Part shown: positions 1 through 64,000 of the stretch, one piece after another | Layout of the letters: each line of letters begins with the position of its first letter | Numbering within the stretch: position 1 is the stretch's first letter | Virus record (IMG/VR): IMGVR_UViG_3300027792_000013 | Coordinates: 32,001 to 96,000 of that record | Strand: one strand, 5' to 3' | From: a virus | DNA length: 64,000 nucleotides | Notes under the pieces: generated by a model | Database searches by the model: none | What the model saw: only the letters and a program-made list of their open reading frames with translations | Told to the model about the DNA's origin: nothing | Program-made: the position numbers and the translations under genes

Positions 1-268
1 ATTGAGATGATGATTTGGGTTCATATTCTATTCGCATTAATTCTAAAGTTGGTGGTTTACTATTAACAAAAGATTTTATTGCATTTTTAAAAAATCGAAT
101 TGCATCTTTTTTGTTGGAAAAGCAGTTAAGCCAAAACCCATATTCTTTTAACCACCTAGGGGGCTTTGAAAATTTATCAAAAAAATATTGAACCCTTGCT
201 TTTTTTGTTGTCACACAGGAAAAATATTTTTTGTTTTTACAACATACAATCTTGTAGCCTTTTTTCAT
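1..268 (-). CDS. hypothetical protein (partial, runs off window start)
   Basis: Manual translation from ATG at 268 (MKKGYKIVCCKNKKYFSCV...) stays open to position 1; follows the 271..480 gene. Confidence 0.6.
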   Translation of the reverse strand, partial: MKKGYKIVCCKNKKYFSCVTTKKARVQYFFDKFSKPPRWLKEYGFWLNCFSNKKDAIRFFKNAIKSFVNSKPPTLELMRIEYEPKSSSQ

Positions 269-270
269 TT

Positions 271-480
271 TTAGTCATCACTTTTTACTAGCAATTCATT
301 TGTTTTTACAAATTTAGCAACTGGTAGATCAGATAGTTTTTCCCAACGCCACCCATCAGAAGCATTAGCAGATTTCATAAAGGTTTCTGGTGTTGCCATT
401 ATTGCGTTTATTCTATTTTTATCGTCAATTAAAGCATATATTTTTCTAAATTCCTTTGTTTTAAACTTATTAAGTTTCAT
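271..480 (-). CDS. hypothetical protein
   Basis: 69-aa ORF with AAGGA RBS and an upstream promoter at 500-526. Confidence 0.7.
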   Translation of the reverse strand: MKLNKFKTKEFRKIYALIDDKNRINAIMATPETFMKSANASDGWRWEKLSDLPVAKFVKTNELLVKSDD

Positions 481-499
481 AATATTATCCTTTTCTGTT

Positions 500-526
500 A
501 TTATATAATTTGTTTTGAAAAAACTT
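500..526 (-). promoter_or_regulatory. AAGTT-N16-TATAAT promoter
   Basis: Minus strand TTAAGTT, 16 nt, TATAAT; same spacing recurs 8 times in the window. Confidence 0.7.
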
Positions 527-531
527 AAAAT

Positions 532-2367
532 TTAACTTAACCACGTTTTCCTCAATTGAGAATCATATCCAAATATAGTTTCAATACTTAGTTTTCCTTT
601 ATCATCAAAACAATAGGTATCAATAATTGGATCATTTAACATTTTTCGATATTCTTCTTTGTCTAGGCCTCCTAATCCCTTATTGTATGAAATCTTATAA
701 TCCTTTAGATTTTTTTGATCTTGATTAAATTCCTCTATTGTATAATATTTTCTGATATCCCCTTTCTTTTCCGCGATTATAATTGGAGACTTATATTTAC
801 AAATTATTTTCTGTTCAAATAACTCAGGCCAGTACTTGTAAAAGAAATTGATAAGTAAAGCTGTAATACAATTACCGTCTGGATCCGCATCTGTTAAAAG
901 CACAATCTTACCATAGTTTAGATCAATTGCTTTTTCACGAAGTCTTAAACCAATACAACCCATAATAGATTGGATTTCCTGATTGTCAAGGACTTCTTTG
1001 TCCTTACAATTCAAAACATTCAGAACTTTACCTCTTAGAGGAAGAAATGCGTGATATTGTTTGTTTCTAACTTCCAACGCTGTTCCCCCGGCACTATCAC
1101 CTTCGGTAAGAAATAGAACGCATTTATTTTTTTCATTGCTTTGAGCATCGATAAGTTTAGCAATTTTTTTTCTACTGTGAATGTTTTTATTCTTTTGTTT
1201 GACTTCTTCCAGATCCTTTTTTTGTTGCTTCAACAGATAGGTTTCAACAATAGGATCAAGAATTTCTGGATATGAAACAATTTTATCAACTATTGTTGTT
1301 ACTGATCCGTTTAAACTAAAATATTTCGAAATTTCGCCCCATTGATTAATAAGTTTTTCTTTTGTTTGAGAGTCAAATTTTGGATTTTGAACATTCCTAG
1401 CTGAAACAACAAATAACAATTTGTCCGAAATATCTTTCGGTTTTACCTCTTTGATTTTGCATTTTTTCTGAATTTTGATTTGTAATTCTTTAACCAGTGC
1501 CCAAACTATTCCATCAATATGAGTTCCTCCACGAAAGGTTTCAACCCCATTTACGAAAGATAGAAACGAATATTCTTCGCTTGGCATTACAGCAAATTTA
1601 AAATCACCACTTTCGAATATCACATAGGGTTTATTAAAACATTTTACATATTCTTTAAATAACGAAGTTCGAATTGTGATCCCATTGAATTTGAATTTTA
1701 TTTCAGGAAAAATCATAGCCAAATCATAAATTCTTTTTTTCAATAATCCTAACATAGTTTCGTCAATACCATTGATTTTAAAATATTCGAAATCAATTTT
1801 CCACTTAATCATAGTTCCACTTGGACCACTGACTTTTCGTACTTTTGCTATATATTCTCTGCTGTTATTCTGACAAATCAAATGCATTGACTTGCCTTCT
1901 GTATTTGTGGTTTTGACTTCAAAATATTTGGAAAAAATATTGGTTAAAGATACACCAACACCAAATCTACCAATACTAACATTGTTTTCTGAATCAATAA
2001 AATTTGAACCCGCTCTCAGTTTTAGAAATGCCAGAGCCGCTGAGTATTCTTTGTTTTCTTCGTCCCATTCAATTGATAATCCTCTACCATTATCAGCAAT
2101 TGTAATTGTTCCGTCGACATCGACATCAATCATAATTTTATTCGAAAACTTAAAATTAGTTTTAAGTGCCTCGTCAATGCTATTTGTTAAAACTTCATCG
2201 ATAAGTTTTAAAATAGCGGGAACAAATTCAATTTCCTTTTTACAAATTTTTTCTTGGTCAACAACCCAATGTGATTTTGTTACAGATTGAGTTGATCCAA
2301 CCCAAATTTCTGGTCGGAGTAAGGCGTGATTAATTTCATCAAGAATTTTAATTTCTGCAGGTTTCAT
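532..2367 (-). CDS. gp39: type II DNA topoisomerase large subunit (gp39+gp60 fused, GyrB-like)
   Basis: GHKL motifs DEVLTNSIDE, DNGRG, GRFGVG; TOPRIM EGDSA, PLRGKVLN, DADPDG; YNKGLG. Confidence 0.96.
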   Translation of the reverse strand: MKPAEIKILDEINHALLRPEIWVGSTQSVTKSHWVVDQEKICKKEIEFVPAILKLIDEVLTNSIDEALKTNFKFSNKIMIDVDVDGTITIADNGRGLSIEWDEENKEYSAALAFLKLRAGSNFIDSENNVSIGRFGVGVSLTNIFSKYFEVKTTNTEGKSMHLICQNNSREYIAKVRKVSGPSGTMIKWKIDFEYFKINGIDETMLGLLKKRIYDLAMIFPEIKFKFNGITIRTSLFKEYVKCFNKPYVIFESGDFKFAVMPSEEYSFLSFVNGVETFRGGTHIDGIVWALVKELQIKIQKKCKIKEVKPKDISDKLLFVVSARNVQNPKFDSQTKEKLINQWGEISKYFSLNGSVTTIVDKIVSYPEILDPIVETYLLKQQKKDLEEVKQKNKNIHSRKKIAKLIDAQSNEKNKCVLFLTEGDSAGGTALEVRNKQYHAFLPLRGKVLNVLNCKDKEVLDNQEIQSIMGCIGLRLREKAIDLNYGKIVLLTDADPDGNCITALLINFFYKYWPELFEQKIICKYKSPIIIAEKKGDIRKYYTIEEFNQDQKNLKDYKISYNKGLGGLDKEEYRKMLNDPIIDTYCFDDKGKLSIETIFGYDSQLRKTWLS

Positions 2368-2387
2368 ATAATGAACTCCATATATAC

Positions 2388-2416
2388 ATTATAATATAGA
2401 TCAAACAAAAAATCAA
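2388..2416 (-). promoter_or_regulatory. sigma70-type promoter TTGATT-N17-TATAAT
   Basis: Near-consensus -35/-10 with 17-nt spacer upstream of the topoisomerase gene. Confidence 0.7.
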
Positions 2417-2425
2417 TAAAAATTT

Positions 2426-3001
2426 TTATTTTGTTAAATTTAAACATTTTGTTCCGATTTTCCCCAAAACTTTTTCAACATTGCAACCATGACTTTTGTA
2501 TCTTTGTATCACATCAATGTGTTCACTGAACCCTTTGTCAAAAACATTTTCCTTGTTTTTTAACCCCCAGGTAGTTTTAATATGTGCCCTAACAGCCTTC
2601 CCCAATGTCTCAATATTGCAATTTGTTTCCGGAATTCCCAAAGAATGTAAAAGTAAACTAGCCGCTGTTCCTATAGAAAAATTTGTTTGATTAATTATAT
2701 TACGTAACAATTTAGATAAAACCATTCCTGAAATATTGAGAAACTTTGTCAGTCTAATTTCTTCATTATTTACTATACACCAAACTGGATTGCTACCATA
2801 TTCTAAACTCATACCATCAAATTTAGATCCTCTCAAATATTTTCTAATGTCTTTTTTTGACATTTTCCAATAATGAGATAAAATCAAAATGGCTTTTGGT
2901 AAAACAATAGATTCTTCACGCAATAATGTTTCAATACAATCGATAACAAATTCTGATTTTTGACTTTCCTCAATAATGTTAATCTTGAATTGAATATCCA
3001 T
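2426..3001 (-). CDS. hypothetical protein
   Basis: 191-aa ORF whose start overlaps the gp52 stop; no motif recognised. Confidence 0.7.
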   Translation of the reverse strand: MDIQFKINIIEESQKSEFVIDCIETLLREESIVLPKAILILSHYWKMSKKDIRKYLRGSKFDGMSLEYGSNPVWCIVNNEEIRLTKFLNISGMVLSKLLRNIINQTNFSIGTAASLLLHSLGIPETNCNIETLGKAVRAHIKTTWGLKNKENVFDKGFSEHIDVIQRYKSHGCNVEKVLGKIGTKCLNLTK

Positions 3002-4335
3002 TATCTCTCCTTTTGTTTTAAATCTTTAATGTAGATTTCAATCGGCGTTGTTTTTAATAAGTCTTCAATAGTTTTTTGATGTTCTTCTTTTGTTTTCAAA
3101 GAATGTTCAATTTCATCTTTAGTAAACTTATAGATTTTTAATTCCAAAAGATCGTCAATGAATTTATAGTTATCTTTTTTTAATTGATCTTTTAATTGTA
3201 CTTTATTCAATTCTGTAATTTTAAGTTTACCAGAAATAATTGAGTCAATGAATCTAATCTTTTCGTCTATGAACTCAATAATTTGATGACTTAAAGCCAA
3301 CAGCCTTTCAATTCGTTGTTGGTACTTTTTGACTCGGTATTCAATAAAATAGTCAACTAATTCATCAATATTGTTGAAATTTCTTAGGTGATTTTCATTG
3401 TCAATAACGTTAACATTCTCACTTAATTTTGTTCTCAATTTTAAATATTTGATTACTTTTTCATCGTCTTCAATATTAACATTTCGATAAAATTGAACTT
3501 CAAAAACAATGTTTCCGTTGTCATCAAAATCCGGATCTGAATAGTTTCTTATGATTTGTTTTTCTTCAAGGTCAACCAAACATTTTTCGATATACTTTTC
3601 ACGGGTCCATCCAATAGGAAGTTCTGTTACCGTAATTGTACTATTTGATTTTCTCTGAAATGTACCCTCAACAATCCAATTGTTCTCCAATTGATTGTAT
3701 TCAATCTTTCCTTTGAAACCCCTGAAAAATGGTTTGTAGTGACTATATGGAAATTTCTTTTTGGTTTTTAATTTTTCAATTGTGGTATCGATTAATAATT
3801 TTGGGTCCCTAGGCAAAATTGTTGTAGCGAACCCAACTGCTATACCCTCGCTTCCATTTACTAACACCCAAGGAATTTTAGGTAAATAACATAATGGCTC
3901 TGGATTTTCTGGATCATGATTTTGATCCAAGATTTCAAAGTCATCAAAATATTTGAGAAATTGTTTATTAAGATGTACTTTTGTATATCTTGCTGCGGCT
4001 GCCTCTGGAACCAATCGATTACCAAAACTTCCCCCACCCTCAAACATTTCAACGTTGTTGGACCCGACAAAATTTTGAGTTAATAAATTTACTGCACTTG
4101 CAATAGAAGCATCACCGTGATGGTAATTACTATCTGCCATTGTAAATCCCACAAGGGATGCGGTTTTGAGAAATTCGGTTTTGCATCTGGCTAAAGCCGT
4201 ATAAAGAATTTTTCTTTGAACCGGTTTTAAACCATCGATTGCGTTTGGAATTGCCCTATTATGTAAAACATAAAGGGCGTATTCTTTATATTCTTGGTCT
4301 ATAAAATCACTAACAGATCTTGAATTTTCTTTCAT
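3001..4335 (-). CDS. gp52: type II DNA topoisomerase medium subunit (GyrA-like)
   Basis: DGLKPVQRKIL, YHHGDAS, catalytic AAARY. Confidence 0.96.
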   Translation of the reverse strand: MKENSRSVSDFIDQEYKEYALYVLHNRAIPNAIDGLKPVQRKILYTALARCKTEFLKTASLVGFTMADSNYHHGDASIASAVNLLTQNFVGSNNVEMFEGGGSFGNRLVPEAAAARYTKVHLNKQFLKYFDDFEILDQNHDPENPEPLCYLPKIPWVLVNGSEGIAVGFATTILPRDPKLLIDTTIEKLKTKKKFPYSHYKPFFRGFKGKIEYNQLENNWIVEGTFQRKSNSTITVTELPIGWTREKYIEKCLVDLEEKQIIRNYSDPDFDDNGNIVFEVQFYRNVNIEDDEKVIKYLKLRTKLSENVNVIDNENHLRNFNNIDELVDYFIEYRVKKYQQRIERLLALSHQIIEFIDEKIRFIDSIISGKLKITELNKVQLKDQLKKDNYKFIDDLLELKIYKFTKDEIEHSLKTKEEHQKTIEDLLKTTPIEIYIKDLKQKER

Positions 4336-4684
4336 ATTGAACCCCTTGATTTTCTACATAGTTTTTACAATCTTGTAAAGTTGAATCTACGTAAAAATAT
4401 TTAAAATATTTAAAAGCTCGTAAAAGTCCAAATTTTAAATATAAATAGTTTAACCAATATGAACTGAATTTTTCCCAAATGCCTCCAAATGGATTTATTT
4501 GTTCTTTTGCTACTTGATCCAAATAGTGATTATGTTCATCAACTATTTGGTCGGTTAGCTCCAAGTTTCCTCGCATGGATGTTACAAACTCATTATCAAC
4601 AGTAAAAATTCCGTCTCTGAAGTTTTTCCAAATTTTAAAATACCTTTCATCGACCGAATTTTCTTTCATATAATAAACTTTCAT
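4310..4684 (-). CDS. hypothetical protein
   Basis: 124-aa ORF directly downstream of a sigma70 promoter. Confidence 0.7.
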   Translation of the reverse strand: MKVYYMKENSVDERYFKIWKNFRDGIFTVDNEFVTSMRGNLELTDQIVDEHNHYLDQVAKEQINPFGGIWEKFSSYWLNYLYLKFGLLRAFKYFKYFYVDSTLQDCKNYVENQGVQYERKFKIC

Positions 4685-4692
4685 ATATACAT

Positions 4693-4721
4693 ATTATAAT
4701 ATGAGTTCAGTGAAAATTCAA
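4693..4721 (-). promoter_or_regulatory. sigma70-type promoter TTGAAT-N17-TATAAT
   Basis: Near-consensus -35/-10 with 17-nt spacer. Confidence 0.7.
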
Positions 4722-4745
4722 TAAAAATTATAAAAATTTATTTTG

Positions 4746-5015
4746 TTAAATTTTGGCATGTGCAATTTCACGTTTTATAGCATCAACGGGAATTGTACCA
4801 ATTAAAGTTTTACTTGGTTTATCATCAATCATAATAACTGTTGATGGAACACTTGTTATATGAAGTTGTTTTGTTAAACTATTTGGCCCTTTTATATCAT
4901 CTTCTATTAGAACCTCTTCCCATTTTAAATCCCGTGATTCTAATAGTTTCTGCTTGAAAATTTTACATGGTTTACAATTTACTGAGGAAAAAACTAATAC
5001 TCTAACATTTTTCAT
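4746..5015 (-). CDS. thioredoxin/glutaredoxin-like protein
   Basis: CKPC active site, ITSVPST cis-Pro motif, 89 aa. Confidence 0.88.
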   Translation of the reverse strand: MKNVRVLVFSSVNCKPCKIFKQKLLESRDLKWEEVLIEDDIKGPNSLTKQLHITSVPSTVIMIDDKPSKTLIGTIPVDAIKREIAHAKI

Positions 5016-5040
5016 AATTCCTCCTAAAGGCTTTTGTTGG

Positions 5041-6084
5041 TTATGATGAAAACAACCATTTACTAACGGCTAGATTTTTTGATAATTTACCAAAAACGGA
5101 ATGTTGTTTTACAAAATCAGTTAATTGTTGTATCGTCACATTTGTATTTATAAATTCCTTACAAACCAATTCATTGAGATCTTTTGTCTTTAATGCTCTT
5201 GGCCATATAAACAATCCGTAGGTATCATGATTGGCAATATGTTTGTAATGACTTACAACTTCTTTATTCCTTGGTTCATTATCAATAACAAAAATAATAT
5301 CATCTGTTTTCAATGTATTCAGAAATTCTTGGCTAATATTAAGAGAAAGCATCGCTATACTATTTTTCAGAAACAAAGCATCAAATATACCTTCGGTAAC
5401 AAAAATTTGTTCCCCGCATTGTAAACGATCAATTCCATAGCATAAATATGAATCCTCAACTAATTTAATCGTATAATATCTGATTTTGTTTTCTTCAATT
5501 GATCTCCCTTGTACCCCAATCAAATTTTTGTCTATGTCATAAATAGGAAATATAATCCTTGGATCTAATTCTGTATCATTATTGTATTTTCCTTGTATAT
5601 AGTTATTATTTATCCATTTTTTATAGTTTTCAACATAATAAATATTTTGATAAAATATTGAATTAATTTTTCTTTTTTGTAAATATTGAAATGCCAAGTG
5701 ATTTTGATTAAGTTCTGAAATACAATCAGCATTTTTTATACTGTATACATTAAGTTCCGGTTTTGGTTCTTCAACAGTTTCTTTTTCTTCTATTTTTGGT
5801 TTTCGAAATTTCAGAACCGAAATTTCTTTGATATAAAGATTCCATAAACTGACATTCAATTTTTTTAAAAACAAGCTAAATTCAAAATTAGCACCACATT
5901 CATTGTGACAAATATAATACAGAGTATCTTTTCGTTTATGTTTTAGCAAATATCCACGTTTTTTAAATCTGCTTTTTTTTGAATCACCACAGAACGGACA
6001 TCTAAAATTATAAGTGTTTTCGTTTAGTTTTTTAAAGCCTTCCAGTTTCAACTTCCGTAAGTATTTTAAATCAATAAATAGCAT
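5041..6084 (-). CDS. gp61: DNA primase
   Basis: Zn finger NFRCPFCGDS...CHNEC; RIIFP, QGR, TEGIFDA, DNEPRN, KDLNE. Confidence 0.95.
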   Translation of the reverse strand: MLFIDLKYLRKLKLEGFKKLNENTYNFRCPFCGDSKKSRFKKRGYLLKHKRKDTLYYICHNECGANFEFSLFLKKLNVSLWNLYIKEISVLKFRKPKIEEKETVEEPKPELNVYSIKNADCISELNQNHLAFQYLQKRKINSIFYQNIYYVENYKKWINNNYIQGKYNNDTELDPRIIFPIYDIDKNLIGVQGRSIEENKIRYYTIKLVEDSYLCYGIDRLQCGEQIFVTEGIFDALFLKNSIAMLSLNISQEFLNTLKTDDIIFVIDNEPRNKEVVSHYKHIANHDTYGLFIWPRALKTKDLNELVCKEFINTNVTIQQLTDFVKQHSVFGKLSKNLAVSKWLFSS

Positions 6085-6090
6085 TTTAAA

Positions 6091-6966
6091 TCAACAAAAA
6101 AATTCATTAAGGCGTCCAGAAAGAACTTTTAAACTTTTTTGCTCAAAATATGCCATTACAGTAATTCTATCCTTTACAATATTTGAAGTCACATATTTAT
6201 GAATAATTGTGTTTTCAATGATTTGTGGAATTTTACTTAAATCAATTAACCTTCGGTTTCTATTCCAGTTTCTATAGAGATTTTCTGTTTTTAAAAAGTT
6301 TTCAATTCCCTCGATCATAATTTTTTCAACAGCTTTAGGACCCAAAGGTTTCTGTCGTTTTTCTGCGGTAACAAAAACATCGTCGTCACTTCGAACGTTG
6401 GGAACATCATCACCAGAATCACCCATTAAAATCTTTTTTTGCAAGTCAATCCAAGGATCATTAGATTTTGGAATTACTTTTTTCTCAATTGGATCATATT
6501 GCATTAAAAACCCAGGAAACAATTGTAACTGATAAAAATCAGCGTCCTTGCTGATAATGCAACATTTTTCTTTGTCTAATCGCTTTAAAAGAATTGCGAT
6601 AATATCATCACCTTCACATCTTTCAACTTTTATGTTATGAAAAGGAAAAATTTTTAGTTCTTCTGTCATTTCATCAATTAGTTTAAAGAATTTTTCAAAA
6701 TTAAGATCTTCCTGTTTTTCTCTTGATTTCGCCCTCCGAGCTTTGTAATACGGAAAAATTTCCTTTCTCCAACTTTTAGGAGAATCAAAACATAAAAAAA
6801 TTTGATTTCCTCTTACGTTGAATTTCTGTTTCAAATGTAATAGTTTTACTAAAATTGTATGTCTAAATAGATTTGATGAATCTTTGTCAGGTTCAACTTT
6901 GCTCAACTCATAAAAGTGACTCCAGTAAATATTTGACATATCTACTAATAGAATTGTTGGTTCCAT
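6091..6966 (-). CDS. rnh: T4-type RNase H / 5'-3' exonuclease
   Basis: LLVDMSN, WRKEIFPYYKARR, EGDDIIA, SKDADFYQL, MGDSGDDVPN. Confidence 0.93.
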   Translation of the reverse strand: MEPTILLVDMSNIYWSHFYELSKVEPDKDSSNLFRHTILVKLLHLKQKFNVRGNQIFLCFDSPKSWRKEIFPYYKARRAKSREKQEDLNFEKFFKLIDEMTEELKIFPFHNIKVERCEGDDIIAILLKRLDKEKCCIISKDADFYQLQLFPGFLMQYDPIEKKVIPKSNDPWIDLQKKILMGDSGDDVPNVRSDDDVFVTAEKRQKPLGPKAVEKIMIEGIENFLKTENLYRNWNRNRRLIDLSKIPQIIENTIIHKYVTSNIVKDRITVMAYFEQKSLKVLSGRLNEFFC

Positions 6967-7343
6967 TATTCTTGCACCAAGATTATAATTCTTCTATTTC
7001 CCGAAATCCTAACGTCTTTTATTTCAACTTCTTTATTGTATAATATTTTAACTATTATTGTAATCAATCCTAAAAACTCTTTTTTGTTTTGAATAAAATA
7101 TTTTCGTCGGCCTTTCCACATTAATTTATACGAAATTAAATTATCTCTTACCCAAGTTTCGATATTCAATGCTGTATTTGCAAATATTCCTGGTAAAGCT
7201 CTTTGTATGAAGGCAATTGCCGAATCCAATTTTATTTTTTCTTCGTCGCTAACCGTTTTTTGTTTTTCTGTGATGAGATTGAATTTATTGACGTAGGGAT
7301 TGATAATTTCGAAAAGTGCCGAAATTTCTTCAATTTGTGACAT
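6966..7343 (-). CDS. hypothetical protein
   Basis: 125-aa ORF with GGAG RBS, coupled to rnh. Confidence 0.65.
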   Translation of the reverse strand: MSQIEEISALFEIINPYVNKFNLITEKQKTVSDEEKIKLDSAIAFIQRALPGIFANTALNIETWVRDNLISYKLMWKGRRKYFIQNKKEFLGLITIIVKILYNKEVEIKDVRISGNRRIIILVQE

Positions 7344-7501
7344 TTAATTTCTCCTTTTGAGTTAAAAAGTGAAGATTTAGAAACCGGAATTGAAATAAAA
7401 ATAACGTTTTTTATATTAAATGATAAATCTTTTAATGCTTTCCAGGATTCCTCTGGAATTTCTTGGGTGTCTTCAATGTACTTTATTTTTTCCATTTCCA
7501 T
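7232..7501 (-). CDS. hypothetical protein
   Basis: ORF in operon; its 3' part overlaps the next gene. Confidence 0.45.
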   Translation of the reverse strand: MEMEKIKYIEDTQEIPEESWKALKDLSFNIKNVIFISIPVSKSSLFNSKGEIKCHKLKKFRHFSKLSIPTSINSISSQKNKKRLATKKK

Positions 7502-7719
7502 TTTAATTGATATTTTTCGCTTTTACTCGGGATTTCGGTAACTTGAAATAATGCCTCTTTTACAATCGAATTTAAAAAAGTTTCTCCAATTTTTCCAATA
7601 CATAAATCTTTTCGATTGTCTTCAACTACACGCATTATTTCTGGCATGATTTTTTCTGCTAAAACCATTCCACTTTTAGTTAATCCCCATTTTTTCCAAA
7701 TACAACCATTTTTTACCAT
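7483..7719 (-). CDS. hypothetical protein (probable leaderless start MVKNG at 7719)
   Basis: ATG lies 7 nt downstream of the TATAAT of the 7727-7753 promoter. Confidence 0.6.
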   Translation of the reverse strand: MVKNGCIWKKWGLTKSGMVLAEKIMPEIMRVVEDNRKDLCIGKIGETFLNSIVKEALFQVTEIPSKSEKYQLKWKWKK

Positions 7720-7726
7720 TTCGTAT

Positions 7727-7753
7727 ATTATAAATGAAATCAAAGAAAAACTT
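7727..7753 (-). promoter_or_regulatory. AAGTT-N16-TATAAT promoter
   Basis: TAAAGTT, 16 nt, TATAAT. Confidence 0.65.
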
Positions 7754-8259
7754 TATCTAATTTTTATAAAAATTCCGCCATGCCTAAAATAAAAAGACTT
7801 ATAAGGATAGAGATCTGCCCATATACGAACTTCTGGGTCAAATACTAAGTCTCTCCAATAACCTGTTTTATTTTTGAGTTCAACAATTTGATTGAATTCT
7901 TCTTCATTTTCGATTTCAAAAACTGGTTGATTATAATACAAACTGTCAGGAACTTTTAGTAATGGAATTGGGATCTCAAATTCATATGTTGGACAACTAA
8001 ACTCCTGAATCAATTCTGGTTTCCGTTGTTTCAATAGATCTTCAACTTGTTCTTTAAGATAATCTGATTCTGGTAGTTTTGCTCTAATCCAATGTTTCAA
8101 TGTACCAACAACGGCTTTCCAATACTTATCTTTGTCTTTTTCTGGAGACAATCCAAAATGTTCAGAAACAAATTTTTTAGCCGACTTCCAGTATTCTTCG
8201 GCTTTTTGTATTGTTATTCCAGATTTTTCAGCAAAACTTTTTAATGTTTCCAATGGCAT
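7753..8259 (-). CDS. late-expressed hypothetical protein (small helical N-terminal domain)
   Basis: GGAGG RBS and TATAAATA late promoter at 8277-8284. Confidence 0.7.
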   Translation of the reverse strand: MPLETLKSFAEKSGITIQKAEEYWKSAKKFVSEHFGLSPEKDKDKYWKAVVGTLKHWIRAKLPESDYLKEQVEDLLKQRKPELIQEFSCPTYEFEIPIPLLKVPDSLYYNQPVFEIENEEEFNQIVELKNKTGYWRDLVFDPEVRIWADLYPYKSFYFRHGGIFIKIR

Positions 8260-8276
8260 TTTTTACCTCCAATAAT

Positions 8277-8284
8277 TATTTATA
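8277..8284 (-). promoter_or_regulatory. T4-type late promoter TATAAATA
   Basis: Exact gp55 consensus just upstream of a gene start. Confidence 0.75.
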
Positions 8285-9395
8285 TTCCACAAACGATTTT
8301 CTGAACGATAGAACTTACATCCGGAATTTTATATTCTATAGGTGGTTGGTTTATTGAGTTCATATTTTTGGCCACATTGATTGCTGCCGATATTTTTTCG
8401 TAATCACATCCAACTAAAATATTCGACCCACATTCAATTGTTTCTGGTCTTTCGGTAACATCTCGAATTGTTATGCAATGCTTTTCATATATACTCATCT
8501 CTTCACAAACGGTCCCAGAATCGCTAATTACAGCAACAGAATGCCTTACTAAACTATGAAATTCACCGAAATTTGGTGGGATAATGAAAACTAATTTTTT
8601 GCGATCTTCCATAGGAACATTCCTTCCAAGATTTTTAGCTAAATGTGGGTGTAAAGAAATAACTATGTCAATATTATGGTCAACTCGAATCCTATTAAAA
8701 ATCAAAATAAAATTAAATAGTCTATTGGGGTTATCGATATTTTCTGATCGGTGTAAAGTAACCAAAACATAAGGCCTTTTGATTTTATAAAGTTGTTGTA
8801 TTTCTGTTAGCTCTTCATCTAAATTCAATTCACTTTTTAAATAATGTCTCATGACTTCATAAATTGGATTACCGGTGACATAAATTCTGTTTAAAGGAAA
8901 TCCTTCTTTGATTAGATTCTCTTTTGATCTCTGAGTATAAGGCATCAAAACATCGCTGCAAGAATCAATAATTCTTCGATTGATTTCCTCTGGAACTCTA
9001 TCATCGAAGCATCGATTTCCTGCTTCTAAATGATAGGTTTTTATACCCATTCGTTTTGCTATGATAATACTCAAAGCACTATTTGTGTCTCCTAAAACCA
9101 AAAACTTGTCTGGTTTTTCTTTTTCGATGATCTTTTCTAGTTGGCAAAATATATCACTGATTCGATGAGATAAAGGTGAATCTTGTGTGGCTGTATTATA
9201 AAGTTCATAGTTTGGATTTCTGATGTTAAATTCCCTTATGAACTGTCTATTAAGTACTTCGGCATTGTTTTGTTTAGTGTTTACCAATAATTGTGTAACG
9301 CCGGGAAATTCATCAATTCTAGAAATAATTCTCGATAATCTAATAATTTCTGGCCGGGTACCAAACACGGTTAGAATTTTCATAATAGTTTCCAT
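8280..9395 (-). CDS. non-hydrolysing UDP-N-acetylhexosamine 2-epimerase (FnlC/WbjD/QnlB type)
   Basis: GTRPEIIRL, LGDTNS, HLEAGNRCFDDRVPEEINR, VTLHRSEN, SDSGT, TERPE. Confidence 0.93.
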   Translation of the reverse strand: METIMKILTVFGTRPEIIRLSRIISRIDEFPGVTQLLVNTKQNNAEVLNRQFIREFNIRNPNYELYNTATQDSPLSHRISDIFCQLEKIIEKEKPDKFLVLGDTNSALSIIIAKRMGIKTYHLEAGNRCFDDRVPEEINRRIIDSCSDVLMPYTQRSKENLIKEGFPLNRIYVTGNPIYEVMRHYLKSELNLDEELTEIQQLYKIKRPYVLVTLHRSENIDNPNRLFNFILIFNRIRVDHNIDIVISLHPHLAKNLGRNVPMEDRKKLVFIIPPNFGEFHSLVRHSVAVISDSGTVCEEMSIYEKHCITIRDVTERPETIECGSNILVGCDYEKISAAINVAKNMNSINQPPIEYKIPDVSSIVQKIVCGI

Positions 9396-10257
9396 ACTCC
9401 TCTATTAATTTTTCAATACTAGGAACATCAGAATATCCTAGTTTTTGCCATAGATCTAAATTGATTTGTTCATAATCAGTACTTAAAGTTCTATCAATGG
9501 TATCGACAACTGATACCTTTACTGTTATATCATTTCGTTTAAATACATTGCGAATGATATGAATTAATTCAAATTTTGTAACTATGTCTTTGGGAACAAT
9601 ATGTAACAAATTTGGTAAAACCAAATTATTACTGATAACAGCATCTAAGATTTTAGCAAAATGTAAAACAGTTATTCCATTCCAATAGTGAGTTACATAA
9701 CCATCTATTTGCCCACCAATAGGAATAGACAAAACATAACCCATCAAAGAATAATTGTTATTTGGTTCTATACCGACAATTGAACATCTTAAATTTTTGA
9801 AAAAATCATCTTGCACTTCCCCCAAACTTTTAGCTTTACCATATACAGAATGGGAGTCATGTTCTTTTGTTTCTATATAATAACCTAGACCTCCAGAAAA
9901 AACACAATCGGTAGCTATTTGAAATACAATCGAATTATTTTCTTCAGAGTATTTGGCTAATTTATGAGGAAATAATGCATTGATTTCAACCATACTAGAA
10001 ACATCACATTTACGTTGTGGGATTGCCCCGATACAATTTATAATGTAATCTTGTTTAGTAATTTTAAGATCTTCCAATCTGTCTTTTTTGGCATCAAAAA
10101 ACAATACACTAAAATCATATTCTTTTGTAAATTCAGAATTATATGAATCCTTCCTAATAGTAACAGTCAGATCATATTTTTTAGTTTTCAAAAAAATATC
10201 GGTTACACAAGCACCGAGCATTCCCGATGCCCCCAAAATCAATATTTTAGGTTTCAT
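9340..10257 (-). CDS. RmlD-like NDP-4-keto-6-deoxyhexose reductase (QnlA/WbvR type)
   Basis: GASGMLG, INCIG, TDCVFSG, YGKAK (SDR YxxxK). Confidence 0.88.
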   Translation of the reverse strand: MKPKILILGASGMLGACVTDIFLKTKKYDLTVTIRKDSYNSEFTKEYDFSVLFFDAKKDRLEDLKITKQDYIINCIGAIPQRKCDVSSMVEINALFPHKLAKYSEENNSIVFQIATDCVFSGGLGYYIETKEHDSHSVYGKAKSLGEVQDDFFKNLRCSIVGIEPNNNYSLMGYVLSIPIGGQIDGYVTHYWNGITVLHFAKILDAVISNNLVLPNLLHIVPKDIVTKFELIHIIRNVFKRNDITVKVSVVDTIDRTLSTDYEQINLDLWQKLGYSDVPSIEKLIEEYGNYYENSNRVWYPARNY

Positions 10258-11277
10258 TTAGATAATCCTATATTTTTTCAAATATAATTTTACTTCATCA
10301 TAGGTCATTAAATAGTTTTCTGATGAATATTCTTTTTGTAAACAATCAGTAATCTTTTTCTTTTGTAGTTCTGGAAGGTGAGGACCTATAACATAAAATC
10401 CTTTGAAACTAAATGTTCTATAACATTCGGATTCACTAACCAAAACTTCATGTATTTTTTCTCCTGGTCTAATTCCAGTGATTTTAATTTTTAATTTTTT
10501 ATTTTTCTCTTCAATAATAGAATTCGCAATATCTGTGATTTTTGCCGATTTAACAATGGGAATAAATGTTTCACCTCTATCACCTTGAGATAAGGCCATC
10601 ATTATTGTTTCTACTCCGAGTTCAAGCGGTAATAAAAATCTTGTCATATCCGGGGTTGTAATAGTCAAATCTTTGTTAGCTTCAACTTGATCCAGAAACA
10701 AAGGAATAACAGAACCTCTGGACGCAATCACATTTCCATAACGAACGCAAACAAATCTGGTGTCAGATAAAAGATTTGCTGAAATAAAAATTTTTTCTTG
10801 AATTGCCTTTGTCATACCCATTACATTTATAGGCTTAACTGCTTTATCGGTAATAACACCTATAACAGTTTTGACTGGCAATTTATGTTTTTGTATAACA
10901 TTTACAATATTTAATGGACCACCAATATTAGTTTTAATGGCTTCATCAACAAAATATTCACATGTCGGAACTTGTTTTAAAGCCGCGGCATTAATAACAA
11001 TATCCGAATTTCTAATGGCTTTAAGAACTGAATCCTCGTTTCTAATGTCGCCAATTTGAAACTCAAGAAATGAATTACCATCATAAATGATTTCATCTGT
11101 AGATTTATTCAAATTTTTGTAAGCTAATCTCATATTATGTTGTTTTAATTCATCTCGTGAAAACACAATAATTTTTTTGGGAATTCCGTACTTACCGGTT
11201 AAAATATTTTCCAATAGTTTTTGCCCTAAACTCCCGGTACCCCCAGTAATTGTAATCACTTGATTTTCTAAAATCAT
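10258..11277 (-). CDS. UDP-GlcNAc 4,6-dehydratase/epimerase (FnlA/WbjB/CapE type)
   Basis: TGGTGSLG, FSRDELKQ, AAALKQVP, TDKAV, MGMTK, RYGNVIASRGSVIP, GIRPGEKIHE. Confidence 0.93.
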   Translation of the reverse strand: MILENQVITITGGTGSLGQKLLENILTGKYGIPKKIIVFSRDELKQHNMRLAYKNLNKSTDEIIYDGNSFLEFQIGDIRNEDSVLKAIRNSDIVINAAALKQVPTCEYFVDEAIKTNIGGPLNIVNVIQKHKLPVKTVIGVITDKAVKPINVMGMTKAIQEKIFISANLLSDTRFVCVRYGNVIASRGSVIPLFLDQVEANKDLTITTPDMTRFLLPLELGVETIMMALSQGDRGETFIPIVKSAKITDIANSIIEEKNKKLKIKITGIRPGEKIHEVLVSESECYRTFSFKGFYVIGPHLPELQKKKITDCLQKEYSSENYLMTYDEVKLYLKKYRII

Positions 11278-12143
11278 TTTTCCTCTTTTTTTATTATATT
11301 ATTATATACTTCAGAACTTAATTTTCTCTTTCTAATATCATCAATATAATTATTGATAAATCCGTTGAATGTAAACCAACCAAAAAAATCTGTATCGTGA
11401 TGAAAACACCAATAAAGAAAATCATTATTAACATAACTAAGTCCAAAGTACTGAATAATTTTTGGATGGATTGGAGTCATCCACTGTGGTTTCATAATAA
11501 AATCATTGACAATATTTTTAGATAATTTTTTAAATCCAATATACTCTAAAATATTTTGTAACAAATCCAATTTATACTGAATAGATAAATGATTATATGT
11601 ATTAAAACAATATTGGGCAGTAAAATCGGTAAAAATGTTACTTAATTTAATATCACAAAAACTATCTATGTAATTAATTCTTTCTATGTCGGTTTTATAG
11701 ATATAATTAAGGACTTGTTCATCAAATTGTATTTCGTGTACTTTTTTAATAATTGTTTGATTGTCAAAATCCAAATTGTCATAAATAATATTTGTAATAT
11801 CTGAACCCAATCTATAGTTATATTCTCCAATTGATGACTTTCTTTGATATGGCCACAAACAATTAAATGTTGGGTATGGGTATGCAATTTTTTGCCCATT
11901 AATTTTTTGAATGTTTTCATTTAATAAAGCAGCTCGTTGATAAATCAAAAGATCACAGTTTTCCATTTCTTTATTTGATGGTACTGTATTAATGTATTTG
12001 TTTTCTGTTATAAAATATGGAACGATTTTATATTCTTTAACAAATGATTTGTGTTTTTTCAATAGATTGTAAAAATTAATTGCTAAGCAATGTCCCTCGA
12101 TTATACATATTTTTTTACTCATTTTTAAACCACCAATTTTCAC
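11274..12143 (-). CDS. WcbI-like polysaccharide biosynthesis protein (putative acetyltransferase)
   Basis: N-terminal GHCLA (GNCQ-like), FNTYNH, PIHPKIIQYFGLSY. Confidence 0.7.
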   Translation of the reverse strand: MKIGGLKMSKKICIIEGHCLAINFYNLLKKHKSFVKEYKIVPYFITENKYINTVPSNKEMENCDLLIYQRAALLNENIQKINGQKIAYPYPTFNCLWPYQRKSSIGEYNYRLGSDITNIIYDNLDFDNQTIIKKVHEIQFDEQVLNYIYKTDIERINYIDSFCDIKLSNIFTDFTAQYCFNTYNHLSIQYKLDLLQNILEYIGFKKLSKNIVNDFIMKPQWMTPIHPKIIQYFGLSYVNNDFLYWCFHHDTDFFGWFTFNGFINNYIDDIRKRKLSSEVYNNIIKKEEK

Positions 12144-12663
12144 CGGTCACATAAAATGGAATTTTCATATCATTAATTGCCATTTTAACACTTTCAATAC
12201 TATAATCATGCCCGGCAATAATTTTCAATTTTTTTGTTTTTTTGATAGCATTTTTAACATCTCGTATAACATCATTGAATTCATGAGATCCATCAATATA
12301 GAAAAAATCTATTGATTCATCGGGAATATAAACAATATCAAAAACTTCTAAACTGTTATAAACCACAGTAATAATATTTTTTTCTATGTCATAATTTTTT
12401 ATGTTTTGAAAAAATCGATTTTTTATTTCTAGTTCTTTTGCGGCTTTTTCTGTCGGTGGGTTACTTCCCTGAAATGTGTCAATACAAAAAACTCTAATAT
12501 TTTTTTGTTTAATTATATCAGCCACGGAACAAATTGATCGTCCCTCCCAACAACCAACTTCAATAGTTATAGAATAATTCGGTAAATTAGTATATTGTTT
12601 GCGATAAAACACAATATCATATGTATTAAACCAACCCCAAGGAAGTTCACTATTTTCGTTCAT
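12115..12663 (-). CDS. class I SAM methyltransferase (Methyltransf_24-like)
   Basis: IEVGCWEGRS, IDTFQG, YIDGSHEF, IAGHDY. Confidence 0.88.
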   Translation of the reverse strand: MNENSELPWGWFNTYDIVFYRKQYTNLPNYSITIEVGCWEGRSICSVADIIKQKNIRVFCIDTFQGSNPPTEKAAKELEIKNRFFQNIKNYDIEKNIITVVYNSLEVFDIVYIPDESIDFFYIDGSHEFNDVIRDVKNAIKKTKKLKIIAGHDYSIESVKMAINDMKIPFYVTGENWWFKNE

Positions 12664-13582
12664 AATTCATACATGTTTTTTTGCAAATAGAATCATCGTT
12701 GTTTTTAATACAATTTCGCAACCTATTCAACTGCGGGCTATTATTCCAAATATCAACAAAACTATTGGTATTAATATTACCAACAACGAATCTACTCAAA
12801 AAACAACAAATCGCAACTTCACCTTCGGGAGCAATTGAAACCTCGGTCCAAGGAGAAATACAACTTGTAATTGGTTGCTTTACAATTTTTTCTGAAGTTC
12901 CCTCTGTTGGTCTCAAACTACCATAAATATCTATATTATATTTTTTAGCCAATTCATACGTCAAATTTAAAGTCTCCTTTTCTTTACTATCATATTTTAG
13001 TCCAAAACCTTCTGGATAAATATGTGATAATTCTAATATTGGTTCCTGTAATCGTACAACTTCAGCTCCGGTATTATGCGCATATTCTATGAATTTTGGC
13101 ATTTCCAAAAAATTGTAACGATTAACAATAACCGAAATTATTACATGATATGATCTTGGCTTTTTAACAAAACTTTCGTAGTTTCTAATAGTTTGTTCAA
13201 AGTTCCCTTGACCACCACTCAACATTATTTTGGTTTCCTTATCCAGTGAGTTCAGTGAAAAATTAATCCATTTAAGTGGAGAATCTCTCATAAGTTTTTG
13301 TTTTTCCACATCTAAATTTTCGCCAGTCGTAATAATACTATATTTTAACTTTCTGTCAATTAGCAACTGAATAATTTGATTAAAATTCGGATGTAAAAAA
13401 ACATCCCCATATCCACTTATATCAATATATTCTGTTTCCTCTGATTTAAAAGATCTAATAAAACTTTCTATTTTCTCAAAACTCAATAATATAGGTTTCA
13501 TATTTTTGTTATTACAAAAAATACATTTGTAACCACATGTAGTATTTGTACATAATGTTATACGAGATGGCATTTTAATCAT
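12650..13582 (-). CDS. radical SAM enzyme with SPASM/twitch domain
   Basis: CGYKCIFC (CxxxCxxC); C-terminal CISPW...GEVAICC...GNI...IWN...CKKTC. Confidence 0.9.
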   Translation of the reverse strand: MIKMPSRITLCTNTTCGYKCIFCNNKNMKPILLSFEKIESFIRSFKSEETEYIDISGYGDVFLHPNFNQIIQLLIDRKLKYSIITTGENLDVEKQKLMRDSPLKWINFSLNSLDKETKIMLSGGQGNFEQTIRNYESFVKKPRSYHVIISVIVNRYNFLEMPKFIEYAHNTGAEVVRLQEPILELSHIYPEGFGLKYDSKEKETLNLTYELAKKYNIDIYGSLRPTEGTSEKIVKQPITSCISPWTEVSIAPEGEVAICCFLSRFVVGNINTNSFVDIWNNSPQLNRLRNCIKNNDDSICKKTCMNYERK

Positions 13583-14153
13583 AATATTCCTCCGATTTTA
13601 AAGTTGACCACATAATGAGATTTGATAAAAATCGAAATGATTTTTCTAATAGATGATCGGTTTGTAATACTGTTTCTCTTTTAAATAAACAGTCAAAATC
13701 GATCATAGTAAGTTTTGATTTATCTTCAGTGATAATAAAATTTCTTGGAGATGGATCTAAAATTACAATATTTCTATTATAAATTTCTGACAGAATTAGC
13801 ATCATTCTAGATAAAATCTCTCGTTTTTCTTCGAATTGAAACCATCCATTTTTTTCGGCATCATAAACACTAGAACCTTCTAAATACTCACTGAGTAAAT
13901 AGAATTTTTCGTTGTTCCACCAAAAATCGTAGATTTTTACAATATTTTCAATATCTTTAATTTTTGGATATATTTTTTTATATGGATTTGTATAAAGTTC
14001 ATAATTGATTTTACCGTTAATATTATCGTTTTCATCGGGGCTCATAATTTTTAAAGTGTACAATTCATAATTTTTTTCAACTAAGAAAATATTGGTTCTA
14101 TTTGTTTGTAGATTTGAATAAATATGCTTAATAATTTTATAATCCTTTACCAT
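13575..14153 (-). CDS. protein-kinase-like fold kinase (sugar/glycan kinase candidate)
   Basis: TLK (VAIK-like), SEYLEG, DPSPRN catalytic loop, IDFD. Confidence 0.75.
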   Translation of the reverse strand: MVKDYKIIKHIYSNLQTNRTNIFLVEKNYELYTLKIMSPDENDNINGKINYELYTNPYKKIYPKIKDIENIVKIYDFWWNNEKFYLLSEYLEGSSVYDAEKNGWFQFEEKREILSRMMLILSEIYNRNIVILDPSPRNFIITEDKSKLTMIDFDCLFKRETVLQTDHLLEKSFRFLSNLIMWSTLKSEEYYD

Positions 14154-14788
14154 TTTCTCTCCAGTAAAAAAATCATTCTAGTTTCATTACTATGCATTCC
14201 CAAAAATACACCATAGAAAAAAGGAGTTAACCCCTCAAAGATTTTTTGGATGTTAAAGTTTTGTTTTTCTTCTGGCATATAATGATCGAACATAGTATTA
14301 CAGGAAATATCCTCCATTCCTACCGGTACCTCTAAAAACACTGATTTTGTTATTGTTGACAACTTTTCAAAAATCTTTGAATGGTTTTTATAATCTCTAT
14401 AAATATGATGATAAACACTACACATAATAACTAAATCAAATAATTCATCACTGTTATAATCAGTAAATGATTCAACTCGATATTCAATTGATTTACTGAA
14501 ATGTTCGGCAAAAATTTTGGCAGAATCGATAGAATCTTTTATGGTATCAATTCCAAGAATTCTCGTAGCGTATTTGGAAGATTCTAAACAATATAAACCA
14601 AAATTACAGCCTATATCAAATACACTACTTGGATTCAATTTTTCTAACACATGTCGTAAATGCCTGATTGTGTTACCGGCCTTTTGATCAATTTCGTAAC
14701 CACTTTCTGTAATTTTGAAATTTTGGTAAAAACTAATTCCATTTTTGTGTTTTTCGTCAATGATTTTTTGAAGTTGTTTAATTTCCAT
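14147..14788 (-). CDS. class I SAM methyltransferase (WbdD N-domain-like)
   Basis: VFDIGCNFG, GID, FDLVIMCSVYHHI. Confidence 0.82.
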   Translation of the reverse strand: MEIKQLQKIIDEKHKNGISFYQNFKITESGYEIDQKAGNTIRHLRHVLEKLNPSSVFDIGCNFGLYCLESSKYATRILGIDTIKDSIDSAKIFAEHFSKSIEYRVESFTDYNSDELFDLVIMCSVYHHIYRDYKNHSKIFEKLSTITKSVFLEVPVGMEDISCNTMFDHYMPEEKQNFNIQKIFEGLTPFFYGVFLGMHSNETRMIFLLERKW

Positions 14789-16642
14789 TTAACCGTCCTT
14801 TCTACAATTTTTACAATATGCTATATCACCATTTTTTATAGCATTTCTAAGTTTAGTATATCTATCTCCGTTCCAAATCTCCTCGAAACTCTGTTTAAAA
14901 ATATTTCCCATAATCATTTTGGACCAACAGCAAGGAGTAACCACACCCTTAGAATTAATAAAAAATTTAGTATAAACCCAGTCACAATTTTTTATTTGTT
15001 CAGATAAGTTTTGAACTCTTTGAGTTGATCCAACTTGGGTATCAAAGTTAAAAATGTTAAATTGAGCTCCGATTTTTTCCGCATATGCTTTCCATTCAAT
15101 AATTTTAGTACGATTTTCCAGAGTATCTTTAATAATTAAATCCGGTGTATATGTTAGAGTTGGGGTCAATCCTAAACATGAAATATTTTTGTTGTAGTGT
15201 TTTGCCAATCTAATAAAACTAGGAACCTCATCAAAATTGTAGGCATTCATAACAAATGAAAAATACAAAGTCTTTTTGTATTGTTTGACGAATTCATTAA
15301 TGTTATATAAAACAACTTCTAATCCATCAACCCCCATTAACTGCTTATAAGTATGTTTGTTCAATGAATTCAATGAAACTACAACTTCATCAACAGTAGA
15401 ATTATAAATTAAATTACGATTTTTTTCATTCAGCAAATAACCATTTGTTACAAATCGAATAGGAACATTTTTATCTGATAATTTTTTAATAATATTTTCA
15501 AAATCCGGATGAGCTAAAATTTCACCATAGCCGGTAATATCAACCATTCTGGCATATTCTAAAAGGGAATCTATCCCTTTTATATCATTTAATGTTATAG
15601 TTCTTCTTTCATTTGGTTGCATTTTAGGATTATGACAAAACACACATTTGTAAATACATTTCGTGGTTAATTCCAAAAATAAATCTATACTTTTTGTTTT
15701 CATAACATGCTCCATAATTTTACCCAAAATCGTATTTTTGTAATCTAAAAAATTATTATAATCTACGTGATTTAAAAATACTTGAGAATCCGGAAATCCA
15801 GCATACCAATGAATCCCAATTGTTTTGCTAGTAAAATTTAGCTGAGATCTAATTAAAAAAAGTTCAGGAATCTGTTTATGTGTATGATATGGGTAAACAG
15901 TCATCATATCAATATTACCAACAACGCAATTTTGAAATCTCTTTTGTATTTCAGCCGGGGAACTAAACTCTTTGTTTAAAAGTTCAGATCCATGAGTTTG
16001 ATAACTATTAAAATTTATTTTGGTTCTAATAGCTTTTTGGTGGATGTATGTATAGTATTGATTTTTTGGTGAACTTAACATAAATCCGATGCTATGATAT
16101 GTATCTTTACCATTATCATTTATACTAACTATAGTATCAATATTTGCGTTTTCCGGCGAATTTAAATGCAACTCATTCATTGATCGAAAATATAAGATAT
16201 CCATATCTGACCACAACCCACCTACATTTGATAGGATGTCCCAACGTAAATAATCAGATTTTATTACCTCGGGTATTTCCCTGGGATCTTCTATATTTGG
16301 AATGTTAACATCTAATTCAAAAAATTTCAGTGGGAGTTTTCTCAATAAAAACATATAGTCATTGTTTAAATTTCTTTCAAACTTATGCTCAAATGTTGTC
16401 CATGTTTTTTTCTCACTTAATGTCAAAGGTGAATAAAATCTAATTTCCCAATCCGGATTGTATTTCATAAACGAAAACACTGTTAAATATTTTAAAAAAG
16501 GCAGAGTTTTAGCTCCCCAATAAAAATGAACTATTTTAGGAATTTTTTTCAAATACCACTCATATTTAGTTATTTTTTGGTATTCTGAAAGTCTCCATAA
16601 ATTCATATTTTGTTCGTTACGAATGGAATTCAAATCAAGCAT
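14789..16642 (-). CDS. fusion: GT32-like DXD glycosyltransferase plus radical SAM/SPASM domain
   Basis: IPKIVHFYWG, SDYLRW, GGLWSDMD; then CIYKCVFC and PCC...GNI...IWNG...CKNC. Confidence 0.88.
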   Translation of the reverse strand: MLDLNSIRNEQNMNLWRLSEYQKITKYEWYLKKIPKIVHFYWGAKTLPFLKYLTVFSFMKYNPDWEIRFYSPLTLSEKKTWTTFEHKFERNLNNDYMFLLRKLPLKFFELDVNIPNIEDPREIPEVIKSDYLRWDILSNVGGLWSDMDILYFRSMNELHLNSPENANIDTIVSINDNGKDTYHSIGFMLSSPKNQYYTYIHQKAIRTKINFNSYQTHGSELLNKEFSSPAEIQKRFQNCVVGNIDMMTVYPYHTHKQIPELFLIRSQLNFTSKTIGIHWYAGFPDSQVFLNHVDYNNFLDYKNTILGKIMEHVMKTKSIDLFLELTTKCIYKCVFCHNPKMQPNERRTITLNDIKGIDSLLEYARMVDITGYGEILAHPDFENIIKKLSDKNVPIRFVTNGYLLNEKNRNLIYNSTVDEVVVSLNSLNKHTYKQLMGVDGLEVVLYNINEFVKQYKKTLYFSFVMNAYNFDEVPSFIRLAKHYNKNISCLGLTPTLTYTPDLIIKDTLENRTKIIEWKAYAEKIGAQFNIFNFDTQVGSTQRVQNLSEQIKNCDWVYTKFFINSKGVVTPCCWSKMIMGNIFKQSFEEIWNGDRYTKLRNAIKNGDIAYCKNCRKDG

Positions 16643-18872
16643 TTTTAGCGTCTCTCATTTGAATCAATTTAGATGTCATTTCGTGAACATATTTCATTCC
16701 TTCTCTTTGTAATTTAGCCGATAAATTAAATGGATGTCTACGATGCCATCCACAAACTTTGGGTAAATATGCGAATCTAACACCATTTAAAACCATTCTA
16801 CAAAACATATCATGGTCTTCACAGGGAGTCAGTTGCCAATCACCAACATTTATTCTAGCATGTTTTCGCCACAACCAAATTACCCCGATATTATATCGTT
16901 CAAAAAATTTATGTGGATTCCATTCCATGTTCACTTCTTCATTATAATTTTTTCTTCGTTTTTCAATTAACCCAGTTTCATCCATTACACCAATTTCACA
17001 GCAAGTGTAAACAAAATCAATTTCGGGATGTGTATCAAGAAACATTACCATTTCTCTAAGTGCTTGAGTATAGTACTTATTATCACTGGCTATCCAGGTT
17101 TCGTATTCACCTTTACATACACTAAAACCAACATTAAGGGCACTTCCTGTACCACCGTTTTCTTTATGGATAATTTTTATTCTTGAATCCCTGATGTTGT
17201 CAATAATATTTTTTGTCTCATCCGTTGAACCATCATTTACAATGATCAATTCAAAATCTCTAAATGATTGATCTAAAACACTTCTGATTGATTCTTTGAT
17301 ATATTTAGATTGATTGAAAGTTGGCATTACAATTGAAACTTTTGGTTCTCCTTTTGTTGTATTTGTTGGCAAATGCATAATCATTCCCTTTCGTGTCATT
17401 CTTGAAGTTTGATAATGTTCAATTACAGATTCGTTAATACCTTTCATCAAATCAAAAATTTTTGTATATTCTGGTGGCAGTTTATAAACTTTAATATCAG
17501 GAAAAGCATTGACGACCTCTTGTAGATTTGTTTGTTCATTGCATTCGCTGGTATTAAGTTTTTCATTGTTTTTTTCAATCCATCTGTCAAATACAAATCT
17601 TCCTCTGTCGGTGTTTTTTACAAAAAGTGTTCCACTCAATAACTCAGTTCCATTTCTATAATGAGCGGCTAGATCACAATCAGTCAATTTAGTAAATAAG
17701 ATCGGATAAGTTTGAACTACGGCATCAGCATCAATCCAAACAATATCTTTTCCTCTATGTTTGTCCATCATTTCTCTAATAAAAGCTGCTTTGTAATATG
17801 AATTTATTCTCCAGTTCTTCCTAACTGTTGAGGGGTCATTAAGAGGTGCATAGTTTCCACTTAAAATCTTTTTGATGTCATAATCAATCCCAAATCTATT
17901 AAGCGATTCTATTAAGTTTTTAACGTTTTCTTCGTAAATTGTAGCTTCGGTAAAATAGGAAACCACTATAAATTTATTGGGGATATTAAATTCAAGTTTG
18001 TTATAATCAATAAAATCAAAACAACGAAGACGGGATTTTTCATTTGTATTAAATATTTTAAATCCCTCTTTTTTATATGTATTAGCAACTATCTCAAATT
18101 GTTTTACGTAATCCAATAAAACATTTTCATTTAGATTTGCTAGAGGATATCCGGCATGGTGATGAGTTTTTTCTGGTTCAACATAAAAGTCATAGCCTAA
18201 CAAATAGATTGGATTAGCGCCTAAAGCTAGAGCCAAAGACAATCCAGAAAATCCACTACAATTACCGCCAAAAATTCCTTTAGAAAGATCTAGACTCAAA
18301 CCATGGGGCCCTAAGTATGGAATTGTATATACTTCAGGACCGAACGGATAGTCATGAGTATCTAACCACGTTTTAAGTCCTTTATACTGATTGTATAATG
18401 CCTGATTTTCCGGTCCTAGTTTTGAAGCCTGAATCCATCTATAAAATCTTGAGTCACAACTATGCATAATTGGAGCAAACATGCAGGTTTCAAAACTACG
18501 ATTTAAAGCAATTATTTTTTCTGATTTTAATTTTGATATTTCTAATTGACTAACACTTGTACCACCACCAATAATAAAACATCTTTGATTTTTCCAAGCT
18601 CCACTTGTCATTATGTCACTTAAAAGTTTCTTTTTATTTGGTTGTGGTACCGGCGAAGATGATTTTGGTTTATTTACATTTTGTCTATGAGCATCTAAAT
18701 GTTTTTGCGAAACTATTGGTTGTTGTCCTGGTCTAGCTAGCATATTTTTGTATCGTAAATCTAGCCCTTCTGGTAAATTTGTGTTAATACCTACCTTAAT
18801 TTTATAAACCTTTTTTTCCGACGTTACTTCTAAATTCCATGGAGTTCCCAATAAATTAATATAGTCGGCCAT
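16635..18872 (-). CDS. multidomain glycosyltransferase: Maf/DUF115-like + GT-A (WIDAD) + GT2
   Basis: CFIIGGGTS...IYLLGYDF; KAAFI...VWIDADA...EQTNL; VSIVMPTFNQ...SVLDQ...VNDGSTD...WIASD. Confidence 0.87.
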   Translation of the reverse strand: MADYINLLGTPWNLEVTSEKKVYKIKVGINTNLPEGLDLRYKNMLARPGQQPIVSQKHLDAHRQNVNKPKSSSPVPQPNKKKLLSDIMTSGAWKNQRCFIIGGGTSVSQLEISKLKSEKIIALNRSFETCMFAPIMHSCDSRFYRWIQASKLGPENQALYNQYKGLKTWLDTHDYPFGPEVYTIPYLGPHGLSLDLSKGIFGGNCSGFSGLSLALALGANPIYLLGYDFYVEPEKTHHHAGYPLANLNENVLLDYVKQFEIVANTYKKEGFKIFNTNEKSRLRCFDFIDYNKLEFNIPNKFIVVSYFTEATIYEENVKNLIESLNRFGIDYDIKKILSGNYAPLNDPSTVRKNWRINSYYKAAFIREMMDKHRGKDIVWIDADAVVQTYPILFTKLTDCDLAAHYRNGTELLSGTLFVKNTDRGRFVFDRWIEKNNEKLNTSECNEQTNLQEVVNAFPDIKVYKLPPEYTKIFDLMKGINESVIEHYQTSRMTRKGMIMHLPTNTTKGEPKVSIVMPTFNQSKYIKESIRSVLDQSFRDFELIIVNDGSTDETKNIIDNIRDSRIKIIHKENGGTGSALNVGFSVCKGEYETWIASDNKYYTQALREMVMFLDTHPEIDFVYTCCEIGVMDETGLIEKRRKNYNEEVNMEWNPHKFFERYNIGVIWLWRKHARINVGDWQLTPCEDHDMFCRMVLNGVRFAYLPKVCGWHRRHPFNLSAKLQREGMKYVHEMTSKLIQMRDAKNA

Positions 18873-18888
18873 AATAGTTCCTTATTTT

Positions 18889-19440
18889 TTAAATTTTGCA
18901 TATCATCTCTTTTGTAATATATTGATTTTTAGACAACTCATAAATGGGAATTCCAAACACCGTCTCTTTGGGAATTAAATTTTCAATTAGTTCAAACTCT
19001 GAATTCTCAAAAAAGTATTCGTGTATGCCACAAACAAATTTATATGAACCTCTTGGTATGATATCAGAACTCAAAGTTTGTTCAAATAGAATCTGATAGC
19101 GATTTCTATTCAAATAGGCATCCAGTTCCGGATATGTTTTTCGTACTTCAGAAACTGTTGTTTTAAAAATTTCATCACTTGAGTATTCTTTGAGTAAGTA
19201 CAAAGTTGAAAGTATAGCCGCTGCCCGTGATTCACCAACTAATAAATTAATTGTTATTTTTAATTTGCGAATCATTTTTTCGAAGATTCCCAAGGCGTTT
19301 TTTTCATGAGTTAAAACTGGTTGTCTGATAATTTGTCCGGTTTGATCGATTAGACCTAATTCGAAGGCATCCCAATCTTTAAATGGTCTTGCCAATAGAT
19401 CCGCAAATTTATAAGCTAGAAATGCGCTTACAATACTCAT
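18889..19440 (-). CDS. conserved T4-like phage hypothetical protein
   Basis: AYKF..LL..PF..WDAF.LGLID..G pattern recalled from T4-like phages near the helicase gene. Confidence 0.7.
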   Translation of the reverse strand: MSIVSAFLAYKFADLLARPFKDWDAFELGLIDQTGQIIRQPVLTHEKNALGIFEKMIRKLKITINLLVGESRAAAILSTLYLLKEYSSDEIFKTTVSEVRKTYPELDAYLNRNRYQILFEQTLSSDIIPRGSYKFVCGIHEYFFENSEFELIENLIPKETVFGIPIYELSKNQYITKEMICKI

Positions 19441-19643
19441 TTGTTTCCCAATAGACTCCTATATAATTCAGAAACTGTTTTATTTTTCCAGTCATCATAG
19501 TTAAATTTTGGGTTTAAAATATATAGGGCATCACTAGGAAATTCATCGTCTTCAAATACTCGTTGTAATTTTTGTGAGGATTTCTTTTTTGTATAGATCT
19601 CAAATTTTGATAACGCACTGAAATAATCACCAAATGTTTTCAT
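19437..19643 (-). CDS. small late protein with capsid-targeting-like N-terminus
   Basis: MKTFGDYF start; late promoter at 19659-19666. Confidence 0.6.
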   Translation of the reverse strand: MKTFGDYFSALSKFEIYTKKKSSQKLQRVFEDDEFPSDALYILNPKFNYDDWKNKTVSELYRSLLGNK

Positions 19644-19658
19644 TAGAACCTCTGATTG

Positions 19659-19666
19659 TATTTATA
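19659..19666 (-). promoter_or_regulatory. T4-type late promoter TATAAATA heading the operon that runs into the glycan cluster
   Basis: Exact consensus in the intergenic gap 19644-19675. Confidence 0.75.
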
Positions 19667-19675
19667 AAAATACAA

Positions 19676-20065
19676 TCATTTTCTCGTATCGTTAGATTCT
19701 AACCAAAACAAAAAATTTCTTGACATTCTATTACTAATTTTTATATCAAAAAAATAATAGACAAGACTACAAAAATGTTCGTATACTGCTTCTGATTCAC
19801 TAAAATATTCTACGGCTATATATGACAAGCTCTGAGAACCGAAAACATTTTTTATTAAAACGAATAAGTTATAAATCACTAAAAACTGAACATTGCCTTT
19901 GCTTATATGTTGTTTTATAGCTTTTCTTAGCTTTGAAATCTTGTTGAAATCTTCATTAAATTCCGTAAGTTTGTTACCATTTGAATTCTCGTAGAGATTC
20001 AATAAATTGATGTCAATTTCAGTAGCATTTAACTTCTTTTTTAAACTAAATATTAGGTTTGACAT
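19676..20065 (-). CDS. conserved T4-like phage hypothetical protein
   Basis: EFNEDF..I..L...I......G...N......NVFG pattern, typical neighbour of gp41. Confidence 0.65.
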   Translation of the reverse strand: MSNLIFSLKKKLNATEIDINLLNLYENSNGNKLTEFNEDFNKISKLRKAIKQHISKGNVQFLVIYNLFVLIKNVFGSQSLSYIAVEYFSESEAVYEHFCSLVYYFFDIKISNRMSRNFLFWLESNDTRK

Positions 20066-20067
20066 TT

Positions 20068-21429
20068 TTAACCATCAAAATTAAAGTCATATTTTTTTAC
20101 TGTAGATTCTTTATTTGGTGATTGTGGTAAATCAGCTGTAATGCCACCTTCAATATCATAATGGGTCATGTTATCATTATTTATACCAACCATGAATTTT
20201 CTTGTAGCTTTTTCAATACCAAACAATCTATTTTTCAAAATTTTTATAACTAATTGATTTTCATCAATCATACTTTCGGTTCCTATAATTGCTGCCATTA
20301 AATCCGCGGTAGCATTTATACCAGCTGATTCTGCTACTGCACTTTGTAAAACATCCGTGGTATCCCATCCATTTCTATTCAATTGAGATGCGCTTAACAT
20401 AATGGTATTGGTTTCGACACAAAGTTCTCGTAATTCTTCACAAATACTTTTTATAAACAAATACATCCCCTGTTTAATTTCAACTTTAAACGATCTGATA
20501 ATATTCAAATAATCTACAGTAATAATGTCGGGTTTGAAGTTCTCTTTCAGTTCTAAATCTCGTAATAACACTCTAAAATTTTCTGTAGTTACCCCCCCGG
20601 TTGGGAACTCATGAATTTTTAGTTTTCCATATGATTTTTGTTTCAACCCATTTATTTTAAATTCATATTTATCTTTTTCAACTGTTTGAAATGAATTAAT
20701 AGGCATTTCAAGTAAATTAGCATCAAATCTTTTTCTAACTGTAAACTCATCTAACTCCATTGTGAAATAAATTACATTTAATCCCTGTCGAATATAATTG
20801 GCGCTCAAATCAACTAAAAGTCTGGATTTGCCCACATTCGGCATACCAAGAAAAATTATTAATTTTTTTCGTTCTAAACCACCTCCAGTGGCTCGATTAA
20901 ATCCGCCCAAATTTGTAGGATATTTTGTGGCTTCGTTATGATAATAATCAAATGCTTTTTCTGAGTCTCTAAAATAATCATGTCCCTGTGGAATATTAAA
21001 TCCAACTCTAAGAGCTTCTTGTAGTATTGTTGGAATGCTTTCAACCATTCCCTTTTTAGCTTTATCAAATATTCCTATGGAATCCAATAAGGCGTTATAG
21101 ATTGCTCTTGTTCTGCACCAACCCTCAGCTTCCGTAACCAACCAATTTTCATCTATCTCTTCTGTTGGGGATTCCAACAATTGTAGTTTTGCCAGTATAG
21201 CATCTAGTTGAGACTGGCTCAAAGATTTATCTTTTTCTTTAAAATATATCTTTAAAATTGTAAAACTTGGAGATTTTCGATATTGTCTAAAAAATGAAAT
21301 AATGGCACTACAAACCTTTTGGTCTTCGAATGATTCAAAATATTTTGGTTCAATAAAATATAAGATTTTATCTCTAATATTTTGTTTACATAAAATATTT
21401 TTGAGGATTAAATCACTTAATAGCATCAT
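20068..21429 (-). CDS. gp41: replicative DnaB-like helicase
   Basis: GHDYF, Walker A GMPNVGKS, TMEL, EFPTG, VDYLNI, SASQLNR, KNR. Confidence 0.95.
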   Translation of the reverse strand: MMLLSDLILKNILCKQNIRDKILYFIEPKYFESFEDQKVCSAIISFFRQYRKSPSFTILKIYFKEKDKSLSQSQLDAILAKLQLLESPTEEIDENWLVTEAEGWCRTRAIYNALLDSIGIFDKAKKGMVESIPTILQEALRVGFNIPQGHDYFRDSEKAFDYYHNEATKYPTNLGGFNRATGGGLERKKLIIFLGMPNVGKSRLLVDLSANYIRQGLNVIYFTMELDEFTVRKRFDANLLEMPINSFQTVEKDKYEFKINGLKQKSYGKLKIHEFPTGGVTTENFRVLLRDLELKENFKPDIITVDYLNIIRSFKVEIKQGMYLFIKSICEELRELCVETNTIMLSASQLNRNGWDTTDVLQSAVAESAGINATADLMAAIIGTESMIDENQLVIKILKNRLFGIEKATRKFMVGINNDNMTHYDIEGGITADLPQSPNKESTVKKYDFNFDG

Positions 21430-21447
21430 GTATATTTTAAATGGTTT

Positions 21448-21780
21448 TTATTGAAAACTTATAGGAGATTTTTCAATATTTGGATATGACATAATCACTT
21501 TTGGTATTTCCTCTTCTAAATTTGTAGACTTTAAAATTATTTTTTGAAGTTTTTTTGAAAGATACTCAAGAAATTCTTCTACAATTTTATCTTCGTATAT
21601 ACAATAAATTTTTAATTTATTAACAGTTGAATCATAAGTTATACCATGAAAAAATAGAAATATATCTCCAATTTTATACATTCTGTTTTCAGCATAAATA
21701 ATGGATTCGGTTTTATTTGAAGGTTTGAAACTTGCGATCCACTTATCTATTTTATTCGTCTTCATTGTTTGATTCCGCAT
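21448..21780 (-). CDS. hypothetical protein (gp40 position)
   Basis: 110-aa ORF between uvsX and gp41. Confidence 0.6.
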   Translation of the reverse strand: MRNQTMKTNKIDKWIASFKPSNKTESIIYAENRMYKIGDIFLFFHGITYDSTVNKLKIYCIYEDKIVEEFLEYLSKKLQKIILKSTNLEEEIPKVIMSYPNIEKSPISFQ

Positions 21781-22975
21781 CTATTACAGTTTCGTTATTA
21801 ATTTGAGCTTCATCGGAATTTAAAACCTCTTCGGCTACATCCTTTCCCCCAATTTCGTTTAGTTTCTCCTCGTCAATCATATCCTGGATATTTTTTAATT
21901 CGTCTTCTGCCATTGATTTTTCTAATGCTTCATCAACTTGTTCTTTTCCATAAGAAAATACTATTTGAGCTTCTTTATCTAATAGATCTAAAATTTCCTT
22001 GGTAAAACAAACTTGGGGATTTTCGTCTATCTCATTTGGGAAATATCTTTCTCCGTTGGGAAAAATAATTTTTCTGCCTTCCTTTTTCAATATTCCACTT
22101 TCGAGCCCCAAATCAGTTAGCCCATAAAATCTATCAAGTCCTCTGGAAAATGATAGTCTCATTTGAATCGTTGAGTATTGTTTGGCTGAACTCCTAGTTT
22201 TTTCAGCTTTGGCAGTTAAAATCAGACCCGAAATTGTATTAGTAGCAGTTTTTTCAACTTTGGGAAATAAACAAACAATAAAACTACTGGCATAAGTTAA
22301 TCCAGTACCACCACTAATATTGCTTTTAGTACTAAAAGGATTCGCTGGATTATCATAAGTGTGTGATGTAACAATCATCGGGAACTTTAAAAATCCCAAC
22401 TCAATTGTTAGTAACCTGAAAATTCCTTTTACTAGCTTAGCTCTTAGTCCCATATCCATTTTATTTTTATCATCTAGACTATCTTTGATTTCTTTTTCGC
22501 TAACCATCATTCCTAAAGAATCTAAAACGAATAGAAATCGAGGGTTTGGGTTATTCGGAGCCTTGTTTGCTTCCCTATCAGCCTTTATAATTTCCAGCAT
22601 TTGCATTGTTTGATTTCGGTAATCCTCGATTGATTTTACAGGGCTATGCAAAACTCTGTTGGAATCCAATCCCAATTCGATAATTGTCTTTTTTTCCAAC
22701 GCATTTTCACTGTCACTGTAAATTACATAATTGTTTGGGTCTAGATTTAACCAGCTTTTACAGATATGTAAACTTAAAAATGATTTTCCGCAGGAATAAG
22801 ATCCAGCTAGTCCAACAATCCGATTTGTTGGGAATCCACCAAAAATAGAACCAGATAGTAGAGCATTGAACATATAACTTCCGGTATCAATTGTTTCAGT
22901 AATATCGCTTAACATTCCATCATAAGCGATATTCGAAAAAGGATTAATTCTTTTGAGTTTCTTTAACAAATCCAT
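21752..22975 (-). CDS. uvsX: RecA-like recombinase
   Basis: DTGSYMFNALLSGS, GSYSCGKS, DSE, LDSLGM, SGGTG, GLDRFYGL. Confidence 0.95.
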   Translation of the reverse strand: MDLLKKLKRINPFSNIAYDGMLSDITETIDTGSYMFNALLSGSIFGGFPTNRIVGLAGSYSCGKSFLSLHICKSWLNLDPNNYVIYSDSENALEKKTIIELGLDSNRVLHSPVKSIEDYRNQTMQMLEIIKADREANKAPNNPNPRFLFVLDSLGMMVSEKEIKDSLDDKNKMDMGLRAKLVKGIFRLLTIELGFLKFPMIVTSHTYDNPANPFSTKSNISGGTGLTYASSFIVCLFPKVEKTATNTISGLILTAKAEKTRSSAKQYSTIQMRLSFSRGLDRFYGLTDLGLESGILKKEGRKIIFPNGERYFPNEIDENPQVCFTKEILDLLDKEAQIVFSYGKEQVDEALEKSMAEDELKNIQDMIDEEKLNEIGGKDVAEEVLNSDEAQINNETVIDAESNNEDE

Positions 22976-22977
22976 TG

Positions 22978-23463
22978 TTATTCTCCTTCTACATATAGAT
23001 GCACTTTATTTGTTTTGCTAATTGTTATTTTCAATGTGATTAAATCTTTATCTTTCCACAAAATTTCATCAAAGCTATGAAATAATTTCAATAGTTTTTT
23101 GAATTCAGTTTTTTGATAATTAATTGACAAATCAAATGATATTATTTTTTTTTCACTCAATCTTTTTAACTTGTCAATCCAATTTTGTTTGTTTTTAAGT
23201 CTCCACTTAATCAAATATTCTGGATGTTTCTTTCTGTAATTCATAGTTCTTAGTATTATTTTCTCTCTATTTTCCTGATAATATTGTTTCTGTTTATTTC
23301 TAATAGAATCTTTGTTTTGTAAGTAATTTTTTCTAGCATATTTTTTTTGATATCCCTTTACTTTATCTTTATTTGTTTTTGCCCACTTCTTTGTATATTT
23401 GTTTATCGCTTCTCTATTTTTATGGACCCGCTTATGCTTTTTTAATTTTTGTTTGTCTTCCAA
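22978..23463 (-). CDS. basic protein with Y..NREKI-type repeats (possible homing endonuclease remnant)
   Basis: Lys/Arg-rich repeats such as YYQENREKI and YLQNKDSI; no HNH or GIY-YIG motif seen. Confidence 0.5.
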   Translation of the reverse strand: MEDKQKLKKHKRVHKNREAINKYTKKWAKTNKDKVKGYQKKYARKNYLQNKDSIRNKQKQYYQENREKIILRTMNYRKKHPEYLIKWRLKNKQNWIDKLKRLSEKKIISFDLSINYQKTEFKKLLKLFHSFDEILWKDKDLITLKITISKTNKVHLYVEGE

Positions 23464-23474
23464 TTGTCACCTCT

Positions 23475-26045
23475 TTAAAACATAGTTTTCAATGAAATTT
23501 TTTCGGGATTAAAAAATTTGTCATGAATTGTCCAACCACATACTTTTCCTAAGTTATCTAAAGGATGTAAAAACGTTTTTTCGAATTGAGTTTCATAATC
23601 TATAGATTGGTCTAAACCCAACTCGGGAGGTAGAATAGTTAAAAACGCTATTACATTTTCCCCAATTTTGTTTGGAGTTTTAAGATAAATAAATTTAATT
23701 TTGGTTTTTTCCTGAATTAATCTATATTTCCCCAATAGGTTTAATTTTTTAATCCAGTAATTATATAATAGAGATCCTCTGACATGAATGGGGGTTGCTT
23801 TGGCATAAATATTTACATCGTCTCCATATTTTTTTAATCCTTGAACAGATCTTGGAAATGCGATTTCATCTGGTTTCATTTTATCATATTCTTCCCAAAA
23901 CTTCTTTATGCCAGACATTATTTTTTCCTCTGATTTCAGAAAAATATCATTCACAATTTCCTTTAATTTTGTTCTGATGACCTGCGGGGTGGAAGATCTG
24001 ACAATTTCAATTCCGGTAACTTTTAATGTTGGGGGATCACAAATTATATCTTCGTCAATATATTTCTGAATAATATATTTCTTTTTGGCTACAAAAAGAC
24101 CTTTTCCAACAACCTCTTGTTTCATAACAAGAGATTTTTTATAGACATTCAATATCGAATAAATCTCTTCAATTGCTTTTTCAATATATTTCGACACTTT
24201 TTTGTCACCAAATTCTTTTACAAATTTAGCGATTTCAGTATCTGACAATCCCGGTGATAATTTATTTGTCAATTTTGAACAAGAAATATATTCGGAATCT
24301 GTATCACAATAAACAACATCGATATGATCCTTTAAATTAGCTTTCAAATATTCCTCAATAAACCGAACTACATATTGACCTGTACATGTAATAGCCGAAG
24401 CAATTCTAATATCAAAATATCTAAATTTTTCATTTGCAAATGCTCCGTATCCGCTATTTAATAGAATTTTCAAAGCCTGTTGTTTCAAATCCAGACTTTT
24501 ATATAGAGATGTTTTACTTTTTGCGGATTTCATTTTCTTTTTGGTTTCTACTCGATCATTGTAAATGGTCTCCATAATATCACCAAAAATAGACGATTGA
24601 TCTTTTCTATAAAATTGTAAATTTGCTGTCATTGTTAAATTCTTTTCTTGTAAAATTGAAGTATCAACTTTTCTGAAAATCAAATTGTCCAATATAGAAT
24701 TATCGTCTTTTTTTGTTTCATCATAAAAACAAGCTAAAGAATCTATTCCAGGATTGTTAGGAAAAATTTTTGAAATCAAATCTTTTCTTGTATCCTCATC
24801 TGTTATTAGAGTCTGAGGAGAGATATTGCAATCAATAATAACATTTGGATACTCAGAATTTACATCGTATGAAATTACCCAATCATGAAACCCAATTTGT
24901 GGTTCTCTGACATATCCACCGGGATATTCTTCCTTTCTTGAATCTTTTTTAAAAGGCGGAACTATAAGATTTCGTTTTTTCTGCTCATTGTAAACAATCA
25001 CGTCCCAGACCTTTACGGCTGAAAAAATATCACAAAAAAGAACTTTGGCAGTATAAGCAATTGTTGTAGCTAAATTCAATAACTGTAATTTTTCTTCCAA
25101 AAGATAAACTAATTCAACATCATAGATATTATATTCGACAAACTTTTGTTTGTCATTTAAATAGAATTCATCTAAAGAATCTTCGTCAAACTTAACTTTT
25201 TCTTTGTTAAGTTCGACTTGTGAAATATGCGATAATGAATATGATTCCCTTGTTGTTGGTACATACTTTTTGTATAGATCCAAATAGTCTAAAATAGGAA
25301 TATGAAAATCCCAATGAGACAATCGACTTCCATTCACAAAAGATTCAATGGGATTGACATGCCCAATAGGACTCAAATCGTTTAAAACATTTGATCCAAT
25401 TACTTTGCAAATCCGGTTGGTTAAATATGGGATATCAAAATATTGGACATTCCACCCGGTAATAATATCCGGAGACAAAGATTTTATGACGTGAATAAAT
25501 AACTCCAAAAGTTCCCTTTCAGTTGTGACTTGTTTGAATTGAATTTTTTCTTTATCTATGTCTAATTGACATTTTGAAGTTTCAAAGGGGCAAGTACTTA
25601 AAACAAAAAATGATTTCGTTATACTATCTTTTATAGTAATCGAAGTAACCGGATATAATGCATCCTGTGGTTCAGCAAAACCTTGACTATTTGAAAAAAC
25701 TTCGATATCAATATAAACAGTTTTGATAAAATCTAGATTCCAAAATACTGATTGTTCTTCTCCCCATCTTGAATTAATAAATTGATATACTGGCGAAATT
25801 TCCCCATATAATGGAACATCTAGTTGTTTTTGATCATTTTTAAAATTATGATATTCTTTGATCGATAAACTATGTTTTTTCAAAAATTTATTATCAGTCC
25901 CTATATATTCAGTGGGTATTTGTGCCAAAGTATAGATTTCCGGATAAAAAATAACATCTCGTTTAAATTTCTTACCGGTTTCATTGTAACCAATACAACA
26001 TAAACTGTTACCGTTTGAAATCACATTTGTGTAAAATTCTTTCAT
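23475..26045 (-). CDS. gp43: family B DNA polymerase
   Basis: Exo DIEV, GWNVQYFDIPY, YNIYD; pol DVNSEYP, KILLNSGYG, YCDTDS, KKKY, GIEIVRSSTP. Confidence 0.97.
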   Translation of the reverse strand: MKEFYTNVISNGNSLCCIGYNETGKKFKRDVIFYPEIYTLAQIPTEYIGTDNKFLKKHSLSIKEYHNFKNDQKQLDVPLYGEISPVYQFINSRWGEEQSVFWNLDFIKTVYIDIEVFSNSQGFAEPQDALYPVTSITIKDSITKSFFVLSTCPFETSKCQLDIDKEKIQFKQVTTERELLELFIHVIKSLSPDIITGWNVQYFDIPYLTNRICKVIGSNVLNDLSPIGHVNPIESFVNGSRLSHWDFHIPILDYLDLYKKYVPTTRESYSLSHISQVELNKEKVKFDEDSLDEFYLNDKQKFVEYNIYDVELVYLLEEKLQLLNLATTIAYTAKVLFCDIFSAVKVWDVIVYNEQKKRNLIVPPFKKDSRKEEYPGGYVREPQIGFHDWVISYDVNSEYPNVIIDCNISPQTLITDEDTRKDLISKIFPNNPGIDSLACFYDETKKDDNSILDNLIFRKVDTSILQEKNLTMTANLQFYRKDQSSIFGDIMETIYNDRVETKKKMKSAKSKTSLYKSLDLKQQALKILLNSGYGAFANEKFRYFDIRIASAITCTGQYVVRFIEEYLKANLKDHIDVVYCDTDSEYISCSKLTNKLSPGLSDTEIAKFVKEFGDKKVSKYIEKAIEEIYSILNVYKKSLVMKQEVVGKGLFVAKKKYIIQKYIDEDIICDPPTLKVTGIEIVRSSTPQVIRTKLKEIVNDIFLKSEEKIMSGIKKFWEEYDKMKPDEIAFPRSVQGLKKYGDDVNIYAKATPIHVRGSLLYNYWIKKLNLLGKYRLIQEKTKIKFIYLKTPNKIGENVIAFLTILPPELGLDQSIDYETQFEKTFLHPLDNLGKVCGWTIHDKFFNPEKISLKTMF

Positions 26046-27253
26046 TCAAATATTTCCTTTAGATCATGTTTAATTGTATCTTCTTCAAATTTGTTAAAAA
26101 CCATTCCACTTTTAATTAACTCGTCAAGTTTTTTTCCTTTTGGTAAATCAAATATTTTGTCAATTAATGTAAAAATAAAAATATCATTTCGAGGAAAAAT
26201 GTCTCTTATAATTTCTTTTGAATTCAAGAAAAGTATATTTTCTAACTCAGTTTTATCTTTTATAAAGTGATACAAATTATGCAAGGATAAAAAACTATAA
26301 AAACGTGTCGTAAATGCCTGATTTTTTTCGTTAAATTCTTGATATATATGTCGCCAAGTTAAACCTTCACAAACTGGACAATCACAAGGTAGTGGAATAT
26401 CTAAATTAAGATGGTCAATTGAATCTATCTGTTTTGTTATAGTTAATTTGCTCGATTTAAAAATAGAAGTTTTGTAAGACCCGAATGCCGATGATAATAT
26501 AGGTGATGATGAATCGTATGAAATTTTGCATTTATACCCTAATTGATTTAGTTTATGTTGAAAATAAATCAACATGCGCATAATTTGATATGATGTTGCT
26601 CCAAAAATATGAAAAATTTTTCCTTTGCTGTTAAATCTATCAAATTCCCCGGATTCTAAAAACATAATAAGAGCATACAAAGTTAAAAATATATTTCGTG
26701 ATACAGATCCAATCGCCCACCCACCACTAAAATTAAAATCCTTGACTTTCTGATACCACGTAATCAATTGATCGATGCTTCTTCCTTGTAAAACATTCAT
26801 AAATTTTGTTTTGTTACTTTGATGAGTTTCAAACCATTGAAAATTAGAAAATGACATTTCTAAACATTCTTCAAATGTTTTTCTTCTGTTTCCTTTACTA
26901 GATGATATAAATGGTGGTATATCCAAATTTGGAGAGTAATTGGTATTTTCTTCTAACCAATCAAATATTTTTTCTCTAATCTCATCAGAATATTCTAAGT
27001 AGTCCGTAGTTATTTGATATCCACCAGAATCTCCCATCACTAATGTTTTAGTTAAGTCAATTTTTAATATTTCCTTAACCAAATTTGGTTTTTTATAATT
27101 ATGTCCGGCCGAAAACATAATTTTGTCATAATGAAAAATAGAATTTTCTTTATTGAAAAATCGCATAGACTTTTCTTTTATTAATTTATCAGTAATCATT
27201 TCATCATATAAACATCCTGTCGATATTGCTGGAATATATAAAGTTCTATTCAT
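26042..27253 (-). CDS. dpdA: TGT-fold guanine transglycosylase, DpdA-like (7-deazaguanine insertion into DNA)
   Basis: MGDSGGYQI, LDIP, VLQG, GWAIG, HIFG, YDSSS, Zn site CDCPVC...LHN; coupled to gp43 and clustered with folE/queD/queE. Confidence 0.85.
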   Translation of the reverse strand: MNRTLYIPAISTGCLYDEMITDKLIKEKSMRFFNKENSIFHYDKIMFSAGHNYKKPNLVKEILKIDLTKTLVMGDSGGYQITTDYLEYSDEIREKIFDWLEENTNYSPNLDIPPFISSSKGNRRKTFEECLEMSFSNFQWFETHQSNKTKFMNVLQGRSIDQLITWYQKVKDFNFSGGWAIGSVSRNIFLTLYALIMFLESGEFDRFNSKGKIFHIFGATSYQIMRMLIYFQHKLNQLGYKCKISYDSSSPILSSAFGSYKTSIFKSSKLTITKQIDSIDHLNLDIPLPCDCPVCEGLTWRHIYQEFNEKNQAFTTRFYSFLSLHNLYHFIKDKTELENILFLNSKEIIRDIFPRNDIFIFTLIDKIFDLPKGKKLDELIKSGMVFNKFEEDTIKHDLKEIFE

Positions 27254-27276
27254 TTAATGACCTACCTTATTTAATT

Positions 27277-27303
27277 ATTATACCAAAAAACTTAAAAAAA
27301 CTT
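27277..27303 (-). promoter_or_regulatory. AAGTT-N16-TATAAT promoter for dpdA-gp43
   Basis: AAGTT, 16 nt, TATAAT. Confidence 0.65.
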
Positions 27304-27331
27304 TCTTTTTTTAGTAGAAAAATATATGTTT

Positions 27332-28351
27332 TCATATATACTCCTTGATTTTTTCAAACCCAACAAATTTATTAATCAATATTTGTCTTTGTATTTTTAA
27401 TAATTCATCCAATTTATTTTTATTCATTGAGTTAATTTGTTTGACAAAATGCAAAAACGTTTTAATTATTTCATTGTCGGATAAGAGATTCTCATATTTA
27501 AATTCTGATATATACATTTCTTCGTAAGACAATCGATTTGGAATAAATGGAACCACATCTAAAAATACTCCCTCAACAGCACTTATACCAAATGTTTCTT
27601 GAAGATTGGCACTAAATAAAAATTTACTACTCGTTAGTAATTTATAATAATCTTTTTTTGTTTTGCATTCTTCTAAACTAACAACAAAAGACATGTCTTT
27701 TATTTCATTTTTCATTCTCCTAAATAAGTCAATTCTTTTTTCCACTGATAGTCTATGTGGAAAAATTACCTGATTTTTCTTTAAATCACGATCCATTTTA
27801 TACTTATTTAAATAATCTATTTTGTATGGAAATCCAACTACTTTTATTTTGTCTTTATATGTATTCCCAAAATTATTTATGATCATTTTTTTATGAAAAT
27901 CAGTTGTAACAAAAGATATGTCGGAACAATCTAATAAACTTTTTTCAAATCCATTGAAATACTTATTTGCACCAACTAATCCTAATAAATCATATGGATC
28001 ATAACTTCCAGCATGCCAATAAGAATAGATTTTAATATTAATTCCACTTAAAAGTGACATATATTTTACTGCTATAATCCCATAATGCCAGGCATCATAA
28101 AACAAAAATTTATCATTTGGTTTAATTAATTTTTTATTGAATAAATCTGCCATTTTACTAATTTGTTCTGATTTCCACTTATTAGTATTAAAAATATCTA
28201 AAAAATTTTTGTTATTACTTATACCAGATCTAGTTTTTCCGTCTATTTCAATCGAGTCCGGAAATTCTTCTTTAAACCATACTTTCCACTGTTTTGTATA
28301 TCTTGTCTCTAATGGTTCCAATGTAACTAAATATAGCATATTAACCTCCAT
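27332..28351 (-). CDS. GT-B fold (GT4-like) glycosyltransferase
   Basis: FPHRLSVEKR, C-terminal E-x7-E motif QETFGISAVE, PNRLSYEEMY. Confidence 0.85.
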   Translation of the reverse strand: MEVNMLYLVTLEPLETRYTKQWKVWFKEEFPDSIEIDGKTRSGISNNKNFLDIFNTNKWKSEQISKMADLFNKKLIKPNDKFLFYDAWHYGIIAVKYMSLLSGINIKIYSYWHAGSYDPYDLLGLVGANKYFNGFEKSLLDCSDISFVTTDFHKKMIINNFGNTYKDKIKVVGFPYKIDYLNKYKMDRDLKKNQVIFPHRLSVEKRIDLFRRMKNEIKDMSFVVSLEECKTKKDYYKLLTSSKFLFSANLQETFGISAVEGVFLDVVPFIPNRLSYEEMYISEFKYENLLSDNEIIKTFLHFVKQINSMNKNKLDELLKIQRQILINKFVGFEKIKEYI

Positions 28352-28359
28352 AATCTATT

Positions 28360-29091
28360 TTAATATATATATTCAATATCTTTAATAGACCAACCATCTT
28401 TTTTTAAAGAAATTCCATAATTATTTACTTTTTTACTCCAAGCCAATTCAGATACCCACTTTTTTTCTGAATAACTATATCTAAGATGGTAAATACTATC
28501 ATTACAAAATATATAGTGAGGTTTTATTTTTTTATGTTTGAAAATTAAATCAGAAAAAACAAACCAATCTATTGTTTTTTTAGTATTTAATAATTTTTTT
28601 AAAATAACAGTATCTTCTATAAAAGTATCATATTTTTGTAAATAACAACATCCCAACATTGAAAGATAAATATCATCATTTACAAACATCGGTGCTTTTC
28701 TGATTCCTATATCAACTCTATTTTCTATAAATGACATATAGACTATGTTTTTATTTTCCACAAATTTTAAAATGTTTTGAATAACTTTTTCATTAAAAAT
28801 AAAATCATCGTCAAAAATAAAGTAGTTTTTACGATTTAAATTATTCATATATTTAAGCATGTAATAAGTAGTTTTATTTATATTGCCACCACCTAATCCT
28901 GAAAATATATTCCACTTTTTTATCATCAATACTTCGAGTAACTTTTTCTGAAACCCAGTTAAGTCATTTTCCCCATCTTTGATTACTAACAAATTACCAA
29001 CAGTATTAAATGTTGATAGTACTGTTAAAAAAGCAGTAAAACATTCATACCCAAGAGTTCTTACCACAATTGTAAAATTTTTTTCTTTCAT
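28360..29091 (-). CDS. putative GT-A fold glycosyltransferase
   Basis: N-terminal FTIVVRT beta strand, IKDG, FIFDDD (DXD), late YHL. Confidence 0.55.
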   Translation of the reverse strand: MKEKNFTIVVRTLGYECFTAFLTVLSTFNTVGNLLVIKDGENDLTGFQKKLLEVLMIKKWNIFSGLGGGNINKTTYYMLKYMNNLNRKNYFIFDDDFIFNEKVIQNILKFVENKNIVYMSFIENRVDIGIRKAPMFVNDDIYLSMLGCCYLQKYDTFIEDTVILKKLLNTKKTIDWFVFSDLIFKHKKIKPHYIFCNDSIYHLRYSYSEKKWVSELAWSKKVNNYGISLKKDGWSIKDIEYIY

Positions 29092-29097
29092 ATTTAT

Positions 29098-29727
29098 TTA
29101 CATAAAAAGATTAAACACTTTATCATTTTTAAACCATAATCTTTCACAAAAAAGATTGTTTTTATGTAAATAAAAATACAAGCTATTTATTAAAGAAATA
29201 TCAATCTGTGATTTATATAACATAACCAATCTTATTTTATCAAAAATATCTATATTAATAAATGCATGATTAAAATTATTATTTTTTAAAAAATCATTGG
29301 TTTTAAATTGTACATTATCGGCATATGGTAAATCCTCATAAAAAATTAATTTATCATCGGGTAATATATTTTTAAAAGTTTCAAAGCATATAACATGATC
29401 TATATGTTCTTCAATTGATAATGGCAAGAAAACGAAATCATACCAACATAAATTTATTTTAACATCTATGTTTATTTTTAATTTCGAACGTAACTTAGAA
29501 TCTAAAAAATTTAAGTGAATATAATTTGCATTTACATGTTTACAGAAACTTTTGTCTTCTTGTAATCTTGTATTATATGGATTTTCCGATTTTATATTTT
29601 CATTTAATAGATAATTACTTTTATTAAAAACCGTTAAAATAGTTTTTTTACCTATTATTCTTTGTATAGATCCACCAATAGAAAAAGCAATATCATCGAA
29701 ATGTGGTTGAACAAATAATATCTTCAT
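29098..29727 (-). CDS. PIG-L/LmbE family N-acetylhexosamine deacetylase
   Basis: PHFDD..FSIGG, R..ED, HIDH, FYEDLPY, YKSQ. Confidence 0.9.
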   Translation of the reverse strand: MKILFVQPHFDDIAFSIGGSIQRIIGKKTILTVFNKSNYLLNENIKSENPYNTRLQEDKSFCKHVNANYIHLNFLDSKLRSKLKINIDVKINLCWYDFVFLPLSIEEHIDHVICFETFKNILPDDKLIFYEDLPYADNVQFKTNDFLKNNNFNHAFINIDIFDKIRLVMLYKSQIDISLINSLYFYLHKNNLFCERLWFKNDKVFNLFM

Positions 29728-30194
29728 TTTTTGTAATCTACCATATATTTTTCCCAGTCATTATAACTAAAAGAATCTGAAATAAATATACCATCAATTG
29801 ATTCTATTTTTAAAGATACTTGATTTATATTACTCAAAGTCAGATTATTAGTTTTTAAAGTAAATATTTTATGAATGTAGTGATTTGATAATATATAAGC
29901 CGGTATCTTAAAAATTTCATCTATTTCATATTCAGCAACAATGATATATTTATTTACATCTATTGTTGATAAAAATTCAAATAATTCTTTATTGTCTATT
30001 TTTGATTGATTACATGCTCCAAAATAAATCCTTTTAATATCCACATCTTTTTCTAGTATATTTTTAATTTCATTTAGAGAAAAAGATCCTTTGACAAATA
30101 AAGTTTTGATTTTATCTTTTTCTATCCCTTCAACTTCTACCGATACAAAATAAGGTTTATCTAACATTTTTTTTCTCACTTTCACCATGATCAT
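29724..30194 (-). CDS. conserved phage hypothetical protein within the deazaguanine cluster
   Basis: VEVEG...KTLFV.G...IYFGA pattern; 4-nt overlap with the PIG-L gene. Confidence 0.6.
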   Translation of the reverse strand: MIMVKVRKKMLDKPYFVSVEVEGIEKDKIKTLFVKGSFSLNEIKNILEKDVDIKRIYFGACNQSKIDNKELFEFLSTIDVNKYIIVAEYEIDEIFKIPAYILSNHYIHKIFTLKTNNLTLSNINQVSLKIESIDGIFISDSFSYNDWEKYMVDYKK

Positions 30195-30873
30195 TGCTGT
30201 ATCCTAAACAAGTTTCACATTTTTTAATAATTCTATTTTCAATATTCGTTTCCCAAATATTCCCCAAAACACAATCACTACTATCATCAAAACACTCACA
30301 ACATCTTACTATTTTACCATTAGATAGTACTACCACCTCATTATTTACAAGAAAAGAACAATTTTTGAAATCACTCCTTTTCTCTGTATTATTTAATTGA
30401 CCCAGGTCCCGCAATCGTTTGGTAAAACATTTGAATCCATTATTTAAAAGATCTAGTATAATGTCTTTATATTTTTCTTCGTCAAAAAATAATATATTTA
30501 TTTTATCTTTGTCATTTTTTATTTCACTCAAATTTTTAATTGAGTTATAATTGTGAAAGGAAATGTATAATTTACTTAACCCCATTTTTATTAAAGACGA
30601 AAAATTACTATTAGTTAATAGAATTCCATTCGTATTTAATTCAACTTTTATTTTTTTATTATTTAATACTTTTATTGTATATAATAATATATCTAATTCC
30701 AAAAGACTTTCTCCAAAATGATGTAATCGTACTTTTTTCGATGTGATAATATTACATATATGGTCTATCACATCTTTATCAATTGTTTTAATAGGTCTTG
30801 TCATCGCACTTCTTGGGCAATAATAACAACTTAAGTTACATTTATTTGTTATTTCAATTTGATATATATTCAT
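30157..30873 (-). CDS. radical SAM enzyme with twitch/SPASM-like C-terminus
   Basis: IEITNKCNLSCYYCPR, LHHFGESLL, NTNG, CSFL...GKIVRCC...GNI...CETC. Confidence 0.9.
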   Translation of the reverse strand: MNIYQIEITNKCNLSCYYCPRSAMTRPIKTIDKDVIDHICNIITSKKVRLHHFGESLLELDILLYTIKVLNNKKIKVELNTNGILLTNSNFSSLIKMGLSKLYISFHNYNSIKNLSEIKNDKDKINILFFDEEKYKDIILDLLNNGFKCFTKRLRDLGQLNNTEKRSDFKNCSFLVNNEVVVLSNGKIVRCCECFDDSSDCVLGNIWETNIENRIIKKCETCLGYSNDHGESEKKNVR

Positions 30874-31254
30874 CTAATAATACTCTTTTAGTGATCCATT
30901 TTCATTATCTTCTGATATTTCAATTTTAATTTTTCTTTTAGGAAATTTGGTGGAAATTTTTTTATAAAAAAAATCAGATATTGCCTCACAAGATTTGTTA
31001 TTAAGATTCTTATTTTTTATTAAAGATTCTACGAAACTTTTGAATAAAAAGAACTCTATATCACGATCATTGTGGAAAACTTCTATCCATATTTTTACAT
31101 AAAAAATATGACGGTGGATATTTTTTAAAAATTTTACTTCTGGTGGGGCATCTGTATATCGATGAAACCCAACAAAATTAGTAGTAATCCATATAAAACT
31201 ATTCATTCTATTTCTTAATGTAATGTAAAAATTCTTCTTTTGTACTAATATCAA
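30874..31254 (-). CDS. dpdL: QueD-like T-fold protein, DpdL-like (CDG decarboxylase); likely start MNSFIW at 31206
   Basis: LKNIHRHIF matches LxxxHRHxF; HNDRDIEF; SCE; SEDNENG. Confidence 0.75.
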   Translation of the reverse strand: MILVQKKNFYITLRNRMNSFIWITTNFVGFHRYTDAPPEVKFLKNIHRHIFYVKIWIEVFHNDRDIEFFLFKSFVESLIKNKNLNNKSCEAISDFFYKKISTKFPKRKIKIEISEDNENGSLKEYY

Positions 31255-31822
31255 GAAAACAGCCTTTTAATGAAGTAGTTATCATCCAGGCATTCGGTTC
31301 TTGAATTCCTCTGATCTGCATGCAACCATGTTGAGCTTTAATATAAACTCCACATCCTACCGGTTGAAGTTTTTCATCAATGAACTCCGATATTTGTTCC
31401 GTTAATTCTTCTTGAATTTGTGGTCTTTTGGTAAACCAATCAACAATTCGAGCCAGCTTAGAAATGCCAGTAATTAGCTTATTGGGAATGTATCCTATAT
31501 AAGCCTCACCAACAAATGGGACAAAATGATGAGAACATAATGAATTTACGCGAATTGGACCCAAAACAATCATAGAGTTAATCTGTTTGGTATTGACGAA
31601 AAATGTTATCTTTGGAGACGGTTCATAACAGCCTTTTAAAAGTTCCCTAACATACATTTTGGCAATTCTTTTAGGGGTTTCGTTTAAATTTTGATCTAAA
31701 TTCATATCAAATCCCAAGATCTTTAAAATTGATATAAAATGAGTTTGTACTTCGTCTTCCATGATTTTCAATTCAGATTCCGTTTTTATCTTATTGTCAT
31801 TCGCAATTCCTAGTCCTGGCAT
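31208..31822 (-). CDS. folE: GTP cyclohydrolase I
   Basis: ETPKRIAKMY, SLCSHHFVPF, GISKLAR, RPQIQE, HGCM..RG. Confidence 0.96.
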   Translation of the reverse strand: MPGLGIANDNKIKTESELKIMEDEVQTHFISILKILGFDMNLDQNLNETPKRIAKMYVRELLKGCYEPSPKITFFVNTKQINSMIVLGPIRVNSLCSHHFVPFVGEAYIGYIPNKLITGISKLARIVDWFTKRPQIQEELTEQISEFIDEKLQPVGCGVYIKAQHGCMQIRGIQEPNAWMITTSLKGCFLDISTKEEFLHYIKK

Positions 31823-31881
31823 TTTTACTCCTTCTTTTAAATCAATTTATTGGTCTATTATAATATATTTCATATTTTTAC

Positions 31882-32490
31882 TTAATATAATCTGGCATGT
31901 AAATAAAACTTATCAGCTATATTTGTACTAAGATTCAAAATAACTAGTTTTGTTTCAAATATTAACGTCCAGTTATCAGGTAAATCAGTTCCAAATAATC
32001 CAGAAGATCCAAGAACAAAATTATGTTCTACATAATCTCCTTCACTAGTATTTTTTGGTTGAATTTGATTTATTACATGTTTTTTATCAACTAGTTGAAA
32101 TTCTTCATATCCAATAGAAGCTAGAAAATCTATAATCTCGCTTGAAATAGTTTCCACAGATAAAAATTTTGGTTTTTCTTTTAATTTTCTTAAACACTTA
32201 ATTATTTTAAAATCATAATCTTTAATACCAATTTTTAAATAATAAGGTAAACCATAATTAGTAAATAAATCTATTAGAGGAATACAATTTTTATCGGTTA
32301 TATCGATATTTAATAAACGCAATTGTTTATTACTAATATAACTTTGAAATTTATTTTCATCTTCATCTTCATCATGTTCTATATATTCCTTATTAACAAC
32401 GTTCATAGAAACAACGGTAAACCCCTTCTTTAAATAAAATTCTATATCTTGTTCATTACATCCGATGTCAAAAATTAAATTCTTTCGCAT
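31882..32490 (-). CDS. FkbM-family methyltransferase-like protein, degenerate
   Basis: IFDIG, FYLKKGF.VV, YG.PYYLKI, GSSGLFG.DLP..W; KIDIEG is replaced by KIGIKD. Confidence 0.65.
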   Translation of the reverse strand: MRKNLIFDIGCNEQDIEFYLKKGFTVVSMNVVNKEYIEHDEDEDENKFQSYISNKQLRLLNIDITDKNCIPLIDLFTNYGLPYYLKIGIKDYDFKIIKCLRKLKEKPKFLSVETISSEIIDFLASIGYEEFQLVDKKHVINQIQPKNTSEGDYVEHNFVLGSSGLFGTDLPDNWTLIFETKLVILNLSTNIADKFYLHARLY

Positions 32491-32506
32491 TTATTTTTCC
32501 TCCTTA

Positions 32507-32737
32507 TCACCTTTCAGAAACTTTAGCAAATTTAGCATATTCAGAAAATACAATATCAGTACCATAAAATTCGTTATGTTTATCAATAATTTTAAATATT
32601 CGATTTCCACAAGCTAAAAATGATTTGTTCTCTAAATTTTGACCAGCAAATATATCACTCGTTGGTAATTCTATCAATATATAAACCATTCTTTTGGTTG
32701 TAACTGAAATGTCCTTAGCATATATTATTTGTGTCAT
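32507..32737 (-). CDS. hypothetical protein
   Basis: 76-aa ORF in operon. Confidence 0.55.
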   Translation of the reverse strand: MTQIIYAKDISVTTKRMVYILIELPTSDIFAGQNLENKSFLACGNRIFKIIDKHNEFYGTDIVFSEYAKFAKVSER

Positions 32738-32746
32738 ACTATCTTT

Positions 32747-33490
32747 TTATACTCCTCTTTTATTGCCCCAAAGTAAAACATGAAGTCTTGGGGTAACCCT
32801 GAAATCTGTAGTAAATGCTTTTCTTAGATTGATTTCTTTTAAAACATCAATTAGAAATTTTAGATCTTCTACCATTTGAGTTTGTTCTGTACCCTTTGGC
32901 ATTAGATAGATGCAACATTGTTGTGGGTCCATCAAGTTCCAAAATTTCAACAAATTGTGAATTTTAACTAATTGTTTTGCAATTTTTTCAGGAATTTTTT
33001 CCTGAAGGTTTATAACAAACTTCAAATTAACCGTTTTAATATTAGATAGAGCCACAATATTGGTGAAACAATCTCCGATTTTCTTTATAAATTGTAATTT
33101 TGGAGAAATATTTAAAGTAATTTTTCTTTTATATAGAGGATATTCCATTCGATTAATAAATTCTGTTGGTATAATGGTCCCATTAGTTTCAATTTCAATA
33201 CCGAAGATATATGGTAATAAATAGATTCGATCAATAAACTCCATAAACCCTTGTTGAAGAAATGGTTCGCCCCCCGTAATAACTATATTACGACTACCAA
33301 ATTTTTCAATTTGCATTAGAATTTGCTCAATACTCATTTCCTGAAATTCTTTTGATTTTGACGCAAATTTTGAATCACAAAAATCACAAGAAAGATTACA
33401 GCCAGCGAATCGAATAAATGTTGACAAAACACCAATATTAGGTCCTTCACCTTGAATTCCAACAAAAATTTCACTGACCCACATTTTCAT
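32747..33490 (-). CDS. queE: 7-carboxy-7-deazaguanine synthase
   Basis: EIF.GIQGEG, FIRFAGCNLSCDFCD, TGGEP, ETNGT, ISPK, PRLH..LWG. Confidence 0.95.
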   Translation of the reverse strand: MKMWVSEIFVGIQGEGPNIGVLSTFIRFAGCNLSCDFCDSKFASKSKEFQEMSIEQILMQIEKFGSRNIVITGGEPFLQQGFMEFIDRIYLLPYIFGIEIETNGTIIPTEFINRMEYPLYKRKITLNISPKLQFIKKIGDCFTNIVALSNIKTVNLKFVINLQEKIPEKIAKQLVKIHNLLKFWNLMDPQQCCIYLMPKGTEQTQMVEDLKFLIDVLKEINLRKAFTTDFRVTPRLHVLLWGNKRGV

Positions 33491-33491
33491 T

Positions 33492-34001
33492 TTAGCCTTC
33501 TATGATAATCATATTGTTTTCGGTTTCTGAAAACTCTAATCGATACAACTCAATTGAATTATCTGATTTTATTGTTTCAATAATTTCTGGAATGATTTTT
33601 GAACTAATATGACGAAAAAATATTCGGCCTAAAATTTCAGAGGTTAGACTGTTTGATTCCAAAGGACTAAAGACGATAATCTTTTCTGGATAAATTGAAA
33701 ATTCTTTTTCTTTTTTAGTAACTACCGGTAAAGTTGGAAACATTTGATGTAAAATTGGATCTTCGGAAGATAAAAATAAAGCGTGATCAATAGTTTTAAA
33801 AAAGTCTTTAATGGGCTTCAAATCATTGAAATCTATAATCATTCCAACGTTATTCAAACTCCCACCTAAAAAAATAGATACTACTCCGCTGTGACCATGA
33901 AGATTTCTACACGCACATTCTATATTATAAGCGGTTTTTTTCTGATCATAGATTCGATGAGCATATTCAAATCTATATGTTTTTTTGATTGATGTAGTCA
34001 T
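33492..34001 (-). CDS. queD: 6-carboxy-5,6,7,8-tetrahydropterin synthase
   Basis: AHR, CRNLHGHS (CxxxHGH), GMIIDF, DHA, TSE, ETE. Confidence 0.9.
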   Translation of the reverse strand: MTTSIKKTYRFEYAHRIYDQKKTAYNIECACRNLHGHSGVVSIFLGGSLNNVGMIIDFNDLKPIKDFFKTIDHALFLSSEDPILHQMFPTLPVVTKKEKEFSIYPEKIIVFSPLESNSLTSEILGRIFFRHISSKIIPEIIETIKSDNSIELYRLEFSETENNMIIIEG

Positions 34002-34228
34002 TTCTTTACCTCGATTATTGCAACCCCACCCAGATAATTCAAAGCTACTAAATATTCATGGGATTTGTAGTTAAGAATATAAACATCAGCTGCTAGGTTA
34101 GTACTTCCCATTTCACATAGTTTCGAATATGAAACATCTTTTGTAATGTAATAGGTGTTTAACCCAAACAATAACCCAATCCCTAAAACACCAACCAAAC
34201 ACAAAATTATTGTTTTTTTACATTTCAT
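33998..34228 (-). CDS. small membrane-anchored hypothetical protein
   Basis: N-terminal hydrophobic helix; leaderless start 6 nt after TATAAT. Confidence 0.6.
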   Translation of the reverse strand: MKCKKTIILCLVGVLGIGLLFGLNTYYITKDVSYSKLCEMGSTNLAADVYILNYKSHEYLVALNYLGGVAIIEVKK

Positions 34229-34234
34229 ATCTAT

Positions 34235-34261
34235 ATTATATAATAGATTTGTAAAAAACTT
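34235..34261 (-). promoter_or_regulatory. AAGTT-N16-TATAAT promoter heading the queD-queE operon
   Basis: TAAAGTT, 16 nt, TATAAT. Confidence 0.7.
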
Positions 34262-34938
34262 TAGGATTGTGTAGGTTGAATATTTGTTGAAGTTGTTCTA
34301 AATTCTTGCTTGCAAAATTTTGATCTTTCAATTAGATCTATGTAACTGTAATTCAAATATCTTCCAGATTGCCCATTATTATACCAGAAATATGCTTTGG
34401 CTAAATCCCCATTTGCCTCTTTGAGATATCGCAAAAATATTTCTGCACCTAATTCAATATTGTACTCCACCTCAAAAATTCGATTGATGTCAATATCGAG
34501 TTCATCTTTCCAAACATTGTAGTTAACCTGAGATACACCATATGCAATAGGAAATCCGGAGGAATTTCTAGATACTGCCAGTGGATCAAAAACAGATTCA
34601 ATATGAAGTATTGGCAAAAAATTGTAGGGGTTCAATTTCTTTTTTTGGCATATATCATAGGTGTGTTTCAAAATAGAAGCAAATACTGGAAACCTAGCCT
34701 GGTAACCAAATTCAACAAACTTTAGAAACTCATAATCCCTAGTGTTTTTTTGATAGATTTCAAAATCCATTCGCAAATTTTTGTGTTCGTTTTTTGCGAA
34801 TTCATTAAATGTTTTCAAGGTTGTTTGATACTTTACATAATAAGCACCCGCGACATTTCCTAAAAACATTATAGATATAATCAAAACAAAGTTCAAAATA
34901 ATAGACATTCTCAACCATTGATTCTTTTTGTTTTTCAT
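34261..34938 (-). CDS. lytic transglycosylase (SLT domain) with N-terminal membrane anchor
   Basis: IESVFDPLAVS (catalytic E), AYGVSQV, NIELG, YNNG; hydrophobic residues about 12-33. Confidence 0.87.
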   Translation of the reverse strand: MKNKKNQWLRMSIILNFVLIISIMFLGNVAGAYYVKYQTTLKTFNEFAKNEHKNLRMDFEIYQKNTRDYEFLKFVEFGYQARFPVFASILKHTYDICQKKKLNPYNFLPILHIESVFDPLAVSRNSSGFPIAYGVSQVNYNVWKDELDIDINRIFEVEYNIELGAEIFLRYLKEANGDLAKAYFWYNNGQSGRYLNYSYIDLIERSKFCKQEFRTTSTNIQPTQS

Positions 34939-35360
34939 GTTGACCTCCTACAGAAAACAAATCGGTCGTCGAAAATAGGAATAAATTCATTTTTAATTTT
35001 TTCCCATTTTTCGATCTCATTGTTTTTGAGCATAGGCTCTATAATGAAAATTTGTTTTTTATCTTTTGAAACTTCAAGAAGCTCTTGAAATGATTTTTTG
35101 ATAAGTGAAATGCTATCGTCAATTGAATCGTTACTGGTATATTTGAAAGGAAATACTGCACGATTATGGACAAACTCAAATACTCTGATTTTCTTTTTAA
35201 GTTCTTCTTGGCATAATGAAAACTCATGGGGTTCAATTCCTGGAATTCTAGTCGAAAATTGATTTGTTACTCTTAATTTTCTACCCAAAGGAAAACACAA
35301 AAAAACAACCAATCCATTTTTCATTGTACCATTCAAACTCTTAATACTAACAGTCCTCAT
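34935..35360 (-). CDS. hypothetical protein
   Basis: 141-aa ORF with GGAG RBS and its own promoter. Confidence 0.65.
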   Translation of the reverse strand: MRTVSIKSLNGTMKNGLVVFLCFPLGRKLRVTNQFSTRIPGIEPHEFSLCQEELKKKIRVFEFVHNRAVFPFKYTSNDSIDDSISLIKKSFQELLEVSKDKKQIFIIEPMLKNNEIEKWEKIKNEFIPIFDDRFVFCRRST

Positions 35361-35377
35361 TTTTACTCCAAAGATAA

Positions 35378-35404
35378 ATTATATTGGATTTTAGCAAAAA
35401 ACTT
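35378..35404 (-). promoter_or_regulatory. AAGTT-N16-TATAAT promoter
   Basis: TTAAGTT, 16 nt, TATAAT. Confidence 0.7.
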
Positions 35405-35416
35405 AAAAAAATCAAT

Positions 35417-36007
35417 TTAAAAAATTTTTTCCTTTTTGAAATTTTCATACAACAAATTCAAAGTCCAAATACTATCAACAATATCAGCAAATGGACTCTG
35501 CCCAACTTTCATATTAGTTTTTATAGCGGTTTCTCCGAATTTCTGAACAAAGAATTCATACATCACAACTTTATTTGAATTTCCCTTTCCTGTAGCAAAT
35601 TTTTTTATTGTTGTTGGGGGATATACGGTAACTGGGATATTTCTTACATACAATTCGTATTTGAGAATTCCAGTGGCCTCCGCAATTTTGTAGGAATAAT
35701 TACCCCTAACACCAAACGCGTAGTTTTCAAATGCTGCTACAATATTAGATGTTTTGTATTCAAAATGAAGATGTTCTATTTCACTAATGAAATGACTTGC
35801 TAAATCAGCATAATGTTCAATTGAAGAATAACTATCATTTTGTTTAACAATTCTGAAATCAAAGCTTTGATTTAAAGTCTTTTTTGGTGGATCTTTTGTT
35901 ATCACTAAAGTTTTTATGTTTGATAATTTCATGGGAAGATCTGAAACGATGGATGCCATAGAAGGCGAATTTAGTGAATAATCAAATGCTATTAATAACG
36001 TACTCAT
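35417..36007 (-). CDS. ruvC: RuvC-like Holliday junction resolvase
   Basis: FDYSLNSP, FENYAF, IAEATGILK, IKKFATGKGN..K..M, DIVDS. Confidence 0.88.
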   Translation of the reverse strand: MSTLLIAFDYSLNSPSMASIVSDLPMKLSNIKTLVITKDPPKKTLNQSFDFRIVKQNDSYSSIEHYADLASHFISEIEHLHFEYKTSNIVAAFENYAFGVRGNYSYKIAEATGILKYELYVRNIPVTVYPPTTIKKFATGKGNSNKVVMYEFFVQKFGETAIKTNMKVGQSPFADIVDSIWTLNLLYENFKKEKIF

Positions 36008-36025
36008 TATAGATTTATTAATTGC

Positions 36026-36391
36026 TCATTCCGCATGTAATACATCTGTTGGGCTATCCAATTTTGTAAATCTTGGCCATCCCGGTCGTGGTGTATCAAT
36101 ATATTTGTACTCTCTTTCCATTCTAGACATATCTCTTAATGTAAGTTTTACAACACGAATATTAACAACTGAAACATCTTTCGGGGATGAATTATCCTTT
36201 TCTACAAACATAGCAAATAGTAAAATATCTCCAGGAATAATTTTGGTTCCAAATACGGATTTTTTACCAAGCATTTTCTTCAACTTTTCTTCGGTAACTG
36301 GTTCAGAATTTTTTAATTGTATTGTAAATGCTTTAAATACTTTTGATTTTTTTCTCATAATAAAATCGTCTGGATCTACCCAATGTTCCAT
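36026..36391 (-). CDS. late hypothetical protein
   Basis: AAGGAG RBS; late promoter at 36420-36427. Confidence 0.65.
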   Translation of the reverse strand: MEHWVDPDDFIMRKKSKVFKAFTIQLKNSEPVTEEKLKKMLGKKSVFGTKIIPGDILLFAMFVEKDNSSPKDVSVVNIRVVKLTLRDMSRMEREYKYIDTPRPGWPRFTKLDSPTDVLHAE

Positions 36392-36419
36392 TTTATACTC
36401 CTTTTATTCATCATGTCTT

Positions 36420-36427
36420 TATTTATA
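36420..36427 (-). promoter_or_regulatory. T4-type late promoter TATAAATA
   Basis: Exact consensus, intergenic. Confidence 0.7.
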
Positions 36428-36429
36428 AA

Positions 36430-38556
36430 TCATTTTATTGTTTCAACTGTTGAAAACAAGTCTTTTTGTACTTTCAAAATTTTATCAAATTCTAAGTTAA
36501 AACTTTCTTCCCTATGGGATACCACATAAATAGTTTGACCCAAAGTCGTAAACAATTTCAAAATTTTTACTAGCCCATGTATACCTTCAAGATCTAAACT
36601 ACTATCTAAGACCTCATCGAAAATAAGAAGGTTTATATCACAGCTGCTTTTCATTTTTGCGAAACTTGCGAATGTAAGTAGCAAGGACAAATCCAATCTT
36701 TGTCTTTCTCCTCCACTAAAATTTTCATACTCAACTTCCTCGTTTACTCTAATAAAGATTTTGCAATCCAAAGTTTCGTTAAACAAGACTGAGTACTCAG
36801 TTTCAAATATACTCAAAAATTCATTGACTTTCGTATTTAAAACACTTAAATATTTGTTGATAATATATGATCTTATTCCTCCATCAGACAAGCTTTGTTC
36901 AATAATTTTCAGATACTTCAGAACTTCGTCTTTCTTAGTTAAAGTCGAATTGTGTTCCGTCAATAATTCTCTTTGTTCTTTAAGAAGATTTTCTTGGTTA
37001 TCACTATTCATGACTTGTGGAACCACTGAATTAAATTCTTTTTCTAAACCAGCAATTTGACCTTCGATCCCTGAAATAGCCTTTAAAATTCTCTGTTGTT
37101 CATTTTGTGCTTCTTTTGCTGTCTCTACTGCCTTTTTTATTTCTACAATCTTATCGTTGATAGCATATAATTCATCTTTTTTTGTCTGTATCAGATTTTC
37201 GTTTTTCTGTTTTTCTTCTTTGACTTTTGTGTTTAATTCATTAATGAGTTCATTCAATTTGGTTTCTAGTGCTTCAACCTCCTTTAATTCTGGTTTAATT
37301 TTCTCTGAGTATTCACTAGTAATTTTTTGTATCTCAGATTTTTCTATTGAATTGCATTTTCCTATTTTAACCCGCAGTTTTTGAATCTCTTCGTTGTTTG
37401 CTTTAATTTGTTCCTCTGCTTGTTTTATTTTTTCTGCTTTTAATTCATCAGTAATTTCTTGGAAGCATAAAGGACATTTTGATTTGGTTTCATCACTTTT
37501 GAAAAAATTCAATAGTTTTGTTGGCTCAGCTAAATCTCTTTCCAATAATTTTATTTCTGTAGAATATTGATCAATATCTTTTTTTGTCTCATTTTTGATT
37601 TGGTTTGTATGTTCTTGTTGTTGGTTCCCATATCTTTCAATTTTAAGGTCGAGTTCTGATTTTTTAGTTTTAATGTTTGAAATTTTTTGGTCATATTCTT
37701 GTTTGATTTTTTGATTATAATCATCGTTTTCTAGAGTCATAATCTCATTTTGAAGATTTGTTCTTGAAACCAAAAGAGGTTCAATATTGTTTTCGATTAA
37801 ACTCCGAGATTTTTTCTCTAATTCTTCAAGAGACAATTTAAATCCCAAAAGTTTATCTTTGTTTTCTTCAATTTCTCTTTTAATGATTTCCTTTTTTTTC
37901 TCAGCATTTTGTTTTTGATCTTCGTTATAAGTTGTAATTCGTTTTAATTCTTGTTTGAGCGCTTCAATTTGAATCTCTACCTTTTCTTTTGCTATTTTGG
38001 TTTCCTGAATTTGAGTTCCGATTTTCTTTAGTTTTCCGCTATTAACTTCTTTCAGTTTTGACAAGATATTTAAATCAAATAACTGTTCAATAATTTCTCG
38101 TTTCTGTTGCAAAGGCAGGCGTAAAAATGGAGTAAAATAACTGCTACCCATTGTTATGATTTGTCTAAAGATTTTTTCGTCGAAACCTAAAATTTGGGTC
38201 TCAAGATATTCTTGGTATTCCCTAGCTCCTAACTGTTTTACCATTTCATTGTTTTTATAGATTTCAAAAACAGCTGGTTTTTGTCCCCTAACAATTTTGT
38301 ATTCAATATTATTTTTTGTAAAAATCTGTGTAACCAACAAGTTCTTTCCGGTATATCTATTGGTTAAATTCCCTAATACAATTTTTCTATATGGTTTTCC
38401 GAAAAAAACATAATTTAAGGCATCAACCAAAACTGATTTGCCTTGACCATTTTTACCGGTCATTAAAACCAAGTTGTTTTCTTCTAGATTGAATTCGATA
38501 TCTGAATTCCCATATGATAAAAAATTCTTGAATGTTAATTTACCCAATCTAACCAT
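36430..38556 (-). CDS. gp46: recombination nuclease ATPase subunit (Rad50/SbcC-like)
   Basis: KNFLSYGN, GKNGQGKS, zinc hook CPLC, FSGGE, FDEVLDSSLD, VSH. Confidence 0.95.
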   Translation of the reverse strand: MVRLGKLTFKNFLSYGNSDIEFNLEENNLVLMTGKNGQGKSVLVDALNYVFFGKPYRKIVLGNLTNRYTGKNLLVTQIFTKNNIEYKIVRGQKPAVFEIYKNNEMVKQLGAREYQEYLETQILGFDEKIFRQIITMGSSYFTPFLRLPLQQKREIIEQLFDLNILSKLKEVNSGKLKKIGTQIQETKIAKEKVEIQIEALKQELKRITTYNEDQKQNAEKKKEIIKREIEENKDKLLGFKLSLEELEKKSRSLIENNIEPLLVSRTNLQNEIMTLENDDYNQKIKQEYDQKISNIKTKKSELDLKIERYGNQQQEHTNQIKNETKKDIDQYSTEIKLLERDLAEPTKLLNFFKSDETKSKCPLCFQEITDELKAEKIKQAEEQIKANNEEIQKLRVKIGKCNSIEKSEIQKITSEYSEKIKPELKEVEALETKLNELINELNTKVKEEKQKNENLIQTKKDELYAINDKIVEIKKAVETAKEAQNEQQRILKAISGIEGQIAGLEKEFNSVVPQVMNSDNQENLLKEQRELLTEHNSTLTKKDEVLKYLKIIEQSLSDGGIRSYIINKYLSVLNTKVNEFLSIFETEYSVLFNETLDCKIFIRVNEEVEYENFSGGERQRLDLSLLLTFASFAKMKSSCDINLLIFDEVLDSSLDLEGIHGLVKILKLFTTLGQTIYVVSHREESFNLEFDKILKVQKDLFSTVETIK

Positions 38557-38920
38557 TTTTAACCACCTTGATTCTATAGGATTTTATAGCTGTAAAAAAT
38601 CGATGAAACAAATTTGGTTTTTTTCGTAAAGCTAAAAACTTTAATTGCACATCTGTGATAAGTGGTTCTAACCATTTGTCAATATTGGCTTGATTTGGTA
38701 TGGGCAATTCAATAAAAGCTGAGTCTGTATGATTAATATTATATAGCTCAGCTCTAACAAACTCTAGAAAATCCTTTAATTTATTTTGTTCATCTCTATT
38801 TTTTTCTTTTAACATTAACTGATAATAAGTAGCAAACCATTCCTTGGGATTATATTGTTTCTGTAATAGCCCCATGACAACCATATCATGAAAATGTTTC
38901 ATATAAACTTCAGTTTCCAT
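38549..38920 (-). CDS. hypothetical protein
   Basis: 123-aa ORF between gp47 and gp46. Confidence 0.65.
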   Translation of the reverse strand: METEVYMKHFHDMVVMGLLQKQYNPKEWFATYYQLMLKEKNRDEQNKLKDFLEFVRAELYNINHTDSAFIELPIPNQANIDKWLEPLITDVQLKFLALRKKPNLFHRFFTAIKSYRIKVVKNG

Positions 38921-38929
38921 TTTTTTGCC

Positions 38930-39943
38930 TCACTCAATCAGTGCTTCTTCATGTAATTTCAAAAACATTTGAACGAGAACGTCCTTGTTTATATTTGGAT
39001 CTACAATAGTATCATCAAAATAACATTTTGCCATATCAATTACACTTGAAATTGATTCCAAACTTTTATTTTCAATAACAGCTCTGATATCGGCTTCAAG
39101 TTGAATCTCCTTTAATTCGAAAATATTTTGTTTTTTCAGAGACCCCACAAATGCTTCATATTTTTGTTTATCCGTTATTTTATATTGTACTAGCTTTACT
39201 ATTTTGTTATTAAAATCTTTTTCTAGTACTTTTATCATGTCTTGATCATCATTGTAAATGATTTTTTCGAAAATCTTTATGTTGGTTGGAACGAATTCTA
39301 GTTTACCATTGTCTTCTAAAATATAGTAACCATGTTCATAATCAATTTCTCCCCAATCTAACTCCAGAATAGATCCGACATATAAAATATTGTTTTGTTG
39401 TTGACGTCTGTGCCAATGTCCACTAAATACCATCTCGTATTTAGAGAAGTCATTTTGGGATAATCCTTGTTTTGCTATAATTCCTCTTTGATATTCAAAC
39501 CCAGAGATTTCAAAATGACCAAAACAATAACGAGCACTAGCAAAATTAACGTTGCCCCAACCTAAAAACTGATATTTGTTTGATAGTAATAAATTATTCG
39601 AAACTACAATAAAATGTTTTTGATCTTCACCTAAAATCTTTTTGATAACTAAAGGTGAATTAACATCACTTGTATTTCTATAGAAACAATCATGGTTACC
39701 TACAATTTGTATCCAAGAGACTTTTTTGTCTTTAATTGGTTCTATGATATCAGATATCATTTGCAAAAACGAAGTTGTTTTTATTCCTTTTTTGTCATTA
39801 AACACATCACCAAGTTGGACAATAGTTGTGTCTTTCGTTCTTGGATCTTCCCAAAACTTTTTGAAAAATTGTCCTAACCAATAGTCATGAATATCCGATT
39901 TCCCATAATGTAAATCACCTAAAATAATCATTTGAATCTCCAA
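38930..39943 (-). CDS. gp47: recombination nuclease subunit (Mre11/SbcD-like)
   Basis: GDLHYG, LGDVF, VGNHD, GHFE, SGHWH, YVGS. Confidence 0.94.
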   Translation of the reverse strand: MEIQMIILGDLHYGKSDIHDYWLGQFFKKFWEDPRTKDTTIVQLGDVFNDKKGIKTTSFLQMISDIIEPIKDKKVSWIQIVGNHDCFYRNTSDVNSPLVIKKILGEDQKHFIVVSNNLLLSNKYQFLGWGNVNFASARYCFGHFEISGFEYQRGIIAKQGLSQNDFSKYEMVFSGHWHRRQQQNNILYVGSILELDWGEIDYEHGYYILEDNGKLEFVPTNIKIFEKIIYNDDQDMIKVLEKDFNNKIVKLVQYKITDKQKYEAFVGSLKKQNIFELKEIQLEADIRAVIENKSLESISSVIDMAKCYFDDTIVDPNINKDVLVQMFLKLHEEALIE

Positions 39944-40161
39944 TACTTAACATTTCGATTGATAAACTTTCTGTCCATAGATTCAACCAATCCATCTTTT
40001 TTAAATTTGTTTAAACATTTACATATTTGTTTGTTGATTCTTTTGACATTTCCCGATGTTGAATATTGCTGTAGCCAGGTCAAATATTTCATAGTTAATA
40101 CATGAGTTCTTGTCCACTCAGATGTTAAAGTCGAACAAATAAAATGTCTTATTGTTATCAT
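39928..40161 (-). CDS. small basic hypothetical protein (possible winged helix)
   Basis: 77 aa, L......GLVES pattern, leaderless start. Confidence 0.55.
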   Translation of the reverse strand: MITIRHFICSTLTSEWTRTHVLTMKYLTWLQQYSTSGNVKRINKQICKCLNKFKKDGLVESMDRKFINRNVKYWRFK

Positions 40162-40167
40162 ATTGTT

Positions 40168-40194
40168 ATTATAAATGAAGTCATAAAAAAACTT
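40168..40194 (-). promoter_or_regulatory. AAGTT-N16-TATAAT promoter heading gp47-gp46
   Basis: TAAAGTT, 16 nt, TATAAT. Confidence 0.7.
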
Positions 40195-40212
40195 TAGAAT
40201 GATTTTAAATTT

Positions 40213-40728
40213 TTATTGATTGGGATTAATGGTTGTAAATTCATCTATCCACGCCAAAATTTTTCTGGTATTTTGTTGTTGAATTGGTTCTGGTTCGGAT
40301 TCTTCTCGTAAAATAGGTTTTATTTTTTTGATATTGTTACGGATTCGAACTTCATACAAACTTTCATCACATAATTTGTCTTTCTCTTGTTTAATAATAT
40401 CCAACTGGACGTGTTCTTTGTTTAGTTTTTGCATGGAACACGTCCAGATAATTTGGGTAAAAAACGCATAGGGATTTTTGGTTTTTTTGGGGTCAAAATT
40501 TCTAGCATATCTAATACAGTATTCAACCCCATCTTGAATCCAATCTTCTATCCAGGTATACCCACACCAATTGTATCGTCTTGCTATATTTTGGGCCAAA
40601 ATCAAAAACATTCGAGCTAATTTGTCATGAATTCTTGTTGATGAATCCTTCTTTTTATCTTCAATATATTTGCAAATCTCAATAAAAAACTCTTGATTGT
40701 TCAAATAAATATTTTTTTGTAGTTCCAT
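40213..40728 (-). CDS. gp55: late transcription sigma factor
   Basis: YLNNQEF, IA..IA...NW.GYT, DG.E.C..Y..NFDP.K..NPYAFFTQI. Confidence 0.93.
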   Translation of the reverse strand: MELQKNIYLNNQEFFIEICKYIEDKKKDSSTRIHDKLARMFLILAQNIARRYNWCGYTWIEDWIQDGVEYCIRYARNFDPKKTKNPYAFFTQIIWTCSMQKLNKEHVQLDIIKQEKDKLCDESLYEVRIRNNIKKIKPILREESEPEPIQQQNTRKILAWIDEFTTINPNQ

Positions 40729-40770
40729 ATATTAATTATAATATATTTTTCGTGGTTTCTATAAAAAATT

Positions 40771-43077
40771 TTAAATTTTTAAAAAAGTACTATACAAAAT
40801 CGTGTTTTCATTGTATTGTTCTTTAAAAAATTTGGAGACATTAAATAAATTGTAGAAAAACAGCTTATTTTTTGTAGTTGTAACATTAAACTTTTTATTA
40901 TTTAATAATAAGTCTTTATATTGTTTTAAATGATCAATAATTTTTTTTACTCTATAGAATGTAAGCGCTGTACAGCGCTTAGTGGCCTTTAGGCCACTAA
41001 TAAAAATTTGTACTATCAATTTTACATCAATTTTTCTTTGCAATAAATTTGTACAATCAATAGTACAATCATTTGATAAACGAACGTTATTTTGTTTTTC
41101 TTCTTCGTTTCTAAACGGTTTTGTAAATTCCATCCATTTTTTATCATATTCAGAATCTTGATCTGAAAATGATCCCATATATATATTTTTTTGTTTCAAC
41201 ATTACAGTTAACGTATTTAAGAATTCAAAAACGTTTTTATACTTTAATTGTAAACCTTTAGATTGATACATTCCAGTGTAAGTAAAACATTTATCCGATA
41301 AGTAGTTGTTATGAACTTTATCAATTAAAGGCACGTTGAAAATTACATATACATTTTCAACTTTGTCAGTACTTCTATATCCTAAACATCTACCCAAGGC
41401 CTGTTGAATCTTATCAGTAATCAATAGATATACAATGTGGTTTTCGAAATTGCTACTATCAAAAAATTCATAGAGATTTTGTGTGCTTTTCAAAATTTGT
41501 GGAATAAATAGGGCTTTCATAGCTGTTATTTCCTCTGGACTTGGATATGTAATCATTATTCCCACATTCTTTTTCGTTTTTGAGTTTTTCAGGTTTTCTT
41601 GAATGGTATTAATTCCTTTGATATTAACTAAATTGAATTCTTGCCCCATACTATTACCAAAAAACAAATTGTCATCGATATCAAATAATTTACAAGCTAA
41701 TTTTTTAGCAAATACGAGTCTATCTCTACCAGACAAAACCAAATCAGATTTTTTAACAGAATTTAAACCTTCGACCCCAATGTAATGTAGTTTGGGTTCC
41801 AATATGTTGTGATTGATATCAAGTTTTTTTAGATCTGCTCCGGATTTTTCGCTAACATAGTCCATGATAACAGAACTCATTTTTTCAGTGCTTAGAATTA
41901 TGTTAACCAAATTTTTTGACTGGAACCAATATCGATCTCTGATTTCAACCACACTTTTTTGTTTATAAGTCTCAATTTCAAGGTATTCTGATTCAATTTT
42001 TATGCTTCTACATTTTTTTTCTTTAAGTAGTTTGTCAAATTGTCGAATTTTAGGATCTTCAATGTTTTTTATTTTATAAGTATTTGAAAGCGCCAACAAT
42101 AACTTTTTGTCATAATTTTTATCATTTTGTTTTGTTACTATTTTTACTGGATTATATACATTTTGTTCACATTCATCTTGTACACAAATGCAAGCAAATC
42201 CATTGTATAACCAACTAATAGATGGCCACAAATGTTCGAATTTTTTAGTTGTCATCAAAAAGATTCTATCTTTTTGTTTGAATTGATTGACCTGGGAATT
42301 GTATATATCCATAATCATTCTGTCTTCATCGGCATCGATTAAACTTGAAGAATCGAGAAAGGCCCTAATTGATTTTGACTGTCTTTCGAATTCTGTTAAA
42401 CTATTTTTGTAAGCTTCGATTTCTTCTGGGGTTTGTAGATTTCGTAATTCTGTGATACTATGATCAATGATTTTTTTAACACTGCGATGATCCACATCTA
42501 CCATTTCAGTATATAGACTTTGGTACTCATTTTTTATTCTTAACATGTCTTTTTGTAGTTCTTGATCGGCAACAAATCCACGTCTATTTTCGTATACAAC
42601 ATTCAAAATAATGTCAAGATTTGAATAGATAATCATATACGGTTTTTGTAGTGTTATCATCAATTTTTCGATTTCTTCGAGTCTTTTATGAGTTGAACAA
42701 CAAAATATATTGCCTAAACCTAACTCCGATAATGCGCAATATGATTTTCCGGTTCCTTCGTTTGAAAGCACCAAATAGAAATTTCCATTGTATATAAGAC
42801 TTTTGTAATCAATTGATTTATATACATCCTTAAAAAATTGTTTCAAATCTCGTTGCATTTGGTCTTTGTCCGGAGTTTGTATTTTATCAAAATCATTTTT
42901 AGAAAAGATCAGACTATGTTTATCATAATGTTTACCGATTTGGGTTTCATCATTTTGTAAAATAAAATCGATGTTATTACTTTTACTGTTTTTACTAAAT
43001 TGCATCGAATTTTCGAATTCGCCCCGAAAAATCAATTCCGGATGTAAATGTGATACTTGTGACAAAAATTCTTTCAT
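40771..43077 (-). CDS. large divergent P-loop protein, SF2 helicase-like
   Basis: Walker A SNEGTGKS, Walker B-like CVQDEC, motif VI-like QQALGRCLGYR. Confidence 0.6.
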   Translation of the reverse strand: MKEFLSQVSHLHPELIFRGEFENSMQFSKNSKSNNIDFILQNDETQIGKHYDKHSLIFSKNDFDKIQTPDKDQMQRDLKQFFKDVYKSIDYKSLIYNGNFYLVLSNEGTGKSYCALSELGLGNIFCCSTHKRLEEIEKLMITLQKPYMIIYSNLDIILNVVYENRRGFVADQELQKDMLRIKNEYQSLYTEMVDVDHRSVKKIIDHSITELRNLQTPEEIEAYKNSLTEFERQSKSIRAFLDSSSLIDADEDRMIMDIYNSQVNQFKQKDRIFLMTTKKFEHLWPSISWLYNGFACICVQDECEQNVYNPVKIVTKQNDKNYDKKLLLALSNTYKIKNIEDPKIRQFDKLLKEKKCRSIKIESEYLEIETYKQKSVVEIRDRYWFQSKNLVNIILSTEKMSSVIMDYVSEKSGADLKKLDINHNILEPKLHYIGVEGLNSVKKSDLVLSGRDRLVFAKKLACKLFDIDDNLFFGNSMGQEFNLVNIKGINTIQENLKNSKTKKNVGIMITYPSPEEITAMKALFIPQILKSTQNLYEFFDSSNFENHIVYLLITDKIQQALGRCLGYRSTDKVENVYVIFNVPLIDKVHNNYLSDKCFTYTGMYQSKGLQLKYKNVFEFLNTLTVMLKQKNIYMGSFSDQDSEYDKKWMEFTKPFRNEEEKQNNVRLSNDCTIDCTNLLQRKIDVKLIVQIFISGLKATKRCTALTFYRVKKIIDHLKQYKDLLLNNKKFNVTTTKNKLFFYNLFNVSKFFKEQYNENTILYSTFLKI

Positions 43078-43099
43078 TTTTGGCCTCTATAATTTTAGA

Positions 43100-43351
43100 T
43101 CAAATTGTTGGAAACAAAGTAGATATTTTAGTAGCTATAGTTTCTGCGCTACTTTTGTCTTCAAAAAACAAATCAAATCTACTACCATCAACCCAAAACG
43201 AAAACCTATACAATTGAATTGTTTTTTTCGAATTGGGCACATTTGGATCAATAATTTCTTCTAGAGTTTCTTGTACATCCGAATAAGCAGACAGTAATGA
43301 TTTTCGAAAACAATAACCCCCAACATTAATAAAGTCTTTGGAATTGTCCAT
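43100..43351 (-). CDS. hypothetical protein
   Basis: 83-aa ORF with GGAGG RBS. Confidence 0.65.
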   Translation of the reverse strand: MDNSKDFINVGGYCFRKSLLSAYSDVQETLEEIIDPNVPNSKKTIQLYRFSFWVDGSRFDLFFEDKSSAETIATKISTLFPTI

Positions 43352-43690
43352 TTAATCCTCCATATTTAATTTATCTTGTTTTATAGCATCAATCAATCCC
43401 ATTTCACTTGTGGTAAATTTTCTGTATTGTTTTATTATGTCAATAATTTTTTCATAGATTCGTTCTTGTTCTATTTCTATTAATCTCATACGAATAGTAA
43501 CATTGACATTTTCCGAAAAATAGAGATGTATTTCAGGTTCATCCGGTAATTTACAAAATGAGACCGATTTTAGTTCATCAAGAAAACCTAGGAATCTATT
43601 TTTTTCTAGTTCTATGATCAAAATAGACAGATTGAAATTGTACTTTAAAAAAAATTTTTCCACTGTATGTGGTTCAATGTAAAAATTCAT
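43352..43690 (-). CDS. hypothetical protein
   Basis: 112-aa ORF with GGAGG RBS. Confidence 0.65.
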   Translation of the reverse strand: MNFYIEPHTVEKFFLKYNFNLSILIIELEKNRFLGFLDELKSVSFCKLPDEPEIHLYFSENVNVTIRMRLIEIEQERIYEKIIDIIKQYRKFTTSEMGLIDAIKQDKLNMED

Positions 43691-43692
43691 AG

Positions 43693-45219
43693 TTATCCTC
43701 CATTATTGTATTTTTCTAACCGTATTGTTTTTGTAACAACCGGAAATCCCTCTTTTTTATAGATTTTGAGTCTTTCTTTTCCGTGTTCATATGCTATATT
43801 ATGACATGTTTTTTTTGGATTATTGAAAACAAAGGTTAAATCATCAGTAAACTCTACGAAATTCATATTTTGCTTTGTATCTGATTTTCGTAGTCCCCTC
43901 CCAATTAACTGCAAAAGTCGAATCTGAGTTTTTATTGGAATTGGACAAACAACATTTGTTAATTCAATTATGTTTACGCCCATTCCGAAAATCTGAATTG
44001 AAGCCACAACTATACAATTTACAGAGGTTTCAATTTGTCTTCGTATTTTTTCTCTTTCAATGGCTGTTATACTACCGTCGATATAATACACTGGTCGATT
44101 TGAAATTTGTTTCAAAATGTTTTCAAGATTTCTTCCGTATTCAATTCTATTGAAAACCACAAGTGTATTTCCATTTAATTTCGTTATAAACTCAGATATT
44201 AATTTATTGCGTTTTTCATGGCTCAATATGTATGTTAATTCTCTTTGGTAATCGCGGTCACTATTTAAATATGATCCGCCTATTAGTCGGCATTCATCTA
44301 GTGGATATTTCAAAACAACATTATATACCATTAGTTTTGCCAATACATTTTCTTCTATTAAAGTTTTTGTCTCTACAATTTCGTAAATGTTTCCTAAAAG
44401 TCCGGTGATTACATTTTTATGAGTTACGAATGAATCAAGACTTCCAGTTACTCCAAGTCTCCATGAAGCATTAATAGAGTTTTCACATATTTTTTTAATA
44501 GAATCAGTTTTTGCCTCGTGAACCTCATCAATTATTAAAGATTTAAATTTGTGAAAATAGCTTTCGTCCTGGTCATAAATGCTTTGCCAGGTACTGATAT
44601 AGATTTGTTTGTTGTCGTCTTTCTTTACTCCACCTGTAATAGCATGAATCATATTTTCTATTTTACCATAATTTTTATTATATGCCAAAAAATCACTTTG
44701 CATTTGCAAAACTAAATTTATACGAGGAACAACCAATAGGACCTTTTCATTTTTACTGAGTACATGTTCAAGTAGAAATTTAATGTAAAGGTAAATTGAA
44801 AAAGATTTTCCGCTTCCAGTTGGGCATTTGCCGACGAATTTTTGTTCTCGTAGAGCTCCCAAAACCAAATCGTGTTGATACCAACGTATATCAAAATTTC
44901 CTTTATATAATCCAATTTCTTTTTTTATATCTTCTAAATCAATTTTTTCAATTTGGAATTTCGGATCCAATTTATAAGGTATACTATATTTTTGCAGAAT
45001 TTTCTCAACTTTATATAATAATCCAAGATAAGTTGAAGATGTTCTCAAATTAAACAATCTAATTTTTCCATCCCATCTACCAGATTTATACATTGGCATA
45101 AACCAAGCATTTGGAACCATGAAAGTAAAACTTTCAGACAATGTTTGTTTTATTCCTTCGTCATCAGTATGAATCTTTATAAATGATTCATTTAGTTTTT
45201 CAATAAAAACATTATCCAT
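43693..45219 (-). CDS. uvsW: SF2 DNA helicase UvsW (start revised to MDNVF at 45219)
   Basis: WDGKIRLF, RWYQ, PTGSGKS, STWQS, DEVH, TGS, QLIGRGLR. Confidence 0.95.
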   Translation of the reverse strand: MDNVFIEKLNESFIKIHTDDEGIKQTLSESFTFMVPNAWFMPMYKSGRWDGKIRLFNLRTSSTYLGLLYKVEKILQKYSIPYKLDPKFQIEKIDLEDIKKEIGLYKGNFDIRWYQHDLVLGALREQKFVGKCPTGSGKSFSIYLYIKFLLEHVLSKNEKVLLVVPRINLVLQMQSDFLAYNKNYGKIENMIHAITGGVKKDDNKQIYISTWQSIYDQDESYFHKFKSLIIDEVHEAKTDSIKKICENSINASWRLGVTGSLDSFVTHKNVITGLLGNIYEIVETKTLIEENVLAKLMVYNVVLKYPLDECRLIGGSYLNSDRDYQRELTYILSHEKRNKLISEFITKLNGNTLVVFNRIEYGRNLENILKQISNRPVYYIDGSITAIEREKIRRQIETSVNCIVVASIQIFGMGVNIIELTNVVCPIPIKTQIRLLQLIGRGLRKSDTKQNMNFVEFTDDLTFVFNNPKKTCHNIAYEHGKERLKIYKKEGFPVVTKTIRLEKYNNGG

Positions 45220-45613
45220 GTCCCTCCAAAAATTTTTGATGATCAATAATATTTTTAATACACCAAACTCTCTCTCTGAAACTAATAATAACTTCTTTTA
45301 GATATTTTATGATTTCAGTTTGTAATTCAATAGTTTCTTTCAAGTTAGCAATTTCATAATCTCCATTGAGAAGCATATCTAATTCTTTATTTGTTTCTGG
45401 GATCAAAGTATGTTTACATTTATAATGTAACATTTTTGATGAAATTTTTATTGCCAATTCTTTTTGTAATTTGATAACCCTTTTGTTTTCATCTAATAGT
45501 AAATCAATGTAAAATTGGGTCAAATAAGGAGCTTTTGCCGCTTCATCAACCAGTTTTGTTTTGTCAATCCATAGTTCTTTTTTTGCTTTTTCTTGAAGTT
45601 CTTCAATTGTCAT
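45212..45613 (-). CDS. uvsY: recombination mediator
   Basis: 133-aa helical protein adjacent to uvsW; ID...L..E..K.P and R.W.IKNII...KF..G. Confidence 0.85.
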   Translation of the reverse strand: MTIEELQEKAKKELWIDKTKLVDEAAKAPYLTQFYIDLLLDENKRVIKLQKELAIKISSKMLHYKCKHTLIPETNKELDMLLNGDYEIANLKETIELQTEIIKYLKEVIISFRERVWCIKNIIDHQKFLEGHG

Positions 45614-45632
45614 ATTATATTACCATTATTGT

Positions 45633-45659
45633 ATTATAAATTAAAACTAAAAATAACTT
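45633..45659 (-). promoter_or_regulatory. AAGTT-N16-TATAAT promoter for uvsY-uvsW
   Basis: TAAAGTT, 16 nt, TATAAT. Confidence 0.7.
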
Positions 45660-46387
45660 TAGGCATAAAAAAAATCAATGGGTAAACTGTATTTTGTTTT
45701 TAGTTCTTCCATACATTCCTCTATAATTTTACTTCCTCTTTCGAGAATTTTTTCACCGTTTAACTGACTATTTCCTGGTAATGGAACCCCCGAATATTTG
45801 TCTAAATTAGCTCCCCATTGTTCCAAGAACCTCCCATAAACATATTTTTTCATCCATTCTTCGTTGAAAATTCCAGTAACAGTGGAGGAATCCAAGGATG
45901 TAAAAACTTTCAGTATATAAACTGAACTGTCATCAATAACACCTGGTGGGGTTGTAAAATTAATGATGTGATCAATTGGGTTGAAATTAAATGTCAACAT
46001 TGCCCGATATCTACTATCAATCATTTTGAGTTTTTCTAATAGAAGTTCATATCCAACCAAATCCATATCAGACATGATATACCGGGCATCTTGCATAAAA
46101 TCCCACTGTAAAGAAAAAGTTGGTTCCCCTAATGCGGTTGTAGTTGTTCTCAAAGCTTCAGTAACAGCTATAATATTTTCATCTAATTCATAGCTGGTTT
46201 CACCGTCAACTACTGATAGAATCAAAAACCCAGATTTAAAACCATCATAATGATATTTACCAAATAATTGGAGAGCATCTTCAATTATCAGACTTTCTTG
46301 TTCAGGGGTGATTTCAACAGTTACAGCCCCATCACCACATCTCATTAAGGCATATTTTTTTAGACCATCGGCACTCGTTATTGACAT
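45659..46387 (-). CDS. gp13: neck protein
   Basis: LKKYAL...G....VE....Q.....EDAL.....YHYDG; WMKKY....QWG.NL.KY.GV.LPG....NG. Confidence 0.92.
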   Translation of the reverse strand: MSITSADGLKKYALMRCGDGAVTVEITPEQESLIIEDALQLFGKYHYDGFKSGFLILSVVDGETSYELDENIIAVTEALRTTTTALGEPTFSLQWDFMQDARYIMSDMDLVGYELLLEKLKMIDSRYRAMLTFNFNPIDHIINFTTPPGVIDDSSVYILKVFTSLDSSTVTGIFNEEWMKKYVYGRFLEQWGANLDKYSGVPLPGNSQLNGEKILERGSKIIEECMEELKTKYSLPIDFFYA

Positions 46388-46938
46388 TATTTTTTAGTCT
46401 TTTTTGATGCTGACTTTGTTGGTTTTTTTGGTTTTTCTGTTTTAATTATTGATGGTTGGTCAGGAATTTTGGGGGTTATTGAACTTAGAATCTCTTGATT
46501 TTTTTCAATAACAGGATCTTTGGTTTTGTTTAAAATTGTTGGTTCTACTGGAATTACTGGAGCTGGTTCTACTGGAATTACTGGAGCTGGTTCTACTGGA
46601 ATTACTGGAGCTGGTTCTACTGGAGGCGAAGCATCAATAACAGTAATTTTAGGTTCAATCTCTGGTTCTTTTGAAATTTCACTCATTAGGTTGCTATAAA
46701 ATTCTTTATTGATTATGGGATCAGTTCCAGTTTCCATTGTCACTTCCGCCTGGGATTTAAATTGCTCATTTTTATGAGCACCAGCGATTTCATCACTACT
46801 AATAAATTTCAACATTCCTGGATATTTTTCGGACAATCCTTCTGGTAGCCCACGATTTAGCCCCTCATGGATTCTATACGTTTTCCCCGGGACATTCATT
46901 GTCCACTTGTAGTTCAACAAATTAAAATATGTAGCCAT
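46387..46938 (-). CDS. late hypothetical protein with PVEPAPVI repeats and Lys-rich tail
   Basis: Late promoter at 46959-46966; GGAGG RBS. Confidence 0.7.
   Translation of the reverse strand: MATYFNLLNYKWTMNVPGKTYRIHEGLNRGLPEGLSEKYPGMLKFISSDEIAGAHKNEQFKSQAEVTMETGTDPIINKEFYSNLMSEISKEPEIEPKITVIDASPPVEPAPVIPVEPAPVIPVEPAPVIPVEPTILNKTKDPVIEKNQEILSSITPKIPDQPSIIKTEKPKKPTKSASKKTKK
46540..46624. repeat. 24-bp tandem repeat, about 3.5 copies (tggttctactggaattactggagc)
   Basis: Read directly; encodes (PVEPAPVI)n. Confidence 0.95.
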
Positions 46939-46958
46939 GTTAACCTCCTAACAATACC

Positions 46959-46966
46959 TATTTATA
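46959..46966 (-). promoter_or_regulatory. T4-type late promoter TATAAATA
   Basis: Exact consensus, intergenic. Confidence 0.75.
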
Positions 46967-46968
46967 AT

Positions 46969-47490
46969 TTAGTCAGTAAAATCGAATGTTGAATAAAGCA
47001 AAGTGGCATCACAAAATAGGGTATCAGGATCAACTCTAGTAGAAAATCCTAGATTTGATAAATTTTTTACCCAGCATTGATGAAAAGCAATTTTACTAAC
47101 TATATTTTTTTTATTTGAAAGCAAATAAAGAACACCTTCGGAAGTGTCAGTTTGATTTCTTAAATGTAACATAGCATCAATTGTTAACTGTTGATTTTCT
47201 GGAAGTGGAGAAAAATCTTTATTAGCTAACATCCATCTAAACAAGTTGATATAATTACTTAGATTTTCATCAACCACAAAAGTAAATCTAAGTTCACCGA
47301 AATCAATACTAGTCCCTGGTTCTCTTTCCGTATAGAATGGATTCTGTTTATTAATTACACCAATACTAACATCTGGTATTGTGGTATCAACTATCATATA
47401 TGAAAAGTCAGGAAACTTTTCTAAAGTAAAAAAGAAGTTCGTGGGATTCGTATGATTTAATATTAAATGTTCAGCGGTTTGATATATCAT
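46969..47490 (-). CDS. gp3: tail completion / tube terminator protein
   Basis: NPTNF.F, P.V.IG, PG....FG.L...F.VDE.L.NY..LF.WM. Confidence 0.85.
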   Translation of the reverse strand: MIYQTAEHLILNHTNPTNFFFTLEKFPDFSYMIVDTTIPDVSIGVINKQNPFYTEREPGTSIDFGELRFTFVVDENLSNYINLFRWMLANKDFSPLPENQQLTIDAMLHLRNQTDTSEGVLYLLSNKKNIVSKIAFHQCWVKNLSNLGFSTRVDPDTLFCDATLLYSTFDFTD

Positions 47491-49082
47491 ATTTCCTCTG
47501 GTTCATTTTCGGGTTCTTTGTTAGGTTGTTGTCCTGGTAATTTATTTCCCTGTGGTTTACCAAATGAAACTTCGTTTTCTCCATTTTGTTCACTGTCATT
47601 TTGTTCCTCTTTTAATTTTTTCAATTTTTTCTTTTTTTCTTCCCATTCTTGTTCTGATAGTTTCAAAACATTTATGGCGAGTTCATCATCAGTAAAAAAT
47701 CTGCCTACATATGGGTCTAACATTTGAAGACGCTCAATTCGCATCCGTTCCAATTCGGCTTCTTTGATTTCTTTAAACAGATTGTCTTCACTGAATTCAA
47801 AGCAAATGAATTTTCCAAATGATTGGAAATCTTCGTCATCACAAATTCCTTTAAAAAGCAATTGACGTCGAAGTAATTCTAAAAATAGTTTTGAAAATTT
47901 GCGTCTAACTTTAGATATAAATTTTGAAAAATTAACTTCGTCTCTTTCTATTTCAGTCGTTCTTCCAAAATTTAAAACTGACTTTTCTTCGATTCCTAAA
48001 CGACTGGTTGGAATTCTCATGGATTCATATACTTTCTTGAGGAAATAATAAAGATCATCAAGTTCACCTAGATTTTCTCCACCGCTTAAGGTATCAACCG
48101 TAGTTCCCCTACCATCAGCCGTTTTTGGTAACCAAATATCTTCGGTAGTTGCTATAACATTTCGTTCATTTAAAAGAGTTCCAGAGGATGCATCATAAAT
48201 GATGTTGTTCTTGAATTTCATCGCCAGTTGTTTCATGTATTCTTCGGCTTTAACTTTAGGTAAATAACCGACATCAACCGCATATACCCTTTTTTCTGGT
48301 GCTCGAATTAATCTGTAAATTATAATACAATCTTCAATAAGTCTCAAATTGTTAATTGCTTTTATTGATCTATGTAAATATGATAATAGTCTTCCGGTAA
48401 TTCTATCATATAACCCAGATCCAACGAAAACTATTAATTCAGTAGGTATTTTAGTTGAAGTATATTCAAAATTTGTCATAAAATAACTTGCTTGAAACAA
48501 GTTTTCTTTTGGTGGTGTATATATAGGAAATACCTTTTTTGTTTTTCTGTTTAAATCAAATGTTATATTTACGGGGTCAATTCTATTGAGCTTGACTATG
48601 CCATCTTTTACATTATCTTTTTTGACAACAACCTCGTAACATATTCGACCATCGATATACCAAGACATAAATATTTCGTCGCCAATATTTTCGAAATCCA
48701 TTAGAGACAAAATGTTATCAAACTCTTCAGTAATTTTGTCTACTGTATCTTTACTGATTTGAAGTTTTTCTGGAATTTTAGAGCAATTAATTTTTACTAT
48801 TTTGTCTTCTGGATCTGAAGCAATAGCTTCGTTTACAATTTCTTCTAATGCCCGATTAATTTCCGGATATTCACTAATTCTACGATATAAATCAATTGAA
48901 GATTTCTCATTTATAGGAGTTGCTGTTTTACCATCGATTTGTTGGGAATATTCCCCAACTGGCATTTCTTCGGACCACTCGGTAGTTTTTTTGGTGGTTT
49001 CACTATCATCTGAAATAAATTTCTTTTTTAGCTCTACTTCTCTACCGTAAAAAATTTCTTGTAACAACGTTGTTATACTCAT
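47487..49082 (-). CDS. gp20: portal protein
   Basis: YR.I..YPEI..A..EIVNEAI, WYIDGR, SYLH..IK..N.LR..ED...IYR..RAPE.R. Confidence 0.96.
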   Translation of the reverse strand: MSITTLLQEIFYGREVELKKKFISDDSETTKKTTEWSEEMPVGEYSQQIDGKTATPINEKSSIDLYRRISEYPEINRALEEIVNEAIASDPEDKIVKINCSKIPEKLQISKDTVDKITEEFDNILSLMDFENIGDEIFMSWYIDGRICYEVVVKKDNVKDGIVKLNRIDPVNITFDLNRKTKKVFPIYTPPKENLFQASYFMTNFEYTSTKIPTELIVFVGSGLYDRITGRLLSYLHRSIKAINNLRLIEDCIIIYRLIRAPEKRVYAVDVGYLPKVKAEEYMKQLAMKFKNNIIYDASSGTLLNERNVIATTEDIWLPKTADGRGTTVDTLSGGENLGELDDLYYFLKKVYESMRIPTSRLGIEEKSVLNFGRTTEIERDEVNFSKFISKVRRKFSKLFLELLRRQLLFKGICDDEDFQSFGKFICFEFSEDNLFKEIKEAELERMRIERLQMLDPYVGRFFTDDELAINVLKLSEQEWEEKKKKLKKLKEEQNDSEQNGENEVSFGKPQGNKLPGQQPNKEPENEPEEI

Positions 49083-49096
49083 TTATTCTCCACAAT

Positions 49097-49104
49097 TATT
49101 TATA
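49097..49104 (-). promoter_or_regulatory. T4-type late promoter TATAAATA
   Basis: Exact consensus just upstream of the portal gene. Confidence 0.75.
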
Positions 49105-49927
49105 ATCTTCTTCTTGGTCTTCTCATTTTTATTTTTTTCGGTCTAATTGGTTTTATTTTTTTCATTTTTGTGGTTTTCATTGCTTTGCTAACCCTCGTTT
49201 TCATTTGTTTTAAAGTTTCGGGTCTAGCTTTTTTAGCCTTTAATTTTCTTTTTTTAGCCTCAAAAATTCTTTTATAGATATCTTGATTTGACTCTCTTTT
49301 AAATTCTTTAATTGGAATTTTTTCTTTGACTTCTGGAGATCGTTTTCTTTTTAATCCCCGGCTCTCTTTGATTTTAACGTTCCGTTCCTCGGTGGTTTTC
49401 ATTTTCTTTCTGGTATCACGATATACTTGAGCGGCTGTAATATCTACCCACTTTGCTCCAGGAGATTTTACAAGATCTAACCATTTGCTATACGGAATTT
49501 CATAAACTTTTCTGCCCATATGTGATGACAAATATCGTTTTATTATTGCCAACCCTTCTTGGCTAAAAATTTTATATGCACTTTTTATATCGGAATATGG
49601 AAGATTTATTGGTGAATTTTTTTTAACAGCTTTTTGATTTGTTACAATAATTTTTTTGATAAAATATTCTCTAGTTCTGGGTGGTAAATAATGAAGGTTT
49701 AATCCTAACCAACCTCTAGATTTTCCTGCGGGGTATAATCCAATACAAAGACTTAATGGATGGGCATCATACCAAGGAAGTCTCCTTGGGGTTTCATGAT
49801 ACAATTTTGAAGTATAATCGAACGTATATAGTTTTCCTATTTGAATTTTTATAGCTCTGGTAGTTTGAAATTGCTGAACAAACTGTTGCCAAAATTTTTC
49901 TTGTTGTGGTGAAATAACATTTGCCAT
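49100..49927 (-). CDS. gp2: DNA end protector protein with long basic C-terminal extension
   Basis: GKLYTFDY, LPWYD.HPL, GLNLHYLPP..R, IKRYL. Confidence 0.88.
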   Translation of the reverse strand: MANVISPQQEKFWQQFVQQFQTTRAIKIQIGKLYTFDYTSKLYHETPRRLPWYDAHPLSLCIGLYPAGKSRGWLGLNLHYLPPRTREYFIKKIIVTNQKAVKKNSPINLPYSDIKSAYKIFSQEGLAIIKRYLSSHMGRKVYEIPYSKWLDLVKSPGAKWVDITAAQVYRDTRKKMKTTEERNVKIKESRGLKRKRSPEVKEKIPIKEFKRESNQDIYKRIFEAKKRKLKAKKARPETLKQMKTRVSKAMKTTKMKKIKPIRPKKIKMRRPRRRL

Positions 49928-52278
49928 TATTCTGGAATCCCAAATAATAATGATTTTACATTCATTAGAATCGATAGATCATCTATAGTGATTCTTCGAT
50001 CTTCAGAATTCATAATTTGTTGCATAACTATTGGAGATCCTGGTGGCTGTGTTGGTTGACTCCGAGTACCCATATAAGCATCCCCAACCTCTTTAGGAGA
50101 ATCTTGTTGGTCACATTCTCGGGCTCTAGACAATCTATTAGAAACACTGGCTAATGATATTCCTTTTGGTTGAACGTGCCATGGTTCTTTTTTTCTGCCT
50201 GGCGGAGGCCTAAGGAATGGTCTGTGAAGACCATATTTTCTTAGTAATCCCATTTGATCTATTTTATTTAGATCTTCTGAATTGGCATCAAACGCCCACC
50301 CATATTCATGAAGAGATCTTCCTGGGGGGGCTGCTTTATCGGGAAATTTAGCATATAGATTTGCCTGTTCTTCTGAACTTCTAAATCCGGATGTTATTGT
50401 TAAATTTTTTCCTGTTTTGTCTTTATATTCGGCACCAACCCCGACTAAAGCAGAATAAAGATCTGGTTGTAACCCAGATACATCAACTCTTGAATTAGCT
50501 AAATTAAATGGTTCTTGTGTTAAATCTTGTTTTTCTTCTTTTGGAATTATAGTTCGCATTTTTTCTAAATTTGTTTTTGTTTCACTTGGAGGCAAAGTTA
50601 TTTGAGGTATATAAGCATCACCAATTTGATTTATTTTGTCTTTCCATTTCGCTCCAAATTTTCCTTGTCTCATCCATTTTTCTAAATACTTTACAATATT
50701 AGCTGGTGTACTATCATCTCCAAGGGCATCAACGACTTTAGCCCTCATTTTTGCTTCTTCGGCTTTATTGAGTCCAATTTTTGATCTAATATCTTTCCAA
50801 CGTTCGACTCTTTTTCTTGTTAAAGTAGTTTCTGTATCATCTTGTAATTGGGAAATTTGAATGTCTTCTTGTTCTGAGATTTGCTTTATTTTTTTGTTGG
50901 AGTACATTCCTAGAGCTGCAATAGGGGCACCAAGAACAGCTCCCCCGGCAATTCCACCTAATAAACTACCAACCCCACCAAATCCTGCACCAGCTCCGGT
51001 TGGAATAGCACCTTTCCCCAAAGCTTTTAATCCACCTAATAAACCCCCCGGTTTTGTTAGGGTATCAATAAAATCTGATTTTTTTTCTTTCTTTTTTTCT
51101 TTTTTATTTTTTTCTTGTTCTTCTACAAGGGCAGCAGTATTTTCGGATATTTCTTTTAAAAAGAAATCTCGGTTTTCCCAATCTTCTTTACTATTGGTTT
51201 CCTGGGACAATCTCATTTGTTGGTAGGTATTGTCTTCTACATCTTTTAGAAGTTCTTGTGTTTGTTGAGTTTCTTGTTTAGGAGCAGAATATTTTTCTCT
51301 GATTTTTCTTTCGGTTTCCCATTCTTCAGGGGAACTAGCTTTTAAAAATTCATTTAAACCACCACCCACTTGCTCATACATTTCTTGTGATGATGGTGGT
51401 CTTATACTTTTTTTGATGGTTGGTTCAGGAGTTCCACTAATCTTTTTTTGTTGATATTTTTCTCTAATTCGTTTTTCGGTTTCCCATTCTTCAGGAGAAC
51501 TCATTCTTAAAAATTCACTTAGATCACCCCCGGATTCTTCAAATAATTTGCCTATATCTGGTTTACTTTCTTTGACCGTCTTTGATTTTCTTGTTAATTC
51601 TCCAGAAGTAGTTTCGACATCTCTCATTTGGGCTGAAATCTGCTGTTTCAATCTGTATCTTCTAGTCTCATCCATTTTTCGTAGAAATTCCAATTGCTTT
51701 TCATATCGTTCTCTGGTCTTTGCTTTTTTTTCTTTGATTTTTTGAGTTAACCAAGCTCCTGCCAACATCAAACCAGGACTATCTGTTAATAATCCTAAAG
51801 CTCCGCCAAGAGTTTCCGGTAAATTTTCTTTTTTGAGTCGTTCTTTAAGTCTTCCTTTTAGTGTCTCTTCTTTTAGTTTGTATTGACCTTTTTTTATAGT
51901 GCCGCCCTTTCTTGTAAATTCTCCTTCGGCTATTTTAGTAACTTTTCCAACCAATCTTTTTATTCGTTCTTTTTCTGCTCCGGTTATTTGTTTTTGTCTG
52001 AACATGGTTTCAACAGCGTCTTGAATTCCATGTAGTTCCTTTATATAGTTTCTAACATCACTAGTTTCAACAACTGTTGTCAAACCTTCGATTATATTGT
52101 TGATTTCTTTGTAGATTTCAACTACTTCATCTCGAACGACTTTGCCAGATTTTATATCGGAAAGAATATCTTTACTTTGTAATTTATTGGCTTTCTGAAT
52201 AACAGATTCAACGAATTTTCTTTCTTCAAAAATTTTTCTTTTTTGTTTAATCTCTTGTTTTGTTATCGTATTTGGCAT
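49927..52278 (-). CDS. tape-measure/baseplate-hub-like protein with C-terminal M15 (VanY-like) peptidase
   Basis: Long helical region plus Gly-rich segment; ITSGFRS..EQ..LY...APPGRSLHEYGWAFD...EPWH; follows gp26/gp51. Confidence 0.8.
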   Translation of the reverse strand: MPNTITKQEIKQKRKIFEERKFVESVIQKANKLQSKDILSDIKSGKVVRDEVVEIYKEINNIIEGLTTVVETSDVRNYIKELHGIQDAVETMFRQKQITGAEKERIKRLVGKVTKIAEGEFTRKGGTIKKGQYKLKEETLKGRLKERLKKENLPETLGGALGLLTDSPGLMLAGAWLTQKIKEKKAKTRERYEKQLEFLRKMDETRRYRLKQQISAQMRDVETTSGELTRKSKTVKESKPDIGKLFEESGGDLSEFLRMSSPEEWETEKRIREKYQQKKISGTPEPTIKKSIRPPSSQEMYEQVGGGLNEFLKASSPEEWETERKIREKYSAPKQETQQTQELLKDVEDNTYQQMRLSQETNSKEDWENRDFFLKEISENTAALVEEQEKNKKEKKKEKKSDFIDTLTKPGGLLGGLKALGKGAIPTGAGAGFGGVGSLLGGIAGGAVLGAPIAALGMYSNKKIKQISEQEDIQISQLQDDTETTLTRKRVERWKDIRSKIGLNKAEEAKMRAKVVDALGDDSTPANIVKYLEKWMRQGKFGAKWKDKINQIGDAYIPQITLPPSETKTNLEKMRTIIPKEEKQDLTQEPFNLANSRVDVSGLQPDLYSALVGVGAEYKDKTGKNLTITSGFRSSEEQANLYAKFPDKAAPPGRSLHEYGWAFDANSEDLNKIDQMGLLRKYGLHRPFLRPPPGRKKEPWHVQPKGISLASVSNRLSRARECDQQDSPKEVGDAYMGTRSQPTQPPGSPIVMQQIMNSEDRRITIDDLSILMNVKSLLFGIPE

Positions 52279-52295
52279 TTTTGATCCTCATATAA

Positions 52296-52303
52296 TATTT
52301 ATA
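52296..52303 (-). promoter_or_regulatory. T4-type late promoter TATAAATA
   Basis: Exact consensus upstream of the 52278 start. Confidence 0.75.
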
Positions 52304-52310
52304 TGATGAC

Positions 52311-52496
52311 CTACTTTTTACCTCTTTTCTTTTTTTCTAATTCAGCTATATGTACATCAACAAAAATGTCGAATAGATAAGGTGGTAAATTAACTATTTC
52401 AGAAAAATTAAAAGGAAATCTTTGCAAAGTCAACGAATAATAAATATCTTGTATATGAGAAATACTATTGCTATAATGAACTATGTTGCTAAAAAA
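52311..52496 (-). CDS. gp51: gp51-like baseplate hub assembly frame, no ATG, probably reached by -1 frameshift from gp26
   Basis: Manual translation FFSNIVHYSNSISHIQDIYYSLTLQRFPFNFSEIVNLPPYLFDIFVDVHIAELEKKKRGKK*; slippery T TTT TTA at 52496-52490. Confidence 0.7.
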   Translation of the reverse strand, partial: FFSNIVHYSNSISHIQDIYYSLTLQRFPFNFSEIVNLPPYLFDIFVDVHIAELEKKKRGKK

Positions 52497-53215
52497 AGTA
52501 TAGGATCTCCTGTTCTAAAGTGGATTTCACTTTTACATTCTGGACAATTCCAAGTAAAATCCATTACAATTTTAGGTTCTTTTTTGAACCAATCGAGAAT
52601 TTTTTGATATTGTGCTTCATTCAGATCATCAATGAATTTCTTTTTTCCTTCGGTGTCAAGTTCAAATCTTTCATCTCCAAGCAAAACAGATCGAATATGT
52701 GATTCGAAAAGTTCAAGATTTGCAACTTTAATTGGTTTCTTCTTTTGATCTTTCAAATTTGATAAATATGAGAAATTTGAAAACATCAATTCGATTCCAT
52801 ATTTTTTTTGTTTATCAAAAATAATAGTAGAATCCAGAAACTTTTCACCTTCAACTGATACTATTTTTGTTAAATCGTATTCTGCCAGCTCTGAACTTTC
52901 ATGTTTTTTGCATTTTTCATTTTCACATGTCAAATCAAATTGGATTAAACTACCCTTTGACATCAAACGCAGATTGTACATGAGCCATGCGATTTCAACA
53001 AATGGAAGATCATCTACAATTGTTGGCGTCTTAAATTTTACTGTATTTTTGATTACCTGTACTACCGCCAAATATAGATCCGAACTGGAATCACTGTCAG
53101 CACCCATCAATAAAATTCTTTCTTCTCCCATTCTGTAAGGTCTAATAGAAACTGTTTCTCTTTTTGTAAGCAATTCTACTTGCTTTTCTTCGACTGGTAT
53201 TTCCCATGGATTCAT
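52481..53215 (-). CDS. gp26: baseplate hub assembly protein (start revised to MNPWE at 53215)
   Basis: IRPY...EE.ILLM, DLPFVEI..L...LR..SKG, CENEKC, CPECK; AAGGAG RBS. Confidence 0.88.
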   Translation of the reverse strand: MNPWEIPVEEKQVELLTKRETVSIRPYRMGEERILLMGADSDSSSDLYLAVVQVIKNTVKFKTPTIVDDLPFVEIAWLMYNLRLMSKGSLIQFDLTCENEKCKKHESSELAEYDLTKIVSVEGEKFLDSTIIFDKQKKYGIELMFSNFSYLSNLKDQKKKPIKVANLELFESHIRSVLLGDERFELDTEGKKKFIDDLNEAQYQKILDWFKKEPKIVMDFTWNCPECKSEIHFRTGDPILFLAT

Positions 53216-53225
53216 TTTTTTCTCC

Positions 53226-53393
53226 TTATCGATGCCATGAAATTGAATATTCACCGCACGTTGAGCATTCTGATACTTGAACATTAAAAGGAATATTTGG
53301 GTCATCATCCTCAACAAATTCGTGCCCACTTATTGGACACATATGACGAAATGATAACCATAAACCGCGAATAAAACATATAAGTTTCATCAT
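53226..53393 (-). CDS. small Cys/His protein (55 aa), possible zinc finger; not in the ORF track
   Basis: Manual translation MMKLICFIRGLWLSFRHMCPISGHEF...ECSTCGEYSISWHR with GGAGG RBS. Confidence 0.7.
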   Translation of the reverse strand: MMKLICFIRGLWLSFRHMCPISGHEFVEDDDPNIPFNVQVSECSTCGEYSISWHR

Positions 53394-53669
53394 TTACCTC
53401 CATTTAGAATCTGGGATTGAATTTTCAAATATAAATAGATCCTGAGCTATTCCATTTTCGTCCACATATAATTGAGTGATAACCTGAACAAGATCCCACC
53501 CAACACAAGATTCTGAATTTAAAAATGTTGTAATATTGTCTAAAATTTTTGTACTGTCAAATATGTTTATTTTTTCTGTAATTGAAGGTTTTGGAATTAT
53601 TTTATAGTTTTTCATTTTTTTCCCAAGATATTGAAGGCTCACCATCAAAAAATTCGGTTTCAAACCCAA
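53394..53669 (-). CDS. hypothetical protein (likely start MKNYKII)
   Basis: L...LN.....GW.LVQV pattern (DUF4177-like). Confidence 0.55.
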   Translation of the reverse strand: MGLKPNFLMVSLQYLGKKMKNYKIIPKPSITEKINIFDSTKILDNITTFLNSESCVGWDLVQVITQLYVDENGIAQDLFIFENSIPDSKWR

Positions 53670-53940
53670 TAGTACGAAAATCTTTTAAAATTTCTTCTTG
53701 TATATCATAAACTTCTGTTGAATTGTCCTCAAATTCTGGGAAAAGAGATGCTATTTGTCGCCGTATATTTAATTGTCCAGTACTTTTTCTACCGTTTATT
53801 GCTGCAATAAAAATCTTTGTTTCTATAATTTTAATTATGTCATTTTCGGGATTGAGTGTTGATTGGAAACTTATTTTCTTTGCGATATCTGGTGTTATGT
53901 ACATTTTTTTACTCCTTTTTGTTACCGCATTCAACTTCAA
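53602..53940 (-). CDS. hypothetical protein (likely start MYITP)
   Basis: ORF with GGAG RBS before MYITP. Confidence 0.6.
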   Translation of the reverse strand: MKLNAVTKRSKKMYITPDIAKKISFQSTLNPENDIIKIIETKIFIAAINGRKSTGQLNIRRQIASLFPEFEDNSTEVYDIQEEILKDFRTIGFETEFFDGEPSISWEKNEKL

Positions 53941-54223
53941 AACTAAAGTTGATAAATTCGCTATTAATGGATGCTGTACGTTGAATATAGATATCTATAG
54001 CAAATTTGCCCAATTTAATCATATCAAGAGTATTGTTACTTTCATCACATATAACACTATGGCCGAATATTATGTTTGCGTATTTTAATAAATTTAATTC
54101 CAATTCAATCTTTGTTTTAATCCAACTCCTATGAATTTCATCGTTGGGTTTAAAAATCAATTTTTCAATTATCGGTTCTGTAATTTTCTTTATTTTTGTT
54201 ATTAATTCTTCTTTAGTTATCAT
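53909..54223 (-). CDS. stand-alone tail-sheath C-terminal domain protein
   Basis: FKPNDEIHRS...VICDESNNT...FAIDIYIQ aligns by eye with gp18 FQNNDEFTRS...TVCDTTNNT...FVGDIYIK. Confidence 0.75.
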   Translation of the reverse strand: MITKEELITKIKKITEPIIEKLIFKPNDEIHRSWIKTKIELELNLLKYANIIFGHSVICDESNNTLDMIKLGKFAIDIYIQRTASINSEFINFSFEVECGNKKE

Positions 54224-54269
54224 TTTTGTTTTCTTTAAATAGAGTCGGTTTTTTTATTTTCATTGGTAC

Positions 54270-54539
54270 CTATTGTTCTGGCACGTAGTTCGCCGGATCG
54301 CCAGCAACATAAGCGTTTTTTCCCAATGCTGCCATTAATGCACCCAAAAAACCACAAAGCAGCATCGTCTTTTGTTCTTCATCGCCTCTATAATATGCGT
54401 CATAAAACAATTTTCGCTCGGTTTCGGATGCCAATAATTCCGGATTACAACACGAAAAATCTGGACAACATTGACCTGATTCATAATCATGCCGCGAAGT
54501 ACCCTTTAACCACAATTCTAGTTGTTTTTTTTGAGTCAC
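54270..54539 (-). CDS. hypothetical protein with CCPDFSCC motif
   Basis: GTG start after AAGGGG; 89 aa. Confidence 0.7.
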   Translation of the reverse strand: MTQKKQLELWLKGTSRHDYESGQCCPDFSCCNPELLASETERKLFYDAYYRGDEEQKTMLLCGFLGALMAALGKNAYVAGDPANYVPEQ

Positions 54540-54551
54540 AATTTACCCCTT

Positions 54552-54804
54552 AAAAAAAGGCCAGCGGGCCGGTCGCTACTCCGGCTTGCTCCGGTTGCCG
54601 ACAACCGTAAGTCGCATATGCTGCGTAATGTGGGTAAGTCGGTGTACCTAATCTCCGCAGCGAAGGCGTGTCCGCGATTTTCCACGCCGCCGCTGGCCGT
54701 ATTATTGCTTATGGACAGAGGGCCGGTGTTCTTAGCGCGCTCCAACCGGCGGTTCCATTTGGTTTTAGTACCCCGGATTGCTCCGCCTCTGTCCATATTA
54801 TTGC
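54552..54804 (-). ncRNA. putative structured RNA or cis-element: two GC-rich multibranch domains ending in a U7 tract
   Basis: Stems 54710-54721/54786-54797 (12 bp) and 54559-54567/54690-54698 (9 bp), internal hairpins, GCAA tetraloop; GC far above the flanks. Confidence 0.6.
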
Positions 54805-54871
54805 GGGGGCCGGGCCTGTCAATTCTTTTGATTTCATCTTCTACAGAGTTAATTAATTCACTCATGACTAA

Positions 54872-54898
54872 ATTATAAAGTAGAACAGAAAAAAACTT
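54872..54898 (-). promoter_or_regulatory. AAGTT-N16-TATAAT promoter
   Basis: TTAAGTT, 16 nt, TATAAT; ATG at 54865 lies 6 nt downstream. Confidence 0.7.
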
Positions 54899-54903
54899 AA
54901 TGA

Positions 54904-55146
54904 TTACGCAGTTTTAATTTGTTTTTCTTGAGATGTTAACCTATTAATTTCATCTCTCTTTCGTTTTATCTGAATTCGAATTTGCTCTATTTGTCTTGCT
55001 GTATCACGATTAAGAGTTTTGCTTGATCTGACATGTTTAATTTGATTTTCAAGATCTGCGATTTGTTTGTGCAATCGTTCTTTTTGTGCTTGTTTGTATA
55101 TCTCGGTTGACTTATCACCTTCTAAAAAAATTTCTGTGCCTTTCAT
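54904..55146 (-). CDS. small coiled-coil protein (start revised to MKGTEIFLEG)
   Basis: AAGGAG RBS before ATG at 55146. Confidence 0.65.
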   Translation of the reverse strand: MKGTEIFLEGDKSTEIYKQAQKERLHKQIADLENQIKHVRSSKTLNRDTARQIEQIRIQIKRKRDEINRLTSQEKQIKTA

Positions 55147-55157
55147 TTTAAATCTCC

Positions 55158-55661
55158 TTATTCCCAAGTTACATATAAAAAATTGACAGTGAATTCCAAA
55201 GGTTGATTGGTAAGATCCCAATTCAATGGAACTTCGGAAACCTCTTCCGGAATACAATCCTTGAACGTAATTGTTCTTATAGTTTGCATTGATCTATTAT
55301 AGACATCAACTATTACATCGGATTTAACGTTATCGAAAAAATCAACAGTCAATGTTTTTTTCGAATAAATTGCGTCAAACCATTTGCTAAACCCATTCCA
55401 TACTTTAAACTCAGAATCAGAGAAAAATGTTACTGGTAACAAACTGAAATTTAATCCACTTGGAACATTCAGTTTTAAACCATAATATGAGTACCCAGAA
55501 GAATTTAATTTTTGGCTTGGGAGTACTGCCCCTTTTGCAAAAAAGGTGCATCCAAATCTTCCCATATCTCCAAAATATTTTTGACCATTTGAAACAGTGA
55601 CCTTGAACTTATTTGTTACCGCTACATCTTTGAATTGTGATTTAAATTGTTCAAGGTTCAT
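55158..55661 (-). CDS. tail tube paralog / baseplate tube initiator (gp54-like)
   Basis: F......A..NKF.V, A.LPS, VTF..D, W...I, P.....L.WD, F.V.F.Y..W. Confidence 0.8.
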   Translation of the reverse strand: MNLEQFKSQFKDVAVTNKFKVTVSNGQKYFGDMGRFGCTFFAKGAVLPSQKLNSSGYSYYGLKLNVPSGLNFSLLPVTFFSDSEFKVWNGFSKWFDAIYSKKTLTVDFFDNVKSDVIVDVYNRSMQTIRTITFKDCIPEEVSEVPLNWDLTNQPLEFTVNFLYVTWE

Positions 55662-56173
55662 TATTTTGTGGTGTCACTTGTCCAATAATCATACTTAAAT
55701 GTTACTGAATATTCTTCTGGAGTATCCGTTGTATCCCAAGATAAATTGATTACATCACCACAGTTTTGTGGATATGCCCCTACGATAGTATATGATTTCA
55801 AAATTTCCTGTTTACTACCTAATTGAACTACAAGAAGATCTCGTTTTACCTCTTGAAGTAAACTAAATCCGATATTTTGTTTTGTATTATTTATTAGCTC
55901 GCCCCATTCTTCTAGTTTTCGTCGAATTGTATATCCGATGTCATTATATACATGTACCGTCCAATCTTCATAGTCAGGATCTCCAGGAATTTGAACTTTT
56001 CTACCCATAAAACTCATTGCAAATCCCCCATTACTTTTCGTGGGAATAGAAGCCCCTTTGCAATGAAAACTATGATTCAGTGGGGTTCCTGTTGGAAATT
56101 GAAGAGTAACTAGAAATAACGTCGGTCTAGCGACGTTACCAAACATCGCTTTATATCCTTCAATACTTAGCAT
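55661..56173 (-). CDS. gp19: tail tube protein
   Basis: ARP.LF.V, CKGASIP, FMGRKV.IPGD..YEDWTV..YND, LSWD.....EE..VTF.YDYW. Confidence 0.93.
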   Translation of the reverse strand: MLSIEGYKAMFGNVARPTLFLVTLQFPTGTPLNHSFHCKGASIPTKSNGGFAMSFMGRKVQIPGDPDYEDWTVHVYNDIGYTIRRKLEEWGELINNTKQNIGFSLLQEVKRDLLVVQLGSKQEILKSYTIVGAYPQNCGDVINLSWDTTDTPEEYSVTFKYDYWTSDTTK

Positions 56174-56188
56174 TATATCCTCCTTTGG

Positions 56189-56229
56189 TATAACCAGGAG
56201 GGGATCTTACAAATCCCCTCCTGGTTATA
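56189..56229. terminator. 17-bp perfect hairpin between gp23 and gp19, no U-tract
   Basis: tataaccaggaggggat-cttacaa-atcccctcctggttata. Confidence 0.65.
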
Positions 56230-56255
56230 TTAACTTCTATTACTACGAGCACTTT

Positions 56256-57662
56256 TTACAGATTGGTGATCGTAATGTATCTGTAGTACAGATGCGCACC
56301 AAAAGGATTTTCACCTAGACCGTATCGAGTTTGGAACCAGATCCTGGGCTGACCGTCTTCTTCACCAATACCCTTTTTGATTGTCAGTGGAACATAAGGG
56401 CAATAGTAAAGACCGGCATCCCATTCTGAGGTACCTTTGTAGCCAACGACACAATAGTTAGATGTTGCATAGATATCAACATAGACTTTGTACTTATGAC
56501 CCAGGGTTCCAATAAAAGCACTATTTCCGAGATTAACATCTCCAATACCATAGTCGGTATTTCCGGGACCGTAGTGCTTAAACATTGGAAGACTTTCAAT
56601 CATTGAAGCTACATCAAGACTACAAACAATGAAATTGCCCCGACCTCGTAAAGTATCCTTTGCGATTTGGTTACCAGTTTTGTTGAACTTTTGAATCATC
56701 GACCAAGTCTTTTCTAGGCTCCAACGACCATCCGCATCACCACCTTCATCAATACTCAAATAGTTGAAAGTTGAAGTTCCACCCAACTGAGCCTTTTCAA
56801 TTAGCTTGTCCAAAAATCTTTTGTTCATTTCAACTGCCACTTCATTACCAAGGGCTTTGGTAAGTTCAGCATCAGCATCCATACCATGAACTGATTTCAA
56901 ATCCTGGGCAAGTTCATCAGTGAATTTAGCTTTTAACCGATAGTTATCAGCTGTTACTGTCACTTTCTCGATGACCATTCCGAGTTCTCGAATCCCGGTT
57001 GTTGCAGCTTCTGCAGCAGCAACATTAGCGAACTTTCCATATTCTTTGAAGAGGAACCGGAAATGAGCTTCGTTATCATAATAAGAACTAATTGTGGTTT
57101 CCGCACTAACGAAAGGATTTGCGTTATCAACGCTATCATCTTCCGCAAAGCTACCCGAAGTGATTTCTACCAGTACTGTATTGCCTTCCTTGTATCGAAC
57201 AACACCAACTCCGGCTCCACTACCATTACTGGTAATGGCTCCTTCTTGTACGAAGGCAGCCGCAGAACCTAAAACCATAACACAGGAATTTGAAGCCTTT
57301 ACGGGGTAAGCCGTGTTATTATGATAAACAGTTTTCATACAAAAAACTAAGCCGCTAGGACCAGTCATTGGCTGAACACCAAAAAGATCCATACCAATTA
57401 GTTGAGGAAAACCTCTTCGAATAACAGAGACTAGAACGGGTTCATACTTCTGTATATCGCCCGTTTCTGTCTTTTCTGCTAACAGGTAATCTTGTTTTTC
57501 ATTTTCCAAAAGAACAGCCATAACAGATTTTTGACGATCTGTTAAGGTCGGATACCCGACCCGCTCACTCAAAAATCCAGGAATCTCTTGATTGGTTTTC
57601 GGATCAATGGATGGTTCTGACCATTCCTGAAGTAATTGTGGAATAGGTTTAATTTGTAACAT
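56256..57662 (-). CDS. gp23: major capsid protein
   Basis: LLEN, RR..P.LI..D..GVQPMTGPSGLVF, ELAQDLK.VHG.DA..EL, TLRGRGNF, DAGLYYCPYVPL, TRYG. Confidence 0.97.
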   Translation of the reverse strand: MLQIKPIPQLLQEWSEPSIDPKTNQEIPGFLSERVGYPTLTDRQKSVMAVLLENEKQDYLLAEKTETGDIQKYEPVLVSVIRRGFPQLIGMDLFGVQPMTGPSGLVFCMKTVYHNNTAYPVKASNSCVMVLGSAAAFVQEGAITSNGSGAGVGVVRYKEGNTVLVEITSGSFAEDDSVDNANPFVSAETTISSYYDNEAHFRFLFKEYGKFANVAAAEAATTGIRELGMVIEKVTVTADNYRLKAKFTDELAQDLKSVHGMDADAELTKALGNEVAVEMNKRFLDKLIEKAQLGGTSTFNYLSIDEGGDADGRWSLEKTWSMIQKFNKTGNQIAKDTLRGRGNFIVCSLDVASMIESLPMFKHYGPGNTDYGIGDVNLGNSAFIGTLGHKYKVYVDIYATSNYCVVGYKGTSEWDAGLYYCPYVPLTIKKGIGEEDGQPRIWFQTRYGLGENPFGAHLYYRYITITNL

Positions 57663-57673
57663 AGTTTCCTCCT

Positions 57674-58339
57674 TTACAATAGTGAAGCGTACTTTGCGCT
57701 TTCACTTACGACAATTTCTTCCTTCTTTTTAGAATCTTCCACCAGACTCTCGATTAAGAAGTCCAATTTCCCACTAAAAACTTTGGTGTCTGAAAAATCC
57801 ATTTCGGAAATCAAATTTTTTAGTTTGTCTCTTTTCACATCTGTCAATGTTTTTGTTCTTTCATCAAATATTCGAGAGCATTGCAAACGAAGATTCTCTT
57901 CTTTGAGATGAAGGTTTTCCTCATTCTTGTTACCAAGTTCCTCTTTCAAATTAACGTTTTCTTCATTGAGACTGTCGAAAATGCCTTTTTGATCTTCGGG
58001 GATTGTTAATGAATTTTCCTTGATAACACCAATTACAGCATCTGCGATTTGACTTTTGAGACGCAATTGTAAAGATTCTTCAATAGTAGTTTTGTTTTCT
58101 TTGAAATACTCATCGAGAGCTTCAGTCAAAAACGAATCAACTTTTGAAATCAATCCGGTTTTGAATTCATCTACTTCGTTGAGTATTTCTTTTTCAGCAG
58201 CTTCCCTAATCTCTTCTTTCATTGAAGATACTTTTTCGGAGACCGCGGCTTCGAAAAGAACTTCAATTTTGGTATTGAATTCTTCCGTTAGAAGAGTAGG
58301 ATCTACTGTTTCGAATAACTCTTTCAGTTTCTCTTTCAT
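57674..58339 (-). CDS. gp22: prohead core scaffolding protein
   Basis: L.EEF..K....FEAAV, KVD.FL, acidic coiled coil; upstream of gp23. Confidence 0.9.
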   Translation of the reverse strand: MKEKLKELFETVDPTLLTEEFNTKIEVLFEAAVSEKVSSMKEEIREAAEKEILNEVDEFKTGLISKVDSFLTEALDEYFKENKTTIEESLQLRLKSQIADAVIGVIKENSLTIPEDQKGIFDSLNEENVNLKEELGNKNEENLHLKEENLRLQCSRIFDERTKTLTDVKRDKLKNLISEMDFSDTKVFSGKLDFLIESLVEDSKKKEEIVVSESAKYASLL

Positions 58340-58358
58340 GTTAACCTCCTTTGAAATC

Positions 58359-58366
58359 TATTTATA
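58359..58366 (-). promoter_or_regulatory. T4-type late promoter TATAAATA
   Basis: Exact consensus upstream of gp22. Confidence 0.8.
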
Positions 58367-58389
58367 AAAATTTAATTTTTCATTTTTTT

Positions 58390-59079
58390 TTAAACTAACT
58401 CAAATGAGTAATATATATAATCAGCTTGCAAATATCTCATTGCAGCCCCCTTTGTTTTGTAAATACCAAAAGAAGGGCCAATTGGTTGATATGTTAAAGC
58501 TGGTGTTATATCACAAATTGGAATATCGTTGATGCTAAAATAGACTTTGGCATCAGTTTTTTTCTTTTCAATTGAAAGTTTAATCCAATCAGTTGTGATC
58601 ACAACACCGGTATCAAAGTTAGTTATTTCATTACCATCCATATTATATACAATTCTCCAGTTAGGTGAATTTTTATCACAATAAAACTGAAGATCATTGT
58701 ATGCTACCATATCAATCATACTTAACCCAGCTCTGACTTTAAATTCATCAGTTTCATTAGTTAGAGTACATATTTTTAATCTCTGATGTAAAATAAATTC
58801 AGACAGAGAGGAAAACTGAATAAATTTATAGATTGAATGTAGAGAACAATATCCAGTCGATGCCGTTCCAGTATTTAAACCAACAAACCCAACTGCATCA
58901 GCATCAGAATTAAGAGTTGTAATACCAGCACCGGCTCCACTGAATTTGATTTGCAAATGCGGTCCAACCATTTGACCATTAGATAATCCTGGTTGAATTC
59001 CAAACATGAAATGTTCAAAAGACTGTTGCGCCTTCAAAACCTTTTCAAACGTTATACGTCCATCACATTGTACTGACAT
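58390..59079 (-). CDS. beta-rich hypothetical virion protein (possible lectin/LamG-like fold)
   Basis: Inserted between gp21 and gp22; DTGV....W.KL.I......VYF.IND pattern. Confidence 0.55.
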   Translation of the reverse strand: MSVQCDGRITFEKVLKAQQSFEHFMFGIQPGLSNGQMVGPHLQIKFSGAGAGITTLNSDADAVGFVGLNTGTASTGYCSLHSIYKFIQFSSLSEFILHQRLKICTLTNETDEFKVRAGLSMIDMVAYNDLQFYCDKNSPNWRIVYNMDGNEITNFDTGVVITTDWIKLSIEKKKTDAKVYFSINDIPICDITPALTYQPIGPSFGIYKTKGAAMRYLQADYIYYSFELV

Positions 59080-59090
59080 TGTTTTTCTCC

Positions 59091-59777
59091 TTAGATTTTT
59101 TTACCATTTTTTAACATTTTTAATAATAGACTGAACCCTTCAAAAAAAACTTTTTGTTTTTCTTCGGTACTCATTGTACTAATAAAAGATGATTTTACTC
59201 TACGTTTTACCTGCTCCGCAATATTTTCGTCAATAAAATCATACTCTACACTTTCGCAAATTCCTTGAACAAAAGCTTCTGGCCCAGCAGGATCGCAAAC
59301 AATATCTCCAGGGGTAATCAATTTCATTCCCCTTTGAACAAATTTAGTTCCGTTTTGTTCTTTTAGTGCCCCAGTTGCCCTAGAAGAAATTCCTATTCTT
59401 GTTTTTTCATCAATAAAAGTTTTTACGATATTACCAAGCGGGGTTGGCAATACTTTGGCTTTACTAATGAAATTGTTACCATCTTGAATCAATTCGAGAA
59501 ACAAATGGGATACCCTATCCGGATTTACGATTGGAGAATTTGGATGTCCTAGTTCTCCATAAGCTCCGCGAGGAACTATAAAATCTCTATTGTAAACATC
59601 TAGAGATTCTTGAATAACATCTAGCCCATAATATCTACTATTTTTGTTTTTGATATTACATTGAATTGTTATGCCTTTAATGTAATAGTTAGGTTGAGAA
59701 TTAGAAGTTTCCTCTTGTAAAATCTCAGATGTAGTTTCCCACGTAGTTTCTCGGAACAGTTTAAGTTGACTATCCAT
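59091..59777 (-). CDS. gp21: prohead protease
   Basis: YIKGI..Q....N.N.R.Y, GELGHP, VSH, TPLG, GISSRATG, DIVCDP. Confidence 0.95.
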   Translation of the reverse strand: MDSQLKLFRETTWETTSEILQEETSNSQPNYYIKGITIQCNIKNKNSRYYGLDVIQESLDVYNRDFIVPRGAYGELGHPNSPIVNPDRVSHLFLELIQDGNNFISKAKVLPTPLGNIVKTFIDEKTRIGISSRATGALKEQNGTKFVQRGMKLITPGDIVCDPAGPEAFVQGICESVEYDFIDENIAEQVKRRVKSSFISTMSTEEKQKVFFEGFSLLLKMLKNGKKI

Positions 59778-59795
59778 TTCTACCTCCCTGAGAGA

Positions 59796-59954
59796 TTAGA
59801 CACTCCCAACTATGTCATTTCGGATGTTTTCATTCATCTTTTCAATCCGTTCCTGAGCTTTTTCGTGAAGTTCTTCACCAATTAGCTCCTTGAATTTCAA
59901 CGAATTACCTCGACTGGCCTCAAGTAAAGCCTCTAAAATTCTTTCTTTACCCAT
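59796..59954 (-). CDS. small prohead core protein (gp67-like, 52 aa); not in the ORF track
   Basis: Manual translation MGKERILEALLEASRGNSLKFKELIGEELHEKAQERIEKMNENIRNDIVGSV; GGAGG RBS; directly before gp21. Confidence 0.7.
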   Translation of the reverse strand: MGKERILEALLEASRGNSLKFKELIGEELHEKAQERIEKMNENIRNDIVGSV

Positions 59955-59964
59955 GATTTACCTC

Positions 59965-61641
59965 CTAGACCGCGGTCTTTAATATCTCTTCGAAACTAAC
60001 ACTTGATGCAACTGCGTTGAAGTTCAGCTGAATAAATTCAGCTGCCCTAACCGGCTTGATGTAGATGTCACCGACAAAGGCATTATTGTCTATGATATAA
60101 GGTGTATTGTTTGTGGTGTCACAAACAGTAAAGAAATCATAGATTCCACCTTTACCTTTTACGTATTCCAAAAATGGATCCACCATTAGTTTGAACATTG
60201 ACCTTGTGAACTCATCATTGTTTTGAAACAGAAAAGATCTTGATGCTGTGGCTATTGACTTTTCTAAGAGAATGAATAATCTACGTACATTGATTCTATT
60301 GAATGCACTATCTAGACTCAACAATGTTTTTTGTCCCCAGATCATATTACCTTCACTTGGGAAACTTACTATTGGATTGATACCATTTTTGTACAAAGTA
60401 TCTCTTTGAGTTTTGTTTGGGATAATAGCAAATTTCAAAACATTTCTGAATTGGCCATTGCTATATCCCGCGGGTGCTTTCCAGACTTCATCGTAATAAT
60501 CCGTTCTGCTAAAACATCCGGCTATATCGCCGCTTACAGGAACCCAACGTTGAATGTCGCTGTACTTATCATATATTCTTTTCCAGTTAGCATATAAAGC
60601 ACCATAACTCGTATTTTTATTCAAAGTCGAGTTTCTATAGGAAACACAATTACTAATTGCGGTTGAAGTATCAACCGCAAAAATCTCCGATGAAGGAACT
60701 GTATTTACTGAAAAACAATCTAATCTATTTGCGGCAATATCGATAATATAACTTTGAATTATTGAATTGCAATTGCCTCCATCCATCAAAATTGAAACAT
60801 CGAATTCTTCTGAGTTTGCAAATAAGTCATATCCGGTTTGAATATTTCCGGTAGTTGGATCACCATCCAACCCACCCGACATTCCAACTTTTTCAAAACT
60901 TGATGGTAGATTTGCATTAGAGGTATTGTCATACGCATATACCCAAGCAGATCTATCATTCAAAACATTTTCGATATACTTTGAGCGACCCGTAGCATCT
61001 TTAGCGTCTGGATCTAGTGATACTATCCATTTTTCCTGAATTAGCCAATTATCATCTAACCAATTTTTTACGAGAATCGCAACAGCAATTTCATTTTGTG
61101 CTTCGGTTGCCCCGGCACTAGGGGCAAATTCAAATTCGTCTTCAAAACTAACACCACTTTCAATTTCAGCAGTTGCAAAATCGGCCACGTTACAAAGAGC
61201 AATTCGAATTTTAGAATTTCCTAAATCTCCTGGGTACTTTGCAAAAAATTTTAGTTTTTCATTTGTGCTGAAAGACACTGTTGGTTGATTTGAAGAATTT
61301 GGAATGTATTCCTGTGCACCGTCGGTGGTATCACCATAGGTGTCATCGTATACAACAATTCCGGCATTTTTTGCAGCTGTTGAGTTTACGGCTCGAACAA
61401 CCCACAAATTATTTGCATATCGTAAAAATTCTGTATTGCTGAACCAATGTTCAAAATTACCGGCAACAGGTAAACCCCAAAATTCATAATTTTCTCTTTC
61501 ATTGGTTGTTAATTTTCTTTCAAAACAAGGTCCCCATTTTGCCTTGATTACATTACCAACAATTGATGTTGCGATAATTGGAACCGTTGTAGTGAAATCA
61601 AACTCCCTCACCTGAACACTCGGACTTAGCGAAAAAGACAT
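59965..61641 (-). CDS. gp18: tail sheath protein
   Basis: SPSVQVREFD, WGP, FL.Y...L.VVRA, AKYPG..GN, W.APAG, RD.LY...INP, RINVRRLF. Confidence 0.96.
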   Translation of the reverse strand: MSFSLSPSVQVREFDFTTTVPIIATSIVGNVIKAKWGPCFERKLTTNERENYEFWGLPVAGNFEHWFSNTEFLRYANNLWVVRAVNSTAAKNAGIVVYDDTYGDTTDGAQEYIPNSSNQPTVSFSTNEKLKFFAKYPGDLGNSKIRIALCNVADFATAEIESGVSFEDEFEFAPSAGATEAQNEIAVAILVKNWLDDNWLIQEKWIVSLDPDAKDATGRSKYIENVLNDRSAWVYAYDNTSNANLPSSFEKVGMSGGLDGDPTTGNIQTGYDLFANSEEFDVSILMDGGNCNSIIQSYIIDIAANRLDCFSVNTVPSSEIFAVDTSTAISNCVSYRNSTLNKNTSYGALYANWKRIYDKYSDIQRWVPVSGDIAGCFSRTDYYDEVWKAPAGYSNGQFRNVLKFAIIPNKTQRDTLYKNGINPIVSFPSEGNMIWGQKTLLSLDSAFNRINVRRLFILLEKSIATASRSFLFQNNDEFTRSMFKLMVDPFLEYVKGKGGIYDFFTVCDTTNNTPYIIDNNAFVGDIYIKPVRAAEFIQLNFNAVASSVSFEEILKTAV

Positions 61642-61712
61642 TTGTCACCTTCCTTTTGGTTTCGGCAATGCACGAAACCTGAAATTTCAGGATATATATT
61701 ATCCTCAAAAAG

Positions 61713-61732
61713 TATTTATAAAAATATAAATA
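61713..61732. promoter_or_regulatory. divergent back-to-back late promoters (TATAAATA on - at 61713-61720 and on + at 61725-61732)
   Basis: agtatttata aaaatataaa ta at the strand switch. Confidence 0.8.
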
Positions 61733-61740
61733 GTTTTTAG

Positions 61741-62307
61741 ATGAAAACATTTAAAGAGTTTTTATTAGAAGAACAAGTAAAAATTAATAAGTATTTTCTC
61801 GAAACTTTTTTTTCTGGAAACTTAGATCTAGCATTCGAATATCAAAGTGAAAGTTTCAAAGCAAAGGTTGTTCCATTTTTTAAAAAAAGATATTTATTAG
61901 ACAAAAATAGCAATTATACGATATTGAGTAAAAAAATTATAGATCGGGGTGGAAGGTGGTTATCCCAACCGTCAAGCCAAATATTATTGGTGGTGCTTGG
62001 AAGAAAATACTTGCAATCATTACTTGATACCAGTACATCGGGGTACGTATCTGAATCCGAAACAATTTTGTTATCACTATATTTTCATAAAGAAAAGTTC
62101 AAAGAAACAGAATTCAATTTATCTAATTTATTGCGATTGCGTTCAGATATTGAATTTTTTAACTTAACAAAAGAAGAATTGGTTCCTATTTTAATGGGTT
62201 TGTCGGCAAAACATCCAAGTTTTATTAATGTTTCATTTACACATGATTTAGAAAAAATCAGTTTATATAATAAGGGTATATTAGATGTTGCACAATTATA
62301 TAAATAA
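61741..62307 (+). CDS. probable internal head protein with capsid-targeting sequence
   Basis: N-terminus MKTFKEFLLEE resembles the T4 internal-protein CTS; late promoter. Confidence 0.7.
   Translation: MKTFKEFLLEEQVKINKYFLETFFSGNLDLAFEYQSESFKAKVVPFFKKRYLLDKNSNYTILSKKIIDRGGRWLSQPSSQILLVVLGRKYLQSLLDTSTSGYVSESETILLSLYFHKEKFKETEFNLSNLLRLRSDIEFFNLTKEELVPILMGLSAKHPSFINVSFTHDLEKISLYNKGILDVAQLYK
62299..62306 (+). promoter_or_regulatory. T4-type late promoter TATAAATA
   Basis: Exact consensus upstream of 62325. Confidence 0.7.
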
Positions 62308-62324
62308 AACAAAGGAGTAAAAAA

Positions 62325-62657
62325 ATGAAAGGTTCTAAATTGTTTGAAGAAGGATATGATAGAGATACTGATTTTGTAATCAAAAAAGAGATTAAATCAA
62401 TCAGTTCGATACTAAAGAAAAAGTTTATGATAGGATTTAAATATAGATTGGAAGATAGAATAACCATAGGGACAATTTATTTTTGGATAGAAGGTGGAGA
62501 TGGTTCATTATATAATATTGAAAATCCCCAATATGAAGCCGAAAGGGAAAAAATAAAAAAAATAGCATATAGCAATAGAACAGATCCATATCCCAAAATA
62601 GAAGCTTTATTAAGCAAATATAGAGAAGAAATTGTTAATGCATTTAAAAAAATTTAA
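62325..62657 (+). CDS. late hypothetical protein
   Basis: AAGGAG RBS; MKGSKLFEEG start. Confidence 0.7.
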   Translation: MKGSKLFEEGYDRDTDFVIKKEIKSISSILKKKFMIGFKYRLEDRITIGTIYFWIEGGDGSLYNIENPQYEAEREKIKKIAYSNRTDPYPKIEALLSKYREEIVNAFKKI

Positions 62658-62678
62658 CAATGTACAAATTACGATAAG

Positions 62679-64000
62679 ATGCTTAACAATTTAGAAAAAT
62701 ATCCAGAAGAGTTTTGTTATCACAAAATATTCAATTTGAGGAAGGAAAATCTGGATTTTCCTTATACACAATTCCAATACGATGAAATCATTAAGTGTTC
62801 ACAAGATATAGAATATTTTTTTCGAAACTACATTTGGATCATCAATTTAGATGAGGGTTTGATAAAATTTAATCCCTACGATTTCCAAATCGATTTCGTT
62901 AAATCACTTCAAGATGAAAGATTTGTAATCTCAAAGTTTCCTAGGCAGTCGGGTAAAACAACGAGTGTGGGAGCATTTCTATGCCACAGTATATTATTTC
63001 AGGAATATACTCAAATTGGTGTAGTGGCAAACAAACAAAAGACAGCCAGTGAAGTTTGTAAAAAACTTCAAACTATGTATTTGAACTTACCATTGTGGAT
63101 GCAACAGGGTGTTCTTAACTGGGGTAAACTTGGATTTGAATTAGAAAATGGATCGAGAATGGTAGTTGAGCCTACGAGTGGAACCGCTCTTAGTGGATAT
63201 TCAATTTCAATTTTGTACTGGGATGAAATGTCTAAGTGCCCACCAAATTTAGCCAATGACTTCTTAGCTAGTGTTTATCCCACAATTTCTTCAGGAACCA
63301 GATCAAAAATTATTTTGACATCAACCCCAATTGGTTACAATCATTATGCTAAATTCTGGCACGATGCTAAAAATGAGCTCAATGGGTTTGTTCCACACGA
63401 AATAAATTGGAGAGATGTTCCAGGAAGAGACGAAAAATTTAAAATTGATACAATAGCCAAAATTGGACAGCGACTTTGGGACCAAGAATACGAGTGTAAA
63501 TTTCTCGGTTCTTCTAACACATTAATTGAAGGGTCTCGACTAGAAGAACTATATCATGTTAATCCAATTAAAGAGATGCTTGGGCATGACTTAAAAATTT
63601 ATGAAGAACCCCATAGAAATGATAGAGGAGTAATTGATCATACCTTTGTATTAGTTGTAGATTCTAGTAAAGGTACCGGAAATGATTACCACGCATTTCA
63701 GATCATAGATGTTTCGGTTATTCCGTGGAAACAAGTTGCGGTATATAGAAACAATGTCCTTGATTGGATGCATTATGCTCCAATAGTTAATGAAATTGTA
63801 AATATGTATGGTGATAATATTTTGCTTGTATGTGAAAATAATGATATTGGAGATGCTGTTTTAAAATCTTTAATGTATGATTTGGAGTGCAATGCCTTAG
63901 TTTATGCTCCGGAAGGCGGAAAACCTGGTTTGAATATGAATGTAAAAACTAAAAAGATGGGCAACGCTACTTTGAAATCTTTAATTGAAAATCAAAAATT
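62679..64000 (+). CDS. gp17: terminase large subunit (partial, runs off window end)
   Basis: Manual translation MLNNLEKYPEEF...PYDFQ...PRQSGKTT...ILYWDE...LTSTPIG...VDSSKGTGNDY. Confidence 0.95.
   Translation, partial: MLNNLEKYPEEFCYHKIFNLRKENLDFPYTQFQYDEIIKCSQDIEYFFRNYIWIINLDEGLIKFNPYDFQIDFVKSLQDERFVISKFPRQSGKTTSVGAFLCHSILFQEYTQIGVVANKQKTASEVCKKLQTMYLNLPLWMQQGVLNWGKLGFELENGSRMVVEPTSGTALSGYSISILYWDEMSKCPPNLANDFLASVYPTISSGTRSKIILTSTPIGYNHYAKFWHDAKNELNGFVPHEINWRDVPGRDEKFKIDTIAKIGQRLWDQEYECKFLGSSNTLIEGSRLEELYHVNPIKEMLGHDLKIYEEPHRNDRGVIDHTFVLVVDSSKGTGNDYHAFQIIDVSVIPWKQVAVYRNNVLDWMHYAPIVNEIVNMYGDNILLVCENNDIGDAVLKSLMYDLECNALVYAPEGGKPGLNMNVKTKKMGNATLKSLIENQK

Follow-up and report, generated by a model that had tools for sequence, protein, structure and literature searches.

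Can a phage build a sugar onto a modified guanine in its own DNA? We asked this of an uncultured T4-like phage that, judging from its predicted proteins, carries at one locus genes for replacing guanine in DNA with 7-deazaguanine together with sugar-tailoring genes. The window analyzed is a stretch of 64,000 nucleotides from IMG/VR record IMGVR_UViG_3300027792_000013 (positions 32,001 to 96,000). A sequence-only reading had described this region as a 7-deazaguanine DNA-modification locus extended with two glycosyltransferases, a deacetylase, and an extra radical SAM enzyme. An ORF check recovered every gene of that reading where it had been placed, plus two that it had not listed, a 76-aa ORF and a putative methyltransferase. 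All ORFs of the locus are co-directional on the minus strand and either overlap or are separated by no more than 78 bp:

33492..34001, minus strand: QueD, 6-carboxytetrahydropterin synthase
32747..33490, minus strand: QueE, 7-carboxy-7-deazaguanine (CDG) synthase, radical SAM
32507..32737, minus strand: 76-aa ORF inside the block
31882..32490, minus strand: FkbM-like SAM methyltransferase
31208..31822, minus strand: FolE, GTP cyclohydrolase I
30874..31254, minus strand: DpdL-like T-fold protein, predicted CDG decarboxylase
30157..30873, minus strand: BtrN-like radical SAM enzyme with a twitch-type auxiliary-cluster domain
29724..30194, minus strand: divergent member of the c3 protein family, 156 aa
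29098..29727, minus strand: PIG-L/LmbE-family N-acetylhexosamine deacetylase
28360..29091, minus strand: GT-A fold, GT2-like glycosyltransferase, 243 aa, near-orphan
27332..28351, minus strand: GT4-type (GT-B) glycosyltransferase, 339 aa
26042..27253, minus strand: DpdA-like TGT-fold transglycosylase
23475..26045, minus strand: gp43, family B DNA polymerase, listed for context

The precursor genes were those previously named. FolE matched PF01227 (E 9.4e-54), and QueD matched PF01242 (PTPS, E 1.7e-18) and TIGR03367 (E 2e-13) with its CxxxHGH signature present in the translation as CRNLHGH. QueE matched Radical_SAM (E 1e-14) and a family HMM built from related loci (E 8e-36), and its top three NCBIfam matches were QueE models, though below their cut-offs, including TIGR03963 at E 1.4e-29. 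QueC, said to be missing from the window, was not found anywhere in the 115.9-kb record, which is itself only about 64% complete. Searches of Pfam, PHROGs, and the related loci gave no match for the 76-aa ORF, which may or may not belong to the system.

The DpdL-like protein carries LKNIHRHIF, which fits the published LxxxHRHxF motif. Its tblastn matches include the DpdL genes of phages ACP17 (E 2e-13) and phiST (E 7e-7), both of which are also picked up by the DpdL family HMM. Thus, its description as a DpdL-like QueD paralog held. Alignments with homologues begin at residue 17, and the true start is likely the ATG at 31206. By sequence, the DpdA-like protein matched TGT weakly (Pfam E 0.0038, TgtA 3e-5). 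Its AlphaFold model (pLDDT 81.5, pTM 0.85) matched archaeal, bacterial, and human TGT with a Foldseek probability of 1.00 (E 4e-10). The zinc motif CDCPVC is present, and within the family DSGG(F/Y)Q, D111, G157, H215, G218, and D247 are invariant, both catalytic Asp positions included, with Q156 conserved in 32 of 34 members. The stop of this gene overlaps by 4 nt the start of gp43, a polymerase matching PF00136 (E 1.5e-29) and PF03104 (E 3.7e-17) with 38% identity to cyanomyovirus polymerases. The structural match and the coordinates agree with the TGT-fold, polymerase-overlapping DpdA gene proposed earlier. These data support the assignment, made from sequence and fold, of the locus as a 7-deazaguanine module of the DpdL type that lacks QueC and has its TGT-fold transglycosylase adjoining the polymerase. 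By the established pathway, FolE, QueD, and QueE would turn GTP into CDG. DpdL would then remove the carboxyl group to give 7-deazaguanine, a step predicted in the literature. Family and context suggest that DpdA would then insert this base into the phage DNA in place of guanine.

The TGT fold by itself cannot separate a DNA from a tRNA substrate, and the huimycin cluster joins FolE, QueD, and QueE homologues to a glycosyltransferase and a methyltransferase (PMC7439116). The module might then yield a soluble glycosylated deazapurine, or the enzyme might act on tRNA, leaving the DNA untouched. We regard this as very improbable. The DpdA-like gene is translationally coupled to a DNA polymerase, members of its family sit within replication modules, and the published que-associated phage TGT homologues are DNA enzymes. 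In addition, phage PA5oct, which carries the DpdA/DpdL/GT4 trio, has DNA with a modified G that resists restriction enzymes with G in their site (PMC12191111).

A close parallel is Cellulophaga phage phiST, which has a DpdL-type system of FolE, QueD, QueE, DpdL, and DpdA3 and in which dDG has been measured (Hutinet, Cui et al. 2023, PMC10516641). Both phages have the precursor genes, a DpdL with LxxxHRHxF, and a TGT-fold transglycosylase adjoining replication genes, and both lack QueC. By contrast, phiST has no GT4, c3 protein, or tailoring enzymes, and its 259-aa DpdA3 has DNGA in place of DSGG and aligned to the DpdA family of this phage with an hhalign probability of only 68%. Because phiST has DpdL and measured dDG without GT4, GT4 appears dispensable for dDG and should act after it.

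We found 569 homologues of the GT4 protein, many with PF00534, although neither it nor the GT2-like protein of the window matched Pfam directly. E248 and E256, which form the EX7E motif, are invariant in the family, as are H109, R196, and K201. The PF00534 matches and the invariant EX7E suggest that the family is catalytically active. GT4 is paired with DpdL/DpdA in at least 597 IMG/VR loci. Among the 83 related loci that we compared in detail, it occurs with DpdL in 81 and with DpdA in 74, and among bacterial-genome loci it occurs with DpdA in 35 of 40. It is also present in the cultured phages PA5oct, ACP17, Phosso, BUDD, X1, BCSR5, and BUCT-ZZ01, and the DpdA/DpdL/GT4 trio is found in cultured phages that are unrelated. 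The c3 family (~175 aa), which matched no Pfam family and no PDB entry and had no clear counterpart by fold, is present in 65 of the 83 loci. The protein at 29724..30194 matched an HMM of these 65 members (E 1.8e-8) and retains F16, E20, E22, T31, F33, G59, K129, and G135 (alignment A2). Judged by this co-occurrence, GT4 and c3 are not extensions and are part of the conserved core of a widespread DpdA/DpdL module. The sequence-only reading was thus right that one gene encodes a GT-B glycosyltransferase and that the other is conserved, and wrong in treating both as additions. Of the dpdL, glycosyltransferase, and PIG-L neighborhood it had suggested searching for, the dpdL-GT4 pairing recurs and PIG-L is absent from the related loci.

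In PA5oct (EST35_0316-0318) and ACP17 (gp122-gp125), homologous DpdA, GT4, and DpdL have the same adjacency, and ACP17 also has a c3 protein, gp122. These phages differ from ours in lacking the PIG-L, GT2-like, BtrN-like, and FkbM-like proteins; PA5oct has an epimerase-like protein and a phosphoribosyltransferase instead. In relatives, the slot around GT4 holds a varying set of other sugar enzymes, including a Gfo/Idh/MocA and ADH-like pair, a second GT4, an epimerase, a UDP-glucose dehydrogenase-like protein, an SDR, and an FAD oxidoreductase. We put a probability of roughly 0.55 on the reading that this phage has a QueC-less DpdA/c3/DpdL/GT4-type 7-deazaguanine DNA system, extended here with glycan-tailoring enzymes, that gives a sugar-bearing base.

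For such a base, GT4 would glycosylate the deazaguanine, most likely on DNA after insertion, with a host nucleotide sugar as the donor. In the sequence-only reading, plain deazaguanine had no obvious handle for a sugar. There is a precedent: in huimycin the glycosyltransferase HuiG N-links GlcNAc to the 2-amino group of the 7-deazaguanine core, and dapiramicins carry sugars N-linked at the same group (PMC7439116). By analogy a handle exists, and we infer that the exocyclic 2-amino group is a plausible site in this phage. The huimycin cluster resembles the locus in that a glycosyltransferase (HuiG) and a methyltransferase (HuiC) accompany homologues of FolE, QueD, and QueE (PMC7439116). It differs in making a small-molecule antibiotic, with no transglycosylase, from preQ0, so that QueC is needed there (PMC7439116). 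HuiG and the phage GT4 are likened here by their known and presumed chemistry.

The acceptor of GT4 could also be a free base, a nucleotide, or a non-base target. If glycosylation precedes insertion, DpdA would insert a glycosylated base or the polymerase would take up a glycosylated nucleotide. The free 7-deazapurine is the HuiG substrate (PMC7439116), GT4 is the module gene most tightly adjacent to DpdL, a free-base enzyme, and a phosphoribosyltransferase occurs in 58 of the 83 related loci. However, none was found in this phage record. Moreover, the Asp and Gly that are invariant in DpdA, and the Gln kept in 32 of 34 members, correspond by motif, rather than by structural alignment, to the TGT residues that read the guanine-like face of the base, suggesting that the base is unsubstituted at insertion. 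We therefore consider this order of events distinctly doubtful.

Glycosylation of phage DNA bases has precedent on a pyrimidine: the alpha- and beta-glucosyltransferases of T4 glycosylate 5-hydroxymethylcytosine in DNA. Phage clusters with several glycosyltransferases place mono-, di-, and trisaccharides of hexose, HexNAc, or heptose on this base, with neither a deacetylase nor a radical SAM step reported (bioRxiv 10.1101/2023.12.21.572611). These systems share with our locus phage-encoded GT-A and GT-B enzymes, sugar-nucleotide helpers, and, as proposed for our locus, a stepwise growth of glycan on a DNA base. Their sugars are attached to the hydroxyl on a hydroxymethylated pyrimidine, whereas the pathway linked here makes a deazapurine, and the record contains no thymidylate-synthase-like hydroxymethylase as a possible source of a different acceptor base.

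The remaining enzymes would tailor the sugar. The radical SAM protein matched PF04055 (E 1.2e-11), and some of the 11 relatives in its family have PF13186. The best solved relative of the family is BtrN (E 5.5e-18, 68.7 bits; runner-up 9e-7), a match that does not by itself establish orthology and that spans the core and twitch segments; C172, C191, C192, C219, and C222 are conserved. Both the twitch assignment and, at the sequence level, the analogy to butirosin stand, with BtrN ahead by a wide margin. In butirosin/neomycin biosynthesis, BtrM is a GT4 using UDP-GlcNAc, BtrD is a PIG-L-type deacetylase, and BtrN is a twitch radical SAM dehydrogenase, so the same three families co-occur in both systems. 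By contrast, the phage acceptor is not an aminocyclitol and the block has no aminotransferase. Two further phages (L126 and L127) have BtrN-like homologues adjoining both DpdL and GT4, suggesting that this enzyme is a recurrent optional accessory of the module.

The PIG-L protein is a true family member (PF02585, E 4.1e-9; 37.5 bits against a Pfam cut-off of 28.2) with PHFDD and HIDH motifs, and among solved structures diacetylchitobiose deacetylase came nearest to it (E 1e-3). The 243-aa protein matched Glycos_transf_2 clusters in the Atlas (TM 0.66-0.74 over 201-222 residues) and has an FDDDF (DxD) motif, bearing out a probable GT-A fold; a search of 1.84 billion representatives gave no more than 6 relatives, all of them distant. 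The protein at 31882..32490, with no Pfam match, looks like an FkbM-type methyltransferase: its Atlas model (pTM 0.85) matched FkbM/Methyltransf_21 clusters (TM 0.89 over 197 residues), with an LIFDIGCN motif near the N-terminus. None of the 83 related loci contains these three proteins, which appear to have been added in this phage only, so that it is their position that ties them to the pathway. The 28-30 kb stretch is richer in AT than its surroundings (GC 0.22), as expected of a recent insertion, which need not be functionally integrated.

Phage-specific genes in an AT-rich stretch, and the plain dDG of phiST and Vibrio phage VP1, would fit a locus in which DNA receives only 7-deazaguanine or CDG. 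The glycosyltransferases, PIG-L, radical SAM enzyme, and methyltransferase would then share an early-gene block while acting on a different target, such as a virion protein, a glycan of the host envelope, or a nucleotide-sugar pool. We think this unlikely, as it leaves unexplained why GT4 stays beside DpdL/DpdA across more than 120 loci of unrelated phage lineages and bacterial genomes, and why the BtrN-like enzyme recurs at exactly that spot. Read by eye rather than with a prediction tool, the enzyme translations also had no evident membrane or secretion features.

We favor a glycosylated deazaguanine in DNA. From family chemistry, the sugar in this phage is probably a HexNAc, which would be left with a free amine once PIG-L has deacetylated it; a second sugar may be added by the GT2-like enzyme, the BtrN-like enzyme may oxidize a sugar hydroxyl, and the FkbM-like enzyme may add a methyl group. 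The gene set thus predicts a sugar-bearing purine in DNA, of which we found no description in the literature open to search. If the DNA is so modified, the benefit to the phage would likely be the shielding of its DNA from restriction and other nucleases.

The source record is 115.9 kb long and approximately 64% complete, and the window, its bases 32001-96000, has a GC content of about 29%. The phage is T4-like, with a family B polymerase that shares 38% identity with cyanomyovirus polymerases and a UvsX/RecA-like gene close by. Between 26042 and 34001 all genes are on the minus strand, and neighboring genes overlap or are spaced by no more than 78 bp. A promoter and terminator scan found no terminator-like sites in this block and no enrichment of promoter-like sites (62 versus 68 in shuffles). 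The scan is consistent with a single transcription block and was otherwise uninformative. By Megablast, no cultured phage matched the 8-kb block at the nucleotide level. Along with queD, queE, folE, a radical SAM gene and a PIG-L gene, the block and its upstream edge contain the following features:

26042-27253, minus strand, DpdA-like transglycosylase, 403 aa
27332-28351, minus strand, putative GT4-type glycosyltransferase, 339 aa
28360-29091, minus strand, GT2-like protein, 243 aa
29724-30194, minus strand, member of a conserved family of ~175 aa that we call c3, 156 aa
30874-31254, minus strand, DpdL-like protein, 126 aa
31882-32490, minus strand, FkbM-like protein, 202 aa
within 33998-34938, just upstream of queD, 76-aa protein whose N-terminus includes a hydrophobic segment
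within 33998-34938, just upstream of queD, lytic transglycosylase with an SLT domain (PF01464, E = 7.7e-11)

The last two probably have no connection with the modification genes. GC content falls to 0.22 at 28001-30000, the stretch with the PIG-L, GT2-like and c3 genes, versus about 0.29 across the window, which fits a later arrival of genes there by insertion. In the translation of the polymerase gene gp43 (24288-24870), motif A reads DVNSEYP and motif C reads YCDTDSEY, with Glu at a position that is usually hydrophobic in family B polymerases. These substitutions may reflect adaptation to modified template DNA.

FolE, QueD and QueE produce 7-carboxy-7-deazaguanine (CDG), and genes for all three are encoded together in the block, as expected of a DpdL-type system. 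FolE matches PF01227 (E = 9e-54), QueD matches PF01242 (E = 1.7e-18) and has the signature CRNLHGH, and QueE models lead the match list of the third protein (best E = 1.4e-29). The 126-aa protein has LKNIHRHIF, that is, LxxxHRHxF in place of CxxxHGH, and is homologous to the DpdL proteins CGPG_00067 of phage phiST and gp125 of phage ACP17. This motif is the signature of DpdL, a predicted CDG decarboxylase that yields 7-deazaguanine (Hutinet, Cui et al., PMC10516641). Thus, Pfam and NCBIfam matches, both signatures and the phiST and ACP17 homology bear out what had been read from the sequence alone for these four genes. QueC (PF06508) had no match within the 115.9-kb record, itself ~64% complete.

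The 403-aa protein adjoins gp43 and has weak sequence similarity to tRNA-guanine transglycosylase (TGT). Only one of 34 members of its family touches the Pfam TGT model, and the family profile had no match in the PDB. This sequence evidence was insufficient, so the fold needed structural demonstration. An AlphaFold model built from the 34 homologues (pLDDT 81.5) matched archaeal, bacterial and human TGT with a Foldseek probability of 1.00 and E = 4e-10. Alignment of the family (A3, 34 members) showed that DSGG(F/Y)Q, D111, G157, H215/G218 and D247 are invariant and that Q156 is present in 32 of the 34. Matched by motif, these residues appear to correspond to the catalytic and base-binding positions of TGT, and none of the 34 members varies at the candidate catalytic Asp positions, D75 (within DSGGYQ) and D247. 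The predicted fold and the invariant aspartates thus support the TGT-fold, DpdA-like assignment made in the sequence-only reading. Only a short subclade of ~400-436 aa, comprised of the window protein and those of three related loci (L002, L003 and L012), still has the CxCxxC zinc motif; a larger clade of ~500-540 aa has lost the zinc cysteines and retains the His.

The window DpdA groups with ACP17 gp123 and PA5oct EST35_0316. Comparison with the DpdA3 of phiST, CGPG_00065, gave an hhalign probability of 67.7% (E = 4.9e-5, 181 columns) and no tblastn or HMM match. The phiST DpdA3 is a short protein, and the window-type family appears to be distinct from it. A single-protein scan of IMG/VR with the window DpdA found no close relatives. 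We infer that DpdA swaps G in DNA for 7-deazaguanine.

The 339-aa protein is, by its homologues, a GT4-type GT-B glycosyltransferase. It has 569 homologues, many with PF00534 (Glycos_transf_1), and the EX7E motif formed by E248 and E256 is invariant across the family; Pfam gave no direct match to the window protein, and its class rests on these homologues. A pattern scan of IMG/VR returned at least 597 loci, of which 83 were fetched for gene content. In these 83, GT4 is accompanied by DpdL in 81, a DpdA-family gene in 74, FolE in 63 and QueE in 51. The typical gene order runs from gp43 to DpdA, c3, DpdL, a small basic ORF and GT4. Among cultured phages, the GT4/DpdL/DpdA trio is found in PA5oct and its relatives, ACP17, Sinorhizobium phage Phosso, Xanthomonas phages BUDD and X1, Burkholderia phage BCSR5 and Synechococcus phage BUCT-ZZ01, which belong to unrelated lineages. 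In bacterial assemblies, GT4 adjoins DpdA in 35 of 40 loci (L086-L125), including Pelagibacterium, Devosia, Magnetospirillum and Sulfitobacter. We also observed that such pairs often have no DpdL or FolE close by, as in isolates of Pelagibacterium, Devosia, Ochrobactrum, Methylobacterium, Magnetospirillum and Sulfitobacter. Such pairs may represent prophages that depend on deazaguanine precursors of the host. The isoelectric point of the GT4 family (median 5.6) equals that of the background and of the polymerase and says nothing about DNA binding, and a predicted complex of DpdA with GT4 scored 0.00, which gives no verdict for or against binding.

The protein encoded at 29724-30194 is a divergent member of the c3 family (E = 1.8e-8), which is present in 65 of the 83 related loci and in ACP17. 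The genes and domains described in the sequence-only reading are confirmed, and its interpretation stands in part: the GT-B enzyme, which it had placed among the extensions of a deazaguanine locus, belongs to the core, and so does this conserved protein. The c3 family has no Pfam model and no relative in the PDB. Its AlphaFold model is weak (pLDDT 66, falling below 50 at the C-terminus), Foldseek returned nothing at E ≤ 0.001 and the best VIA-align Z of 6.7 is within the noise range. The phiST protein CGPG_00066 was considered as a c3 homologue and rejected as not homologous. Two basic proteins recur in the related loci and are absent from the window: one of ~85 aa (median pI 9.8, 51 loci, for example L083:9738-9995) and one of ~156 aa (median pI 9.5, 40 loci, for example L024:7140-7610).

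The PIG-L, 243-aa, radical SAM and 202-aa proteins are found in none of the 83 related loci. PIG-L scores 37.5 bits against PF02585 (gathering threshold 28.2) and keeps both metal-binding motifs, HxDD (PHFDD) and HxxH (HIDH), in agreement with the deacetylase that had been proposed; a single-protein IMG/VR scan found no close relatives of it. The 243-aa protein is a near-orphan, with six distant relatives among 1.84 billion representatives and no Pfam match of its own. Its Atlas model matches GT2 (PF00535) clusters with TM scores of 0.66-0.74 and a DxD motif lies in FDDDF, which supports its earlier designation as a probable GT-A enzyme. The 202-aa protein, which the sequence-only reading had not mentioned, has no Pfam match; in the Atlas it reaches a TM score of 0.89 to FkbM/Methyltransf_21 clusters, and its feature score of 0.89 ranks this as a lead only.

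The radical SAM protein has a CxxxCxxC core (CNLSCYYC) and conserved C172, C191, C192, C219 and C222. Among solved structures, a profile of 11 relatives placed BtrN well ahead of the rest (E = 5.5e-18; second best, 9e-7), and the match spans two segments that include the twitch region. This profile match points to a BtrN-like twitch enzyme, as had been suggested, and would predict oxidation of a secondary alcohol in a sugar or cyclitol. A single-protein IMG/VR scan found no close relatives, and an alignment-based scan found two loci with a homologue. The order in one (L127) is DpdL, radical SAM, a 144-aa protein, GT4 and QueE. The other (L126), from a 224-kb phage, encodes two DpdA paralogues, an FAD oxidoreductase, an SDR, a second GT4, the radical SAM protein, DpdL and GT4; its DpdA-family paralogues flank QueE at 1125-5186, and the large tailoring block lies downstream of them. 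In L003, the gene between DpdL and GT4 encodes a more distant radical SAM/SPASM protein. Other sugar enzymes in this neighborhood among the relatives include a Gfo/Idh/MocA and ADH-like pair, an epimerase/dehydratase and a UDP-glucose dehydrogenase-like protein. A phosphoribosyltransferase is encoded in 58 of the 83 related loci (for example L060:12039-12596) and a HIT-domain protein in 36, and neither was found in the 115.9-kb record. They might salvage the guanine freed by DpdA, or they might provide a nucleotide-level route for the deazapurine.

The locus is very probably a deazaguanine DNA-modification module. The nucleoside of deazaguanine, dDG, has been measured in the DNA of phiST (PMC10516641), a phage that carries DpdL without GT4. 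Thus, dDG can be made without GT4, and GT4 should act on dDG. In PA5oct, a carrier of the DpdA/GT4/DpdL trio, the DNA resists restriction enzymes with G-containing sites and is targeted by END nucleases that sense G modification (PMC12191111). Glycosylation of the hmC or hmU type was set aside because the 115.9-kb record contains no thymidylate-synthase-like hydroxymethylase and so offers no obvious pyrimidine acceptor. Plain deazaguanine had been noted to have no obvious handle for a sugar, and there is a precedent for one: in huimycin and the dapiramicins, the 2-amino group of the 7-deazaguanine core bears N-linked GlcNAc or another sugar, which the glycosyltransferase HuiG attaches (PMC7439116). 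HuiG-type N2-glycosylation serves here as a chemical precedent for the phage GT4. On balance, we lean slightly toward a base that bears a sugar.

In the pathway that we propose, FolE, QueD and QueE would make CDG, the predicted DpdL would convert it to 7-deazaguanine and DpdA would exchange this for guanine in DNA. GT4 would put a sugar on the deazaguanine, most likely once it is in DNA. In the phage of the window, PIG-L could then deacetylate a HexNAc, the GT2-like enzyme could attach a second sugar, and the BtrN-like and FkbM-like enzymes could respectively oxidise a hydroxyl and introduce a methyl group. The order of steps, the choice of sugar and the linkage are inferred at most, and it is a tentative proposal that the four tailoring enzymes all serve one glycan, that on the base. 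The most far-reaching interpretation, to which we give a probability of roughly 0.4, is that the virion DNA contains 7-deazaguanine with a tailored amino-sugar glycan (a deacetylated HexNAc and a second sugar, oxidised, methylated or both); hundreds of phages, PA5oct and ACP17 among them, would then have a simpler monosaccharide form.

A full-text literature search found no description of glycosylated deazaguanine in DNA. The closest described are glycans on 5hmC (bioRxiv 10.1101/2023.12.21.572611) and on 5-hydroxycytosine; the DNA glycosylation that we found described is all on hydroxymethyl pyrimidines or 5-hydroxycytosine, and the 7-deazaguanines listed by Hutinet et al. 2023 carry small groups only (PMC10516641). 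The window contributes the PIG-L, GT2-like, BtrN-like and FkbM-like set, the link to BtrN at the sequence level, the assignment of the 156-aa protein to a core family and the huimycin precedent. A deazapurine with a sugar attached would define a new class of DNA base and, as far as the literature search showed, would be the first glycosylated base of the purine type in any DNA. It would assign a role to the GT4 and c3 families kept in hundreds of phages and may account for the observation that DpdL and DpdA as the sole pair gave no dDG in E. coli (PMC10516641). It would also bear on evasion of restriction and CRISPR, on modification-dependent defences such as END nucleases and Dag glycosylases, and on the sequencing of such genomes. 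The hypothesis is directly testable on phages now in culture and, if this interpretation holds, the phage of the window would show how far such a glycan can be elaborated.

Follow-up and report, generated by a model that had tools for sequence, protein, structure and literature searches.

A GC-rich island in a T4-like phage genome that may specify a two-domain structured RNA upstream of accessory genes

In ribosome-coupled attenuators of the pyrBI and trp leader type, a ribosome that trails the polymerase blocks formation of the terminator helix. In tandem-aptamer riboswitch leaders, such as the glycine riboswitch, two homologous domains act on one expression platform. Ribosome-binding sites can also be masked over long distances, as between the coat and replicase genes of MS2, where masking is combined with translational coupling, while RNase III processing stalks enclose structured RNAs in both rRNA and T7. 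The RNAs of type III toxin–antitoxin systems are built from several near-identical tandem repeats of ∼34–45 nt, and are accompanied by a terminator and a gene for an endoribonuclease toxin. In phage T4, rnaD and rnaC (species 1 and 2) are tandem small stable RNAs of 119 and 139 nt that lie 6 nt apart. Little of the structured regulatory RNA of virulent phages has been charted; what is known from T4-like phages is mainly their tRNAs together with rnaC and rnaD, which are still unexplained. Where a genome is AT-rich, GC-rich islands between genes are an established sign of structured RNA (PMC6429828).

Here, we describe such an island in a T4-like phage. The window, the whole stretch of 64,000 nt that we analysed, comprises bases 32001–96000 of a 115.9-kb IMG/VR viral contig with a GC content of 31%. 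An earlier note on this DNA had pointed to a GC-rich element in an AT-rich genome, and indeed the GC content of the island is 55–62% (57% overall), with sharp boundaries. No other island in the 116-kb contig with 50% GC or more lies outside an evident protein-coding gene; the remaining ones are all within long open frames, and those that we checked are evident genes. One of these, a 337-codon frame open from stop to stop on the minus strand outside the window (G000:C1:23646-24656), includes a 580-bp stretch of up to 62% GC and looks like a horizontally acquired gene of the DNA methyltransferase type. Thus, the phage genome tolerates GC-rich coding DNA, some of it seemingly acquired horizontally, and high GC alone is no proof of an RNA. 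The evidence considered below indicates that the island most likely specifies an RNA of ∼310 nt with its function in its fold and not in an encoded protein.

The genes that flank the island are all on the minus strand, and all coordinates of the element are read on that strand (Table 1). The order of the tail-tube genes after gp23 is unlike that of T4. A perfect 17-bp hairpin that lacks a U-run (56185–56238) separates the capsid gene from the first tail-tube gene and is likely a partial terminator or an mRNA-stabilising hairpin after the major capsid gene. On the other side of the island, the protein that resembles the sheath C-terminal domain is part of the cassette downstream of the element, and beyond its gene there are small ORFs, followed by the baseplate hub.

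Table 1. Positions of the element, its candidate signals and the neighbouring genes (window coordinates unless a contig coordinate is given)
Feature	Position	Strand	Remarks
gp23-like capsid gene	56256-57662	minus	
Two tandem paralogous gp19-like tail-tube genes	55661-56173, 55158-55661	minus	directly downstream of gp23
117-aa coiled-coil ORF	between tail-tube genes and GC-rich island	minus	
Phage promoter AAGTT-N16-TATAAT	54872-54898; -10 hexamer 54872-54877	minus	recurrent motif
Further AAGTT-type promoter copies	45633-45659, 40168-40194, 34235-34261, 7727-7753, 500-526	minus	
ATG, predicted transcription start and leaderless start codon of ORF109	54863-54865	minus	6 nt past the -10 hexamer
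ORF109 (109 codons)	54536-54865	minus	spans whole element; TGA overlaps GTG at 54539 (GTGA)
AU-rich 5' leader segment complementary to 3' flank	54837-54864	minus	
TTGACA-N16-TAATAT	54795-54822	minus	sequence match; GC-rich spacer; second hexamer overlaps tag 1
Tag 1, GCAAUAAUA	54796-54804	minus	single-stranded, 5' of domain 1
Domain 1, four-way junction	54710-54797	minus	MFE -38.3 kcal/mol, z = -3.7
Tag 2, GCAAUAAUA	54700-54708	minus	linker between domains
Domain 2, five-way junction	54559-54698	minus	MFE -64.2 kcal/mol, z = -3.4; 9-bp GC-rich closing stem
U7 run	54552-54558	minus	terminator-like; directly after domain 2 closing stem
3' partner of the leader: SD AAGGGG (54546-54551), GUG (54537-54539) and first codons of 89-aa gene	54532-54551	minus	
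89-aa Cys-rich protein gene	54270-54539	minus	next gene after island
Stand-alone 104-aa protein	53909-54223	minus	only sheath C-terminal domain matched (PF17482, phrog_23)
Leaderless-start ORFs besides ORF109, in window	33998-34228, 39928-40161, 7483-7719	minus	
Leaderless-start ORFs elsewhere on contig	G000:C1:2521-3126, 100743-101138		

Two candidate promoters had been proposed for the element in the earlier note, and they fared differently. The upstream one belongs to a recurrent motif of this phage, AAGTT(T/C/A)-N14–19-TATAAT, of which the 116-kb contig holds 20 copies on the minus (coding) strand but only 2 on the plus strand. Most of the promoters of this type have a start codon within ∼35 nt, either an ATG with a Shine–Dalgarno sequence or a leaderless ATG. 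The motif differs from the T4-type late TATAAATA sites, which are borne by the structural genes (for example at 58366, 52303, 49104 and 46966). Moreover, a gp59-like helicase loader has a promoter of the AAGTT type, which argues that the class is early or middle and not late; thus the motif is probably the early/middle promoter class of the phage. The inner TTGACA-type promoter exists as a sequence, but five such sigma-70-like sites were found where 4.5 are expected, which is chance, and the TTGACA-type sites in the contig show no coding-strand bias. Neither recurrent promoter class has another member in the interval from the U7 run to the next genes.

Leaderless mRNAs seem to be in regular use in this T4-like phage. 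Of the 20 AAGTT-type promoters, six are followed by an ATG only 5–8 nt past the TATAAT hexamer, and the ORFs opened in this way, which are 76–201 aa in length, have no Shine–Dalgarno sequence. One of the six is the gp59-like helicase loader (phrog_269, E = 8e-10), another encodes a clear signal-peptide protein, and a third is ORF109, the 109-codon frame that runs through the island. The earlier note had described this frame and its overlap with the next GTG start, and we located both.

The predicted fold of the minus-strand RNA is composed of two multi-helix junctions, each preceded by the same 9-nt tag, GCAAUAAUA, at the two places reported for it previously (Table 1). Domain 1 consists of a 12-bp closing stem (54786–54797 with 54710–54721), a CGGA-GCAA-UCCG hairpin with a GNRA-type GCAA tetraloop, a GGUAC hairpin and a GCCGGU/ACCGGC hairpin; the long stem, the tetraloop hairpin and the GCCGGU/ACCGGC stem are those of the earlier description. 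For domain 2, the 9-bp closing stem (54690–54698 with 54559–54567) and the GGCGUG/CACGCC and GCUGCG/CGCAGC stems were likewise recovered, but in the minimum-energy fold, CGGUUG/CAACCG takes the place of the proposed CGAC/GUCG stem. As previously noted, U7 follows the closing stem of domain 2 at once. This end is terminator-like in that a 9-bp GC-rich stem precedes the U-run, but the stem closes a multiloop of 128 nt, which would be unusual for a terminator. In addition, a local hairpin of 5 bp was predicted by the terminator scan, its T-run beginning after 3 nt. Near the 3' end of domain 2, CCGG occurs three times within 26 nt, and we speculate that alternative pairings of these segments could act as a switch.

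Both domains are more stable and better defined than expected from their composition. With domain limits that were picked after the folds were seen, none of 200 shuffled sequences was as stable as domain 1, and the z-scores on the plus strand were weaker (-2.1 for domain 1 and -2.7 for domain 2, versus -3.7 and -3.4 on the minus strand); the z-score of the whole predicted transcript was -3.9. Similarly, the ensemble diversity was 6.6 for domain 1 and 10.7 for domain 2, compared to shuffle medians of 19.6 and 33.4, and the frequency of the minimum-energy structure of domain 2 was 0.16, compared to a median of 0.008. In the GC-rich methyltransferase-like gene of the same phage, used as a control, z was never below -1.9 in 36 windows, but in the gp23 coding sequence it reached -3.1 to -3.6 in 3 of 22 windows. 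Thus, the stability of the fold supports the RNA reading but does not by itself decide the matter.

The two domains are, from their sequences, paralogues, and domain 2 carries insertions. Their similarity is significant both locally (P < 0.001) and as a collinear series (P = 0.001). The common segments are the tag with the 5' arm (19 of 22 positions identical), the GGUAC hairpin and a GGAGC...ACCGGC segment that runs into the 3' arm. Each arm of the closing stem differs at three positions between the domains; at two of the pairs, the change is fully compensated, with A-U replaced by C-G, and the comparative support for the stems consists of these two compensated pairs between internal paralogues only. 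The spacing is 96 nt for the 5' repeats, which are hence in the same reading frame, 154 nt for the 3' repeats and 191 nt for the CGGAGCAA.CCGG repeat. Since two of the three repeated segments are in different reading frames, the likeness of the domains is at the level of the nucleotides and not of a protein.

The ends of the predicted transcript are also complementary to each other. When the RNA from 54865 to 54510 was folded, nucleotides 2–29 paired with the U-run, the Shine–Dalgarno sequence, the GUG and codons 2–3 of the 89-aa gene in four helices with a total of 22 bp. The energy of this duplex is -16.7 kcal/mol, compared to -7.1 ± 2.4 for shuffled sequences (P = 0.002), and it is similarly exceptional among 1729 genomic 33-mers (P = 0.0035), although the pairing was seen only after folding and both P values are therefore optimistic. 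Several of the pairs are G-U, such that the complementarity is specific to the minus strand. The Shine–Dalgarno sequence of the 89-aa gene begins one base past the U7 run. Thus, the element has the layout of a cis-regulatory leader: it lies between a promoter and a Shine–Dalgarno sequence, with the U7 run and the predicted pairing of the leader with the ribosome-binding site.

Neither the element nor the phage has close relatives in the collections that we searched. The whole window gave no match in Rfam 15 at the gathering threshold, and even at E ≤ 10, the region 54300–55100 yielded only a chance plus-strand match to CRISPR-DR25, which scored 15 bits where the gathering threshold is 36. ARAGORN at default settings reported no tRNA or tmRNA in the element, and at thresholds of 60–80% made only spurious calls, one of them on the wrong strand. 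These results agree with the earlier remark that the element could not be matched to tRNA, tmRNA, RNase P or a ribozyme. The element is single-copy in its own contig, and blastn found no match to it in phages, plasmids or E. coli genomes. Patterns of the tag with its arm and of the two arms had zero matches in viral and genome collections, and looser patterns had only chance matches in GC-rich coding DNA. Nothing beyond chance was obtained with the patterns in 185,579 species genomes, although an exact-pattern scan is insensitive. With a covariance model of domain 1, no other match was obtained in the window, and none in 50 complete phage records or the T4 rnaC/rnaD region; no related sequence was found in metagenome collections.

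The gene downstream of the element is much better represented. The 89-aa protein, in which an invariant QLELWL...CCPDFSCC motif is combined with a hydrophobic C-terminal segment, is one member of a phage family that has no name but is widespread, with 114 viral and 393 metagenome stretches. It has no match in Pfam or PHROG, and its homologues start at the same residue. We compared 80 viral and 80 metagenome loci of this gene and found the element upstream of the homologue in none of these ∼160 loci, by blastn, nhmmer, tblastx or upstream GC; thus the element is not a conserved leader of the 89-aa gene family. A tail-tube query identified no relatives of the phage, and a capsid query identified 63 loci in IMG/VR with 27–42% identity (most ∼30%), none with the element. 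By this measure, the phage is an orphan, with its nearest capsid protein 42% identical. The same phage is present in a 21-kb Logan contig.

If the island were a protein gene, ORF109 would be a real leaderless gene for a small, basic, disordered protein, acquired from GC-rich DNA or evolved within it, with an RNA structure that is incidental. The earlier note had implied that the frame could be dismissed, and here we disagree: its ATG stands at the leaderless position of this phage, as in five other ORFs including the helicase loader, its frame is open through the GC-rich core with a chance probability of P = 0.032, its stop codon overlaps the next start (GTGA), and the phage tolerates other GC-rich genes. 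However, the opposite strand is also fully open across a 118-aa frame, without homologues, and ORF109 found no homologue but itself among 1.84 billion representatives, and has no Pfam or PHROG family. Its Atlas model has a pLDDT of 0.41 and a pTM of 0.20, and a comparison by features found no look-alike in the Atlas. The GC content by codon position in its GC-rich part is 0.49/0.60/0.64, and the product is rich in Arg, Gly and Ser; a second-position value of 0.60 and this richness are typical of translated GC-rich non-coding sequence. Furthermore, the repeats lie in different frames, and changes in the stem are compensated at the RNA level. Thus, in homologues, fold and composition, ORF109 does not look like a protein gene, while its start context and open frame are compatible with translation, and we consider a functional ORF109 protein improbable. 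The frame may well be translated, but in order to unfold the RNA and to couple the next gene, not for its product.

Two other explanations do without a coding function. The island might be non-functional or selfish GC-rich DNA, either a horizontally acquired fragment or a REP- or MITE-like palindromic pair that came from a host or a different phage, inserted behind a promoter that once served a small gene. Its sharp compositional boundaries, its units with inverted terminal arms and a repeated flank, its absence from all homologous loci, and the precedent of GC-rich acquired genes on this contig are what such DNA would lead us to expect. Yet the single copy in the contig and the lack of matches in the phage, plasmid, E. 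coli, viral and genome collections speak against it, tblastx and a protein search of the island revealed no coding remnant, the folds favour the transcribed strand, and inert DNA is not expected to show compensated arms, strand-specific G-U pairs and complementarity of the leader to the ribosome-binding site; we regard this origin as unlikely. Somewhat more doubtful still is the idea that the domains act in trans as two separate stable RNAs, either tRNA-like decoys or sRNAs, that are cut apart at the tag and have no role in cis. A promoter of its own precedes the element and its end is terminator-like, a single-stranded AU-rich tag is repeated ahead of each domain, and the tandem pair rnaD/rnaC is analogous: in a T4-like phage, there are two adjacent structured RNAs of ∼100–160 nt on one strand. 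The T4 pair, however, lies in a tRNA cluster, and rnaC has a tRNA-type T arm, whereas here no tRNA is adjacent (the only tRNA of the contig, a tRNA-Met, is ∼60 kb from the element), there is no T loop, and ARAGORN found no tRNA-like gene at normal thresholds. There was no blastn match to rnaC or rnaD, and the domain 1 covariance model gave no match to either beyond background, so that membership was rejected and only the tandem layout is analogous. Stand-alone RNAs would also leave unexplained the complementarity of the leader to the start site and the Shine–Dalgarno sequence one base past U7.

The reading that we favour is that the island is an RNA-level element, a structured leader or gate that possibly also yields a stable RNA, to which we give an even chance. 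The claim of an undescribed non-coding RNA or attenuator-like leader is thus partly supported (no Rfam, tRNA or tmRNA match, a recurrent promoter, a stable fold, and paralogous domains with compensated stems), while the inner promoter is not. Transcription would start at ∼54865 from the early/middle phage promoter, and the transcript of ∼310 nt would comprise a 43-nt AU-rich leader, a GC clamp and the two paralogous multi-helix junction domains, each after GCAAUAAUA. We propose a gate that acts in cis on the downstream accessory genes. In the folded RNA, the closing helix of domain 2 and U7 would terminate transcription and leave a compact, stable two-domain RNA; in a read-through transcript, the 5' leader would pair with the Shine–Dalgarno sequence and GUG of the 89-aa gene and mask both. 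A ribosome that initiated on the leaderless AUG and trailed the polymerase would prevent the domains from folding and suppress termination, and upon stopping at the UGA that overlaps the GUG, it would couple expression of the 89-aa protein to translation of the leader frame. Transcription, termination, masking and coupling are all inferred from the DNA, and the specific mechanism of the gate is less certain than a function at the RNA level. The two domains likely also have a trans-acting, ligand-binding or protein-binding role, because a plain attenuator would not need them.

A bolder possibility, which we advance only tentatively, is that the element is the first known representative of a new phage RNA class, an early/middle, tandem-paralogue, two-domain RNA that combines sensing with a two-way decision. 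It might sense a ligand, a protein or the capacity of the cell for leaderless translation, with the outcome either release of a compact stable RNA or read-through that unmasks an accessory cassette hidden by 5'–3' closure. The element is in any case a genuine, unusual and well-delimited candidate structured RNA, to which several independent and individually modest lines point, and since these come from one sequence, it is a lead and not a result. If real, it unites a strand-specific promoter class, leaderless translation, tandem junction domains, a terminator formed by a domain-closing helix and long-range masking of a start site, and would offer a compact, experimentally tractable case of transcription–translation coupling by which a phage times its accessory genes.

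Several described systems resemble parts of this arrangement. A type III toxin–antitoxin locus was considered and rejected, as the element has only two units (∼97 and 150 nt) that are alike only at their ends, and the downstream 89-aa protein is not in a Pfam or PHROG family. Also rejected were a replication-origin R-loop (there is no marked G skew), a group I or II intron, a retron non-coding RNA and a CRISPR-like array, as well as a tRNA, tmRNA or tRNA-like RNA, as ARAGORN gave no credible cloverleaf. As in the pyrBI and trp attenuators, a promoter-proximal open frame crosses a terminator-like end just upstream of the next gene. In contrast to those leaders, the frame here has 109 codons, is leaderless and has no evident regulatory codons, a 140-nt five-way junction supplies the putative terminator in the form of its closing helix, and there are two elaborate paralogous domains for which attenuation has no need. 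Unlike the tandem-aptamer riboswitches, the element has no Rfam riboswitch match even at E ≤ 10 and implies no ligand; no homologues were found, the homologues of the downstream gene are without it, and its covariation consists of the two pairs compensated between domains 1 and 2. Like the glycine riboswitch, however, it places tandem homologous junction domains between a promoter and a single putative platform, a terminator-like end or a ribosome-binding site. Two further likenesses are predicted only: as in the RNase III stalks of rRNA and T7, ∼22 interrupted base pairs would enclose the whole folded body, and as in MS2 coat and replicase, a distant upstream segment would pair with the start site of a downstream gene.
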